A stretch of DNA of 46,384 nt from NCBI GenBank assembly GCA_039187915.1, contig JBCCZJ010000001.1:1-46384 (forward strand), in the 5' to 3' direction. This document shows positions 1 to 46,384 of this stretch, one piece after another (the first letter of the stretch is position 1; each line of letters starts with the position of its first letter). The notes under the pieces were generated by a model that saw nothing but the letters and a program-made list of their open reading frames with translations, was not told the origin of the DNA and ran no database searches. Source of the stretch: Myxococcota bacterium. Its GTDB lineage: Bacteria > Myxococcota_A > UBA9160 > UBA4427. Position numbers and translations under genes: made by a program.

Positions 1-419
1 GGAAGCGCCTCGAAGCCGACCCGCGCATAGAACGGGGCGTTCCACGCGACGTCGCGGAACGTCGAGAGCGTGATCGTCGCGAAGCCCTTGATGCGCGCCC
101 AGGCGCAGGCGGCCTCGACGAGATCCCGGCCGATGCCCGCACCGCCGTACTCGGGCAGGACGTCGACCTCCGCGAGGTGCGCCTCTTCGCCATGGTCCTC
201 CAGCAGGACGAAGCCGACCGGCGTCTCGCCCTCGTCGACCCGGGCGACCAGCAGGCGGCCCTCCCGCTGCGCGACGACCAACTCCTCGAGATCGGTCACC
301 TGACTCGCGACGCTCGGCGGCAGGTCTTCGGGCGCGAAGCGCACGGCCGCTCGGGCCTCGATCTCCGGACAGCGAGCGGCTTCGTCCGGACGCGCCGGAC
401 CGATCTCGTAGGAATTCAT
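1..419 (-). CDS. GNAT family N-acetyltransferase (3' end runs off the window)
   Basis: Reverse-strand translation from ATG at 419 gives MNSYEIGPARPDEAARCPEIEARAAVRF...VGFVLLEDHGEEAHLAEVDVLPEYGGAGIGRDLVEAACAWARIKGFATITLSTFRDVAWNAPFYARVGFE. It has a GNAT motif-A-like acetyl-CoA loop (EYGGAGIGRDL) and an NAPFYxxxGF tail. It is absent from the ORF track because it runs off the edge. An ATGA stop/start overlap with folC lies at 416-419. Confidence 0.75.
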   Translation of the reverse strand, partial: MNSYEIGPARPDEAARCPEIEARAAVRFAPEDLPPSVASQVTDLEELVVAQREGRLLVARVDEGETPVGFVLLEDHGEEAHLAEVDVLPEYGGAGIGRDLVEAACAWARIKGFATITLSTFRDVAWNAPFYARVGFEAL

Positions 420-1822
420 CGACGCGGCACGCCGCCCTGGACGGGCGCGCCACCGAGCACGCGGCGGGCGATCCCCGCCAGGTAGACCGAGCCGGTCGCG
501 CACAGCATCCGCCCCGGCGGCAACCGATCGCGGGCGACGCGCATGGCCTCCTCGGGATCCTCGACGGCGAGGGGCGCGATCGCGCCCCAGCCGAGTCCGC
601 GCCGCTCCGCGAGTTCGTCGATCCGCTTCGCGAGCCAGTCCGCCGGGAGCGAGCGCGTGGGCTCGGCCCGCGTGGTCACGATCCGCCCCCGGCCCTTCGC
701 GTCGAGGAGCGGCCCGAGGACGTCGTCGAGCGTCTTGTCGCCCGACACCGAGAGGACGAGGTCGAAACCCTCGGGCGCGAGCGCTTCGAGCGTCTCCACG
801 AGAGACGCGATGGATCGCGCGGTATGCGCGCTGTCGACGATCACGAACGGGTCGGCGGCCAGACGCTCGGTCCGGCCCGGCAGCGCGCAGCCGGCGAGCC
901 CGGTCCGGCATGCGCGTACGATGTCGGCGTCGGCGTGGACGCCGAGGGCCCGGACGCAGGCGATCGCGAGCGCCGCGTTCGTCCGCGCCGCGGCACCCGG
1001 CGTCGCGAGTCCGCAGGCGACCCGGAAGCCGTCGAGGGCGTCCACCCGAAGCGCTTCGTCCGGCGTTTCGCCGACCCCGATCCGGTAGTCGGCGCCGAAG
1101 GTGCGGAGCTGCGTGCCGACCTGGGCGGCGCGGGTCAGGACGACGCTCATCGCCTCGTCCCGCAAGGGACCGACGATGCCGGGGATGCCGTGTTTCAGGA
1201 TCCCGGCCTTCTCGCCTGCGATCAGTGCCTCGGTCTCGCCGAGCTTATCCGTGTGTTCGAGCTCGATGCTGGTGATGCAGGTGACGTCCGGGGTGACCGC
1301 GTTCGTCGAATCGAGCCGGCCCCCGAGCCCCACCTCGAGCAGCACGCGATCGACGCCCGCGTCCGCGAAGACCAGCAGCGCCACCGCCGTCGTCGCATCG
1401 AAGAAGCTCGGCCGCGTCTCGAGCGGCCCCTCGCGGAGCGACTCGACGATCGGCCGGATGCGCTCGACGGCGCCGGCCAGCGTGGCGCCGTCGATCGCGC
1501 GGCCGTCGATCCGGAAGCGTTCGACCCAGCTCGTGAGGTGGGGGGACGTGAACGTCCCGACGTGCTCGCCGAGCGCGAGCAGGAGCGACTCGGCGAACAG
1601 GCAGGTCGAGCCCTTTCCCTTCGAGCCGGCGACGTGAATGATCGAGAGCGCGGCGTCGGGGCGGCCGAGGGCGTCGAGCAGCGCCTCGATCGGGCGCAGG
1701 TCGAGGCGACGGTACGCGTAGTCGGTCGCGCGCTCGCGATTGATCAAGCCTTCGAGATACGCGGCGGCATCGTCGACGGTCCGGATCGGTTGGCTCTGCT
1801 CGGAAGGGGGGGTCGGGACCAT
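416..1822 (-). CDS. folC: Bifunctional folylpolyglutamate synthase / dihydrofolate synthase
   Basis: Mur-ligase P-loop HVAGSKGKGSTC with FolC-like layout over the full length. The track ORF starts at 1888. I prefer the ATG at 1822 (MVPTPPSEQ...) because a 10-bp hairpin plus T-tract at 1832-1871 sits just upstream, and the N-terminus is already long enough relative to the P-loop. Confidence 0.9.
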   Translation of the reverse strand: MVPTPPSEQSQPIRTVDDAAAYLEGLINRERATDYAYRRLDLRPIEALLDALGRPDAALSIIHVAGSKGKGSTCLFAESLLLALGEHVGTFTSPHLTSWVERFRIDGRAIDGATLAGAVERIRPIVESLREGPLETRPSFFDATTAVALLVFADAGVDRVLLEVGLGGRLDSTNAVTPDVTCITSIELEHTDKLGETEALIAGEKAGILKHGIPGIVGPLRDEAMSVVLTRAAQVGTQLRTFGADYRIGVGETPDEALRVDALDGFRVACGLATPGAAARTNAALAIACVRALGVHADADIVRACRTGLAGCALPGRTERLAADPFVIVDSAHTARSIASLVETLEALAPEGFDLVLSVSGDKTLDDVLGPLLDAKGRGRIVTTRAEPTRSLPADWLAKRIDELAERRGLGWGAIAPLAVEDPEEAMRVARDRLPPGRMLCATGSVYLAGIARRVLGGAPVQGGVPRR

Positions 1823-1831
1823 GTCTTCGCT

Positions 1832-1871
1832 GGAAACAAGAGAAGGCGGCCAGCTTCCTGACCGCCTTCTC
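1832..1871 (-). terminator. Hairpin plus T-rich tract between the Cys-rich small gene and folC (possible intrinsic terminator or attenuator)
   Basis: Perfect 10-bp inverted repeat GAGAAGGCGG (1840-1849) / CCGCCTTCTC (1862-1871) with a 12-nt loop. On the minus strand it is followed by TTGTTTCC, about 10 nt before the folC ATG. Confidence 0.4.
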
Positions 1872-1951
1872 CGAATCGTTCCTGGCACAGGTCCGATCGT
1901 CCTCGGCGCGCGGTCCGCGAGGGACGCGAACGGACGCCGCGACGGGTCGGA

Positions 1952-2278
1952 CTACTGCAGCATGTACTTCTGGCGCTCGCGGTAGGCCTTGAGCGCGGAG
2001 CTCGTCGATTCGACCGACGGGTAGAAGTACTTGACGGCGTGGCCGCACTCCTGGCACACGCGGTAACAGAACTTGAAGCCCTCGACCTCGCGCACCGAGC
2101 CGACGTCCACCTTGTTGGCGTCGGTGCAGCAGCTCGACGGTCGCGTCGGCGACACGATCTTGCGCGGATAGTCGTTCTTGGGGGCGTCCGTATCCGAGTA
2201 CTGGATGATGTTCTTCGTGAGGCGGTGCGACCGCTCCTCGGAACTCTTCTTACGGATGTTGCTACCGATTCTTCTCAA
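1952..2278 (-). CDS. Small Cys-rich (putative zinc-binding) conserved hypothetical protein, 108 aa
   Basis: Strong GC3 bias in this frame. Cys/His cluster SSCCTDANKVDVGSVREVEGFKFCYRVCQECGH. The proposed TTG start at 2278 is preceded by GAGGAAGA and overlaps the NRDE stop (TTGA). The ATG-equivalent start in the track (2374) would overlap the NRDE gene by about 100 nt. Confidence 0.55.
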   Translation of the reverse strand: MRRIGSNIRKKSSEERSHRLTKNIIQYSDTDAPKNDYPRKIVSPTRPSSCCTDANKVDVGSVREVEGFKFCYRVCQECGHAVKYFYPSVESTSSALKAYRERQKYMLQ

Positions 2279-3273
2279 CGGTTCTTCCTCGCATCGTAAG
2301 GGCCTGTCAAAGCCCCGAGCCTCACGCCCAGGTCCTTCAGCAAGACCGATCGATTCTCGAAGGGACGCACACACGGCGGCCCGTCAGTCGTCCAGAGTCG
2401 ACTCGATCCCTCGTCCTCGGAGAGCTCCAGCAGGAGCGAACTCCGGGTTCCGTAGCGATCGGGCCGGGCGCCCCCTTCGGAGCCGCCCGTCGCCTCTGGG
2501 ATGTGAACGCACGTGGCTTCGAAGGGGCTGTCGATCCCCTCGCCACCGACGTGCTCACGGCAGATCCGGGCCAGCCCATCGAAGAGATCGAAGGACGGCT
2601 CCGTCACCATCTTGTCGACGCTCGAGCGGATGCGCGTCAGCTTCAGCGCGCGCGGCTCCTGCGTCTGCGAGCGTTCGATCGCGTCGACGACGCTCTCGAG
2701 CCCCTCGAAGCCCGGATAGGCTTCGCTCATGTCGAGTTCTTCCCGCCCGGCCGCGTCGTCCTGCGAGAGCAGCGCGGTCCGCCCGAGTCGCTCCGCGATC
2801 TCGACGTCCTCGACGTTGCCGACGATGTGCGGGCCCGGTTCGAGCGCGAGCACGACCGGTCGGTCCCGATAGACGACGAGGAACGCGTCGCGTCCGTCGG
2901 CGACCATCAGCTGGAAGGGGTTGTAGGCCGCGACCTCGAGCGACTCGGCCTTGCGCGCTGCTTCGGCGGCGCTCTCGGATTCGAGCGCCATCATCACGAC
3001 GTCGCCTCGGCTCGAGAGCGCGTCGGCAGACTTGTCGGCCACGAGGCTGCCGGCCAGGGGGCGCAGGTTCGTCAGGCCGGCGAACACGCCGCGCTGACTG
3101 AGACCGACCCAGGTCCCGCCCGCCTCGAGATCGAGGGGCGAGAGGATCGGGCCGTTCGCCGATGCGCGGATCGCGAAGTCCTCTGCGGGTCGCGCGAGGA
3201 ACTCGTCCCGGTTCGCAGCGACGACCAGGGGTCGGCCCTCGATGCAGCGATGGAGGACGATCAGCGTGCACAT
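2275..3273 (-). CDS. NRDE family protein (TANGO2 / DUF833-like)
   Basis: N-terminus MCTLIVLH...VVAANRDEF carries the family-defining Met-Cys start and NRDE motif. GGAGA lies 7 nt upstream of the ATG at 3273. The longer track ORF (to 3576) is rejected because this family starts at MC. Confidence 0.85.
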   Translation of the reverse strand: MCTLIVLHRCIEGRPLVVAANRDEFLARPAEDFAIRASANGPILSPLDLEAGGTWVGLSQRGVFAGLTNLRPLAGSLVADKSADALSSRGDVVMMALESESAAEAARKAESLEVAAYNPFQLMVADGRDAFLVVYRDRPVVLALEPGPHIVGNVEDVEIAERLGRTALLSQDDAAGREELDMSEAYPGFEGLESVVDAIERSQTQEPRALKLTRIRSSVDKMVTEPSFDLFDGLARICREHVGGEGIDSPFEATCVHIPEATGGSEGGARPDRYGTRSSLLLELSEDEGSSRLWTTDGPPCVRPFENRSVLLKDLGVRLGALTGPYDARKNR

Positions 3274-3494
3274 CTCCGGCGCTGTCTCCTTCGCTGGTTC
3301 CGTGCCGTTGGGCCACCACCGGCCGGCGGCTCGCTCGGTTCGGCTCGCTGCGCGCCATACGGGCTCGGAGATCGAGCACGTCGGGTCGGGCGGGGGCGGG
3401 CCGGCGCGATGGCGGTGCTGCCGGGGTGTGACGGCGAGGTCACGGTCCGAGAGGACGGTTCCGCGGGCGGATTCCCAGGAACCGAGGAGCGCGG

Positions 3495-3523
3495 AGTCTA
3501 GCAGGGATGTGCCTTCCTCGCAA
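3495..3523 (-). promoter_or_regulatory. Sigma70-like promoter candidate (TTGCGA-17 nt-TAGACT) in an AT-rich island
   Basis: Minus strand: TTGCGA (3523-3518), 17-nt spacer, TAGACT (3500-3495). An AT-rich segment with the AGAATTCT palindrome lies just upstream. This would give a ~215-nt leader before the NRDE gene ATG. Confidence 0.3.
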
Positions 3524-3657
3524 TAGAATTCTTTAGAGAAATCAGATAGATATGGGAGTTCCGACCGATTCCGCATGAGCCTTGCCAGCGCGAATCGCGC
3601 GGGTTGCGCTCGCGCCGAGGCGCGCTGTGCCGTGCGCGGCCCGAGCCAGCAGGCCGG

Positions 3658-4605
3658 CTAGGGCGAGAACGCGTCGACCCGCGCGAGCCGGCCCATCAAC
3701 CGGATCAGGCCCTCGTAGGCCACGGCGCCGACGGGTTCGAAGGCGATGGGATCCGGCAACATGGCGCTCGCTCCAGTGGGGTTCAGGCCGGACCCCTCGT
3801 CCACGAGCGAGAGGACGCGCCCGTACCCGGCCGAGAGGAACGCGGCCTGGATGCCCTCCGGCGTGGCCCAGCCGCCGTCTTCGGGGAAGGCGGCGTCGTG
3901 ACCGAGTCGCGCCGCCGTCTGCCAGAAGAGGTCTCGGAACACGGGATGCGAGCGCAGGTCGCGCACGACCCGGGTGCCGCCCCTGACCCGGGGCTCGAGC
4001 ACGAGGACGGCGCGGAGGCCCTCGAAACCGCCGTCCGCCTCGAGCTCGGCGACCAGCGCCGTCCCGGAGGCGCGAACGGCAGCCCGCTGCGTCTGCGGGC
4101 GCGCATCGGCGATCGGCGGGACGATCGCCGCCGCGAGCCCGACCCGGTAGGGAGCCGGCTGGCGGGCCAGGGCGCGGGCCAGCTCGAGCAGGACGGCGAC
4201 TCCGGCGTCGTCCGGCAACGCGCCGTCGAGGCCCGGTGACCACGGGGCGACGACGAGGATGCGGTCCTCGCTCGCCCCGGGCAGCCACGCCAGCACGGGC
4301 CGATCGGCTCCGCGCGCGCCGCCCTGAACCGGCTCGGCACCGGCCCAGCGCAGCTCGCGCTCGACGTATCGACGCGCCCGCTCGGCGGACTCGCTCCCCG
4401 GCGGCCGGGTCCCGAGTCCGGCCAGCGCGGCATAGTGGGCGCGGGCGCGCTGCGGCGAGAAGGATTCCGCCCGCTCGTCGACCTCGGGATGCGGCGGAAG
4501 CCCGGAGCAGCCCGAAACGGCCAGCAGCGCGGCGTACGCAACCAACACGGGCAACGCCCCGAAAACGATCCGTTTGCGCGTTTGCGATCGTGTTCGCAGG
4601 TTCAC
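3658..4605 (-). CDS. Lipoprotein, degenerate M28-peptidase-like
   Basis: Signal peptide plus lipobox (ALLAVSGC). It shows M28-like blocks (YAALAGLGTRPPGSESAERARRYVERELR; GALPDDAGVAVLLELARAL). The metal or catalytic positions look substituted: APWSP where M28 enzymes have the H-x-D block, and no EE pair. GTG start at 4605. Confidence 0.7.
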   Translation of the reverse strand: MNLRTRSQTRKRIVFGALPVLVAYAALLAVSGCSGLPPHPEVDERAESFSPQRARAHYAALAGLGTRPPGSESAERARRYVERELRWAGAEPVQGGARGADRPVLAWLPGASEDRILVVAPWSPGLDGALPDDAGVAVLLELARALARQPAPYRVGLAAAIVPPIADARPQTQRAAVRASGTALVAELEADGGFEGLRAVLVLEPRVRGGTRVVRDLRSHPVFRDLFWQTAARLGHDAAFPEDGGWATPEGIQAAFLSAGYGRVLSLVDEGSGLNPTGASAMLPDPIAFEPVGAVAYEGLIRLMGRLARVDAFSP

Positions 4606-4664
4606 GAGACCGCGTCTCCCGCCCAGGGAAGCGCTCTGTCATCCGCGTTTCGCATGCAGAATGA

Positions 4665-4692
4665 TTGACACATTCGAGCACTCAGGGACACT
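4665..4692 (+). promoter_or_regulatory. Candidate promoter (perfect -35 TTGACA, 16-nt spacer, weak -10 GACACT)
   Basis: TTGACA at 4665-4670 and GACACT at 4687-4692. It lies in a locally AT-richer stretch, about 45 nt upstream of a strong terminator with no CDS in between. Confidence 0.25.
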
Positions 4693-4698
4693 TCCCTT

Positions 4699-4777
4699 AT
4701 GTAGGCCCGCTCCTCGCGGGGCTTTTCGAAAGTCGGAGGCAGAGCTCTACCCTGAGAGCTCTGCCTCCCTTTTTTTT
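4699..4777 (+). ncRNA. Candidate small RNA (~80 nt), two hairpins, ending in a canonical intrinsic terminator
   Basis: Hairpin 1 is CCCGC(4706-4710)/GCGGG(4716-4720). Hairpin 2 is the 14-bp terminator stem followed by T8. There is no ORF on this strand between the candidate promoter and the terminator. The flanking genes are divergent (M28-like on minus, comM on plus). Confidence 0.3.
4735..4777 (+). terminator. Rho-independent terminator (14-bp perfect stem, 6-nt loop, T8)
   Basis: GGAGGCAGAGCTCT (4735-4748), loop accctg, AGAGCTCTGCCTCC (4755-4768), c, TTTTTTTT (4770-4777). On the minus strand no U-tract follows the stem, so it is plus-strand specific. Confidence 0.65.
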
Positions 4778-5000
4778 GCGGGCGCTTTGGCGCCCTTGGG
4801 CCGCGGGCGCTTTTTTGGGCTCCGGCCGTCGGTCCGTGCCGGGCAGCGGGCGCTTTTTTGGGCTCCGTCCGACCGTCCCGGCGGGCGCTTTCTTGGGTTC
4901 GGTGCTTCCGGGTGGCGGGCGCTTTCTTGGGCTCGGTTCGTCCGGGCGCTGGGGGCTTTGGCGCCCTTGGGCTGTCGGGCTTTTCTGCTCTCGCGGCGGG
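4778..5000. repeat. Degenerate tandem repeat array (about 6-7 units, 34-43 bp period) of GGGCGC-T-tract-GGGYTC units
   Basis: GGGCGCTTTTTTGGGCTCCG at 4805 and 4848. GGGCGCTTTCTTGGG(T/C)TCGG at 4883 and 4917. GGGCGCtttgGCGCCCTTGGGC at 4780, and the related GGCTTTGGCGCCCTTGGGC near 4953. GGGCTTTTCTGCTC at 4977. Several units contain GGGCGC/GCGCCC inverted repeats. Confidence 0.6.
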
Positions 5001-5134
5001 CTGGGGTTGGGGGCCGCCGGACGGGGCGGGGCTCTGGAAACCGACTGGTTTTCGTCCGGTTCTCGTTCGAAGGCTTTTCGGCGGAGCCTGGCTTTGGCAG
5101 GGTGGTCGGGCTCACCGGTCCCGACGGTGCTGCC

Positions 5135-6643
5135 ATGATCCGCGTCTGGAGCGCGACCCTCGACGGACTGCGTGGCGTTCCGGTCGAGGTCGAAGTCCGC
5201 CTCTCCTCCCAGCTGCCGCGTGTCGACGTGGTGGGCCTGCCGGAAGCCGCGGTCCGCGAGAGCACGTCGCGCATCCGCGGGGCGATCGGTGCCGTCGGGC
5301 TGTCCTTTCCCGATCGCCGCGTGACGGTCAATCTCGCCCCCGCCGAGCTGCGTAAGCAGGGCGCCGGGCTCGACCTGCCGATCGCGATCGCGGTCCTCGG
5401 CGCCGTGGGCGATGCGCTCGACGAGGAGGCGTTGCGCGACCGTGGTTTCGTCGGCGAGCTCGCCCTGGACGGTCGACTGCGCGGAACGCGCGGAGTCCTC
5501 GCGGCCGTCCTCGCGCTGCGCGACGCGGGCCTCGACGAGGTCATCGTGCCCGAGGTCTGTGCGGCGCGCGCCGCCCAGGCGCCGGGGGTCCGGGTCGTCG
5601 GCGCGCCGGGACTCGCCGAGGTCGTCGACCATCTTCGAGGGCGCGGCGAATGCACGATCGCAACGCCGTCCGCGATCGAAGACGAAGACGAACCCGACCC
5701 CCTCTGCCTCTCCGACGTCCGCGGACAGGCACTGGCCCGGCGCGCACTCGAGATCGCGGCGGCGGGCGGCCATGGGCTGCTGCTGACCGGTCCGCCGGGC
5801 GCCGGCAAGACGCTCCTCGCGCGACGCCTCCCGGGGCTCCTGCCGCCGCTCGACGAGCCTGAGCGGCTCGAAGCGTTCTGCATCCTCGACGCTTCGGGCC
5901 TCGCACCGGAAGCCGCCCGCGCGAGCGCGCGGCCGCCGTTTCGCGCGCCCCATCACGGCGCGAGCGCGGCGGGCCTCCTCGGTGGCGGCTCGCCGATCCG
6001 CGCCGGCGAAGTCTCCCTCGCGCATCACGGCGTGCTCTTCCTCGACGAGCTTCCCGAGTTCGACCGCCGCTGCCTCGAGTCGCTGCGGGAAGTGATCGAA
6101 CAGGGCGTCGTCCGGATCGCGCGCGCCAGCGTGCGCTGCGAACTCCCGGCGCGCTTCCAGCTCGTCGCCGCCGCCAATCCCTGTCCCTGCGGTTTCCACG
6201 GGACGCCGAACCGCGACTGTCGCTGCGACGACGCGGCGCTCGCCCGCTATCGACGCCGCCTCTCGGGTCCGCTCCTCGACCGGATCGATCTCTCGGTACG
6301 CGTCGACGAGGTCTCCTGGGACGCCCTCCGCGACGACGCGGGGAGCGAGACGAGCGCCCTCGTCCGCCGGCGAGTCCTCGCGGCGCGACGTCTCCAGCGC
6401 GCACGCGGCGTGCGCTGCAACGCGGAGATCGCGGACCGGGTGCTCGACGAGCAGGTCGCCGCGGACCCGGACGCGCTCGACCTGCTCGGCTTCGCCGTCG
6501 AGCGATTCGGATTGTCCGCACGGGGCGCGCGCCGGGTCCTCCGGGTCGGACGGACGATTGCGGATCTCGCAGGCAGCGTGACGCTCCCTCGGGCAGCGAT
6601 CGCGGAGGCCCTCCAGCTCCGCGTGCCGGGCGGCGTTCCCTGA
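5135..6643 (+). CDS. comM: YifB/ComM family Mg-chelatase-like AAA+ ATPase
   Basis: MIRVWSATLDGLRGVPVEVEV... Lon-protease-like N-domain. Walker A LLLTGPPGAGKTLLARRL, GVLFLDELPEF, and C-terminal Cys cluster NPCPCGFHG..CRC. The track ORF extends to 4574 only because the repeat region has no in-frame stop. Confidence 0.9.
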   Translation: MIRVWSATLDGLRGVPVEVEVRLSSQLPRVDVVGLPEAAVRESTSRIRGAIGAVGLSFPDRRVTVNLAPAELRKQGAGLDLPIAIAVLGAVGDALDEEALRDRGFVGELALDGRLRGTRGVLAAVLALRDAGLDEVIVPEVCAARAAQAPGVRVVGAPGLAEVVDHLRGRGECTIATPSAIEDEDEPDPLCLSDVRGQALARRALEIAAAGGHGLLLTGPPGAGKTLLARRLPGLLPPLDEPERLEAFCILDASGLAPEAARASARPPFRAPHHGASAAGLLGGGSPIRAGEVSLAHHGVLFLDELPEFDRRCLESLREVIEQGVVRIARASVRCELPARFQLVAAANPCPCGFHGTPNRDCRCDDAALARYRRRLSGPLLDRIDLSVRVDEVSWDALRDDAGSETSALVRRRVLAARRLQRARGVRCNAEIADRVLDEQVAADPDALDLLGFAVERFGLSARGARRVLRVGRTIADLAGSVTLPRAAIAEALQLRVPGGVP

Positions 6644-6971
6644 CGCGGGGGCCGCGTCCGGATCGGCACGCTCGCCGCGAGGCCGGGTCGCCTGGGGGCG
6701 ATCCCGCGCCAGCGCGGCGCTCCACTCGCGCGAACTCCCTGAAAAGACTGGGGAATTGACCCCATTCGGGAGGACTCGCAGCCGGCCGGCACGCGATGTG
6801 CATCTCTCTTGACGCACGGGGCCTCGGTCGGCCCGAAACGCGGCTCAGGGCCGTCTCGCGAATCGACCGGTCAGTTGCCGTTCACGAGTCCGGCATACGT
6901 GCCGATGAAGCAAGCATCGGGGGTTTCCTCTCGCTGGATCGCAGCAGGGGCCCGGATCAGGAGTGCGAACC

Positions 6972-7214
6972 ATGGACCATGAGAACACCGTCCGAGCGAA
7001 CGCCACCGTCATCCCGATCGAGCACCAGCTCGCGGTCCACGAAATCGAGCCCTCGGAAGAAGTCGGCCTCGAGCCGCTGACGCTCCGGGAGCTGATCGAA
7101 GCCGTGGGCGAAGTCAGCGACACGGAAGAGGAAGTGGTCGCCACGGTGACCTACATGCTCCGCTCCGGCCGCGTCCAGCTCCGCACCGACGGCGACACCG
7201 CCCTCTGCGGCTAG
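6972..7214 (+). CDS. Small acidic hypothetical protein (80 aa)
   Basis: Strong GC3 bias. AGGAG lies 8 nt upstream of the ATG at 6972. Sequence MDHENTVRANATVIPIEHQLAVHEIEPSEEVGLEPLTLRELIEAVGEVSDTEEEVVATVTYMLRSGRVQL. I recognise no family. Confidence 0.55.
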   Translation: MDHENTVRANATVIPIEHQLAVHEIEPSEEVGLEPLTLRELIEAVGEVSDTEEEVVATVTYMLRSGRVQLRTDGDTALCG

Positions 7215-7408
7215 CCGTGCAGCCCCCGAGGCCAGGCGACCCACGCTCGCTCGCCTGAGGCCCGCCCGAACCGACCCCGGCGCCGCCTACGCCGCCTACG
7301 CTGCGCCCGCCCCGGGCTCGTCGGTCCCGTCCATCGTCGACGCTCGGCGCGAGTCGCGCTCGGAACGGCGCGCGACGCTAGGCGAAGAGACCCGAGCGAA
7401 GCGCGCGC

Positions 7409-7843
7409 CTAATCGTTCTCCCGGCACGCGGCGCAGTGGCCGTAGAGTTCGTGCCGGTGGCGAAGGACTTCGAAGCCGTACTCGACGGCGACTTCGTTCT
7501 GGCGATCTTCGATCTCTTCGCACTCGAATTCCTGGATCTTCCCGCACTTGATGCAGACCAGGTGATCGTGGTGTTCGTGCTCGATCTCGTAGCGCGTGAT
7601 GCCGTCGTCGAAGTGGCGCTCCGTCGCGAGGCCCGCCTCCACGAGCAGCTTCATCGTGCGGTACACCGTCGTGTACCCGATGTTCGCGTGATCCCGCCGA
7701 ACCGCCTGGTAGAGATCCTCGCTCGTCACGTGACGATTGGCCTCGAGGAACGTCTGCAGGATCAGCTCTCGCTGCTTCGTCTGCTTGAGGTGGTTCTTCT
7801 CGAGGTAGGCGGCGAGCGTCTCGAGTTCGACTTCGTGGGCCAT
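7409..7843 (-). CDS. fur: Fur family transcriptional regulator
   Basis: Winged-helix N-domain (KQTKQRELILQTF...HVTSEDLYQ), HEHHDHLVCIKCGK and CxxC (HCAACRE) metal sites. This is a typical 144-aa Fur/Zur/PerR architecture. Confidence 0.9.
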   Translation of the reverse strand: MAHEVELETLAAYLEKNHLKQTKQRELILQTFLEANRHVTSEDLYQAVRRDHANIGYTTVYRTMKLLVEAGLATERHFDDGITRYEIEHEHHDHLVCIKCGKIQEFECEEIEDRQNEVAVEYGFEVLRHRHELYGHCAACREND

Positions 7844-7851
7844 GCCGGGAG

Positions 7852-7879
7852 AATATCACGCTCCAAGCGACTTTCTCGA
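7852..7879 (-). promoter_or_regulatory. Candidate fur promoter (TCGAGA-16 nt-GATATT) giving a leaderless or near-leaderless mRNA
   Basis: Minus strand: TCGAGA (7879-7874) and GATATT (7857-7852), only 8 nt before the fur ATG. There is no Shine-Dalgarno within 15 nt of the ATG. Confidence 0.3.
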
Positions 7880-7926
7880 CCGTGCCAGCGCCCCTACAGG
7901 ATCGGGTGCCCGCGCGAACAGGACGC

Positions 7927-8382
7927 TCAGTCCAGCAGCGCCTCGGCGCGAGACGCCAGATCGTCGTCGAAATCCTCGGAGAGCAGGCGAATCTGCCGTC
8001 TGAGCCCCCCATGGAGCGCGAAGCCGCCCTCCCCTTTCTGGCGGAGGAGCTCGTCCAGGACCGCGATGGAGAGCGCCTTGTCCCCGGCATCGAGAAAGAT
8101 CGAAATCAGCTCGAACGCCCGGGGCACGCCCACCGCGTCGACGTAGGTCCGACAAGCGGAGGAGAGCTCCGGCGACCCGTGCGCCGCGCGAACGGCCTCC
8201 GCCACGACCTCGCCCTCTCGACCCCCCTGCTCGTCCGAGAAGAGCGCGTCCGCTGCGGCAAGCGCCGCCTTCGAGGCCTTGGCCTCCTCGGTGCGGCGCC
8301 GGCCGGACGACGGGCGCTCCCCCTCCCGACGCAGCCGGTCGCGCTCGGCGTAGGTCAGCTTGCGTCCGTCGCCTTCAGTCAT
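7927..8382 (-). CDS. Hypothetical protein (151 aa)
   Basis: GC3-biased ORF. GGAG lies 8 nt upstream of the ATG at 8382. An 8-nt overlap (ATGACTGA) with the upstream TPR gene suggests co-translation. No recognisable motif. Confidence 0.6.
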   Translation of the reverse strand: MTEGDGRKLTYAERDRLRREGERPSSGRRRTEEAKASKAALAAADALFSDEQGGREGEVVAEAVRAAHGSPELSSACRTYVDAVGVPRAFELISIFLDAGDKALSIAVLDELLRQKGEGGFALHGGLRRQIRLLSEDFDDDLASRAEALLD

Positions 8383-8779
8383 CGCGCTGCTCCAGGGTCC
8401 GCCCCGCCTCGTTCGCTTCGAGCCGCGCCAGGTTCGTGCGGGCCGCCTCGTTGTCGCAGTCGAGGTCGAGCGCGATCTCGAAGGCTTCGCGCGCGCGCTC
8501 CGGATCGCCTGCGGACCAGTAGGCGAGCCCGAGATGGTTGCGGATCTCGCTCGCTCCGGGCACGAGGTCCGCCGCGGCCTCGAGCTGTGCGATCGCGGCG
8601 GTCGCGTCGCCCCGGTCGAGCGCTTCGGTCCCGCTCACGTAGAGCCGCCCGCCGCGGATCGCGCGGACCGGCTGGCTCTCGCAGGCGAGCCCGCTCATGT
8701 TGACCAGCAGCAGCGCCGCGAGGAATAAAGCACGGATCGGACGTCGCTTGGCGCTCGCTGCGTACGACTCCTCGTCCAC
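8375..8779 (-). CDS. TPR-repeat (lipo)protein
   Basis: GTG at 8779 is preceded by GGGGAGG at a 6-nt spacing. Signal peptide KRRPIRALFLAALLLVNMSGLAC. TPR-like repeats (AIAQLEAAADLVPGASEIRNHLGLAYWSAGDPERAREAFEIALDLDCDNEAARTNLARL). Confidence 0.65.
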   Translation of the reverse strand: MDEESYAASAKRRPIRALFLAALLLVNMSGLACESQPVRAIRGGRLYVSGTEALDRGDATAAIAQLEAAADLVPGASEIRNHLGLAYWSAGDPERAREAFEIALDLDCDNEAARTNLARLEANEAGRTLEQRDD

Positions 8780-8984
8780 GTCCGACCTCCCCGGCGGCGG
8801 TCGCTCCGCCCCTTCCGTGAAGAATAGCCGAATCACGTTCCAAGCAGGCGCCGAACACTCCTCTCGACCGCGGCCTCCCATTCGATACGAGGGCCCGATT
8901 CAGAATCGGCTCGGAGCATCCGATGGGAGAACCAGCCGCGACGTGTATGCTTTCGAAACCAGAACGCGGAGGGCAGTTGATTCG

Positions 8985-9992
8985 ATGAAAATCCTGGTTA
9001 CCGGTACGGCAGGGTTCATCGGGGCCGCGGTCGTCCTGCGTCTTCTCGCACGAGGCGACGAAGTCGTCGGCATCGACAGTGTCAACGACTACTACGACCG
9101 GTCGCTAAAGCGCGCACGACTGGCTCGCTTTCAGGGCCACGACGCCTACGCGCATCACGAATTCGACCTCGCGGAAACGGCACGAACGGCTGAACTCTTC
9201 GACGAAGCCCGCCCAGACCGTGTGATCCATCTCGCCGCCCAGGCGGGCGTCCGCTACTCGATCGACCACCCGCTCGCCTACGCCGACGCAAATCTGACCG
9301 GATTCCTCAATGTGCTGGAAGGCTGTCGCGCGATCGAGGCGGGTCATCTGACTTTCGCCTCGAGCAGTTCAGTCTACGGTGGAAACACGAAGACCCCGTT
9401 CTCCGAAGCCGACGCCGTCGACCATCCGGTGAGTCTCTACGCGGCGACGAAGAAGGCGAACGAGGCGATGGCCCACGCATACGCCCACCTCTACGCGCTC
9501 CCCACGACGGGCCTGCGCTTCTTCACGGTCTATGGCCCCTGGGGACGACCGGATATGTCCCCGTTCCTTTTCGTGAAGAAGGTCCTGGAGGGCGAACCGA
9601 TCGACGTCTTCAACTATGGCGACCACCAACGGGACTTCACCTACGTCGACGACATCGTCGAGGGCGTGATCCGCGTGAACGACCGACCCGCATCGCCTTG
9701 TCGCACCTACGACGCGGCGCAGCCAGAAGCCGACCGGAGCAGCGCTCCCTGGCGTCTCTTCAACATCGGATGCGAGCGTCCCGTCGAGCTCCTCGACTAC
9801 ATCCGTGTGATCGAGGAATGCACCGGCCGGGAAGCGATCAAGAACATGATGCCGATGCAGCCCGGTGACGTGAAAGCCACCTACGCCGACGTGAGCGCGC
9901 TCGCCGCTGCCGTGGACTACCGACCCCGAGTCTCCCTGGAAGAGGGGATGGCGAAATTCGTCGCGTGGTATCGCGACTACTACGGCGTCTGA
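8985..9992 (+). CDS. NAD-dependent epimerase, UDP-glucuronate 4-epimerase-like (CapI/LpsL/WbnF type)
   Basis: MKILVTGTAGFIGAAV Rossmann fold. Also VIHLAAQAGVRYS, SSSSVYG, catalytic YAATKKANE, and GLRFFTVYGPWGRPDM, which is characteristic of this epimerase subfamily. GGAGGG lies upstream of the ATG at 8985. Confidence 0.8.
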   Translation: MKILVTGTAGFIGAAVVLRLLARGDEVVGIDSVNDYYDRSLKRARLARFQGHDAYAHHEFDLAETARTAELFDEARPDRVIHLAAQAGVRYSIDHPLAYADANLTGFLNVLEGCRAIEAGHLTFASSSSVYGGNTKTPFSEADAVDHPVSLYAATKKANEAMAHAYAHLYALPTTGLRFFTVYGPWGRPDMSPFLFVKKVLEGEPIDVFNYGDHQRDFTYVDDIVEGVIRVNDRPASPCRTYDAAQPEADRSSAPWRLFNIGCERPVELLDYIRVIEECTGREAIKNMMPMQPGDVKATYADVSALAAAVDYRPRVSLEEGMAKFVAWYRDYYGV

Positions 9993-10049
9993 TCTCCGCT
10001 CCGACGGGCAGCGACGCAACGCGACGCGTCCGAGGCGGATCCATCGCGG

Positions 10050-11168
10050 TCACTCGCGCGGCGCAGGCGCGATTGCCGACAGTCCCTCGCGCGAAGCCTC
10101 GAAGACGCCTCGCTCGGTCACGAGCGCTGTCACGAAGCGGGATGGCGTGACGTCGAAGGCCGGATTGCCGGCCGGGCTCTCGGAGGCGAAGAGCTCGATA
10201 CGAGCGATCTCTCCAGCGTCGGTCAGGCCAGTCATCGAACGAACCTCGTCCGAGGGTCGCTCCTCGATCGGAATCGACGCGAGGCCGTCGTCGAGTGACC
10301 AGTCGATGGTCGACGTCGGGAGCGCGACGTAGAAGGGCACACCATTGTCTCGGGCTGCCAGCGCCTTAAGATAAGTCCCGATCTTGTTGCAGACGTCCCC
10401 TCTCGCTGTCGTCCGGTCACTTCCGACGAACACCGCGTCGACACGACCGCGCTGCATCAGGTGCCCACCGGCGTTATCGACGACGACCGTGTGCGGGATT
10501 CCCATTTCGCGAAGCTCGAAGGCCGTCAGGCTCGCTCCTTGATTGCGCGGTCGCGTCTCGTCGACCCAAACGTGGACCGGCATGCCCGCTTGGTGAGCCT
10601 TGTAAATCGGCGAGAGCGCTGTGCCCCAATCGACCGTCGCGAGCCAACCAGCATTGCAGTGGGTCAGGATCTCTATCGGCGCCTCCGGCGTCGGAGGCGA
10701 TCCGCGACGTGCGCGTTCATCGGCGATGCCTTCGATCAGCGATCGACCCGACGTCCCGATCGACTCGCAGGACGCGACGTCTTCGTCCGCGATACGCGTC
10801 GCCTCCTCGAGTGCGACCGCGGCTCGCTCGCTCGACGCGACCGCCCGGACGCGATCCGCGATGCGATCGATCGCCCACGCGAGGTTGACCGCGGTCGGAC
10901 GGGTCGCACGCAGACGATCCGCGGCCGCGGCGAGGGCCCCATCGCTCGCGTCTCTCTCGAGCGCCAACGCCAGGCCGTGCGCCGCCGTCGCCCCGATCAA
11001 GGGCGCCCCACGGACCTGCATCGTCTCGATCGCGACCGCGGCCGAATCGAGATCGAGCAGCGTCGCGATCTCGAAGCGATGCGGGAGAAGGGTCTGGTCG
11101 ATGATGCGGAGCGGCTCGTCACGGCCGAGACGCCAGATCGAGCGATAGTGTCGACCGCCGACCTGCAC
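10050..11168 (-). CDS. mtnA: S-methyl-5-thioribose-1-phosphate isomerase
   Basis: IIDQTLLPHRFEIATL, MQVRGAPLIGATAAHG, THCNAGWLATVDWGTALSPIY, VWVDETRPRNQGA, VGSDRTTARGDVCNKIGTY: the eIF-2B/MtnA family throughout. GTG start at 11168. Confidence 0.9.
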   Translation of the reverse strand: MQVGGRHYRSIWRLGRDEPLRIIDQTLLPHRFEIATLLDLDSAAVAIETMQVRGAPLIGATAAHGLALALERDASDGALAAAADRLRATRPTAVNLAWAIDRIADRVRAVASSERAAVALEEATRIADEDVASCESIGTSGRSLIEGIADERARRGSPPTPEAPIEILTHCNAGWLATVDWGTALSPIYKAHQAGMPVHVWVDETRPRNQGASLTAFELREMGIPHTVVVDNAGGHLMQRGRVDAVFVGSDRTTARGDVCNKIGTYLKALAARDNGVPFYVALPTSTIDWSLDDGLASIPIEERPSDEVRSMTGLTDAGEIARIELFASESPAGNPAFDVTPSRFVTALVTERGVFEASREGLSAIAPAPRE

Positions 11169-11171
11169 GTT

Positions 11172-11711
11172 TCAGTCGCCGTCGAAGTCACAGAGCGTGC
11201 GAACAGCGCAGCCGAGATCGGTGAGTCGCTTCATTCCGCCAAGATCGGGCAGGCCGATCACGAACGCGCACTCAACGATCTCCGCTTCGACCGCGTTCAG
11301 CAGCTCGATCGCCGCCTGCGCCGTTCCGCCCGTGGCGATCAGGTCGTCCACGAGCAGGACCCGATGGCCGGCCCGCACGGCGTCGCGATGCATCTCGATG
11401 CGATCCCTGCCGTACTCGAGTTCGAAGTCGCGGCCGATCGTCTCGCCAGGTAGCTTGCCGGGCTTGCGAAGCGGAACGAAGCCCACGGCGAGTCGACAAG
11501 CCACCGCCGTACCAAAAATGAAGCCGCGCGCCTCGATGCCGACGACGGCGTCGATTCCGGGCCCTGCCTCGAACGGCGCGGCGAGCGCTTCGACGGCTTG
11601 CGCGAGCCCCTTCCCGTCCGCTAGGAGAGTGGTGATATCTCGGAACTGGATACCCGGTTTGGGATGATCGGGGATCGTCCGGATCAGCTTGCGCAGCGCA
11701 TCGTCGGTCAC
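11172..11711 (-). CDS. apt: Adenine phosphoribosyltransferase
   Basis: IRTIPDHPKPGIQFRDITTLL and the PRPP loop VLLVDDLIATGGTAQAA. I prefer the GTG at 11711 (GAGGAA upstream; gives MTDDALRKLIR...) over the track start at 11783, which overlaps the upstream GT gene. Confidence 0.88.
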   Translation of the reverse strand: MTDDALRKLIRTIPDHPKPGIQFRDITTLLADGKGLAQAVEALAAPFEAGPGIDAVVGIEARGFIFGTAVACRLAVGFVPLRKPGKLPGETIGRDFELEYGRDRIEMHRDAVRAGHRVLLVDDLIATGGTAQAAIELLNAVEAEIVECAFVIGLPDLGGMKRLTDLGCAVRTLCDFDGD

Positions 11712-11730
11712 TTCGTTCCTCGCGGGAAGG

Positions 11731-12894
11731 TCATCGAGATTCAAGCACGCGCTCGAAGAGTAGTGCGAACTCCGAGACCGCACGGTCCAGCGAGAAATCG
11801 AGGGCGCGACGCCTCGAGCGCTTCGAGAGATCGACTCGGAGCGAAGCGTTCCTCAGGATCTCCGAGATCGCCTCCGACATCTCCGCGACGGCGTCGACCG
11901 CGACGAGTCGGCCCACGCGGCCGTCCTCAAGAATCTCGTCCGGCCCTGTCGGGCATCGCGTCGCGATCGACGGAAGACCGGCTGCGATCGCTTCGAGAAG
12001 CGCGTTCGGTAGCCCCTCCCAGCGGGAAGGCAAAACGTATACGTCACCGTCTTCGATCGCCGCGATCGGATCGCTCAAGAAGCCCGGGAAGTCGCAGCGT
12101 TCGAAGACTTCGAGCTCGCGCGCGAGTGAGAAGAGCCGTTCTCGCTCGGGGCCGTCGCCCACGATCCGGAGGCGCGCCTGCGGGCAGCGCTCCAGGACGA
12201 GCGCGAAGGCGCGGAGCAACGTGTCGAAGCCCTTCTTCTGATCCATGCGGCCGTGCGTCACGATCACCGGAGACGATTCGTCGATCCAGCTCGTCCGGTC
12301 GCGCTCCGGAAAGCGCGCCTGGATGCCAAGAGCGTCGAGCGGGTTGTAGATGGTAGAAACCGGCGGCCCCTCGCCGCCTACGAAGGCGCGAACTGTCGCC
12401 TCGTTCGCCCTCGCGTTACAGACTACCCGACTGCCCCGGCGATAGGCGAAGCGCGCAGCGCGGCGCAGCCCGACAAGCGCCATCCGTTGACGGAGTCCAT
12501 CGTTCGGCTGGGGCGAGAGCATATCCTCGATACTCGATCGATCGTTCAACACGGACGGGAGACGTGACGATGCCGGCAACGCCGAGTTCGCCATCATCGC
12601 CACGATGTTCGCTCGGAGCTGGAAGGGGAAGAGGATGGCCGGACGCGGCGCCGTCTCGATCACCTCGCGAAAACGCCGGAGCATCCCCAGTCCGGGCCGC
12701 ACCCCGTCGGGCCGCAGAACGATCGGATCGAAATCATCGTCCGGCTCCCTAGGCTGGACGTGCGTCGCCACGATCAAGTTCATGCCGACTTGATCGCGCA
12801 GTCCCGTCACGATAGCGCGAAACGCCTTCTCGGCTCCGCCCGCGCGGTCGGTCGTGCCGACTAGACCGATCAGCGTGGTGCGAGAGGGATCCAA
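11731..12894 (-). CDS. Glycosyltransferase family 1 (GT4-type)
   Basis: N-terminal LIGLVGTTDRAGGAEKAF. C-terminal GT1 signature VLPSRWEGLPNALLEAIAAGLPSIAT. The proposed TTG start at 12894 has GGAG 5 nt upstream. The remainder of the 626-aa track ORF overlaps the MBOAT gene region and is not GT-like. Confidence 0.8.
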   Translation of the reverse strand: MDPSRTTLIGLVGTTDRAGGAEKAFRAIVTGLRDQVGMNLIVATHVQPREPDDDFDPIVLRPDGVRPGLGMLRRFREVIETAPRPAILFPFQLRANIVAMMANSALPASSRLPSVLNDRSSIEDMLSPQPNDGLRQRMALVGLRRAARFAYRRGSRVVCNARANEATVRAFVGGEGPPVSTIYNPLDALGIQARFPERDRTSWIDESSPVIVTHGRMDQKKGFDTLLRAFALVLERCPQARLRIVGDGPERERLFSLARELEVFERCDFPGFLSDPIAAIEDGDVYVLPSRWEGLPNALLEAIAAGLPSIATRCPTGPDEILEDGRVGRLVAVDAVAEMSEAISEILRNASLRVDLSKRSRRRALDFSLDRAVSEFALLFERVLESR

Positions 12895-13016
12895 GGCAGC
12901 TCCGGTTGAAAGGGTCGCGCATCGATATGTCTCGAGCGAGACCGATTGTGTCCCAACGGACGCGGAGCGTCCAGGAAATACGTCCGTCGAGCGCGAAGGA
13001 CCGGCGCACGCTCTCT

Positions 13017-14444
13017 TCAGAACTGGAAGTAGATGAACTGCGCACCACCATCCACACCCATCAATGCGATCGCGACGATCATCGCGTACCAGCATGCCCA
13101 ACGAATCGCGACCGGGCGATCCGCCAACCAAGCGCGCGCCGAGCCCGCCCGCTCCTGGATCACGTGGACCAAGAGCATAAGCGGGATCGCCAGCAGGGCG
13201 TGCGCCAGAGTCGTCGTATCCCTGAAGGGTGCCGACAAGGGCCCGGAAAGAATTCCCGACAGAATCATCCACGCGGTCTCTAGCGTGTCGGCCCGGAAGA
13301 AGATCCAGCCGAGACAGGCAAGGTGGAAGGTCGCGATCATCCGCCACGCGTCGCGGACGAAGGTCGGAACAGAGAACCTTGCGTAGATCTGATCCCGCGC
13401 GGGCAGGGTGGCGCGAGAGAGGCCCAGCAAGACACCGTGAAGAGCGCCCCAGATCACGAAGTTCCAGCTCGCCCCGTGCCAGAGCCCACCCAGCACCATG
13501 GTGATCAGCAGATTCCGGTACGTCTTGGACAGGCCGTATCGATTGCCACCTAGCGTGATATAGAGGTAATCGCGGAGCCAAGTCGAGAGCGAAATGTGCC
13601 AGCGACGCCAAAACTCCGTCATGCTCTTCGAGAAGTACGGACGCTCGAAGTTCTTCATCAGGTCGTATCCGAGGACCTTCGCCGAGCCGATGGCGATGTC
13701 GGAATAGCCGGAGAAGTCGCAGTAGATCTGCACCGCGAAAAGATAGGTGGCGAGCAGATAGGACCCGGGATTGTGTTGGCCTACGTTCCCGTAGACCGCA
13801 TCGACATAGATGGCGACACGATCGGCGATGACGACCTTCTTGAACAGGCCCCAGAGCATGAGCTGGACACCGGACTCGATCCGCTCCCAGTCGAAGGAAG
13901 CCTCCTCACGAAGCTGGGGCAGAAGGTTGCGGGCCCGCTCGATCGGACCAGCGACGAGCTGGGGAAAGAAGGCGACGTAGAGCGCGAATCGACCGAGGTG
14001 GGGCTCGGGCCGGAGGACCCCGCGATAGATGTCGATCGTGTAGCTGAGGGTCTGGAACGTATAGAACGAGATCCCAACCGGGAGCAGCACGTCTATCGGC
14101 GGAATCGGTGAGTGGGTCCCGAGCGTTGTCAGCAATCGATCCAGATTCGCCTGAGCAAAGTTCCAGTACTTGAAAGTGAAGAGCAGGCCGAAATTCGCAG
14201 CGAGACTCCCGAACAGAAGGAGGCGTCTGCGCACGGGCTCGTCCACTTCTGCCATCCGCTGCCCGAGGAGGAAGTCGACCGCTGTCGAACAGAGAATCAG
14301 GAAGAGGTAGGCCGGATTCCAGGCCATGTAGAAGCCGTAGCTGGCGACGAGGAGCAACGGCCAACGGCCGCCAGTCGGCAGCAGGAAGTGGACGCTGGCC
14401 ACCAGCGTGAAGAAGATGAGGTAGTCGAGCGAGTTGAAAATCAC
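13017..14444 (-). CDS. MBOAT family O-acyltransferase (AlgI/DltB-like)
   Basis: MIFNSLDYLIFF... multi-pass membrane protein with FWRRWHISLSTWLRDYLYIxLGGNR containing the MBOAT catalytic His. GTG start at 14444 in a GTGA overlap with the upstream gene. Confidence 0.9.
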   Translation of the reverse strand: MIFNSLDYLIFFTLVASVHFLLPTGGRWPLLLVASYGFYMAWNPAYLFLILCSTAVDFLLGQRMAEVDEPVRRRLLLFGSLAANFGLLFTFKYWNFAQANLDRLLTTLGTHSPIPPIDVLLPVGISFYTFQTLSYTIDIYRGVLRPEPHLGRFALYVAFFPQLVAGPIERARNLLPQLREEASFDWERIESGVQLMLWGLFKKVVIADRVAIYVDAVYGNVGQHNPGSYLLATYLFAVQIYCDFSGYSDIAIGSAKVLGYDLMKNFERPYFSKSMTEFWRRWHISLSTWLRDYLYITLGGNRYGLSKTYRNLLITMVLGGLWHGASWNFVIWGALHGVLLGLSRATLPARDQIYARFSVPTFVRDAWRMIATFHLACLGWIFFRADTLETAWMILSGILSGPLSAPFRDTTTLAHALLAIPLMLLVHVIQERAGSARAWLADRPVAIRWACWYAMIVAIALMGVDGGAQFIYFQF

Positions 14445-15421
14445 TCGCGCGACCCGAGACGCCCGAGGTCGGGCCAGCGGACCGCCAGCTCCGAAGCGAA
14501 GAGGCGACTGAACCGACGCGCGCCTTCCTCGTTCAGATGCGAAGCGTCGCGATAGTACGCCGGGCCGAAGCGACCGGCTTCCGTAGACTCGTCGAGCGGG
14601 AGCCAGACGGCCCCGCCCCGTTCGACGACCAGCCTCGCCTCGGTGATCGCCCGACGCTCGGCCTCGGGAATCCCGTCGAAGTCGCGAAGACGCGGGCCGA
14701 GGGTCACGGCGACCCGGACGCCCACGGCGTCCGCCTCCGCCAAGAGTTCGACGAGCAATGCCGCCAACGTTGGATCGAGCGGATCGGCGCCGCAGACGTC
14801 GCGCGGCGGCACTACGGCGTCCGGATCGATGCGGCCCCGAAGTGGAACGAAGCCGTCACCCATGTCCGGCGTCGGAAGGACCGTGGACAGCGCGAGGCTC
14901 GGCCCCAGCGAATTGAATCGATAGAGGGACGACGTGAGTTTGATTCGCGAGCGCCAGTCGTGGCCGAGGGTCTTCCGCACCAGGTCGTCTCGTCCCGCGA
15001 GCGGCGCGAGCACGAACGCACGGTCGAACGTAGGCTTGCAGAAGTCGCCGGGGTCGAATTGGACGACGATCGCCGCGGGCGGGCGGGCGGCGCGAAGGAC
15101 GCGAGCACCGAGGAGTCGCGTGAATACGAGACCCTGCCCGTCGACACCGAAGTTGACGACCTCTACGCCGAGCCGAGGCGCGATCTCTGACGGCTCGAAG
15201 TGGTGAGTCGCACGCGAACTCCCGAGCACCACGATTCCGTCGTAGTTGCGTTCCGGCGCCTCGACTGCCAATCGCAGCGCGCGCGCCCGAGGAGTAGACG
15301 CGTCGAGCACACGCTCCAGGCCGAAGCCGAGCAGGCGATCGATCAGCACGAGCCCAAGCACGAAGACGACGAGCCCAAGCCAACGCGATCGGAGTCTGAC
15401 CCCCACCGCATCACTCATCAT
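14441..15421 (-). CDS. SGNH/DltD-like partner protein of the MBOAT acyltransferase (N-terminal membrane anchor)
   Basis: TM anchor WLGLVVFVLGLVLI. Block-I-like VVLGSSRATHHF and C-terminal block-V-like DASHLNEEGA (DxxH). It is stop/start-coupled to the MBOAT gene, the usual genetic arrangement for polysaccharide O-acylation. Confidence 0.6.
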   Translation of the reverse strand: MMSDAVGVRLRSRWLGLVVFVLGLVLIDRLLGFGLERVLDASTPRARALRLAVEAPERNYDGIVVLGSSRATHHFEPSEIAPRLGVEVVNFGVDGQGLVFTRLLGARVLRAARPPAAIVVQFDPGDFCKPTFDRAFVLAPLAGRDDLVRKTLGHDWRSRIKLTSSLYRFNSLGPSLALSTVLPTPDMGDGFVPLRGRIDPDAVVPPRDVCGADPLDPTLAALLVELLAEADAVGVRVAVTLGPRLRDFDGIPEAERRAITEARLVVERGGAVWLPLDESTEAGRFGPAYYRDASHLNEEGARRFSRLFASELAVRWPDLGRLGSRE

Positions 15422-15484
15422 CGTCCTCTCGATCGGTTCCGCCGGCCGCGGCTCACCTGGCCCACTCGAATCTCCCCTTTTCTG

Positions 15485-16564
15485 TCAGTCCACGATCTCG
15501 TGGAAGACCTCGCAGAGCCGATCGACGGAACGGGCCCATGAGTAGAGAGCCACGCGCTCGCGACCGAGCCCGATCCGACGCTCGACTTCGTCCGGTTCGT
15601 CCTGGATCCGGCGTACGGCGGCCGCGAGCTCATGCGGCGCGTCGAGTCCGAAACGCCACGCGGCGCCGTTCGCGATCTCATGGAACACGGGCAGATCAGA
15701 CACGAGCAGAGGACGTTCGAGCGCCATCGCTTCGAGCAGTGGATGGCCGAAGGTCTCGATCCGCGAAGGAAGCACGACCCCCATCGCGTGCCGATAGAAG
15801 CCCACCATTTTTCCGTAGGACACTCCGCCCAGGAATCGAACGCGCTCGAGGACGCCCGAGGCGACCGCCTGCGCGCGAAGCGACGCGACGTAGTCGGGGT
15901 CGGTCTCCGTACCGCCCGCGATCCACAGCTCGATCGTCTCGTCGATCTCCTGCATCGCCGCAACCGTCACCTCGATGTTCTTGTGTCGCTCTACGGCCGC
16001 CGGGACGAGGAGGTAGGGACGACTCCGTTCCGCTTCGTCCGCTTCGAATCGGGTGAAGATCTCGGGCGCGATGCCATGGGGCACGACCGCCGTCCGCGTG
16101 GCGTCGATTCCCAGATGGCGGGAGATCCATGCCGCCGAGGCCGCCGACGGGAAGAGCACGCGGTGCGCACGGCGCGCTCCGGCACGAGTCAGCCGTTCGA
16201 GCCACCGCAACCGAGACGTATCGTAGAACCGCCGGTCGTAGACGTTCAAATTCCGCAGCGCGACGACCGTGGGCGTGAACGCGAACGCTGGCGCGAGCTC
16301 GGCGACGCAATAGAGCAGATCGAAGGCGCGCGCCCGCCACGGCAGGACGAACTCTTCGTAGAGCACGCGCTTGAAGGTGCCCCCCGTCTCTATGGGAACG
16401 ATTCGGACACACGAAGCATCCAAACCCGCCGCGCGCTCGGCTTCGACGAGCACCGTGAAGTCCAGCCCTCGATCGTCTCGTTCGAGCTCTGCGACCAGAT
16501 TGACGAGATAGGTCCAGCCCCCGCCTGTATTCGCGGTCAGCGCGTCGATCAGGATCCGCTTCAT
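15485..16564 (-). CDS. Glycosyltransferase family 1
   Basis: MKRILIDALTANTGGGWTYL... C-terminal VLPSRIETFGHPLLEAMALERPLLVSD (E-x7-E-type GT1 motif). Confidence 0.8.
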   Translation of the reverse strand: MKRILIDALTANTGGGWTYLVNLVAELERDDRGLDFTVLVEAERAAGLDASCVRIVPIETGGTFKRVLYEEFVLPWRARAFDLLYCVAELAPAFAFTPTVVALRNLNVYDRRFYDTSRLRWLERLTRAGARRAHRVLFPSAASAAWISRHLGIDATRTAVVPHGIAPEIFTRFEADEAERSRPYLLVPAAVERHKNIEVTVAAMQEIDETIELWIAGGTETDPDYVASLRAQAVASGVLERVRFLGGVSYGKMVGFYRHAMGVVLPSRIETFGHPLLEAMALERPLLVSDLPVFHEIANGAAWRFGLDAPHELAAAVRRIQDEPDEVERRIGLGRERVALYSWARSVDRLCEVFHEIVD

Positions 16565-16696
16565 CGGCCCCGGTATAGCAACTCGAATCCACGACTGTCT
16601 CAGGAAAGGGTCAGGAGGGTCGATGGGCTATACACGGCGCGACTTTCGACTGAACCCTCAACGACGGTGGCCGACATCGGGGCTTGGAGGATTCGG

Positions 16697-18274
16697 ATGG
16701 CGACCGACGAAGAGGACATAGGTGACGACCGGCCGAGTCCGTCGGGATCGACCCCTGACGCGCACGCGACCGACTCAGTCGCGCAGCGTACGCGGCGCGC
16801 ACTTCCCTACTCCGCCGCTTCCGCCGCGCTGCGGCTCTTGCTTGCGCTCGCCGGAATGGTGCTCCTCGTCCGCTACCTCGAGCCCTCGGAGTACGGTGTC
16901 TGGGTGCTCCTCGTCGGACTCGCGGATCCAGTCAATCTCCTCACCGCCTTCGGCTATCGAAACGCCCTGCTCCGATTCCTACCCGCGATCGAGGACCGCG
17001 CGGAGAAGCGTGATCTCCTGTGGAGCGTGCTGGGACGACGCTTCGCGCTGACCTGCGCGATCTCGGCAGCGCTCGTGCTCGGCTTCGACGGGTTCGCGGC
17101 CCACCTGTCCCTCGCAGGCCATTACTTCGAGTTCACGATCGTCCAGATCGGAATGATCTGCGGCGTGACCTACCGCTACGCCGAGGCAGCGCTGCACGCG
17201 AGCTTCGAACAGCGCGGCGTGCTGATGCTCGACCTCGTCTACAACACGATGTTGGTCGGTGGCACGATCGTCGGCATCGCCCTCGAGACCGAGCTCGCCT
17301 TTTTCTGCGGCGTCTTCTCGACCGCGGCGGGACTCCGTCTGTCGACGGCAATCGCCCTATGCGTCCGCCTTGTCGGCCCCCCCCGGATTTTCGTCTGGAT
17401 GGGCCGGCACCGCGAATCGCGCGAGGACCGCCGATATCGCCGGATGGCCTATCTAACCGAACTCGGAACGGCGTTTCTCGGCACCGGCTTCGACAACTAC
17501 CTGCTCGCCGCGGTCTCGACAGCGCCCGAGATCGCGCTCTATGCCGTCGCTGCAAAGATCGCCAAGCAGCTCGAGGTCCTGCTACCGCAGCGCATGTTCC
17601 GACGCCTCTCCCAAACTGCTTTCTTCACGCGCTTCGACCAATCGGGCGACGAAGACGAAGCGAACGCCATGTTTCGCTTCTTGTTCACGACGAACGCGAT
17701 CGTCGGCGCCCTCTTCGCCGCGCTCTTCGTCGCACATGGTGCGTGGGCGCTCGCGCTCGTCTTTCCGGACGAGTACGCCGAGGCGTTCTGGGCAACGCTG
17801 CTCTTCCTTAGTTTCCTTACGCTCTCCACGATGCCGATGGGGGTCGTCGCCCAGGCCGCGCGACGGCCCGAGATCCTCGTCTACTCGCGGGTGACGGTGC
17901 TGCTGAACCTGGCGCTCGGCATCCCGATGGCCTCGCAGTTCGGCGCAACGGGCATGGCTGGCGCAACCGCGTTCTCGGTAGCTGCAAAAAGCCTGCTCGA
18001 GTACATCATGCTCCGCCGGCATCTTCCTGTTCGGCTACCGTGGGTAGCGGTGTCGAGATGCCTCGGCGCGGCCGGCCTCTCTGCAGGGGCGATGATCGCG
18101 AGCCGCGACTGGCTCCATCCCGTCGTCTCGGGCGCCGGCGGCGCGCTGATCTATCTGGCCGCGATTCGTGCACTCGGCGTTCTCGACGACCGGGAGCGGC
18201 GCATCGTCGCTAACCTTGCCCCGGCGCGCCTGGCCGCCCCCGTCCAACGAATTCTCGGCGTAACCGATGTCTAA
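16697..18274 (+). CDS. Oligosaccharide/polysaccharide flippase (MOP superfamily, Wzx-like)
   Basis: About 12-14 predicted TM helices, with the N-terminal pattern LLLALAGMVLLVRYLEPSEYGVWVLL typical of polysaccharide biosynthesis (Wzx) proteins. GGAGG lies 6 nt upstream of the ATG at 16697. The first 355 codons of the track ORF are antisense shadow of the GT gene. Confidence 0.75.
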   Translation: MATDEEDIGDDRPSPSGSTPDAHATDSVAQRTRRALPYSAASAALRLLLALAGMVLLVRYLEPSEYGVWVLLVGLADPVNLLTAFGYRNALLRFLPAIEDRAEKRDLLWSVLGRRFALTCAISAALVLGFDGFAAHLSLAGHYFEFTIVQIGMICGVTYRYAEAALHASFEQRGVLMLDLVYNTMLVGGTIVGIALETELAFFCGVFSTAAGLRLSTAIALCVRLVGPPRIFVWMGRHRESREDRRYRRMAYLTELGTAFLGTGFDNYLLAAVSTAPEIALYAVAAKIAKQLEVLLPQRMFRRLSQTAFFTRFDQSGDEDEANAMFRFLFTTNAIVGALFAALFVAHGAWALALVFPDEYAEAFWATLLFLSFLTLSTMPMGVVAQAARRPEILVYSRVTVLLNLALGIPMASQFGATGMAGATAFSVAAKSLLEYIMLRRHLPVRLPWVAVSRCLGAAGLSAGAMIASRDWLHPVVSGAGGALIYLAAIRALGVLDDRERRIVANLAPARLAAPVQRILGVTDV

Positions 18275-18366
18275 TCCCCTCGATTACTCGAACGCTTGGA
18301 GCGGGGCCTCAAGCGAACCCCGCAGGTGGCCGCAATGTTCTCAAGCGATGCATCACCGGACGGCGC

Positions 18367-19644
18367 ATGAACACCCATAGCCCGACGCTCCCGCAGGCCC
18401 CTGCCGTGGCAAGGCCGGGGCGCTTTCACATGTTCCTCGGCATGGTCTGGCTGTCGGTCTGGATGGGCAACTTCCTGCGACCCGTCTTCGAGCTGCTGCC
18501 GGTCAGCCCCTACTACATCATGACGGCGCTCTATGTGCCGTACTTCCTCTTTCTGCGACTAGGCGACGTGTTTCGCGTGGTCCTGCGGCCGATGTTCGCG
18601 ATCTGGTTCCTGACGGCGGCGATTCCGCTCCTCGTATACGTCGGCTACGGCGGAGGCGAACACGCCTACTTCGAGGTCCGCACGCGCATCACTTACTTCT
18701 CTGCCGTCGCAGGCTCGGCCGTTCTACTCGCGAGTCATGCGCCGAAGCGGACCCTGCAGCTCTCCGCGGCGTTCGTGCTCGTCGTTTCAGCGCTCGTGAA
18801 CCTCGGAGAAATGGTGCTCCCGTTCCAGCTGAGCGAAGCGCCGGGACGCGCGGCCGGTTTCCACCAGAACCCGAACGCCTCAGCGGGCGTGCTGATCGCT
18901 GCGCTGCTGGTGGCCCTCGATTTCCGCCGTCAGTCTTTCCGGGGCCTCGTACTGGCCACCATCGGAACCCTCGGCGTTCTCGTCACGTTCAGCCGCCACG
19001 GCTCCGCGTTCGTCGGCTTGATCTGGCTCTCGTACCTTCTCGGCGCACGCGGCCACGCAAGAGAAGCGCTCTCGATTCCGACCCGATTCTTCACGCTGCT
19101 CTCGGGAGTATTCGTCGCCATCATCGGCATCTGGGCCTTGCTCAACGTCTTCGACCTCCACTCGGAGGCGCTGCTCCGCGTGCAGAGCCTGATCGGACTC
19201 GACATCGCGGACTCCGCCGCCCAGGGCCGGCTCGAGAACGCCAACGTGGGACTGCAGCTCTTCCTCGAGAACATGTGGACCGGCTTAGGCATCGGCAGCC
19301 ACGACTACCTCGAGATCGAGACCCACAACACCTTCCTCAAGCTTGGGATCGACTACGGCGTCAGTGGGATGCTCGTGCTGCTCCTGATCCTGGCGGCAAC
19401 CTCGCTCAGCGCGCTCCGCTACGGCATCTGGCGCTCGAGCAGCGTCACGCTGCTCTCGGTCTTCTTCGTCTACGAGGCTCTGTTCTCCCAGACGCTCGAA
19501 CACAACCTCGCGTTCGCCTGTGTATTCGGGGCCCTTCTCTCGCGAGCACTCGTCGCAGAAGAAGACCCATACGACGAAGCGGCACCCGCGTCGCGACCGA
19601 ACGACGCCTTCGGCACTACGGACGACTGGAACCGGCTGCCGTGA
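18367..19644 (+). CDS. O-antigen polymerase / ligase family membrane protein (Wzy_C-type)
   Basis: Polytopic membrane protein with GFHQNPNASA, VTFSRHGS and a periplasmic-loop HNTFLKLGIDYG motif, characteristic of the O-antigen ligase/polymerase domain. Confidence 0.75.
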   Translation: MNTHSPTLPQAPAVARPGRFHMFLGMVWLSVWMGNFLRPVFELLPVSPYYIMTALYVPYFLFLRLGDVFRVVLRPMFAIWFLTAAIPLLVYVGYGGGEHAYFEVRTRITYFSAVAGSAVLLASHAPKRTLQLSAAFVLVVSALVNLGEMVLPFQLSEAPGRAAGFHQNPNASAGVLIAALLVALDFRRQSFRGLVLATIGTLGVLVTFSRHGSAFVGLIWLSYLLGARGHAREALSIPTRFFTLLSGVFVAIIGIWALLNVFDLHSEALLRVQSLIGLDIADSAAQGRLENANVGLQLFLENMWTGLGIGSHDYLEIETHNTFLKLGIDYGVSGMLVLLLILAATSLSALRYGIWRSSSVTLLSVFFVYEALFSQTLEHNLAFACVFGALLSRALVAEEDPYDEAAPASRPNDAFGTTDDWNRLP

Positions 19645-20384
19645 TGTATGTCGTCCTCGGGATGCACAAGTCCGGCACAACCTTGGTATCGCGGATGCTC
19701 CACGAGTCCGGGATCGAGATGATCCAACCGGGCCTCGACCGCAGTCAGACCGACTACGACGAGGGCGCCTATTTCGAACGGGAGCGGGTGATCGACCTCA
19801 ACCGCGATCTCCTCGGCTTCGGTCAGCCCGCGCATCGCTATCCGAAGCCGCGACGACTCGAAGCTTCAGAAGACCAGCGCACGGAGATGCGTCGGATCCT
19901 GGGAGACGCTGAGCCGGAAGAAGGAGTCGATTGGGGCATCAAGGAGCCGCGGCTCTGCTTGACCTACCCACTTTGGGAACCCGAGATGCCCGAGCACCGG
20001 GTGATCGCGGTCTATCGCGAACTACCCGAAGTCTGGAGTCACTACAAAACCAGGTACAGCCCACGCCGTGAGATCTGGTGGGCCGTGAGGGCCTGGTCGG
20101 ACTACAACGAGGGCGTCCTTTCGGTCCTCGACGAGGGTAAGCGCGACGCCATCGTCATTCAGTATGAACGCCTGATGACCGAGCAACGCGAGTTCGATCG
20201 GCTCGCCGAATTCATCGGCCGGCCGCTCAGCGACATGCGGAAGCCAGACAAATACCGGAGCCGATCTATGGGCGCGCGTGCTCTCGCAGCCGTCGAGCTG
20301 ACTCGCCGGGCCTGCGGCTTGTCCGCGCCCTCTCGCATCGCTGAACGGCTCCACGCACACCGCAGACGACAGTATTCGGCCTAG
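19644..20384 (+). CDS. Sulfotransferase family protein (PAPS-dependent type)
   Basis: 5'-PSB P-loop VVLGMHKSGTTLVSRML at the N-terminus and a 3'-PB-like VYRELPEVWS. The ATG at 19644 shares one nt with the Wzy stop (TGATG). Confidence 0.75.
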   Translation: MYVVLGMHKSGTTLVSRMLHESGIEMIQPGLDRSQTDYDEGAYFERERVIDLNRDLLGFGQPAHRYPKPRRLEASEDQRTEMRRILGDAEPEEGVDWGIKEPRLCLTYPLWEPEMPEHRVIAVYRELPEVWSHYKTRYSPRREIWWAVRAWSDYNEGVLSVLDEGKRDAIVIQYERLMTEQREFDRLAEFIGRPLSDMRKPDKYRSRSMGARALAAVELTRRACGLSAPSRIAERLHAHRRRQYSA

Positions 20385-22090
20385 CGAGCACGCCCGATCG
20401 CGCTGCAGCTGGGCACCGGACCCCGCGCTTCCCCCGCAGCATCGAGCGAACGGACCGCGCCTGCGGCTTCGTCGGCGAGGTAGTAGCGCCCAGATTGAGT
20501 CGCGCTCGCGCAGACTGCGCCGAACCCGGGGAGCTCGATGCTCACGTCGTCTCGATTTCCTTCCGGACTCTGCGCCAAGACGAGCCACTCGCGGTTCGGG
20601 GTTTCCCCGCGGACGTAGGCGATCGCCCAGACGGGCATCTCGCTGGTCGGCGTCCACTCACCATCCGGCCCGGGCCGAGTCTCCAGCGCGAACCACGGCG
20701 GGTTCGCCGCGATGGTTTCGGGGAGATCGAGTCGGTGCGGATGTGCGCGGGACGGGTTGGGAACCAGCCGCCCTCTCTCGTAGAAGCGACGAAGAATCGG
20801 CGACGCGTGCACCGCGTCGATCACGCGCTGTATGCCCGCAAGCTCCTCATAGAAGCCTTCCACGCGTCGATCGCCGTAGTTGAACAGTCGGACGACCTGC
20901 GGACGCGCGAGCCAGGTCCCGACTTTGACCAGCCCCACGTATCGATCGATCGTGTAGGGCCTCCCCTTCCGTTTCTCCGCGTCGCGGTACTCCGGATCCA
21001 CCCACGTCGAGAGCTCCCAGAAGAAGTCGGGATCGACTGCGCACGCGTCCGCCAGGTGTAGCGGTAGGTACATGCCCGCCGACTGCGGTCCGAAGACCGA
21101 ACGGTCCTCTTCGCCTCTCTGGTGCGTGATGTAGTAGCGCGGGGAAGCGCCGTCCCAGATCGTCGGAAAGATGCTCAGCCGACCCGGGATAGTGAGGCCG
21201 AAGAGCGGCTGGCCTCCGTGCATCCAGCTCGATCGGTTGGAGCGCTTCTTCGTCCGTCCCATGAAGGCGTTCGCACCGCCCCACGTTACGAAGCGCACGC
21301 GGGATCGCCAGGAGACCAGACCTTCGCGAATCCCTTCGATCATCGCGGTGTAGCGTTCGATGTAGCCGTCCCCGAACTCGCGTCGCGTCTGCTCGAACGC
21401 GGCCCTCCTCGAGCCGACCCGGGGACCGGGGATCTTCTCCGACTCGAACCAGCGCAAGCGATCGGACTCGTTGTTCGAAACGAAGTAGACGACGGGTGGA
21501 TCGGGGTATCTCCGTTGCATCTCGCGCAGGATTGGCGACCGCGCCCAGAGCCTACCGACGGCTCGCCACGACTCGACGTCACCGTACGGCGAGAGACGCG
21601 GCTTGCCCTTGGGCAGGTCCTCGCGAACCACTGTCGCACCAGATGAACCGGGTACGGGTGCAATCCCGTCGAAGCGGTAGAGAAGCTCTTCCCACTGCGT
21701 GAAGAGCATGGCGAACTCCCGCCCCTGCTCCGCCGCCGCGCCGAGTGCCGGCCCGTAGAACCGCTCCGCCCAGGAGTCCCAGACATCGTCGTGATACCGG
21801 AGCGGAAAGACCAGCTGCCATCGATGGCCTTCACGAATCCAGTCGAGCTGCCAGTTCGGGGTCGTCGTACCGGCGTTTCCGCGCCGACGACTCGTCCAGT
21901 GAGAGAGGAGCGGGAGCGGGCGTGGCGTCTCGCAGGCGGAGGGCCAGGTAGGAGCACGGGCGGGTAGTGGCGCAGCGGAGACCGACTCTACGCGAGTCGG
22001 AGAAGCAAACGAGACGTCGACGAATGGCTGCGCCGGCACGCTGCAAGCCAAGACGAGAAGGACGAGTCCGAGCCAATACCTCACCATCAT
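20381..22090 (-). CDS. Secreted or lipid-anchored protein of unknown function (569 aa)
   Basis: Signal peptide MMVRYWLGLVLLVLACSVPAQP (possible lipobox Cys). Consistent GC3 bias over 1.7 kb. I recognise no family motif. GAGGAG is directly upstream, so the start may be the GTG at 22084. It is the last gene of the minus-strand glycan operon. Confidence 0.7.
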   Translation of the reverse strand: MMVRYWLGLVLLVLACSVPAQPFVDVSFASPTRVESVSAAPLPARAPTWPSACETPRPLPLLSHWTSRRRGNAGTTTPNWQLDWIREGHRWQLVFPLRYHDDVWDSWAERFYGPALGAAAEQGREFAMLFTQWEELLYRFDGIAPVPGSSGATVVREDLPKGKPRLSPYGDVESWRAVGRLWARSPILREMQRRYPDPPVVYFVSNNESDRLRWFESEKIPGPRVGSRRAAFEQTRREFGDGYIERYTAMIEGIREGLVSWRSRVRFVTWGGANAFMGRTKKRSNRSSWMHGGQPLFGLTIPGRLSIFPTIWDGASPRYYITHQRGEEDRSVFGPQSAGMYLPLHLADACAVDPDFFWELSTWVDPEYRDAEKRKGRPYTIDRYVGLVKVGTWLARPQVVRLFNYGDRRVEGFYEELAGIQRVIDAVHASPILRRFYERGRLVPNPSRAHPHRLDLPETIAANPPWFALETRPGPDGEWTPTSEMPVWAIAYVRGETPNREWLVLAQSPEGNRDDVSIELPGFGAVCASATQSGRYYLADEAAGAVRSLDAAGEARGPVPSCSAIGRAR

Positions 22091-22108
22091 CTCCTCTTTC
22101 GCGCCCCC

Positions 22109-23098
22109 TCAGAGCCCACCGATCTCCGCCGACGGATCGCCGATCCAATAAGCATCGGTCGGCAGCACGCGACCCGCCCGGTAGACGTCCACCCCGAAAC
22201 GTTCGAGGACCGCCATTGCGCGGGCCTCTTCGCCGGCGTCGACCCGCCGCCGCCATCGGCCGACCAGCTCGCGCGCGCGCTTCTCCTCGTCGACGTTCCC
22301 GTGCAGGAGCTCGCTCGTCTCGGCGTCTGACTTCTTCACTGTATGAGACGGGACGTCGAGCCCATTGTAGAGACGCGCCGGATCAGCCAGCGCGAGATGC
22401 TCCACCAACCGATCGAGGATCGGGCGCGGATCCAGAACGAGCTGTTCGTATGTGACGAACAACCAGTCGGGCTCGCGAGCGCGGAGAGGGACGGCGTTCT
22501 GCAGCGTCCAGTCGAGCACGCCCCGATCGAGCGTTGTCCCTTCAGAGAGGATCCGCCGGGCGTAGACGCGCTCTCCCTCGTCGAAGAAGCCGGCGAAGTC
22601 GCTCTCGAGGAACGTCTCGAGCCGAGGCAGCACCTCGCGGGACAGGCTGACCGGAATCGGGTGACGGAGCAGCACGATCACGCGCCCGTTGACGGCATCC
22701 GCGATTCGCTGGATCCGTTCCTCCCCGCCGTGGAGGACCTTGAAGACCGTCCGTGTCGTGCGGAAGCGATGGGTGCGGTCGCGCGGGCTCGGATTGAGCG
22801 TCTTCAGCCGCCCCGACGCCAGGTCTGTGAAGTAGGCCTCGACGCGGGCGTCCGCTTCCCGCGAGTAGAGAGCGGGCCAGTCTCCGAGACCGATTCCGCG
22901 ACGCACATCCGGGTGGCGCAGGTTGAGCGGCTCATTGCAGTGCTTGAAGCCGGGCTGGCTCGTCACGAGCTCCATCAACCAGGTCGAACCACTTCGCGGG
23001 GTCGTAAAAATCAAGACATTCGGCGAACCGTCGGGTCGATGGCGGTTAGACCATCGCCGGGCCAGTCGCGCGGCGGTCTCGCGGATCGGATTCACCAT
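22109..23098 (-). CDS. Sulfotransferase family protein
   Basis: P-loop VLIFTTPRSGSTWLMELV and 3'-PB-like VLLRHPIPVSLS. The ATG at 23098 lies 1 nt after the upstream GT stop. The track ORF's 63-codon N-terminal extension overlaps the GT gene. Confidence 0.75.
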   Translation of the reverse strand: MVNPIRETAARLARRWSNRHRPDGSPNVLIFTTPRSGSTWLMELVTSQPGFKHCNEPLNLRHPDVRRGIGLGDWPALYSREADARVEAYFTDLASGRLKTLNPSPRDRTHRFRTTRTVFKVLHGGEERIQRIADAVNGRVIVLLRHPIPVSLSREVLPRLETFLESDFAGFFDEGERVYARRILSEGTTLDRGVLDWTLQNAVPLRAREPDWLFVTYEQLVLDPRPILDRLVEHLALADPARLYNGLDVPSHTVKKSDAETSELLHGNVDEEKRARELVGRWRRRVDAGEEARAMAVLERFGVDVYRAGRVLPTDAYWIGDPSAEIGGL

Positions 23099-23099
23099 C

Positions 23100-24248
23100 T
23101 CAATCCGCCTCCCCGAGGAGCGACGCATAGACCTCGAGGTAGCGCCGCGCGATGGCCGACCAGTCGTAATCGTCGGATCTCTGCCACGCGATCTCGGCAA
23201 GCTCGCTCCGGAGGTGCTCATTCGAGAGCAGGGCTCCGATCGCCTCGCCCATGGCGTCGAGATCGCGGACCGGCACAAGCAACCCACAGCCGTTGGCTCG
23301 GACGACGTCGGCGTTGCCGGGCACGTCGGTCACAACGAGTGGGAGGCCGCAGGCCATCGCTTCGATGCTGACCAGGCTGAGTCCTTCGACGATCGACGGG
23401 GAAAAAAAGAGGCAGGCGGAGTTGAAGCTCTCCGCGACTTCGTGTGAAGCGACCTCTTCCACGAGGTGGACACGCCCATCCAGACCGAGCTCCGAGACGA
23501 GCATCGCGTGCGAAGAGACCCCGCGTCCGATGATCGCGTAGTGGACGTCGTCGAATCGAGGGTCGCCCAAGAGCGGCGCGAAGGCATGGATCCCGTCGGC
23601 GTAGGCTTTCTTGATGTGGTCCCGGCCGACGGAGACGACGAATCGTGTATCGTGCGGAACACCGACCCGATCGTGCAGGAACGTCGAAGGATTCCGTGTG
23701 AAGCGCTGCCGATGGATGCCGTTCGGGACGATGTGCACGCGCTCGGGGGCCACGCAGTCGAGCTCTCCCCGGATCGACTCGGAGATCGCCGTGACCGCGT
23801 TCGCGCGCTGGAGGTGATCCTCGATGCGCGCGTTCCACTCGGGTTCGAGTCGCAGCCCGTACCCTATATCGGGGAAGCGCTGCACGTCCTTGCCATGCGG
23901 CGTCATCACGCTCGGGATACTGCGTCGCTCGAAGAACGAAAGGCCCCAGAATGGCGCGCGGGCCACGCCGTGGAAGTTCACGATGTCCACTGGATGTTCG
24001 CGCTGGAGCTTCGAAAGCGTGCGGGAAACCGAGAGTCGGAAGAGTCCGGACCGCATCGCGCCGCGGAATAGCAACCCGTATCGGATAAGGCGATAGCGAT
24101 GCTCGGGACCGCCCGGCGTCTTCGTCCGGTTCGCGAGAACCGTGACCTCGACGCCGGCGTCGACGAGCGCCTCGGCCAGGTAGTGAACGACGTATTCCAT
24201 CCCCCCGACATCGGGCAGGAATCGACCTGCGAAGAGCAGAACGTGCAC
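23100..24248 (-). CDS. Glycosyltransferase family 1
   Basis: VHVLLFAGRFLPDVGGMEYVVHYLAEAL N-terminus. GT1 C-terminal motif FFSPSIVEGLSLVSIEAMACGLPLVVTDVPG. GTG at 24248 with GGAGGAG 6 nt upstream. Confidence 0.85.
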   Translation of the reverse strand: MHVLLFAGRFLPDVGGMEYVVHYLAEALVDAGVEVTVLANRTKTPGGPEHRYRLIRYGLLFRGAMRSGLFRLSVSRTLSKLQREHPVDIVNFHGVARAPFWGLSFFERRSIPSVMTPHGKDVQRFPDIGYGLRLEPEWNARIEDHLQRANAVTAISESIRGELDCVAPERVHIVPNGIHRQRFTRNPSTFLHDRVGVPHDTRFVVSVGRDHIKKAYADGIHAFAPLLGDPRFDDVHYAIIGRGVSSHAMLVSELGLDGRVHLVEEVASHEVAESFNSACLFFSPSIVEGLSLVSIEAMACGLPLVVTDVPGNADVVRANGCGLLVPVRDLDAMGEAIGALLSNEHLRSELAEIAWQRSDDYDWSAIARRYLEVYASLLGEAD

Positions 24249-24343
24249 GTCAGGCTCCTCCAACGCCGCGAACCCGGCCGAGTTTCGCGGTCCCGATGCT
24301 GGTTCCGCCCCGCGAGCCGGTGACGTTCTTTGATTCGACCATA

Positions 24344-25498
24344 TCAGTTCGGCCTCAAACCCCGATACACCCGGCTCACCGAAGCGACGACAGACTCCTT
24401 CGAGAAGCGCGCGACGGCGAGCGCCCGAGCAGGATTCCGACTCTTCTCGCGGCGATCCGCGTCGCGCGACCACTTGGTCAAGGCCGCTGCCAGGGCCGTC
24501 GCATCGCCTGGCTCGACGAGACTACCGATGGCGTCCTCGACAAGATCTTCGCTACCGGAGACGCGCGTGCAAACGACCGGGAGCCCGCACCCGAGCGCCT
24601 CCATCAGACTGTTGGAGAGACCCTCTATCGAAGAACTCGAAACGTAGAGATCGGCTGCGTGGTACCAGCTCAGCGGATCTTCGCAGTTGCCTTCGAAGCG
24701 GACCGCGCCCGGCGGCAGTGTCTCCGCGGCGTGCGCTCGGGTCGAGGTCGCGAGGGGGCCATCGCCCAGCACTACGAGCAGGGCCTCCGGGTTCGACGCG
24801 ACCAGTGAGGCAAAAGCATCGACCAGGACGTTGGGCGACTTCTGCGCCGTGAGCCGGCCCACGAAGAGCAGCACCACCCGATCGTCGACGCCGAATTCGC
24901 TGCGCGCGGAGGCGCGTTCCGCTTCGGACGGCGGACGGAAACGGTCGCAGTCCAGCATGTTCGGAACCGCGTGGATCCTGTTTGCTGGGATTCCGAAGTC
25001 GCTCGCCTCGCGAGCCCCGCGCTGACTCGTCGCAAGGCAGCCGTCGACGCAGCGATGGAGCGCGATATGGAGCGCAGAGGGGAAAAGAGCTCGGACCGTC
25101 GCGGCCAGTCCGCGGTCGCCGGTGTTCGTCAGCTTCACGACGACGGGCCGCCGCAGCAGACGACCCATAAAGACGGCGACCGAACACGCGACGCCGTACT
25201 GATGCACGTGCCAGACGTCATAACGACGACCTCGAGCCGCGAGAAACCAGGCCAGCGAGAGGACCGACGTCAGCGTGTGGATCCCTGGCTTCGGCAGAAC
25301 GGGGATCCGACGGACCCCGACGCCTCCGATCGCCTCGCTTCGCGGCCACGCGCGATCGCGACGCTCTGTGACGACGTCGACCCGACATCCGCACTCGGCG
25401 AGGCCGACCGACAGTCGCTCGGCCGCCCGTTCGTAGCCGCCGACGATCGGTCTGAACTGGGGCGAGACCATCAACACGGCCGGATCAGCACCACTCAC
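24344..25498 (-). CDS. Glycosyltransferase family 1
   Basis: VLMVSPQFRPIVGGYERAAERL N-terminus. C-terminal YVSSSSIEGLSNSLMEALGCGLPVVCTRVSG. GTG at 25498 in a GTGA overlap with the upstream sulfotransferase stop. Confidence 0.85.
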   Translation of the reverse strand: MSGADPAVLMVSPQFRPIVGGYERAAERLSVGLAECGCRVDVVTERRDRAWPRSEAIGGVGVRRIPVLPKPGIHTLTSVLSLAWFLAARGRRYDVWHVHQYGVACSVAVFMGRLLRRPVVVKLTNTGDRGLAATVRALFPSALHIALHRCVDGCLATSQRGAREASDFGIPANRIHAVPNMLDCDRFRPPSEAERASARSEFGVDDRVVLLFVGRLTAQKSPNVLVDAFASLVASNPEALLVVLGDGPLATSTRAHAAETLPPGAVRFEGNCEDPLSWYHAADLYVSSSSIEGLSNSLMEALGCGLPVVCTRVSGSEDLVEDAIGSLVEPGDATALAAALTKWSRDADRREKSRNPARALAVARFSKESVVASVSRVYRGLRPN

Positions 25499-26424
25499 GG
25501 ATCCGACCCCGACTGCGCGGCGTCTCTCTGCTCCGACGCGTGGGGGTGGAGACGAAAGAACCAAGGCGGCAGCGGTGCTCGACCCTCGCGCCGACGCGCA
25601 CGGGAAACCACGGCTCGCAGGATCGAGATCGGCGTCGCGGCGAACAAGCCTTCGAGAAGCGAAAGCAAGCGTCGCTCCCATCCGGACAGGGCGTCATCGC
25701 GCGTCCGGTCGCCGGAGAAGCTCGTGTTCGCCGCGAAGTCGCTGCCCAGCAGACGCGAATCGAACGGTAACTCGAGGTGGTCCGAAATCCGTCGCATTGT
25801 CGCTTCGAGATCGGATCTCATCTCGGCGTAGGTCAGGCACACGATCCGATCGCTCCCCTGGGCGTATCCGTCGACGAGCCGGTTGAAGTAGCTCCACCGC
25901 AACGCGACCGAAAAGATGTGCTTGAGTCTCGAAGTCGCGCCCGTCAGAGACGAATGTCGCTCCATTCCGAGACTCGACCCCACCACCGACTCGAGCGCTC
26001 GTTTCACCGAGACGAAGCGCGCATCGGGGTAGCGCCGAGCGATCTCGTCGACGAACTCCGTGTGGGCCGGCGTCTTCTCGATCCAGTAGCGAGCCCCTGC
26101 TCGACGAGCGACTTCTTCCATGATCCGACGGAAGAGTTGGTCGTAGTCGATCGGCCACTCGGCGTAGAGGAAGGCGCGGTCGATCTCGGCGATCCGGCAG
26201 TAGTCGCTCTCGGCGAGGACTTCGACCAGCTCGATGAAGTTCGACCGTGTCCGCAGATCTCCGTAGCGACCGTCCAACGAGCTGAACCAGGCGCTCTCGT
26301 GGATACCGTGGTGTCGTTCGTGCTGGACACCGGCGATCTCCGGATGCCGGCAGAGCTGGTTCGCCAGCCACGTAGTGCCCGAGCGGTGATTGCCCAGCAC
26401 GAAGAGCGGTCGCGAAGAGCCCAT
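25495..26424 (-). CDS. Sulfotransferase family protein
   Basis: P-loop LFVLGNHRSGTTWLANQL and WIEKTPAHT. The 3'-PB-like block is RFVSVKRALESVVGSS. Confidence 0.8.
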   Translation of the reverse strand: MGSSRPLFVLGNHRSGTTWLANQLCRHPEIAGVQHERHHGIHESAWFSSLDGRYGDLRTRSNFIELVEVLAESDYCRIAEIDRAFLYAEWPIDYDQLFRRIMEEVARRAGARYWIEKTPAHTEFVDEIARRYPDARFVSVKRALESVVGSSLGMERHSSLTGATSRLKHIFSVALRWSYFNRLVDGYAQGSDRIVCLTYAEMRSDLEATMRRISDHLELPFDSRLLGSDFAANTSFSGDRTRDDALSGWERRLLSLLEGLFAATPISILRAVVSRARRREGRAPLPPWFFRLHPHASEQRDAAQSGSDP

Positions 26425-26428
26425 CTGC

Positions 26429-27190
26429 TCAGCGCCCGCTGCCCGAAAGCATCGGCTTTTCGAACTCCGCCACGAGAAGCACGCGGAACCGGCTCAGCGC
26501 GGGAACGTGATTCACGATCCGTTCCCAGATCCAACCGACGAGATACGTCGGCGCCGAGATCCGGAGGTATTCGGGCCGGCTCTCGATCAAGTCCACGCTA
26601 CGGACCACGAGCCCTGCCGCTTCCGCGAGCCGCGCCACCGCCGAGGGCGTGTTCGCCCGATAGCGCGTCGGGAAGGTGTCCTCCGGCGGACGCCCGCGAA
26701 GCCGATTGAAGAATCGATGGAAAGAGTGGGGCGTGAGCGACGCGACGAGCGGAACGTAGTGGAGCTTGTTGGGCGTCTTGACGAGGAATCGACCGCCAGG
26801 CTTCAGCACACGCGCGACTTCCTCGAATACCCGTTCGGGCTCCGCGAGATGCTCGAGAACGTTGTCGGAAAAGACGAGATCGAACTGCTCATCGGGCCAG
26901 GGGACTTCTTCGGCACCGCCATGCCGTCCCTCGTCGAGATAGGGGTTGTCGACCACGCGCGGATCGAGATCGAGGCCCACGATCGAGGCGCATCGACCCT
27001 TGAAGTTCATCTGCGCCACGAAACCCGCGCCAGCCCCGATGTCAAGGACGTGAAAATCCTCGCTCATGCGTTCCAGAATCCGGTCGCGGAAGAGCTCGTC
27101 GTCCCAGTTGTCGCGCACGTCGGGATACCAACGCCCGTCGAGCCGCTCGACGAGGGAAGGCGATCGCTCTTCCAGATCGAGATCGGTCAC
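26429..27190 (-). CDS. Class I SAM-dependent methyltransferase
   Basis: Motif I VLDIGAGAGFVA, acidic loop GLDLD, motif post-II DLVFSDNVLEHL, and LKPGGRFLV. GTG start in a GTGA overlap with the upstream gene. Confidence 0.85.
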   Translation of the reverse strand: MTDLDLEERSPSLVERLDGRWYPDVRDNWDDELFRDRILERMSEDFHVLDIGAGAGFVAQMNFKGRCASIVGLDLDPRVVDNPYLDEGRHGGAEEVPWPDEQFDLVFSDNVLEHLAEPERVFEEVARVLKPGGRFLVKTPNKLHYVPLVASLTPHSFHRFFNRLRGRPPEDTFPTRYRANTPSAVARLAEAAGLVVRSVDLIESRPEYLRISAPTYLVGWIWERIVNHVPALSRFRVLLVAEFEKPMLSGSGR

Positions 27191-29343
27191 GAGGACTCCG
27201 CTCCCGGCCGAGGCAAGACCACGGGCGCCCCGGTTCGCGAGGACTCGACCATCGCGAAGGTGGTCCGGGTCGCTCCGCTGATCTCGACGAGGCGCATTGG
27301 CGAAGGACCGCCCTCGCGTACGCAGCGTCCGAAATCAGCGATCGCGGTCGCCTGGCCCTTGTCCTGATTGAGCGTCCGGAGCGGCTTGCGTCCCGGCATC
27401 GACGTCACCCGAAAGTTGTCGCAGATCGCGCTGCGGCCGTCGGCATGCACCTCCCAGCGTTCTTTCGGCAGCTCGGCGCTCGCGAGCGCCAGGTAGTGGA
27501 TCGTGGCGGTTGAGCCGTCGGCGTACCCGAGCGTCGCCACCATCGAATCGTCACGGCTCGCGTCTTCGGAAAGGGCCCGCGCGACGACCCAGGTCGGTGT
27601 CGAACCGACCATGTAGTCGCAGAGGTCGACGAAGTGACACGCCTCGCCCAGGATGCGGCCCCCACCCGTGATCTCGTCCATGATCCAGGTCCCGGCGGGC
27701 GCCGAGCCGGCTGCGACGGTGTAGTGCATCGCGAGCGGCCCAATGCGGCGGCCGAGCCACTCGCGCGCCGTCTTCGCGTGTTCGGAGAAACGGCGGTTGA
27801 AGCCCACCATTAGCGGCGCGTCGGTCGCGCCGGCGGCCGCCTCCAGCTCGGCCAGCTCCGCCTCCGAGAGCGCTGCGGGCTTCTCAAGCCAGACGGCCTT
27901 GCCAGCGCGGAGCGCTGCGGTGGCGAGCGAGGCGTGCGAATCGTGTCGCGTCGTGACGAACACTGCATCGATGTCGTCCGCGCTGAAGACCTCGTCCGGA
28001 TCGGTGCCGTAGCGAGCGAAACCGAAACGCTCCGCGACGTTGTGCGCACTCGGCCCCGTGGCCGTCACCACGTGCTGCGGTTCAGCGTCGCCGGCGCTGC
28101 GCAACGCCGGCAGGAGCATACCCTTGGCGTAGTTGCCGGCGCCGATGAACCCGACGCGCATTCGACCGGAAGCGCTTCTCTTCGCCGGAAGCGCCTCTCC
28201 GTGCGTCTTACGTCGATCGGGCTCGTCGCCGTAGCGGAAAACGACAGCGAGGGATCGACGCTCCCCACTCGCGAGGGCCTCGTAGGCCTCGGGTGCGAGC
28301 TCGAAGTCGACGACCTCCGTGTCCATCCGGCTGGGATCGACCGCCCCCCTCGCTGCGAGGTCGAGAAAAGCCTGCAGATTGCGCTGTTCCGTCCATCGCA
28401 CGTAGGCGACCGGATAGTCGACGCCGCCCTCTTCGTAACGGTAGTCGTATCGACCGGGGCCGTACGACATGCTCATCCGAAGGTCGAGCTCTTTCTCGTA
28501 GAACGTGCGTCGATCAAGGTCCATCGCCGTTGCGCCCACGCACACGACGCGTCCCTTGTGGCGGCAGAGCTCCGCCGCAAGGGCGACCGGCGCGGAGCTG
28601 TCCGAGGCCGCAGTGACGATCGTGAGGTCGACACCATGGCCGCCCGTCAGCGCCGAGAGCAGACGGTCGTGATCGTCTCCGGGAGCGCCCCCGAACTCCA
28701 TTCCCTGGGCCTTCGCCTCTTCGACACGCTTCGGATCGAGATCGAGGCCGTAGACCCGACAGCCGTTCGCCAACAACAGTTGGACCGTGAGCTGGCCGAT
28801 CAGGCCGAGCCCGACCACGGCCACGACTTCGCCGAGGGTCGGCTCCGCGACACGAACGCCCTGGAGCGCGATCGCACCGAGGGTCGCGAACGCCGCTTCC
28901 TCGAGGCCGAGCGTCTCGGGGACATGCGCCGTGAGGTTCTCCGGCACGACGACGAGCTCCGCATGGTTGGCATAGCCAGCCCCCGCGCACGCGATGCGAT
29001 CGCCTGGGGAGACCGACATCACGCCCTCCCCGACGGCCTCGACGATCCCGGCGCAGGCGTAGCCGAGCGGCTGCGGCGCATCGAGCCGATTCATGACCGT
29101 GCGATAGGTCGGCAGCGGCCCTTCCTGCATCAGCTTCCGGGTCACCTGCTTCACCAGATCCGGCCGGCTTCGCGCCTTCCCGAGAAGGCTCTTGCGCGCG
29201 AAATCCATCGCCATCTTCTCGGTGCCGGGCGACATCACGGAAAAGGCGTTCCGAACGAAGACCTGCCCCGGCGCGACGGCGGGTGCCGGCACGTCGACGA
29301 GCTCGAGCTTTCCGCTCTTGGCGCTCTGGAGGATCTGCTTCAC
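27187..29343 (-). CDS. Bi-domain oxidoreductase: N-terminal MDR/Zn-alcohol-dehydrogenase-like + C-terminal Gfo/Idh/MocA
   Basis: N-domain: GYACAGIVEAVGEGV, PGDRIACAG, Rossmann VAVVGLGLIGQL. C-domain: RVGFIGAGNYAKGMLLPAL and the GFO-family EKP motif (VWLEKPAAL). GTG at 29343 in a GTGA overlap with the DUF362 gene stop. Confidence 0.85.
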   Translation of the reverse strand: MKQILQSAKSGKLELVDVPAPAVAPGQVFVRNAFSVMSPGTEKMAMDFARKSLLGKARSRPDLVKQVTRKLMQEGPLPTYRTVMNRLDAPQPLGYACAGIVEAVGEGVMSVSPGDRIACAGAGYANHAELVVVPENLTAHVPETLGLEEAAFATLGAIALQGVRVAEPTLGEVVAVVGLGLIGQLTVQLLLANGCRVYGLDLDPKRVEEAKAQGMEFGGAPGDDHDRLLSALTGGHGVDLTIVTAASDSSAPVALAAELCRHKGRVVCVGATAMDLDRRTFYEKELDLRMSMSYGPGRYDYRYEEGGVDYPVAYVRWTEQRNLQAFLDLAARGAVDPSRMDTEVVDFELAPEAYEALASGERRSLAVVFRYGDEPDRRKTHGEALPAKRSASGRMRVGFIGAGNYAKGMLLPALRSAGDAEPQHVVTATGPSAHNVAERFGFARYGTDPDEVFSADDIDAVFVTTRHDSHASLATAALRAGKAVWLEKPAALSEAELAELEAAAGATDAPLMVGFNRRFSEHAKTAREWLGRRIGPLAMHYTVAAGSAPAGTWIMDEITGGGRILGEACHFVDLCDYMVGSTPTWVVARALSEDASRDDSMVATLGYADGSTATIHYLALASAELPKERWEVHADGRSAICDNFRVTSMPGRKPLRTLNQDKGQATAIADFGRCVREGGPSPMRLVEISGATRTTFAMVESSRTGAPVVLPRPGAESS

Positions 29344-30869
29344 GCGGGCACGCCTGGACGGCAGTCGGGGGAGAGCTCGGCGGTGGCACCCTGTTCGATG
29401 TGCCCGATCCAGCCGGCATGGGCCTCGAAGGCGCGCTCCCACCGGATCTCGTCGAGCGATCGATCGACGACCTCGCTTGTTCCCCGCTCGACCTCGCCGA
29501 CGACGACGTCATGCGCCACGCGGACGCCCGTAATTCTCGGACCCTCGTCCTGCATCGGACCGAGCACGGTCGCCAACCGCTGCTCGTCGAAGCCCATCAA
29601 GCGGACGGCGGCCAGATCGACGGCGACCGGATCCGTGCTCGCGACTACGGCACCCAGCGGCACGTCCGCCGGCGCGAGCGGTCCCTCTCCCTCTCCTGCG
29701 AGTACGCCGTCGATGATCGTGAGTACGGTCCGAACAGGACCGGGGGCGTCGATATGGAGCCCGTCGCGGTCGCTGTAGTAAAGACAACGGTTCAGGTCAC
29801 AGCACATCCGCCAGGTCGTCCGGTTGCCGTACCAGTTTCCACTGCGGATGAACTGGTCCCCGCGCGCTGCGGCCTCCACCCTGCGCGCCGCCTGAAAGAC
29901 GCGAAGCAGCTTACCCTTCGCGAGGAGCGGTCGCGCGATCTCGGTGGCGCGGCTCCGGAGTCGATCGATCAGCCGGCTCTCTGGGAACTCGTCTCCGCCT
30001 TCATCCACGGCGCCGAGGCTGTGATGGGGCAACCAGTTCTTATCGCCGTTAATGCCGACGAGGTTCTTGAGCGCGAGCGTGACGCCGGTCTTCTTATGCG
30101 TCTTGAGCTTGGGCAAGTTGATGACCAGATCTGCGGACAGCACGGTTTCGGAGAGCAGGTATGCGTTTCGGCCGCCGCTATGGTGCTCCGCGGTCGGGCC
30201 AGGGTCATAGTCTGCGCCCCGGAACCGGTTCGGATCGAGACCGGACCCGGTAAAGAAGCTCCGGTCCCCCAGATCGACGGCGCGATACCCGGCGGGATCG
30301 CCAGGCAACGATCGGCGTTCCTGGATGATCCCGTCCCGAAAGACGACCGCTTCGCGACGCAGGTCGATCACCTCCAGCTCGCGTTCGATCGTCCCTTCGT
30401 AGAGTCTGACGAGCCCGTCGAGTCCGACGATCTCACGGATCGATTCGAAGTCGCAGTCCATCTGCGGCGCTTCGGCGATCGCGACGCTGCCGTTGGGTCC
30501 CGCCGCGATCATCGCGTAATCGACGACCGCGCGGATGATCGCGCCGTGCGTGATCACGCTGTCGACCGTCCCGCCCCGTCCATCCGAAGCCGGATTCCAA
30601 TGACGGATCAGGTTCGGCTTGATCACGATCCGCCGACCCGGCTCGACCAACGCGCCGATCGGATTCCAGTCTGCGGTCCCGAACCGATCGCGATCCAGGC
30701 CCATCGCGCGGAGCACGCTCCGCACGGCACCATAGACCTCGTTGACAGGACCTTCGGATGCGCAATCGCCGAGCAGACGGTCGATCTCCGGATAGCTCTT
30801 CCCCGGACCCCAGGGAGCCAAGAGCCCCTCGTAGCTCGGCGTACAGCGCGCGAGACCCACCCGAATCAT
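29340..30869 (-). CDS. DUF362 domain-containing protein
   Basis: IVIKPNLI and LPKLKTHKKTGVTLALKNLVGINGDKNWLPHH match my memory of the DUF362 signature blocks. No Fe-S Cys cluster is evident. The ATG at 30869 shares one nt with the upstream stop. Confidence 0.7.
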   Translation of the reverse strand: MIRVGLARCTPSYEGLLAPWGPGKSYPEIDRLLGDCASEGPVNEVYGAVRSVLRAMGLDRDRFGTADWNPIGALVEPGRRIVIKPNLIRHWNPASDGRGGTVDSVITHGAIIRAVVDYAMIAAGPNGSVAIAEAPQMDCDFESIREIVGLDGLVRLYEGTIERELEVIDLRREAVVFRDGIIQERRSLPGDPAGYRAVDLGDRSFFTGSGLDPNRFRGADYDPGPTAEHHSGGRNAYLLSETVLSADLVINLPKLKTHKKTGVTLALKNLVGINGDKNWLPHHSLGAVDEGGDEFPESRLIDRLRSRATEIARPLLAKGKLLRVFQAARRVEAAARGDQFIRSGNWYGNRTTWRMCCDLNRCLYYSDRDGLHIDAPGPVRTVLTIIDGVLAGEGEGPLAPADVPLGAVVASTDPVAVDLAAVRLMGFDEQRLATVLGPMQDEGPRITGVRVAHDVVVGEVERGTSEVVDRSLDEIRWERAFEAHAGWIGHIEQGATAELSPDCRPGVPA

Positions 30870-32260
30870 CAGCTTGACCTCCCGATCCTGGACTTCACGG
30901 CGCGGAACTTACCATTCGCTTCCCTGGGAATCGATTCGACGCGATGCAGATCGACCCGAATCTGCTCGCCCAATCGAGACCGGATCTCCTTCATGAGCAC
31001 GGCCTCGGCACGCGTATCGAAACCGTCTCTCGGGACCACGCGGACTTCAATGGCGTCCTTCGTCTCCTGGAGGATCTGGGCCTCGGCAACATCGAGTTGC
31101 TCCTTGAAAATGTGGTCGAGTCGACCGATCCAGCGGCCGTCGGGCGTGACCACGTAGTCTTCGATGCGACCGTCGACGTCGAGAAATACCTCGCCGGGCC
31201 GGCCGCAGGCACACGGATGCTTCGACCGCGTTCCGACGTCGCCGATTCGGTAGCGGAGCAGCGCCATCGCATCGTTCGCGAAGCCCGTCACGATGAGCGG
31301 CCCTCGCACCCAGTCTTCGGTTTCTTGTTCGACCTCGACCTCGACGATTCCGAACTCCATATCGACATGGAGCCGACCCTCTTCACACCCCGTCATCGAC
31401 GTGACCAGCTCGCTGGTCCCATATCGGTCGTAGATCGGCGCAGCGAACGCTTTCTCGATCACTTCTCGATGGAACGCGAGAAGCGACTCCGAAGAAGGCA
31501 GCACAGCATGCAGCTTGCCGGAGGGGAGCGGTCGACCCTGCTCCAGCATCGCGCGCCCCAGCAGATGGAGCGAAGAGGGGTAGCCCTGGACGTAGGTCGC
31601 CGGGATCGCGTGCAGTGCGTCGACGTAGGCTGGAAGGTTCTCTTCCGTCATGTGATAGAGAGAGAAGAGCGTCTGCCGGCCCCAGGCGTTTGTTCTCCAG
31701 TAGGGCGGGCGCGACTGGGACAGCGGGACGAGCATCTGGCCGCCGAAGGTGAAGCTCGCGTCGCCCAGCTCGATGCCGATCCATCGGCGGATCCGCCAGA
31801 CGGCCGCGTACTCCTCGGCGACGGCTTCGGGCGTGTACCAAAGGGGCAGTGCCGATCCGGTAGTCCCGCTCGTCTTGCCCTTGACGAGTCCTTCGAGAGG
31901 GAGGTCGTCCGCGCGATACCGCTCCGGGGAATCGCGATAGGCCTGCTTCTCCAGGACGGGGAGAGCGGCGAGGATCTCCGCGATGCCTTCGCGTGGATCG
32001 GCGTTCGGCAAGAACTCGGGCAGCATGGCCTCGCGATAGACGGGGACCCGCAGGCGCGCCCGATCGAATACCCGGCGCAGGCGTTGGTACTGGAGGGCGA
32101 TCAGCGCCTCGTTGGAAGAGCGACCGGATTCCATCCAGGCTGCGAGCGAGCGATGGAAATGCGGCGTGTACCGTCCGCGCCATCGACGCACTCCCGCCAG
32201 AGTGCAAGCCACGTTCTGGAGCGGAACGGGCAACCGTGCATAGATCGCGTCGGTATTCAC
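30869..32260 (-). CDS. Phenylacetate-CoA-ligase-like adenylate-forming enzyme (PaaK / CapK / F390-synthetase family)
   Basis: AMP-binding P-loop GKTSGTTGSALPLWY, YDRYGTSE, C-terminal GKFRAVKS, and a ~460-aa size typical of CapK-like proteins in capsule loci. GTG at 32260 in a GTGA overlap with the EEP gene stop. Confidence 0.8.
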   Translation of the reverse strand: MNTDAIYARLPVPLQNVACTLAGVRRWRGRYTPHFHRSLAAWMESGRSSNEALIALQYQRLRRVFDRARLRVPVYREAMLPEFLPNADPREGIAEILAALPVLEKQAYRDSPERYRADDLPLEGLVKGKTSGTTGSALPLWYTPEAVAEEYAAVWRIRRWIGIELGDASFTFGGQMLVPLSQSRPPYWRTNAWGRQTLFSLYHMTEENLPAYVDALHAIPATYVQGYPSSLHLLGRAMLEQGRPLPSGKLHAVLPSSESLLAFHREVIEKAFAAPIYDRYGTSELVTSMTGCEEGRLHVDMEFGIVEVEVEQETEDWVRGPLIVTGFANDAMALLRYRIGDVGTRSKHPCACGRPGEVFLDVDGRIEDYVVTPDGRWIGRLDHIFKEQLDVAEAQILQETKDAIEVRVVPRDGFDTRAEAVLMKEIRSRLGEQIRVDLHRVESIPREANGKFRAVKSRIGRSS

Positions 32261-33279
32261 GCCGCCGCCTCGTCCTTCAGGTGCACGGTCGCGACGACCG
32301 GGAGGTGATCCGACGCCTTGCGCGCGGCGGGCGAGTCGTGTTCGCGAACGTCGATCACGTCGGCGTTCCGCGAGTAGATCCGGTCGAGGGAGAGCAGGGG
32401 CCGGCTCGAAGGAAAGCTCGCTGGCCAGTCGAGGTTGTGATGGAGACCGAGGCTCTCCTCGAGCACCTGCGATCCCTTGCAGTTGCGCCAGGCGTTCATG
32501 TCGCCCATCAGCACGGCGGGGCCGGCGTTCAGGGCCGGATGCTCCATCAGGGTCTGGACCTGGCGATGGCGGGTGCGGTCGACCAGGGAGAGGTGGGTGG
32601 CGACGACGCCGAGGTTCGCACCAGCGGTGCCGACGTGGGCCGCCAGGGCGCCGCGGCGCTCGATGCGCGAGAAGGAGATGTCCAGCACGGAGACGCCGGT
32701 GATCGGGTAGCGGGAGAGGATGGCGTTGCCGAGCTGACCGCGGCTATGGCGCCGGGTGGCCGCGAAGGCCATGTAGAGGTCGAGCTCGTCGCAGAGCTGC
32801 CCGAGCTCGTCGTCGGCGGTCGGACCGGCGTCGTCGAAGGGCCGCAACACCTCCTGTAGGGCGATCACGTCGGCGTCCATTTCGGAGATGACGTACCCCG
32901 CCCGCGCGACGTCGGGCTTGGCTCGCCCGTTCGCTCCCTGCCAACGATGGACGTTGTACGTGGCCACGCGCACTGAGTCGGACATGATCACAGGCGGTAT
33001 CGGCCGTCTGGGGCTCATGACCAAGCACAAATGCGGCTCGAGCGGCAGCTTCCGGGCCGTCTCCACGGCCTCTCGCGCCTGGTTCACCGACTCCCGCGCC
33101 TGGCTCCCGAGGGCCTTCACCCGCTCCTCGGCCTGGTCGCGGGCCTTGCGCGCGAGGTTCCGCGCACGGGCCGTCGCTTCGGAGGCGCGGTCCCCGGCGC
33201 GGGTCGCGCGACCGCGCAGATCGCGAGCGGCCGCCTCGGACGGGCGACGACGAGCGGCCTTCTTGGGCTTCGCTGCCAC
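32257..33279 (-). CDS. Endonuclease/exonuclease/phosphatase (EEP) family protein with a basic helical N-terminal extension (start uncertain)
   Basis: EEP motifs VATYNVHRW, VIALQEV, GDMNAW and SDHLPVVATV. The same frame stays open to 33576, and 33061-33120 has 19/20 GC at third positions, so the region upstream of the catalytic domain is coding. Candidate starts are GTG 33279 (chosen), ATG 33018 and ATG 32985. Confidence 0.7.
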   Translation of the reverse strand: MAAKPKKAARRRPSEAAARDLRGRATRAGDRASEATARARNLARKARDQAEERVKALGSQARESVNQAREAVETARKLPLEPHLCLVMSPRRPIPPVIMSDSVRVATYNVHRWQGANGRAKPDVARAGYVISEMDADVIALQEVLRPFDDAGPTADDELGQLCDELDLYMAFAATRRHSRGQLGNAILSRYPITGVSVLDISFSRIERRGALAAHVGTAGANLGVVATHLSLVDRTRHRQVQTLMEHPALNAGPAVLMGDMNAWRNCKGSQVLEESLGLHHNLDWPASFPSSRPLLSLDRIYSRNADVIDVREHDSPAARKASDHLPVVATVHLKDEAAA

Positions 33280-33911
33280 GATCTTCTCGCTCTCGGAGCA
33301 CGGCCGGTGGGAGGGCTCGGCCGTCCTGGGTGGGGGTCGCGCAGCCGGAGTGTACGGCGTCTCGGCGCGTTCACGTCGCGCCGGCGCAGGCGGGGCCGCC
33401 TCGGCGATCGGCGCCTTCGGAGTGTACGCCTTCCGCTCGGGAGGTCGCGCAGCGCGGCGCTGCGGGGACGGGGGTGCCCTGCGTTCACGTTGCGTGTACG
33501 CTGCGTCGCCCGATTCGGGAGCACGGCGTCTCAGACGGAGCCAGACCCCCGAAATCGGCCCCTCCGGAGTCCGCATGTCTTCCGTCCTCCTCGTTCGCGC
33601 GTCGCTCGCCCGCCCTTCTGCGGCTCCGCGATCCGTGCGTCGACGGACGGAGACCCGCGCCCGCCGCGCCGCGACCCCGCGCCGCCGCCGTTCGAGCCGT
33701 CTCTAGGCTCGTCGCCGGCCTCGCCGCGACCCGCCCGCCTCGTCGAGAGCCGTCCCCGGACGATCTCCCCTCGGGGCAAGCGCCCGGTCGCCGCGACCGA
33801 CACGAGCCCGCCCCCGCTTCGAACCCGATCGAGGCCCGGCGTTCCGCCCGGAGCCGGCCTCGCCTGCTTTTCGTGTCAGCGTCCCGCCGGGTCGGGACGC
33901 GAGGTCTCGCC

Positions 33912-35312
33912 ATGTCCGTTTCCGATCCCTTTCCCGCTTTCTCCCCGCCGCCCGCCGCCGTCGAGGCGCCGGCCCGCACCCTCGTCGCCGCCCTCGCCCG
34001 GACGGCCGACGCCCGTCCGCCCCTCGACACCGACGACTACTCGACCCGCCTCGCCCGGCTCGGGATGCTCCGCGCGGCGCCCCCCGCCCTGCCGGTGCTC
34101 GCCTCGGGTCGCGGCGAAGGTGCGTCCGTCGTGCTCGCCGACGGGCGCCGGATCCTCGATCTCGTCGCCGGGCTCGGGCCCTACGTCTTCGGCCATCACG
34201 ACGAGGATCTGCTCGAGACCGCGGCGATCGCAGCGGCGAGCGACGTCGCCTTCCAGAGTCACGTCCTGCCGGGCCCGCAGTACGCCGCCCTGACCGAGCG
34301 CCTCGTCGCGCTCGCCGGTCCGCGGCTCTGCCACGCGTGGCTCGCGCTCTCGGGATCGATGGCGAACGAGAACGCGCTGAAGATGCTCTTCCAGCGGGCG
34401 GCGCCCGCCGATCGGGTGATCGCGTTCGAGCGTGCCTTCCACGGGCGGACGCTCGCGATGGCCGAGCTCACGGATCGGCCGACCTACCGCGAAGGCCTCC
34501 CGATCCGGGACTTCGTCGATCGAGTGCCCTTCTATGATCCGCAGGATCCCGAATCGACACAGAAGAGCGTCGCTGCGCTCGAGTCGCGGATCGCCGCCCA
34601 TCCCGGTCGCCACGCGGCGATGTGCTTCGAGTTGATCCAGGGCGAAGGTGGATTCCACGACGCACCGCCCGCGTTCTTCGTCGCGCTGATGGAGACCTGC
34701 CGCCGGGCGGGGATCCGCATCTGGATCGACGAGATCCAGACCTTCGGCAGGACGCGCGCGCTCTTCGCCTGGAAGACGCTCGGCCTCGACGCCTACGTGG
34801 ACGTCGTCACCGTCGGAAAGATCCTGCACGGAAGCGCCACCCTCTTCACGCCCGAGCTCGCCCCCCGACCGCGACTGATCGCGGGCACCTGGGCCGGCTC
34901 GACCGTCGGGATGGCGCTCGGCGCGCGCATCCTGGAACGCCTCGCGAACGAGGGCTACGCCGGTCCGGGCGGTCGGATCGATCGCCTGACCGACTGGCTC
35001 GACGCGGCCTTCGAACGGCTCGCTCGCGCGCTTCCCGGCGTCGTGACCGCGCGCTCGGGGCGGGGCGCCATGCAGGCCTTCGTGCCGTGGGACGGCGACG
35101 CGACGCTCACGAACGAGATCGTCGCGGTCGCGGTCGAGGAAGGCGTGCTCGTCCAGACGGCGGGCGGGAACCCGACGAAGATCCGACTGCTGCCGCCGCT
35201 CAACGTGACGGAGGAGGAGCTGGCCCAGGGTTTCGCCGCGCTCGAGCGGGCGCTCGTCCGGGTCGCGCGGAGACACGCTTTGCCGCTCTTCGACGTGGCC
35301 ACGCCGCGTTAG
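33912..35312 (+). CDS. Class-III (PLP-dependent) aminotransferase
   Basis: LSGSMANENALKM, AFHGRT, IWIDEIQTFGRT and VTVGKILHG (PLP lysine). ATG at 33912 with GAGG 7 nt upstream. The upstream part of the 660-aa track ORF is Arg/Pro-rich non-coding read-through. Confidence 0.85.
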   Translation: MSVSDPFPAFSPPPAAVEAPARTLVAALARTADARPPLDTDDYSTRLARLGMLRAAPPALPVLASGRGEGASVVLADGRRILDLVAGLGPYVFGHHDEDLLETAAIAAASDVAFQSHVLPGPQYAALTERLVALAGPRLCHAWLALSGSMANENALKMLFQRAAPADRVIAFERAFHGRTLAMAELTDRPTYREGLPIRDFVDRVPFYDPQDPESTQKSVAALESRIAAHPGRHAAMCFELIQGEGGFHDAPPAFFVALMETCRRAGIRIWIDEIQTFGRTRALFAWKTLGLDAYVDVVTVGKILHGSATLFTPELAPRPRLIAGTWAGSTVGMALGARILERLANEGYAGPGGRIDRLTDWLDAAFERLARALPGVVTARSGRGAMQAFVPWDGDATLTNEIVAVAVEEGVLVQTAGGNPTKIRLLPPLNVTEEELAQGFAALERALVRVARRHALPLFDVATPR

Positions 35313-35339
35313 GCGAGACGGAAAGGGCGTCCCTTCGGA

Positions 35340-35924
35340 CTAACGGTCGCCCCGCCTGCGGATCAGGGCGGGGCGGCCACGCCGGTCGACGAGGCGTTCG
35401 GCGCGCGGGACGTCGCGGTCCATCACGGTCTGCCTTTCTGCGCGTCGCGCGTGCTCGATCGCCTCGTCGCAGATCGATCGGAGCGCCCTCGACAGCACGG
35501 GCAGGACGCGGTCCGAAGTGTTGAAGCCGGAGCGTTCCTTCACGTAGGCCTTGAGCTTGCTCGCCACGACGAGAATCTCACCGTCGGTCGAGGTCGAGGC
35601 GGAGGTCGGAGTCGAGGTCGAGGCAGAGGATGCCGAGGCCGACGTCGGCGCGTCGGCCCGAGCCGTGCGCGCGGGCTTCGCGTCGTGCGTCTTCTTGCCG
35701 GCCGGGGTGCCGGCCGGCGGGTCGGGGGTCTCGGGCGCGCGAGCCTCGACGGCCCACGCTTCGCGGTGACGCTCCGTCGGGAGATGGATCTCCCAGCAGT
35801 CGACGGTGCAGAAGACGAGCCCGGTTCGTTTGCGATTGCAGGTCGAAACGCTGCAGACCCAGTGGACCGCGCCGAGGGCGATCTCGCTCTTGCACGCGCT
35901 ACAGCGCCGCCAGCGCTCGCTCAT
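35340..35924 (-). CDS. Two-zinc (Cys6His2) finger protein with Ser/Thr/Ala linker and C-terminal histone-fold-like domain
   Basis: MSERWRRCSACKSEIALGAVHWVCSVSTCNRKRTGLVFCTVDCWEIHLPTERH gives C-x2-C-x12-C-x4-C-x9-C-x3-C-x3-H-x5-H. The linker is APTSASASSASTSTPTSASTSTD. The C-terminus ILVVASKLKAYVKERSGFNTSDRVLPVLSRALRSICDEAIEHARRAERQTVMDRDV aligns by hand with archaeal histone alpha2-L2-alpha3. GGGGGAG lies upstream of the ATG at 35924. Confidence 0.7.
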   Translation of the reverse strand: MSERWRRCSACKSEIALGAVHWVCSVSTCNRKRTGLVFCTVDCWEIHLPTERHREAWAVEARAPETPDPPAGTPAGKKTHDAKPARTARADAPTSASASSASTSTPTSASTSTDGEILVVASKLKAYVKERSGFNTSDRVLPVLSRALRSICDEAIEHARRAERQTVMDRDVPRAERLVDRRGRPALIRRRGDR

Positions 35925-36269
35925 CTCGCTCTCCCCCGGTTTCCCCGATACGGGGAACGCGAAGCGTCGCGGGCTTCGGCCGCGCCGTCCAGCCGATCCC
36001 GCGACGAACCCCTTGAACCGATCGGTCCCCCCTGGATGAACGTGCGTTCCCCCCGGCGAAACGGCCCCTGGGGTCGCAGGACCGCCGAACCGCTCGTTCG
36101 TGGAAGTTCGACGGCTCGAATCTCGGTCAGGCAGAGCTAGACTCGCCCGGCCCCGCTTCCGGCTGCCGAACCCGGAACCACAGCGCCCCACGCGAACGGG
36201 GTTCCGACCGACGTCTCGCCGCCCACCCGCAGCCTGCCCTGCCGCGACCGCCTGGAGATTCACGCGCCC

Positions 36270-37229
36270 TTGCCCGATCTGGTCGTGTCGCTCCTGTTGA
36301 TCCTCGCCGGATGCGCGCTCCTCTACGTCGGTGGCGACATGCTCGTGTCGGCGTCGACGTTCATCGCGAACCGGATCGGCATGAGTCCGATCGCGATCGG
36401 AGCGACCGTCGTCGCGATCGGGACGAGCGCGCCCGAGTTTTCGGTCAGTCTCGATGCCGCTCTCTCCAACCACTCGGGGATCTCCGTCGGGAACGTCGTC
36501 GGCTCGAACGTCTGCAACATCATCCTCGTCCTGGGCCTGTGCGCCCTGTTTCGCCCGCTCAAGGCGTCGCGCGACGTCTATCGGATCGACTTCCCGATCC
36601 TGATCGGCGTCTCGGCGATCTTCACCTTCATGGTGAACGACGGCCTGATCTCGCGCGGCGAGGGCGTGCTCCTCGCGCTCGGCCTGCTCGCCTACGTGAT
36701 CTGGAATCTGCGTCGCGCGGCGGAGGACGAAGAGATCGGCGAGATGCTCGGCGAGGAGGTCGCCGAAGCGCTCGGGGACCAGGACGACAACTGGGTGCTC
36801 CCGGTCGGCCGCGCGGTGCTCGGGATCGCGTTCCTCGGGCTCGGCGCGAAATGGCTGGTCGACGGCTCGCTCCAGACGCTGGCGCCCTACGCCCTCTCCG
36901 AAGCCGCCATCGGGATCACCGTCGTCGCGCTCGGGACGAGCGTCCCCGAGATCGGCACCTCGATCATCGCCGCCCAGAAGGGCCACGGCGATCTCGCGGT
37001 CGGCAACGCGATCGGCTCGAGCGTGTTCAACCTGCTCGGCGTCCTCGGCGCCACCGCCTCGATCCGCCCGCTCCCGGCGACCGACGTCGACCTGCTCGAC
37101 GGCGCGATCCTGATCGCGACGAGCTTCGCGGGTCTCGTGCTCGTCGCCCGGCCCGGCGGAATCGGGCGCATCCAGGGCACGGTCCTGGTCCTGACCTACG
37201 GCCTCTATCTGGCGACCGCGATCTTCTGA
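36270..37229 (+). CDS. Calcium/sodium (cation) antiporter, CaCA/YrbG family
   Basis: Duplicated alpha-repeat motifs GTSAPEFSVS and GTSVPEIGTS, about 10 TM helices, and a central acidic loop. TTG start at 36270. Confidence 0.88.
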   Translation: MPDLVVSLLLILAGCALLYVGGDMLVSASTFIANRIGMSPIAIGATVVAIGTSAPEFSVSLDAALSNHSGISVGNVVGSNVCNIILVLGLCALFRPLKASRDVYRIDFPILIGVSAIFTFMVNDGLISRGEGVLLALGLLAYVIWNLRRAAEDEEIGEMLGEEVAEALGDQDDNWVLPVGRAVLGIAFLGLGAKWLVDGSLQTLAPYALSEAAIGITVVALGTSVPEIGTSIIAAQKGHGDLAVGNAIGSSVFNLLGVLGATASIRPLPATDVDLLDGAILIATSFAGLVLVARPGGIGRIQGTVLVLTYGLYLATAIF

Positions 37230-37242
37230 CCGACGCGGCGGT

Positions 37243-38253
37243 TCAGCCCGCCTGCACCGGGTCCGCCTGGACCCGACCCGCCTGCACCTTCGGCAGCACG
37301 TCGTTCACGATCGCCTCGAGGGACTCCCAGGCGTAGTCGATCGGCAAGCCCCCACAGAGCGGCTGCGTCATCAGGATCCCGCGCGTCCGGACCGCTTCGA
37401 TCGCTTCCTCGACCGACAGGATCTGGTAGTTGCCGTTCTCGGCGCGGAGCGCCTCGACGCTCCCGGCGATGCTCTTGGTCGCCGAGTCGATGTCGTCGCC
37501 CATCCACTCGGCGTACGCCTGCGCATCGTGGAGCAGGTGCGGCCCCCATTTCGCCCACGCCGCGTCGGGATCCTTCGCGACGAAAGCGGAGAGCGGCGCC
37601 CCATCGGTCGGGTTCACGCAGAGCCCCGGCTCGATGCCCTCTTCCTTGCAGGCGTCGAGGTAGTACTGCTCGAGGTCCGGGTCCGTCCCCATCCCGAGGA
37701 TGCCGAGCCCCAGTCGCGCCGCGCGGCGGGCCGTCGCGGCGACGCCGCCGCCCAGCAGGAGCGGCGGCCCGCCCGGCGTGTGCGGGAGCGGCGTGACCTT
37801 CGCCCGACGGCCCTCGTAATCGACCTCCTCGCCGTTCCACAGCCGCTGCATGACGCGGATCGAGTCCTCGAGCCGCTGACCGCGCCCCTTCATCGTCTGG
37901 CCGAACATCGCGTACTCGGCCGGGACGTAGCCGATCGCACAGACGTAGGTCACCCGCCCGCTGGCCACGATGTCGAGGACGGCCATCTGCTCTGCGAGCT
38001 CGATCGGATCGTGGAGCGGCACGATCAGCGCGGCGACCTGGATCGGGACCGTCTTCGTCCGCGCCGCGATCGCGCTCGCCAGGATCATGGGCGCCGGCAG
38101 GTAGCCGTCCTTCGAGCGATGGTGCTCGCAGACCTGGATCGACACGCAGCCGCGGGTCTCGGCCCACTCCGACATCTCGATCGCCGCCCGGTAGAGGTCG
38201 GCCTTGCTCGCGCCGAAGTCGGGCGCGCGCATGTCGAATCGCATCGTGAACAT
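37243..38253 (-). CDS. LLM-class (luciferase-like) flavin-dependent oxidoreductase
   Basis: MFTMRFDMRAPDFGASKADLY...CEHH...LDIVSGRV-type blocks of the luciferase-like monooxygenase fold. GAGGAG lies 7 nt upstream of the ATG at 38253. The remainder of the 1295-aa track ORF is antisense shadow of rmuC and the ALS-like gene. Confidence 0.85.
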   Translation of the reverse strand: MFTMRFDMRAPDFGASKADLYRAAIEMSEWAETRGCVSIQVCEHHRSKDGYLPAPMILASAIAARTKTVPIQVAALIVPLHDPIELAEQMAVLDIVASGRVTYVCAIGYVPAEYAMFGQTMKGRGQRLEDSIRVMQRLWNGEEVDYEGRRAKVTPLPHTPGGPPLLLGGGVAATARRAARLGLGILGMGTDPDLEQYYLDACKEEGIEPGLCVNPTDGAPLSAFVAKDPDAAWAKWGPHLLHDAQAYAEWMGDDIDSATKSIAGSVEALRAENGNYQILSVEEAIEAVRTRGILMTQPLCGGLPIDYAWESLEAIVNDVLPKVQAGRVQADPVQAG

Positions 38254-38454
38254 CGCGGATCTCCTCGCATCCCGGCCGCCGCAGATCCCCGGGCCGGGCC
38301 GGGCCTCGATCCTAGGCCGGCTGCGCGCGGCCTGCCGGTCGCGACGTCCGTCGCCGCAGACCGGGCCGCCGAGATTCGGCGCCCGTTTGTGACCGGATCC
38401 GACACAGCCCCTGCCGATCGTCAGTGGACCCCCACCCGAAGAGAGGTCCCGCCC

Positions 38455-39765
38455 GTGCCGAGCCTGCTCGCCCTCCCCGAATTCCTGTCTCCGTTCCTGG
38501 CCACCCTCGCACCCGGCCTGGAGGGCGACGCCGTCCTGATCGTCGCCTGGGCCTTCGCCATCGGCGCCGCCCTCGGGCTCGGCGCCGGCGCGCTCGTCGG
38601 CGCGGCCTTCGTCTCGCTCGCGGTCGGACGCTCCCAGTCCCGGCTGCGCGACCGCTTCGAGACCCTCTCGAACGAGGCGCTCGATCGCAGCAGCGACCGC
38701 TTCCTCACGCTGGCGGGCGAACGCCTCGGCGCCGCGACCCAATCGAACGAACAGGCCCTCGAGCGGCGGGAAGCCGCGGTCGAAGCGCTGGTCCGCCCGC
38801 TGCGCGAGTCCCTGGCGAAGGTCGACGAGAAGCTCCAGCGCGTCGAAACCGAACGGGAAGGCCACTACCGCTCGCTCACCCGTCACCTCGAAGTCGTGGC
38901 CACGAACCACCGCGCGCTCGCGTCGGAGACGCAGGGTCTGCGCCAGGCCCTCGGCACGCCGAACGTGCGCGGCCGTTGGGGCGAGCTCCAGCTGCGTCGG
39001 GTCTGCGAGCTCGCGGGCATGCTCGAGCACTGCGACTTCGAGCAGCAAGTGACCCTCGACGATCCCGACCGACGTTCGCGGCCGGATCTCGTCGTGCGCC
39101 TGCCCGGCGGACGCTCGATCGTCGTGGACGCGAAGGCGCCACTCCAGTCCTACCTGGCCGCGTCCGAGGCGAGCTCCGACGAAGAACGACGGACCCATCT
39201 CGCCGAGCACGCGCGGCACGTTCGGCGCCACATCGACGACCTCGGCAGCCGGAGCTACGCGGCGCGGCTCGAGGGTTCGCCCGAGTTCGTCGTACTCTTC
39301 CTGCCCGGCGAGCCCTTCTTCGCCGCGGCGCTCGAGACGGATCCCGAGCTGATCGAGCGCGGCGTCGCCAAGCAGGTGCTGCTCGCGGGGCCGACGACGC
39401 TGATCGCGCTCCTGCGCGCGGTCGCCTACGGATGGCAGCAGGAGGCGATGGCCGAGAACGCGATCGCCGTCTCGAAGCTCGGCAAGGAACTCTTCGAGCG
39501 GATCGTCTCCCTCAACGACCGCTTCTCGAATCTCGGCAAGAAGCTCGAAGGCGCGGTCGAGGCGTACAACACCGCGATCGGCAGCCTCGAGTCCCGGGTC
39601 CACGTCTCGGCCCGGCGCATGGCGGAGCTCGGACTCGCCGAGTCCGGCGCGCTCGGCGAGACCCTGCCGATCGCGACGCCGACGCGAAAGCTGCAGTCGC
39701 GCGGCGAACGGTCCGGTGCGACGGACGAAGCGGCCACGCCGCCGGCCGTGAACGGGGCCGCTTAG
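38455..39765 (+). CDS. rmuC: DNA recombination protein RmuC
   Basis: N-terminal TM segment, long coiled coil, then RGRWGELQLRRVCELAGM, PDLVVRLPGGRSIVVDAKAPL and FVVLFLPGE (nuclease-like core), typical of RmuC. GTG at 38455. Confidence 0.88.
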   Translation: MPSLLALPEFLSPFLATLAPGLEGDAVLIVAWAFAIGAALGLGAGALVGAAFVSLAVGRSQSRLRDRFETLSNEALDRSSDRFLTLAGERLGAATQSNEQALERREAAVEALVRPLRESLAKVDEKLQRVETEREGHYRSLTRHLEVVATNHRALASETQGLRQALGTPNVRGRWGELQLRRVCELAGMLEHCDFEQQVTLDDPDRRSRPDLVVRLPGGRSIVVDAKAPLQSYLAASEASSDEERRTHLAEHARHVRRHIDDLGSRSYAARLEGSPEFVVLFLPGEPFFAAALETDPELIERGVAKQVLLAGPTTLIALLRAVAYGWQQEAMAENAIAVSKLGKELFERIVSLNDRFSNLGKKLEGAVEAYNTAIGSLESRVHVSARRMAELGLAESGALGETLPIATPTRKLQSRGERSGATDEAATPPAVNGAA

Positions 39766-39828
39766 CGGCATCGCCTCCTTGCTCTGGTAGGATCCGATCC
39801 GCATCGTCCTCGATGCGGGAGGGTTCCG

Positions 39829-41481
39829 ATGAGCGCGATTTCCGACCGATCTCCCGGCGAGCCGGCCAAGGCCTCCGACCTGATGGTCGAAGCCCTCGAG
39901 CGCGAAGGCATCGAGTACGTCTTCGGCATCCCCGGCGAAGAGAATCTCGACATTCTCGAGAGCCTGCGTCACTCGAAGATCCAGCTCGTCCTCACGCGAC
40001 ACGAACAGGGCGCCGGCTTCATGGCCGCGACGCTCGGGCGGCTGACCGGGAAGGTCGGCGTCTGTCTGTCGACCCTCGGCCCGGGCGCGACCAACTTCGT
40101 GACCGCCGCGGCGTACGCGCAGCTCGGCGCCATGCCCATGATGATGATCACGGGTCAGAAGCCGATCAAGAAGAGCAAGCAGGCCCGCTTCCAGATCGTC
40201 GACGTCGTCGAGATGATGCAGCCCGTGACCAAGTACTCGCGTCAGATCGTCCACGGCGCGAACGTGCCTTCCGCGGTACGCGAAGCGGTCCGGCTCGCCG
40301 AGGAGGAACGACCCGGCGCCGTCTGCCTCGAGCTGCCCGAGGACATCGCCGAGGAACAGGTCGAAGCGCCGCTCTTCTTCAAGGCCGAGGCCGCTCGCCG
40401 TCCGGCGGCCGAGGACAAGGCCGTCGCGCGGGCGGTCGCCATGATCGAGAAGGCGAAGCGTCCGCTCCTGCTCGTCGGCGCCGGCGCGAACCGCAAACGC
40501 ACGGGCAAGCAGCTCACGCGCTTCGTCGACCAGACCGGGATCCCCTTCATCTGCACCCAGATGGGCAAGGGCGTGATCTCCGAACGCCACGAGAAATACC
40601 TCGGGACCGCCGCGCTCTCCGACAACGATTCGGTCCATGACGCGGTCGCCGCCGCCGACCTGATCATCAACGTGGGCCACGACGTGATCGAGAAGCCGCC
40701 TTTCTTCATGAGCGAGGACGGTTTCGAGGTGCTCCACGTGAGCTTCGCCTCGGCCCAGGTCGACGCGATCTACTTCCCCCAGCTCGAGGTCGTGGGCGAC
40801 ATCGCGAACGCCGTCTGGCAGATCAACGAGTCGATCACGAACCAGGACGACTGGGACTTCACGACGTTCTCGGCCGTGAAGGCGAAGGTCGACGAACACA
40901 CGAGCGAGAAGTCCGACGACCCGCGCTTTCCGCTCTGCCCTCAGCGGCTGGTGGCCGACGTCCGCAAGGCCATGCCCGACGACGGCATCATCTGCCTCGA
41001 CAACGGCATGTACAAGATCTGGTTCGCGAGGAACTACCGCGCGTACCAGCCGAACACGATCCTGCTCGACAACGCGCTCGCCACCATGGGCGCGGGCCTC
41101 CCCTCCGCGATCGGCGCGAGCTTCGTCCACCCGGAGCGCAAGATCCTCGCCGTCTGCGGAGACGGCGGCTTCATGATGAACTCACAGGAGCTCGAGACCG
41201 CCGTCCGTATGAAGCGGAACGTGACGACGCTGATCCTGCGCGACGACTCGTACGGCATGATCCGCTGGAAGCAGGACGACGGCGGCTTCGAGGACTGGGG
41301 ACTCGAGTTCGGGAACCCCGACTTCGTGAAGTACGCGGAGAGCTACGGCGCGCGCGGCTTCCGCGTCGAGAAGACCGACGAACTCCTCGAGCTGCTCGAA
41401 CGATGCCTCACGGACGGCGGCGTGAACCTGATCGAGTGCCCGATCGACTACGCGGAGAACGCGAGTCTGGGAAAGAAGTAG
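39829..41481 (+). CDS. Thiamine-diphosphate-dependent acetolactate synthase-like enzyme (large-subunit/AlsS type)
   Basis: GIEYVFGIPGEENLDIL, TRHEQGAGFMA, LSTLGPGATN, and the TPP-binding motif GDGGFMMNSQELETA. No ilvN-type small subunit is adjacent. Confidence 0.85.
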   Translation: MSAISDRSPGEPAKASDLMVEALEREGIEYVFGIPGEENLDILESLRHSKIQLVLTRHEQGAGFMAATLGRLTGKVGVCLSTLGPGATNFVTAAAYAQLGAMPMMMITGQKPIKKSKQARFQIVDVVEMMQPVTKYSRQIVHGANVPSAVREAVRLAEEERPGAVCLELPEDIAEEQVEAPLFFKAEAARRPAAEDKAVARAVAMIEKAKRPLLLVGAGANRKRTGKQLTRFVDQTGIPFICTQMGKGVISERHEKYLGTAALSDNDSVHDAVAAADLIINVGHDVIEKPPFFMSEDGFEVLHVSFASAQVDAIYFPQLEVVGDIANAVWQINESITNQDDWDFTTFSAVKAKVDEHTSEKSDDPRFPLCPQRLVADVRKAMPDDGIICLDNGMYKIWFARNYRAYQPNTILLDNALATMGAGLPSAIGASFVHPERKILAVCGDGGFMMNSQELETAVRMKRNVTTLILRDDSYGMIRWKQDDGGFEDWGLEFGNPDFVKYAESYGARGFRVEKTDELLELLERCLTDGGVNLIECPIDYAENASLGKK

Positions 41482-41652
41482 ATGCGACGATGGATCGTCC
41501 TGCTCGCGATCGGGTTCGCTTCGCTGGGCGTGACCTGCGAAGAGGGCTACCGGCGGACCTGCACGCTCGACAAGGGCTGCTACGAACCGCCGCCGGGCAC
41601 GCAGGGATCGTTGGCCGTTCCGCGAAGGCTTGCCGAAGAACGAAGCCCTTGA
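41482..41652 (+). CDS. Possible small lipoprotein (56 aa), below the ORF-track size cut-off
   Basis: The ATG immediately follows the ALS stop (TAGATG). MRRWIVLLAIGFASLGVTCEEGYRRTC... gives a signal-peptide-like N-terminus with Cys. GC3 bias is good in the first two thirds and weaker at the end. Confidence 0.4.
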   Translation: MRRWIVLLAIGFASLGVTCEEGYRRTCTLDKGCYEPPPGTQGSLAVPRRLAEERSP

Positions 41653-41834
41653 CCCACGCCGCCGCCGCCGAATTCGAGCGCCGCCTCGAAGCGATCGGCG
41701 AGGGATCGGCCTGCGAAGCCCTCGAAGCCGCGCTCGTGGCGTTCATCGAGGACCTCGACGCGGAGTGGGTCCGCCGGCACGAGGCCTTCGCCGAGGTCAC
41801 GGACCACGGCGAGCGGGAGGGCGCGTTCCTCTGA
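41649..41834 (+). CDS. Small acidic hypothetical protein (61 aa; start uncertain)
   Basis: Very strong GC3 bias in this frame (THAAAAEFERRLEAIGEGSACEALEAALVAFIEDLDAEWVRRHEAFAEVTDHGEREGAFL). The candidate TTG start overlaps the preceding stop (TTGA). Confidence 0.45.
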   Translation: MTHAAAAEFERRLEAIGEGSACEALEAALVAFIEDLDAEWVRRHEAFAEVTDHGEREGAFL

Positions 41835-41864
41835 CCAGCGCCCTTCCAGGGCCTCGAGAGCGGC

Positions 41865-42746
41865 TCAGCAAGCGGGGGAGTCCTCGATCGCGTTCAACTG
41901 CAGGCTCTGCTGCCACAGGCGGGCGCTCGCGTCCTCGTCGAAATCGAGGGGATCGACGCGGTGCGCGAGAGAGCGGTAGTAGCCGCCGCTCTGCTCCGCG
42001 AGCGCCGGATCGGTCGCGACCCAGAGGGCCGTCCGCGCCGCGCGTTCGGCGCTCGGAAAGAGGCCGCGGATCAGCGGCCCGACGAGCCGGTACGCGAGGC
42101 CCGGATTGTTCGCGCCGATGTTCGACGCGACCGGACCCGGATCGACCGCATTCACGGAGACGCCCTGCCCACGGGTTCGCCGCGCCAGCTCGAGGGTGAA
42201 GTAGAGGACCGCGAGCTTCGACTGGCCGTAAGCCTTCATGATTCCGTAGTCGTGCTCGAGCATGAGATCGTCGAGCTCGAGCTTCGCCACACGGTACGTG
42301 TCCGACGAGATGTTCACGATCCGCGCGGGACCGCATTCCCGGAGCAGGGGCAGCAAGCCCAGGGTCAGACGGAAGAGCGCGAGATAGTTGACGGCGAAGG
42401 TCAGCTCGTGACCCGCTTCGTTCGTCTCTCGGCCGAGCGCGACGAGGCCCGCGTTGTTGACGAGCACGTGGAGCGGCCGGCCGCTGGCGCGGTAGCGCTC
42501 GACGGCCGCGTCGACCTCTTCTCCCCGCGACAGATCCGCGAGCAGGATCTCGGGCGCCTTCCGGCCGGTCTCGCGAGCGATCGCCTCGCACACGCGGCGG
42601 GCCTTCTCGTCGCTCCGGGCGTGCACGACGACCTCGGCGCCCCGCTCGACGAGGCGCTTCGCGAGCGCTCGCCCGTGTCCGTCGGTCGCGCCCGTCACGA
42701 GGCAGACGCGCCCGGTCATGTCGGTGTCGAGTCGAGGCTTCCCCAT
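41865..42746 (-). CDS. SDR family oxidoreductase (short-chain dehydrogenase)
   Basis: TGATDGHG cofactor motif, NNAG, and catalytic YGQSK (YxxxK). The ATG shares one nt with the upstream sulfotransferase stop. Confidence 0.88.
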   Translation of the reverse strand: MGKPRLDTDMTGRVCLVTGATDGHGRALAKRLVERGAEVVVHARSDEKARRVCEAIARETGRKAPEILLADLSRGEEVDAAVERYRASGRPLHVLVNNAGLVALGRETNEAGHELTFAVNYLALFRLTLGLLPLLRECGPARIVNISSDTYRVAKLELDDLMLEHDYGIMKAYGQSKLAVLYFTLELARRTRGQGVSVNAVDPGPVASNIGANNPGLAYRLVGPLIRGLFPSAERAARTALWVATDPALAEQSGGYYRSLAHRVDPLDFDEDASARLWQQSLQLNAIEDSPAC

Positions 42747-44008
42747 CAGCGATCTCCCGACGCTTCACGCGGTACGTCGAAGCGCTCGCGGTAGGCCTTG
42801 AAGCGCTCGTCGATCTCGTCACCGTCGAGGCCGAAGTCGGCGAGGCTGTACCGGTGCCGCCCGTACTTGTGTTGCGGGTTCTCGCCGACCCAGCGCTGCA
42901 TGCGCGCGACGGCGGCGTCCGACCATTCGAGCTCCAGGAAGTCGTAGATCTTCCGCATCGTCCCCAGGGTGTCGCCGACCAGGTCCGGGTAATGGACGTC
43001 GAGCACCTGCGCTTCGCCGATCCCTCGGCGCGCCACGATGGCTCGCTCGACGCTGTTCACCATCTGGTCGGCCACGCGGCGGCCGACCGCCGCGCCGTCG
43101 ACGTCGGCAGCGAGCAGCGCGCCCGTGTGGGCCATCATGCTCGAGAAGGAAGGAACGACCTTCCGCGGGTCGCGGTGGGTGTGGATCACCTTGGCGCCGG
43201 GGAAGACGTCGAAGAGGACGTCGAGGTTCTCCTGATGGTGCGGGGTCTTGCCGAGGTAGCGCCCCGGCCTCTGCCAGAGGAGCAATTGGATCAGTCGACG
43301 GACGTAGACGTAGGGCGGACGCTGGTCGATCTCGCGGATCCAGCGCGTGTAGGACGGGACCGAGAGCGACGCGTCGACGGCGGGGCTGATGAAGGTGAGG
43401 TCGAAGAGGAAGACGTCTTCCTCCGGCGAGTCCGCCTCGATCGGATGGATCGCGAAGAGCTCCGGGGACAGGAACTTCATCCCCCACTCCGCGAGCTTCG
43501 CCTGCCGCGTGCGACGCGCGAGGTCGCCGGGCTCGTCCGGCACGGGCCGCCCGAGCGGCGCCGGGCGGAGCGCCTCGACGGCGGAGAGGTGGCGAAGCGC
43601 GTCGGCGCAGGAGAGCAGGCGATGGAGCTTCGTCGTGCCCGTCCGCTGCATGCCCGTGATGAAGACGGGGCGCTCGACCGGAAGGGCGCCGACCTCGGGG
43701 TGGAGGTCGCGGATCTGCGCCAGCTTCAGCCGGCATTCGAGCGCGCGGACCGCGGCGCCGCGCAGGACGGCGCGACCGAGCAGATGGAGCCCGGCCTCCT
43801 CCTCGAAGGCGTGGATCAGTCGCCGCATCGGCTCGACGAAATCGTCGTCGCCGAACTCGTGGAGGCCGGTGTTCCGCCGGGCCTCGGCGATCATCTTCGC
43901 TTCGTCGAAGCGCGGGATCCCGAGGCCCACGCGCGACGCCGCCTGCCAGGCGGCGAGCGCCGCGCGCATGGGCCACGGGAATCGGGGGGCCTCGAAGCCC
44001 GCGCTCAC
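42746..44008 (-). CDS. Sulfotransferase family protein (long N-terminal helical region)
   Basis: P-loop VFITGMQRTGTTKLHRLL and a canonical 3'-PB block IHTHRDPRKVVPSFSS. GTG at 44008 in a GTGA overlap with the upstream gene stop. An alternative ATG lies 13 codons downstream (MRAALAAW). Confidence 0.8.
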   Translation of the reverse strand: MSAGFEAPRFPWPMRAALAAWQAASRVGLGIPRFDEAKMIAEARRNTGLHEFGDDDFVEPMRRLIHAFEEEAGLHLLGRAVLRGAAVRALECRLKLAQIRDLHPEVGALPVERPVFITGMQRTGTTKLHRLLSCADALRHLSAVEALRPAPLGRPVPDEPGDLARRTRQAKLAEWGMKFLSPELFAIHPIEADSPEEDVFLFDLTFISPAVDASLSVPSYTRWIREIDQRPPYVYVRRLIQLLLWQRPGRYLGKTPHHQENLDVLFDVFPGAKVIHTHRDPRKVVPSFSSMMAHTGALLAADVDGAAVGRRVADQMVNSVERAIVARRGIGEAQVLDVHYPDLVGDTLGTMRKIYDFLELEWSDAAVARMQRWVGENPQHKYGRHRYSLADFGLDGDEIDERFKAYRERFDVPREASGDR

Positions 44009-45117
44009 GCGCGCCCCGGGATCTCGGAGAACTTCACGACCCGCGTCTCGGGCTGCGGGTGCTCCTTCGCCCGGATCCAGCGGAAGCACATCGTGCCCCG
44101 CGCGTGGCCGACGGTGTTGATCCAGTTCGGGACGCCCGGGTCTTCGTGAGCGACGACGATCCGGACCGAGCCGTCCGCTTCGTACGCTGCCGTGTGCTTG
44201 TTCACGTGGATCTTGAAGTAACGGTAGTCGAGGCTCTCCATCCAGTGGTTGTCGAGCTGGAAGTTCCAGGACTCGCATTCGGGGACCCGGGCTTCGATCA
44301 CGAGCGCCTCGTCTTCGGCCAGCTCCCAGTACGAGTGGTAGTAACAGATGTTCGGGTCACCGCCGGCGCCCATCGAGACCGAGTCGTCGAACTTGGGCAG
44401 CTGGTTGTTGTGGTTCGCGCGGAAGCCCTGCGCCCAGTTCGAGAAGAGCGACGAACAGGCGAGCACGAGCCCCGACGCCTGCTTGAGCCCGCCGTCGAGG
44501 GCCTCCGGCGTGAGCGGCGTGGGCTTGCCGTCGCCTCCGATTCGTTCGATCACGAGCTTCGCCGGGACCTCGACGTCACGGTCGAGGAAGGTCTGGCGCA
44601 CGATCAGGAGCGAGGAGTCGGGCTGCATGGGAAGCCAGTTGCCCGGCTTCTCTTCGCAGGAGAGCAGGATCTCGAAGTTCCCGTCCGCGTCCATCGCGAG
44701 GTCGGCGGCGTCGAGATGCCCGGCCTGGGTCGACTCGCCGCTGCCGGCGACGCCGTCGGACTGGGTCCCGAAGTCGAGGTAGTGGATGGTCCCGCGCTGG
44801 CCCCGGATGCGGTAGTCGTACCGTCCCGAAATGGCGGCGGACTGGTAGTAGTTGTCGGGGTTGTCGGCGCCGATCTTCGCGGTCTCGTGGACCGGGCGAT
44901 GGAGCACGGGAGCCTTCGGGTCGGCGTGCTCGATGAACTGTTCGAGCGCCGCGCGGGTGATGCGCGAGAGGTATCGGAACCCTTCCGAGCGATCGAGCGG
45001 GTCCGTCGGCGAACCCTCCGCGAGGATCACGTTCCCGGCCGCCTTCAGCGTGTCGCAGAACTCCTCCCACGTCGCGCCGTTCATCACCCGGTCGAGGCTC
45101 GTCTCTTCTTCGCTCAT
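44005..45117 (-). CDS. Conserved hypothetical protein, DUF1214-like
   Basis: Blocks GADNPDNYYQSA, PGNWLPMQP, and NWINTVGHARGTMCFRWI resemble my recollection of DUF1214-domain proteins. GGAGGG lies upstream of the ATG at 45117. Confidence 0.6.
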   Translation of the reverse strand: MSEEETSLDRVMNGATWEEFCDTLKAAGNVILAEGSPTDPLDRSEGFRYLSRITRAALEQFIEHADPKAPVLHRPVHETAKIGADNPDNYYQSAAISGRYDYRIRGQRGTIHYLDFGTQSDGVAGSGESTQAGHLDAADLAMDADGNFEILLSCEEKPGNWLPMQPDSSLLIVRQTFLDRDVEVPAKLVIERIGGDGKPTPLTPEALDGGLKQASGLVLACSSLFSNWAQGFRANHNNQLPKFDDSVSMGAGGDPNICYYHSYWELAEDEALVIEARVPECESWNFQLDNHWMESLDYRYFKIHVNKHTAAYEADGSVRIVVAHEDPGVPNWINTVGHARGTMCFRWIRAKEHPQPETRVVKFSEIPGRA

Positions 45118-45283
45118 CGTTCCCTCCCGGCCGCCCGCGGCCGCGTCCCACGGTACGCGACCGCGCCCGCTCGGGGCATCGCCCATCGGCAGACGCGATC
45201 CGGCGCAGGGTCCAAGGCGGGGCGCGCCCCCCGGCGAGAACGTCGCGATGGAGCCCCGACCTCGTCTGCTAAGGTCGCGCGCC

Positions 45284-46243
45284 ATGTCCGCCCCCCGGAT
45301 CTTCATCGACGGCCATGTCGGCACGACCGGCCTCCGCATCCGCGACTGGCTCGCGGGACGGGACGATTGCGAGATCTGGACCCTGCCCGAATCGGAACGA
45401 AAATCCGAAGCGGCGCGGAAGAAGGCGATCGCCGAGGCGGACGTGTCGGTCCTCTGCCTGCCCGACGAGGCCGCCGTGGAAGCAGCGGGCTGGGCCGCGG
45501 AGAGCGGAGGTCGGATCGTCGACGCCAGCTCCGCTCATCGCGTCGCCGAGGGGTGGGTCTACGGCCTGCCCGAGCTCACCCCGGACCATCGCGAAACGAT
45601 CGCCAACGCGCAGCTCGTCTCGAACCCGGGCTGTTACCCGTCGATCTTCATCCCCCTCGTCCGCCCGCTGATCGACGAGGGCCTGCTCGAGAAGCGCGCC
45701 GGTCTCGCGATTCATGGTCTCTCCGGCTACTCGGGCGGAGGCAAGACGCTGATCGAACGCTGGGAGGCGCCCGACGAAGGGCGCGTCGGTCTCCCCTACG
45801 AAGCGCCCTACGCGCTCGAGAAGGTCCACAAGCATTCGCCCGAGATGCAGACCTACGCGCTGCTGGAGCATCCGCCGCACTTCCGGCCCGCGGTCGGTCC
45901 GTTCAAGTGCGGCATGCGCGTCGAGGTCCCGATCCATCGCAGCCTGCTGCCTGCGGGCACGACCGGCGAGCGGCTCTGGCAGGTCCTCGCCGACCGCTAT
46001 GCGGGAGAGCCCTTCGTGCGGGTCGCGCCCTTCGGTGGTCTCGAGCCCGTCGACGACTTCGCGCTGGACCCGCAGGCCATGAACGACACGAACGGGCTGC
46101 GCCTCCACGTGCTGCCGAACGCCGCGGGCCACGTCCTGCTCGTGGGGATCCTCGACAACCTGGGCAAGGGCGCCTCGGGCGTCGCGATCCAGTCGCTGAA
46201 CCTGATGCTCGGGCTCGACGAGACGGCGGGGCTCCCCCGCTAG
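45284..46243 (+). CDS. argC: N-acetyl-gamma-glutamyl-phosphate reductase (short, type-2 ArgC)
   Basis: IFIDGHVGTTGLRIRDWL, active-site SNPGCYPS, and C-terminal DNLGKGASGVAIQSLNLMLGL. Confidence 0.9.
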   Translation: MSAPRIFIDGHVGTTGLRIRDWLAGRDDCEIWTLPESERKSEAARKKAIAEADVSVLCLPDEAAVEAAGWAAESGGRIVDASSAHRVAEGWVYGLPELTPDHRETIANAQLVSNPGCYPSIFIPLVRPLIDEGLLEKRAGLAIHGLSGYSGGGKTLIERWEAPDEGRVGLPYEAPYALEKVHKHSPEMQTYALLEHPPHFRPAVGPFKCGMRVEVPIHRSLLPAGTTGERLWQVLADRYAGEPFVRVAPFGGLEPVDDFALDPQAMNDTNGLRLHVLPNAAGHVLLVGILDNLGKGASGVAIQSLNLMLGLDETAGLPR

Positions 46244-46384
46244 CGCGCGGCCGCCCAAGTCGCCGCGCCGCGGAATTCCCTGGGATTCCGAGTGCTTGCC
46301 GGTGCGCTGCCGCTCCGCGCCGTCGCCTTCGACCTCGTCCGATCGGCCGATTTCGAAAATCGACCCTTGTGTGAACCTCTTCAC

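Follow-up and report, generated by a model that had tools for sequence, protein, structure and literature searches.

Five consecutive minus-strand genes on contig JBCCZJ010000001.1 of a Myxococcota bacterium overlap one another and lie beside polysaccharide genes in the stretch of 46,384 nucleotides analyzed here (the window). A preliminary description had read them as one pathway that decorates a glycan. Do these five genes form a natural unit, and which chemistry might such a unit carry out?

A 10-gene operon in a polysaccharide locus

All five open reading frames are present, and the four junctions between them read as previously claimed. The first gene encodes an EEP-family phosphoesterase of 340 amino acids with a basic helical N-terminal extension (EEP; 32257–33279, minus strand; PF03372 Exo_endo_phos, 2.6e-18). 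Its start at 33279 is backed by the start of a homologue (MAAKPKK), and the homologue in locus L001 is 87% identical over the full length with the same starting residue. A GTGA overlap (32257–32260, minus) joins EEP to the gene of a 463-residue CapK/PaaK-like adenylate-forming ligase (CapK; 30869–32260, minus). This gene shares base 30869 of a TGATG junction, with a GGGAGG Shine–Dalgarno sequence upstream, with that of a long DUF362 protein of 509 residues (29340–30869, minus; PF04015, 1.4e-26). Further GTGA overlaps connect DUF362 to a bi-domain oxidoreductase of 718 residues at 29340–29343 (minus) (BiDom; 27187–29343, minus; ADH_zinc_N 1.6e-15, GFO_IDH_MocA 7.1e-21, and GFO_IDH_MocA_C3), and BiDom to a class I SAM methyltransferase of 253 residues at 27187–27190 (minus) (MT; 26429–27190, minus; Methyltransf_11, 7.1e-21). 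The profile search agrees with the earlier identities of EEP, DUF362, MT, and the divergent class-III aminotransferase (33912–35312, plus strand; Aminotran_3, 2.8e-52).

The close spacing runs on past MT, and the operon consists of 10 genes over ∼13 kb (33279 to 20381, minus). Sulfotransferase ST1 (25495–26424, minus; Sulfotransfer_3, 6.2e-27) follows MT after a 4-nt gap and overlaps glycosyltransferase GT4a (24344–25498, minus; Glycos_transf_1, 2.8e-31) by GTGA if GTG 25498, rather than ATG 25471, is the start of the latter. Glycosyltransferase GT4b (23100–24263, minus, start approximate; Glycos_transf_1, 4.7e-28) is separated by 1 nt from sulfotransferase ST2 (22109–23098, minus; Sulfotransfer_3, 1.9e-6), whose initiation codon, ATG 23098, has GGGGAGG ahead of it. 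The last gene (20381–22090, minus), 18 nt beyond ST2, encodes a 569-residue protein with a hydrophobic N terminus and no Pfam match; a 40%-identical homologue is encoded immediately 3′ of BiDom in L022/L004. Because the spacing stays tight into the sulfotransferase and GT4 genes, the five-gene set is an arbitrary slice of this operon.

The operon is embedded in a polysaccharide locus of the Wzx/Wzy type that contains GT4s, an MBOAT protein, and several sulfotransferases. The remainder of this locus (11731–20384, mixed genes assigned with Pfam) comprises a GT4, the MBOAT gene with a 326-residue partner, another GT4, a Wzx-like flippase (∼16799–18274, plus), a Wzy-like polymerase (18367–19644, plus), and, within the same interval, sulfotransferase ST3 (plus). 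Judged by this gene content, the predicted product of the operon is a sulfated, methylated, Wzx/Wzy-dependent exopolysaccharide.

The conserved triad and its chromosomal flank

We compared 80 related loci, in which flanking genes were scored within 10 kb of DUF362. In 51 of 72 loci DUF362 has CapK as its immediate upstream neighbor, and in 53 of 69 it has BiDom as its immediate downstream neighbor. Where both flanks were available (63 loci), the full triad was found in 44, and no locus had neither partner. The natural unit is the translationally coupled CapK–DUF362–BiDom triad, which heads the 10-gene operon here, and the gene-neighborhood analysis proposed in the preliminary description bears out the association of these three genes. 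Four-base overlaps are frequent in high-GC operons generally; those of the triad are meaningful because they recur in homologous loci, being kept in L001, L002, and L004 and present also in L085 at 44–46% identity. The triad is found again at 39–47% DUF362 identity, alongside AsnB, PGA_cap, and GT4, and gene fusions occur (DUF362–GT4, AsnB–DUF362–GT4, DUF362–PGA_cap, and GT4–CapK).

The triad is not obligatory. Within the 10-kb limit, CapK is missing from 13 of the 63 loci (BiDom only) and BiDom from 6 (CapK only), and a Zixibacteria locus carries a CapK–DUF362 pair with MT, GNAT, and PMT_2 in place of BiDom.

The other genes of the original set behave differently from the triad. EEP lies 5′ of CapK in just 12 loci, all among the closest relatives, and three opposite-strand genes sit between EEP and CapK in L001. 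The class-III aminotransferase is confined to loci that also have EEP and a Na/Ca exchanger (L001, L006, L016, and L020). Among relatives, these three proteins show 83–94% identity, compared with 66–81% for the triad, and so behave as chromosomal flank. EEP is co-transcribed here yet belongs to the conserved flank outside the module, as does the divergent aminotransferase. MT is an accessory gene specific to this locus. No MT homologue was found 3′ of BiDom in the other loci compared; the sole MT homologue elsewhere (L008, 54%) lies 4 kb off in opposite orientation.

These data bear on the original proposal of a single five-gene pathway, in which EEP and MT would be obligatory partners of the triad and the divergent aminotransferase would supply an amine. 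The stop/start overlaps that link all five genes in the window, and the position of EEP immediately 5′ of CapK in 11 further close relatives, fit this proposal. However, EEP is missing from about 60 other triad loci and is split from CapK in L001, EEP co-varies with the aminotransferase and the exchanger at a conservation above that of the triad, MT follows BiDom in this window alone, and equally tight coupling continues into sulfotransferase and GT genes. Of the five genes, those for CapK, DUF362, and BiDom are the only ones that stay associated over the 80 loci, and we regard an obligatory five-gene pathway as quite unlikely; the setting in a polysaccharide locus holds.

In uncultured Myxococcota, as in a few further phyla, the triad lies in exopolysaccharide loci, many of which are exosortase-type, and genes for exosortase, EpsI, Wzy, GT4, carbamoyltransferase, and WecB occur nearby. 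Tailoring of the polysaccharide is the best reading of its role from this gene context. Like PEP-CTERM/exosortase loci (EpsH/EpsI), many triad loci have exosortase, EpsI, an AsnB-type amidotransferase, and GT4, as well as a sigma-54 response regulator and a chain-length determinant. The window, in contrast, contains no exosortase, EpsI, WecB, or AsnB, and its triad resides in a sulfotransferase-rich Wzx/Wzy locus. The triad proteins matched none of the NCBIfam exosortase-system models, and all of their NCBIfam matches were far under cut-off, with no equivalog, in line with the earlier statement that no nameable nucleotide-sugar pathway fits. The triad is a widespread, uncharacterised module nearly confined to uncultured bacteria and merits experiment.

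The three triad proteins

The predicted structure of the DUF362 protein (AF2, pLDDT 95) revealed a fold of the superfamily of LarA, the nickel-dependent lactate racemase, that the preliminary description, which had suggested structure prediction, had missed. At E ≤ 1e-3, Foldseek against the PDB returned only LarA-family nickel-pincer nucleotide (NPN) enzymes (best 3.6e-6, probability 1.0), and the LarA enzymes 5HUQ, 9Q3K, and 4NAR are the only solved folds that resemble the model. The likeness is remote (TM 0.22–0.27, ∼12% identity): DUF362 is ∼100 residues larger than LarA, with inserted subdomains, a full-length profile comparison with LarA gave no significance, and no Lar_N Pfam match was found in the DUF362 protein. 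The motif ADLxI…H…G.[ST]…K…G…H is co-linear with LarA, so that His-258, Lys-268, and His-282 align with His-174, Lys-184 (the cofactor tether), and His-200 (the nickel ligand) of LarA. For this region, which was picked by eye beforehand, sub-profile comparison of residues 246–284 with LarA 162–201 gave P = 0.002 (hhalign), and a Smith–Waterman score of 41 compares with 21.3 ± 4.0 for shuffled sequences (3 of 2000 shuffles reach 41). Among DUF362 homologues of 33–80% identity, His-258 is retained in 127/127, Lys-268 in 126/127, and His-282 in 126/127. Conserved counterparts of LarA His-108 and Arg-75 were not found in these homologues, nor were conserved cysteines, which argues against an Fe–S cluster. 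Pfam places DUF362 in one clan, CL0471, with the LarA N-domain (PMC11770544), and LarA variants are known that have a single catalytic histidine and for which a carbohydrate-related role is suspected (PMC12611868). On the strength of model and motif, we assign the DUF362 protein to the LarA superfamily, with a predicted cofactor-binding signature retained, which is a new finding. No larB, larC, or larE was found in the 1.43 Mb of sequence surrounding DUF362-module genes; LarA homologues occur in 80–100% of Myxococcota species (PMC11770544), indicating that the pathway to the cofactor is widespread among Myxococcota.

BiDom, named merely “bi-domain-containing oxidoreductase” by NCBI, had been described as a fusion of a Zn-ADH-like and a Gfo/Idh/MocA dehydrogenase. 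Both domains are confirmed by Pfam, but the MDR domain lacks the catalytic zinc ligands (GYA in place of GHE, and SPGTE in place of C-G-T-D) and carries a ∼50-residue insert. In the C-terminal Gfo half, the catalytic histidine is present along with EKP and a GAGNYA Rossmann motif, and the nearest PDB entries to this half are inositol dehydrogenase, 1,5-anhydrofructose reductase, glucose–fructose oxidoreductase, DgpA, and sugar 3-ketoreductases. This half thus resembles sugar ring or anomeric oxidoreductases such as inositol 2-dehydrogenase, 1,5-anhydrofructose reductase, and the WbpB-type UDP-sugar 3-dehydrogenases, from which BiDom differs by the fused N-terminal zinc-less MDR domain.

The ligase found no match in our local Pfam copy, and a precomputed PF27533 (CapK_C) match exists for an exactly identical protein. 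Its translation retains all adenylation (ANL) motifs (TSGTTG, YGTSE, GD, GRIED, and NGK), and its nearest PDB matches include PaaK, NatL2, and AjiA1 (6e-13 to 1e-11), so that its description as a PaaK–CapK-like adenylate-forming enzyme stands. The PaaK-like ligases NatL2 and AjiA1 transfer acyl adenylates without CoA, and free small acids are the usual substrates of the PaaK family. The Vibrio cholerae protein VpsH, likened here by description, is, like the window ligase, a PaaK-like adenylate-forming enzyme encoded in a Wzx/Wzy exopolysaccharide cluster (VPS); CapK of Staphylococcus aureus, the namesake of PF27533, is a further counterpart. Genetically, VpsH is required for a glycine amide on a lipid-linked disaccharide, where glycine is borne by L-GulNAcA, a uronic acid of the repeat unit (PMC13463779); the intermediate made by VpsH may be an adenylate or an acyl phosphate. 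In the VPS cluster, VpsA/VpsB (WecB/WecC-like) and VpsJ make and epimerise the uronic acid; the cluster description mentions neither DUF362 nor a bi-domain oxidoreductase (PMC13463779), whereas the window has both.

Proposed chemistry and alternatives

We propose, at a probability of about 0.4, that the triad oxidises and epimerises one sugar of the polymer and then decorates it by amide ligation, a scheme built on sequence, model, and analogy. The substrate would be a nucleotide sugar or a sugar of the lipid-linked repeat unit, and all three enzymes would be cytoplasmic. BiDom would catalyze an NAD(P)-dependent oxidation through its Gfo/Idh/MocA domain of the sugar ring/anomeric-carbon type, with a second redox step by the zinc-less MDR domain; together, the two domains possibly stand in for the missing UDP-sugar 6-dehydrogenase and yield a sugar acid. 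No UDP-sugar 6-dehydrogenase was found in the 46-kb window, and WecB-like genes lie near DUF362 in 25 loci, WecC/Ugd-like genes in just 2 and never beside WecB, an argument bounded by its 10-kb horizon. DUF362 would then invert a hydroxyl-bearing stereocenter by briefly withdrawing a hydride; plausibly, Lys-268 would tether a nickel-pincer nucleotide, His-282 would bind the nickel, and His-258 would serve as acid/base. Finally, CapK would adenylate the carboxylate for transfer to an amine (amide) or alcohol, in parallel to VpsH. EEP, the aminotransferase, and MT would have no part in this chemistry.

A free acid is the main competing substrate, and the acyl decoration proposed earlier survives, for the triad only, as a live rival to the activation of a sugar carboxylate seen with VpsH (PMC13463779). 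BiDom and DUF362 would make a stereoisomer of a hydroxy or aldonic acid, by C1 oxidation of an aldose in the Gfo domain and LarA-type C2 epimerisation or racemisation, and CapK would attach it to the glycan as an N- or O-acyl group. The habit of the ligase's nearest structural relatives, PaaK, NatL2, and AjiA1, of activating free small acids favors this route, as do the aldose 1-dehydrogenases among the Gfo-family relatives. Characterised LarA homologues likewise use free 2-hydroxy acids, including gluconate/mannonate (PMC11770544), in catabolism, whereas we propose glycan biosynthesis for DUF362. However, VpsH, the sole CapK-like enzyme with genetic data, acts on a uronate of a lipid-linked glycan, the repeated GT4 fusions of DUF362 and CapK better suit glycan or nucleotide-sugar substrates, and neither an acyl carrier protein nor a separate acyltransferase is a conserved companion of the triad. 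We consider this route possible but doubtful. A scheme in the style of WbpB/WbpE would have the triad build an amino or keto sugar precursor: the Gfo domain oxidises a UDP-sugar at C3 or C4, amination by a transaminase follows, CapK N-acylates the new amine, and DUF362 is a nickel-free isomerase. This scheme draws on weak matches of the Gfo domain to UDP-GlcNAc 3-dehydrogenase and sugar 3-ketoreductases and on the L100 cluster, which has Gfo and DegT genes as a further, separate pair. It appears unlikely, as the triad has no conserved DegT-type aminotransferase at its side, the window's sole aminotransferase is the class III flank gene, and the strict LarA-like His/Lys/His conservation would go unexplained.

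That the triad serves, for instance, a small-molecule or lipid pathway and merely lies beside exopolysaccharide genes seems very improbable. Few classical exopolysaccharide genes surround CapK–DUF362 in Polarisedimenticola (L002) and Zixibacteria (L099), but most triad loci are flanked by GT4, Wzy, exosortase, flippase, or priming-transferase genes, and GT4 domains are repeatedly fused to triad proteins.

The polysaccharide locus and its gene order

The window has a G+C content of 63–73%, and Pfam assignments delimit a polysaccharide locus at ∼11.7–33.3 kb. The locus comprises GT4 glycosyltransferases, an MBOAT O-acyltransferase and its partner, a Wzx-like flippase, a Wzy-like polymerase, three Sulfotransfer_3 genes, and the five cassette genes. 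Housekeeping genes flank it, with MtnA-like, phosphoribosyltransferase, and Mg-chelatase-like genes on one side and a class-III aminotransferase, a Na/Ca exchanger, RmuC, and a TPP enzyme on the other. The four Sulfotransfer_3-family genes (25495–26424 (−), 22109–23098 (−), ∼19650–20384 (+), and 42746–44278 (−), the first three within the locus) point to a sulfated bacterial exopolysaccharide, which flags such a locus for annotation in marine-type Myxococcota. Sulfated exopolysaccharides are uncommon in bacteria. Genes for PAPS synthesis were not seen in the window. The MBOAT gene (13017–14444 (−)) overlaps by 4 nt with a gene for a 326-amino acid protein (14441–15421 (−)) that has no Pfam match, and the pair resembles the AlgI/AlgJ-type pair of polysaccharide O-acylation.

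The five minus-strand ORFs are present as the preliminary description had them: an EEP phosphoesterase (32257–33279), a CapK/PaaK-like ligase (30869–32260), a DUF362 protein (29340–30869), a bi-domain oxidoreductase (27187–29343), and a SAM methyltransferase (26429–27190). Their junctions are likewise confirmed, with GTGA overlaps at 32257–32260, 29340–29343, and 27187–27190 and a TGATG with a common base at 30869. Pfam backs the domain calls (EEP, DUF362, ADH_zinc_N plus GFO_IDH_MocA, Methyltransf_11, and the divergent Aminotran_3 at 33912–35312 (+)), and the start of the EEP gene at 33279 is correct, as an 87%-identical homologue in the related locus L001 starts at the same residue. Whereas the tight junctions fit the proposed single translational unit of five genes, the packing goes on downstream into sulfotransferase and GT4 genes: a sulfotransferase gene lies 4 nt beyond the methyltransferase gene and may in turn overlap the following GT4 gene through a GTGA, and the later gaps are of 1 and 18 nt. 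Because of this continued packing, the transcription unit probably consists of ten genes, from 33279 to 20381, rather than five. A promoter and terminator scan of 19.5–35.5 kb gave signals at chance level only.

The operon ends with a gene (20381–22090 (−)) for a 569-amino acid protein that has a hydrophobic N terminus and no Pfam match. A 40%-identical homologue directly follows the bi-domain oxidoreductase in another MAG (L022/L004, 13630–15261), and the protein may therefore be an occasional fourth partner of the ligase, the DUF362 protein, and the oxidoreductase.

A three-gene module in uncultured bacteria

When 185,579 species genomes were scanned with sequence patterns, close relatives of the DUF362 protein turned up in 124; as the patterns recognize close relatives only, the true number is at least this high. 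Nearly all carriers are uncultured Myxococcota, and the remainder are a few MAGs of Acidobacteriota, Gemmatimonadota, Opitutales, Geobacter, and Marinicaulis. An exhaustive search yielded 831 clusters (50% identity) of full-length ∼500-amino acid relatives at E < 1e-30, and all those looked at are of metagenome or MAG origin. As tblastn of DUF362 against plasmids gave no match, no cultured, annotated example was found.

We searched 80 retrieved loci with all proteins of the window. The gene immediately upstream of DUF362 encodes the CapK-like ligase in 51 of the 72 loci with enough flank, and the one immediately downstream encodes the bi-domain oxidoreductase in 53 of 69. Where both flanks are available (63 loci), 44 loci have both partners, 13 only the oxidoreductase, 6 only the ligase, and none has neither. 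The 4-nt overlaps between the three genes recur in the gene calls of three related loci (L001, L002, and L004), and in the more distant L085 the genes still overlap at 44–46% identity. The EEP gene, on the other hand, precedes the ligase in no more than 12 of the closest relatives, and in L001 three opposite-strand genes, one encoding a formyltransferase, stand between the two. The methyltransferase follows the oxidoreductase in no other locus among the 80; a zixibacterial methyltransferase adjoining DUF362 was considered as its counterpart and rejected, as it is not an orthologue. Thus, of the five-gene pathway suggested earlier, the CapK–DUF362–bi-domain core holds as a real module, widespread in uncultured bacteria, whereas the EEP and methyltransferase genes fall outside it, and the annotation is to be corrected from a five-gene cassette to a three-gene module. 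The searched literature contains no description of this module.

Comparison with L001 also bears on the surroundings of the module. The Na/Ca exchanger, a small unannotated gene, the class-III aminotransferase, and the EEP gene form a conserved block (33912–37229 of the window and 529–5512 of L001). The EEP protein, aminotransferase, and exchanger are 83–94% identical between the two loci and the three module proteins 66–81%, and the glycosyltransferase and sulfotransferase part of the window is essentially not shared. With conservation higher in the flank than in the polysaccharide genes next to it, the polysaccharide locus resembles, from these sequences, an island whose content varies while its chromosomal site is conserved.

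The two excluded cassette proteins are clear members of their families: the EEP protein matches PF03372 at 67 bits (cut-off 24.5), and the methyltransferase matches Methyltransf_11 at 75.1 bits, with VLDIGAGAG as SAM motif I. The EEP protein carries an N-terminal extension of ∼95 residues (32995–33279 (−)) that is basic, Ala/Arg-rich, and helical, with ARDQ..ERV-type repeats; the homologue in L001 keeps the extension, with one repeat more. An ORF without a Pfam match (35340–36986) lies between the aminotransferase gene and the exchanger gene, and its C-terminal part (35340–35900 (−)) is Cys-rich (CSACKSE…CSVSTCNRK…CTVDC). L001 has a 176-amino acid unannotated gene at the same position.

Clustering of ORFs, recognizable sequences, and Pfam gene tables identified the usual neighbors of the module as exosortase, EpsI, a sigma-54 response regulator, a polysaccharide export protein, a chain-length determinant, a carbamoyltransferase, a WcaI-like GT4, and a WecB-like 2-epimerase. 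Distant DUF362 members again stand beside genes for CapK-like, bi-domain, AsnB-type amidotransferase, PGA_cap, and GT4 proteins. CapK and AsnB are not alternative partners of DUF362, an idea dropped because both are present in 7 loci. Several of these proteins are also fused: we found five DUF362–GT4 and two DUF362–PGA_cap fusions, as well as AsnB–DUF362–GT4 and GT4–CapK (L085, 1442–4006, and database proteins P0152, P0206, P0214, P0257, P0264, P0130, and P0144). These fusions physically tie the module to glycosyltransferases and to other carboxylate- and amide-handling enzymes. Taken with the locus comparison, the glycosyltransferase neighbors and fusions therefore mark a module of three genes, linked to glycosyl transfer, as the natural unit.

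The enzymes of the module

The CapK-like ligase belongs to the ANL enzymes of the PaaK/CapK type. Its translation was compared with the ANL consensus (A3 (S/T)SG(S/T)TG, A5 YGxTE, A7 GD, A8 GRxxD, and the catalytic Lys of A10), and the adenylation motifs are intact, reading KTSGTTGS (A3), YGTSE (A5), RIGD (A7), GRIED (A8), and ANGKFR (A10, with the catalytic Lys). The nearest PDB structures are PaaK (6e-13), AjiA1, and NatL2, at 6e-13 to 1e-11. A precomputed match to PF27533 (CapK_C) exists for the identical database protein P0390 and for all 120 homologues among the matches listed; the Pfam set searched directly, which lacks PF27533, gave no match to the ligase. VpsH of Vibrio cholerae, which is needed for the glycine amide on L-GulNAcA of a lipid-linked disaccharide, is the only CapK-like enzyme of a polysaccharide cluster with functional data, and these are genetic only (PMC13463779). 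With VpsH, a first genetic function for CapK-like ligases came as late as 2026.

The C-terminal half of the bi-domain oxidoreductase is a Gfo/Idh/MocA protein (PF01408 at 7.1e-21 and PF22725 at 1.8e-9) with the N-terminal Rossmann fold, the EKP motif, and the catalytic His of the C-terminal domain; all 14 sequences compared carry GAGNYA, LEKP, and GE.CH570. Its closest relatives are inositol dehydrogenases, 1,5-anhydrofructose reductase, glucose–fructose oxidoreductase, DgpA, and sugar 3-ketoreductases. The N-terminal MDR half retains GLGLIG, and thus a canonical nucleotide-binding half, and has a conserved insert of ∼50 residues. Its former label as a Zn-ADH-like domain is borne out by the ADH_zinc_N match, but not by the equivalents of the zinc ligands Cys46, His67/Glu68, and Cys174, which are lost: GYA aligns to GHE of butanediol dehydrogenase and ADHs, and SPGTE occupies the Cys46 position. 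With the ligands missing, Zn-dependent ADH chemistry was rejected for this domain.

NCBIfam offers no equivalog for the ligase, DUF362, or the oxidoreductase, and literature searches on bi-domain-containing oxidoreductases and on F390 synthetase with polysaccharide returned nothing relevant. The earlier observation that the genes match no characterized nucleotide-sugar pathway (WbpB/E, WecB/C, or Ugd) stands, as the partner enzymes are absent from the 46-kb window, which encodes no DegT aminotransferase, UDP-sugar 6-dehydrogenase, or WecB. Among loci L018–L084, 25 (e.g. L022, L062, and L084) have a WecB-like UDP-GlcNAc 2-epimerase ≤10 kb from DUF362. A WecC/Ugd-type 6-dehydrogenase occurs within 10 kb in 2 of ∼85 loci, never alongside WecB. 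The missing 6-dehydrogenase is consistent with, and weakly suggestive of, the bi-domain oxidoreductase supplying the carboxylate.

The DUF362 protein matches PF04015 with 94.2 bits (cut-off 24), with residues 205–423 on profile positions 62–200. An AlphaFold2 model built from a 127-sequence alignment (33–80% identity) has a mean pLDDT of 95 and a pTM of 0.94. In a Foldseek search of the PDB, LarA-family nickel-pincer-nucleotide enzymes are the only matches of this model at E ≤ 1e-3; the LarA-family matches (9q3k, 4nar, 8ezf, 9q3j, 6c1w, and 5huq) have E values of 3.6e-6 to 3e-3 and probabilities of 0.99–1.0, with TM scores of just 0.22–0.27 and ∼12% identity. The Foldseek matches suggest that the predicted structure assumes a LarA-like two-domain α/β fold, at low TM, and they agree with the common Pfam clan CL0471 of DUF362 and the LarA N-domain (DUF2088) (PMC11770544).

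For sequence comparison, the LarA motif was taken from the PDB and full LarA genes from plasmids. Residues 246–284 of DUF362 (ADLVINLPKLKTH258KKTGVTLALK268NLVGINGDKNWLPH282H283S) are co-linear with LarA 162–201 (ADLLISEGFIESH174FFAGFSGGRK184SVLPGIASYKTIMANH200S). A profile alignment of this sub-region, which was picked by eye beforehand, finds the same register (P = 0.002), and the Smith–Waterman score of the by-eye region is 41, compared with 21.3 ± 4.0 for shuffles (3 of 2000 reach 41). In this alignment, H258 falls on LarA H174, K268 on K184, and H282 on H200 ± 1, and the three residues are conserved in 127, 126, and 126 of the 127 family sequences, respectively. The corresponding LarA residues serve as catalytic acid/base (His174), cofactor tether (Lys184), and nickel ligand (His200) (PMC11770544).

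The motif is recovered by sub-region alignments only. Full-length hhalign of the DUF362 family with six plasmid LarA sequences is insignificant (probability 0.9%, a 15-column N-terminal match only), the Lar_N Pfam model does not match DUF362 at E ≤ 10, and PDB searches with the single sequence and the 127-sequence profile gave no meaningful match, so that neither the Lar_N/DUF2088 model nor a significant profile match places DUF362 in the LarA family by sequence. Of the two catalytic histidines and the phosphate-binding Arg75 of LarA, H258 (H174) alone is matched: the counterpart of ATGxH108 reads AEAPQ, and R89, at the position of Arg75, is conserved in only 36 of 127 sequences. We found no larB, larC, or larE gene, either within the window or across 1.43 Mb of sequence from related loci. 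A nickel-pincer assignment gains plausibility from the reported presence of LarA homologues in 80–100% of Myxococcota species (PMC11770544), from LarA variants that have a single catalytic histidine and are suspected to act on a carbohydrate (PMC12611868), and from the use by others of a conserved Lys and His as the criterion for nominating new nickel-pincer enzymes (PMC13524815). An Fe-S cluster was rejected for the DUF362 protein, and the Fe-S association of the Pfam description does not apply here, because no cysteine is conserved across the family. A literature search on DUF362 found nothing on function or biochemistry, and one apparent match concerned DUF3623 instead.

Proposed role of the module

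The module is assembled from known superfamilies and most likely does a job of a known kind, glycan tailoring. We propose that it remodels one sugar of the repeat unit, either at the nucleotide-sugar stage or once the sugar is on the lipid carrier. The bi-domain oxidoreductase would oxidize the sugar, possibly from the C6 hydroxyl to the carboxylate in two NAD(P)+-dependent steps split between its domains; the LarA-like DUF362 protein would then invert a hydroxyl-bearing center via transient hydride abstraction, and the CapK-like ligase would adenylate the carboxylate and couple it to an amine or alcohol. To this scheme of oxidation, epimerization, and adenylation/ligation as a whole we assign a probability of about 0.4. 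It parallels the logic of VpsA/B, VpsJ, and VpsH in VPS synthesis, whereas the dehydrogenase and the protein of the epimerase step in the window are unrelated to those of VPS. That a CapK-like ligase is conserved together with an epimerase-like protein and a double dehydrogenase suggests a way in which rare amidated sugar acids could form in the absence of the usual UDP-sugar dehydrogenase.

The main alternative, which we consider unlikely, is that the three proteins produce a free hydroxy or aldonic acid and link it to the glycan. The known substrates of LarA and PaaK favor this reading, and the GT4 fusions and the precedent of VpsH count against it. Sugar remodeling could also take a more specific form, in which the long DUF362 proteins are a new nickel-pincer branch that epimerizes an exopolysaccharide sugar, while the bi-domain oxidoreductase replaces the UDP-sugar 6-dehydrogenase and the ligase amidates the uronic acid. 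We regard this form as improbable, but it would provide the first nickel-pincer enzyme in glycan biosynthesis, the first function for DUF362 (PF04015), and a widespread, unrecognized route by which uncultured bacteria make rare amidated sugar acids. To our knowledge, no nickel-pincer enzyme takes part in polysaccharide synthesis, and these enzymes are a fast-expanding topic. The LarA-type signature of DUF362, a large family without known function, is the most interesting lead and can be tested directly; it combines a confident model that matches LarA enzymes only with near-invariant Lys and His residues.

A different arrangement occurs in a Zixibacteria MAG (L099, 5839–12214), in which a CapK–DUF362 pair without the bi-domain oxidoreductase is followed by a methyltransferase, a GNAT protein, and a PMT_2 (ArnT-like) glycosyltransferase, an arrangement that may serve another acceptor system.
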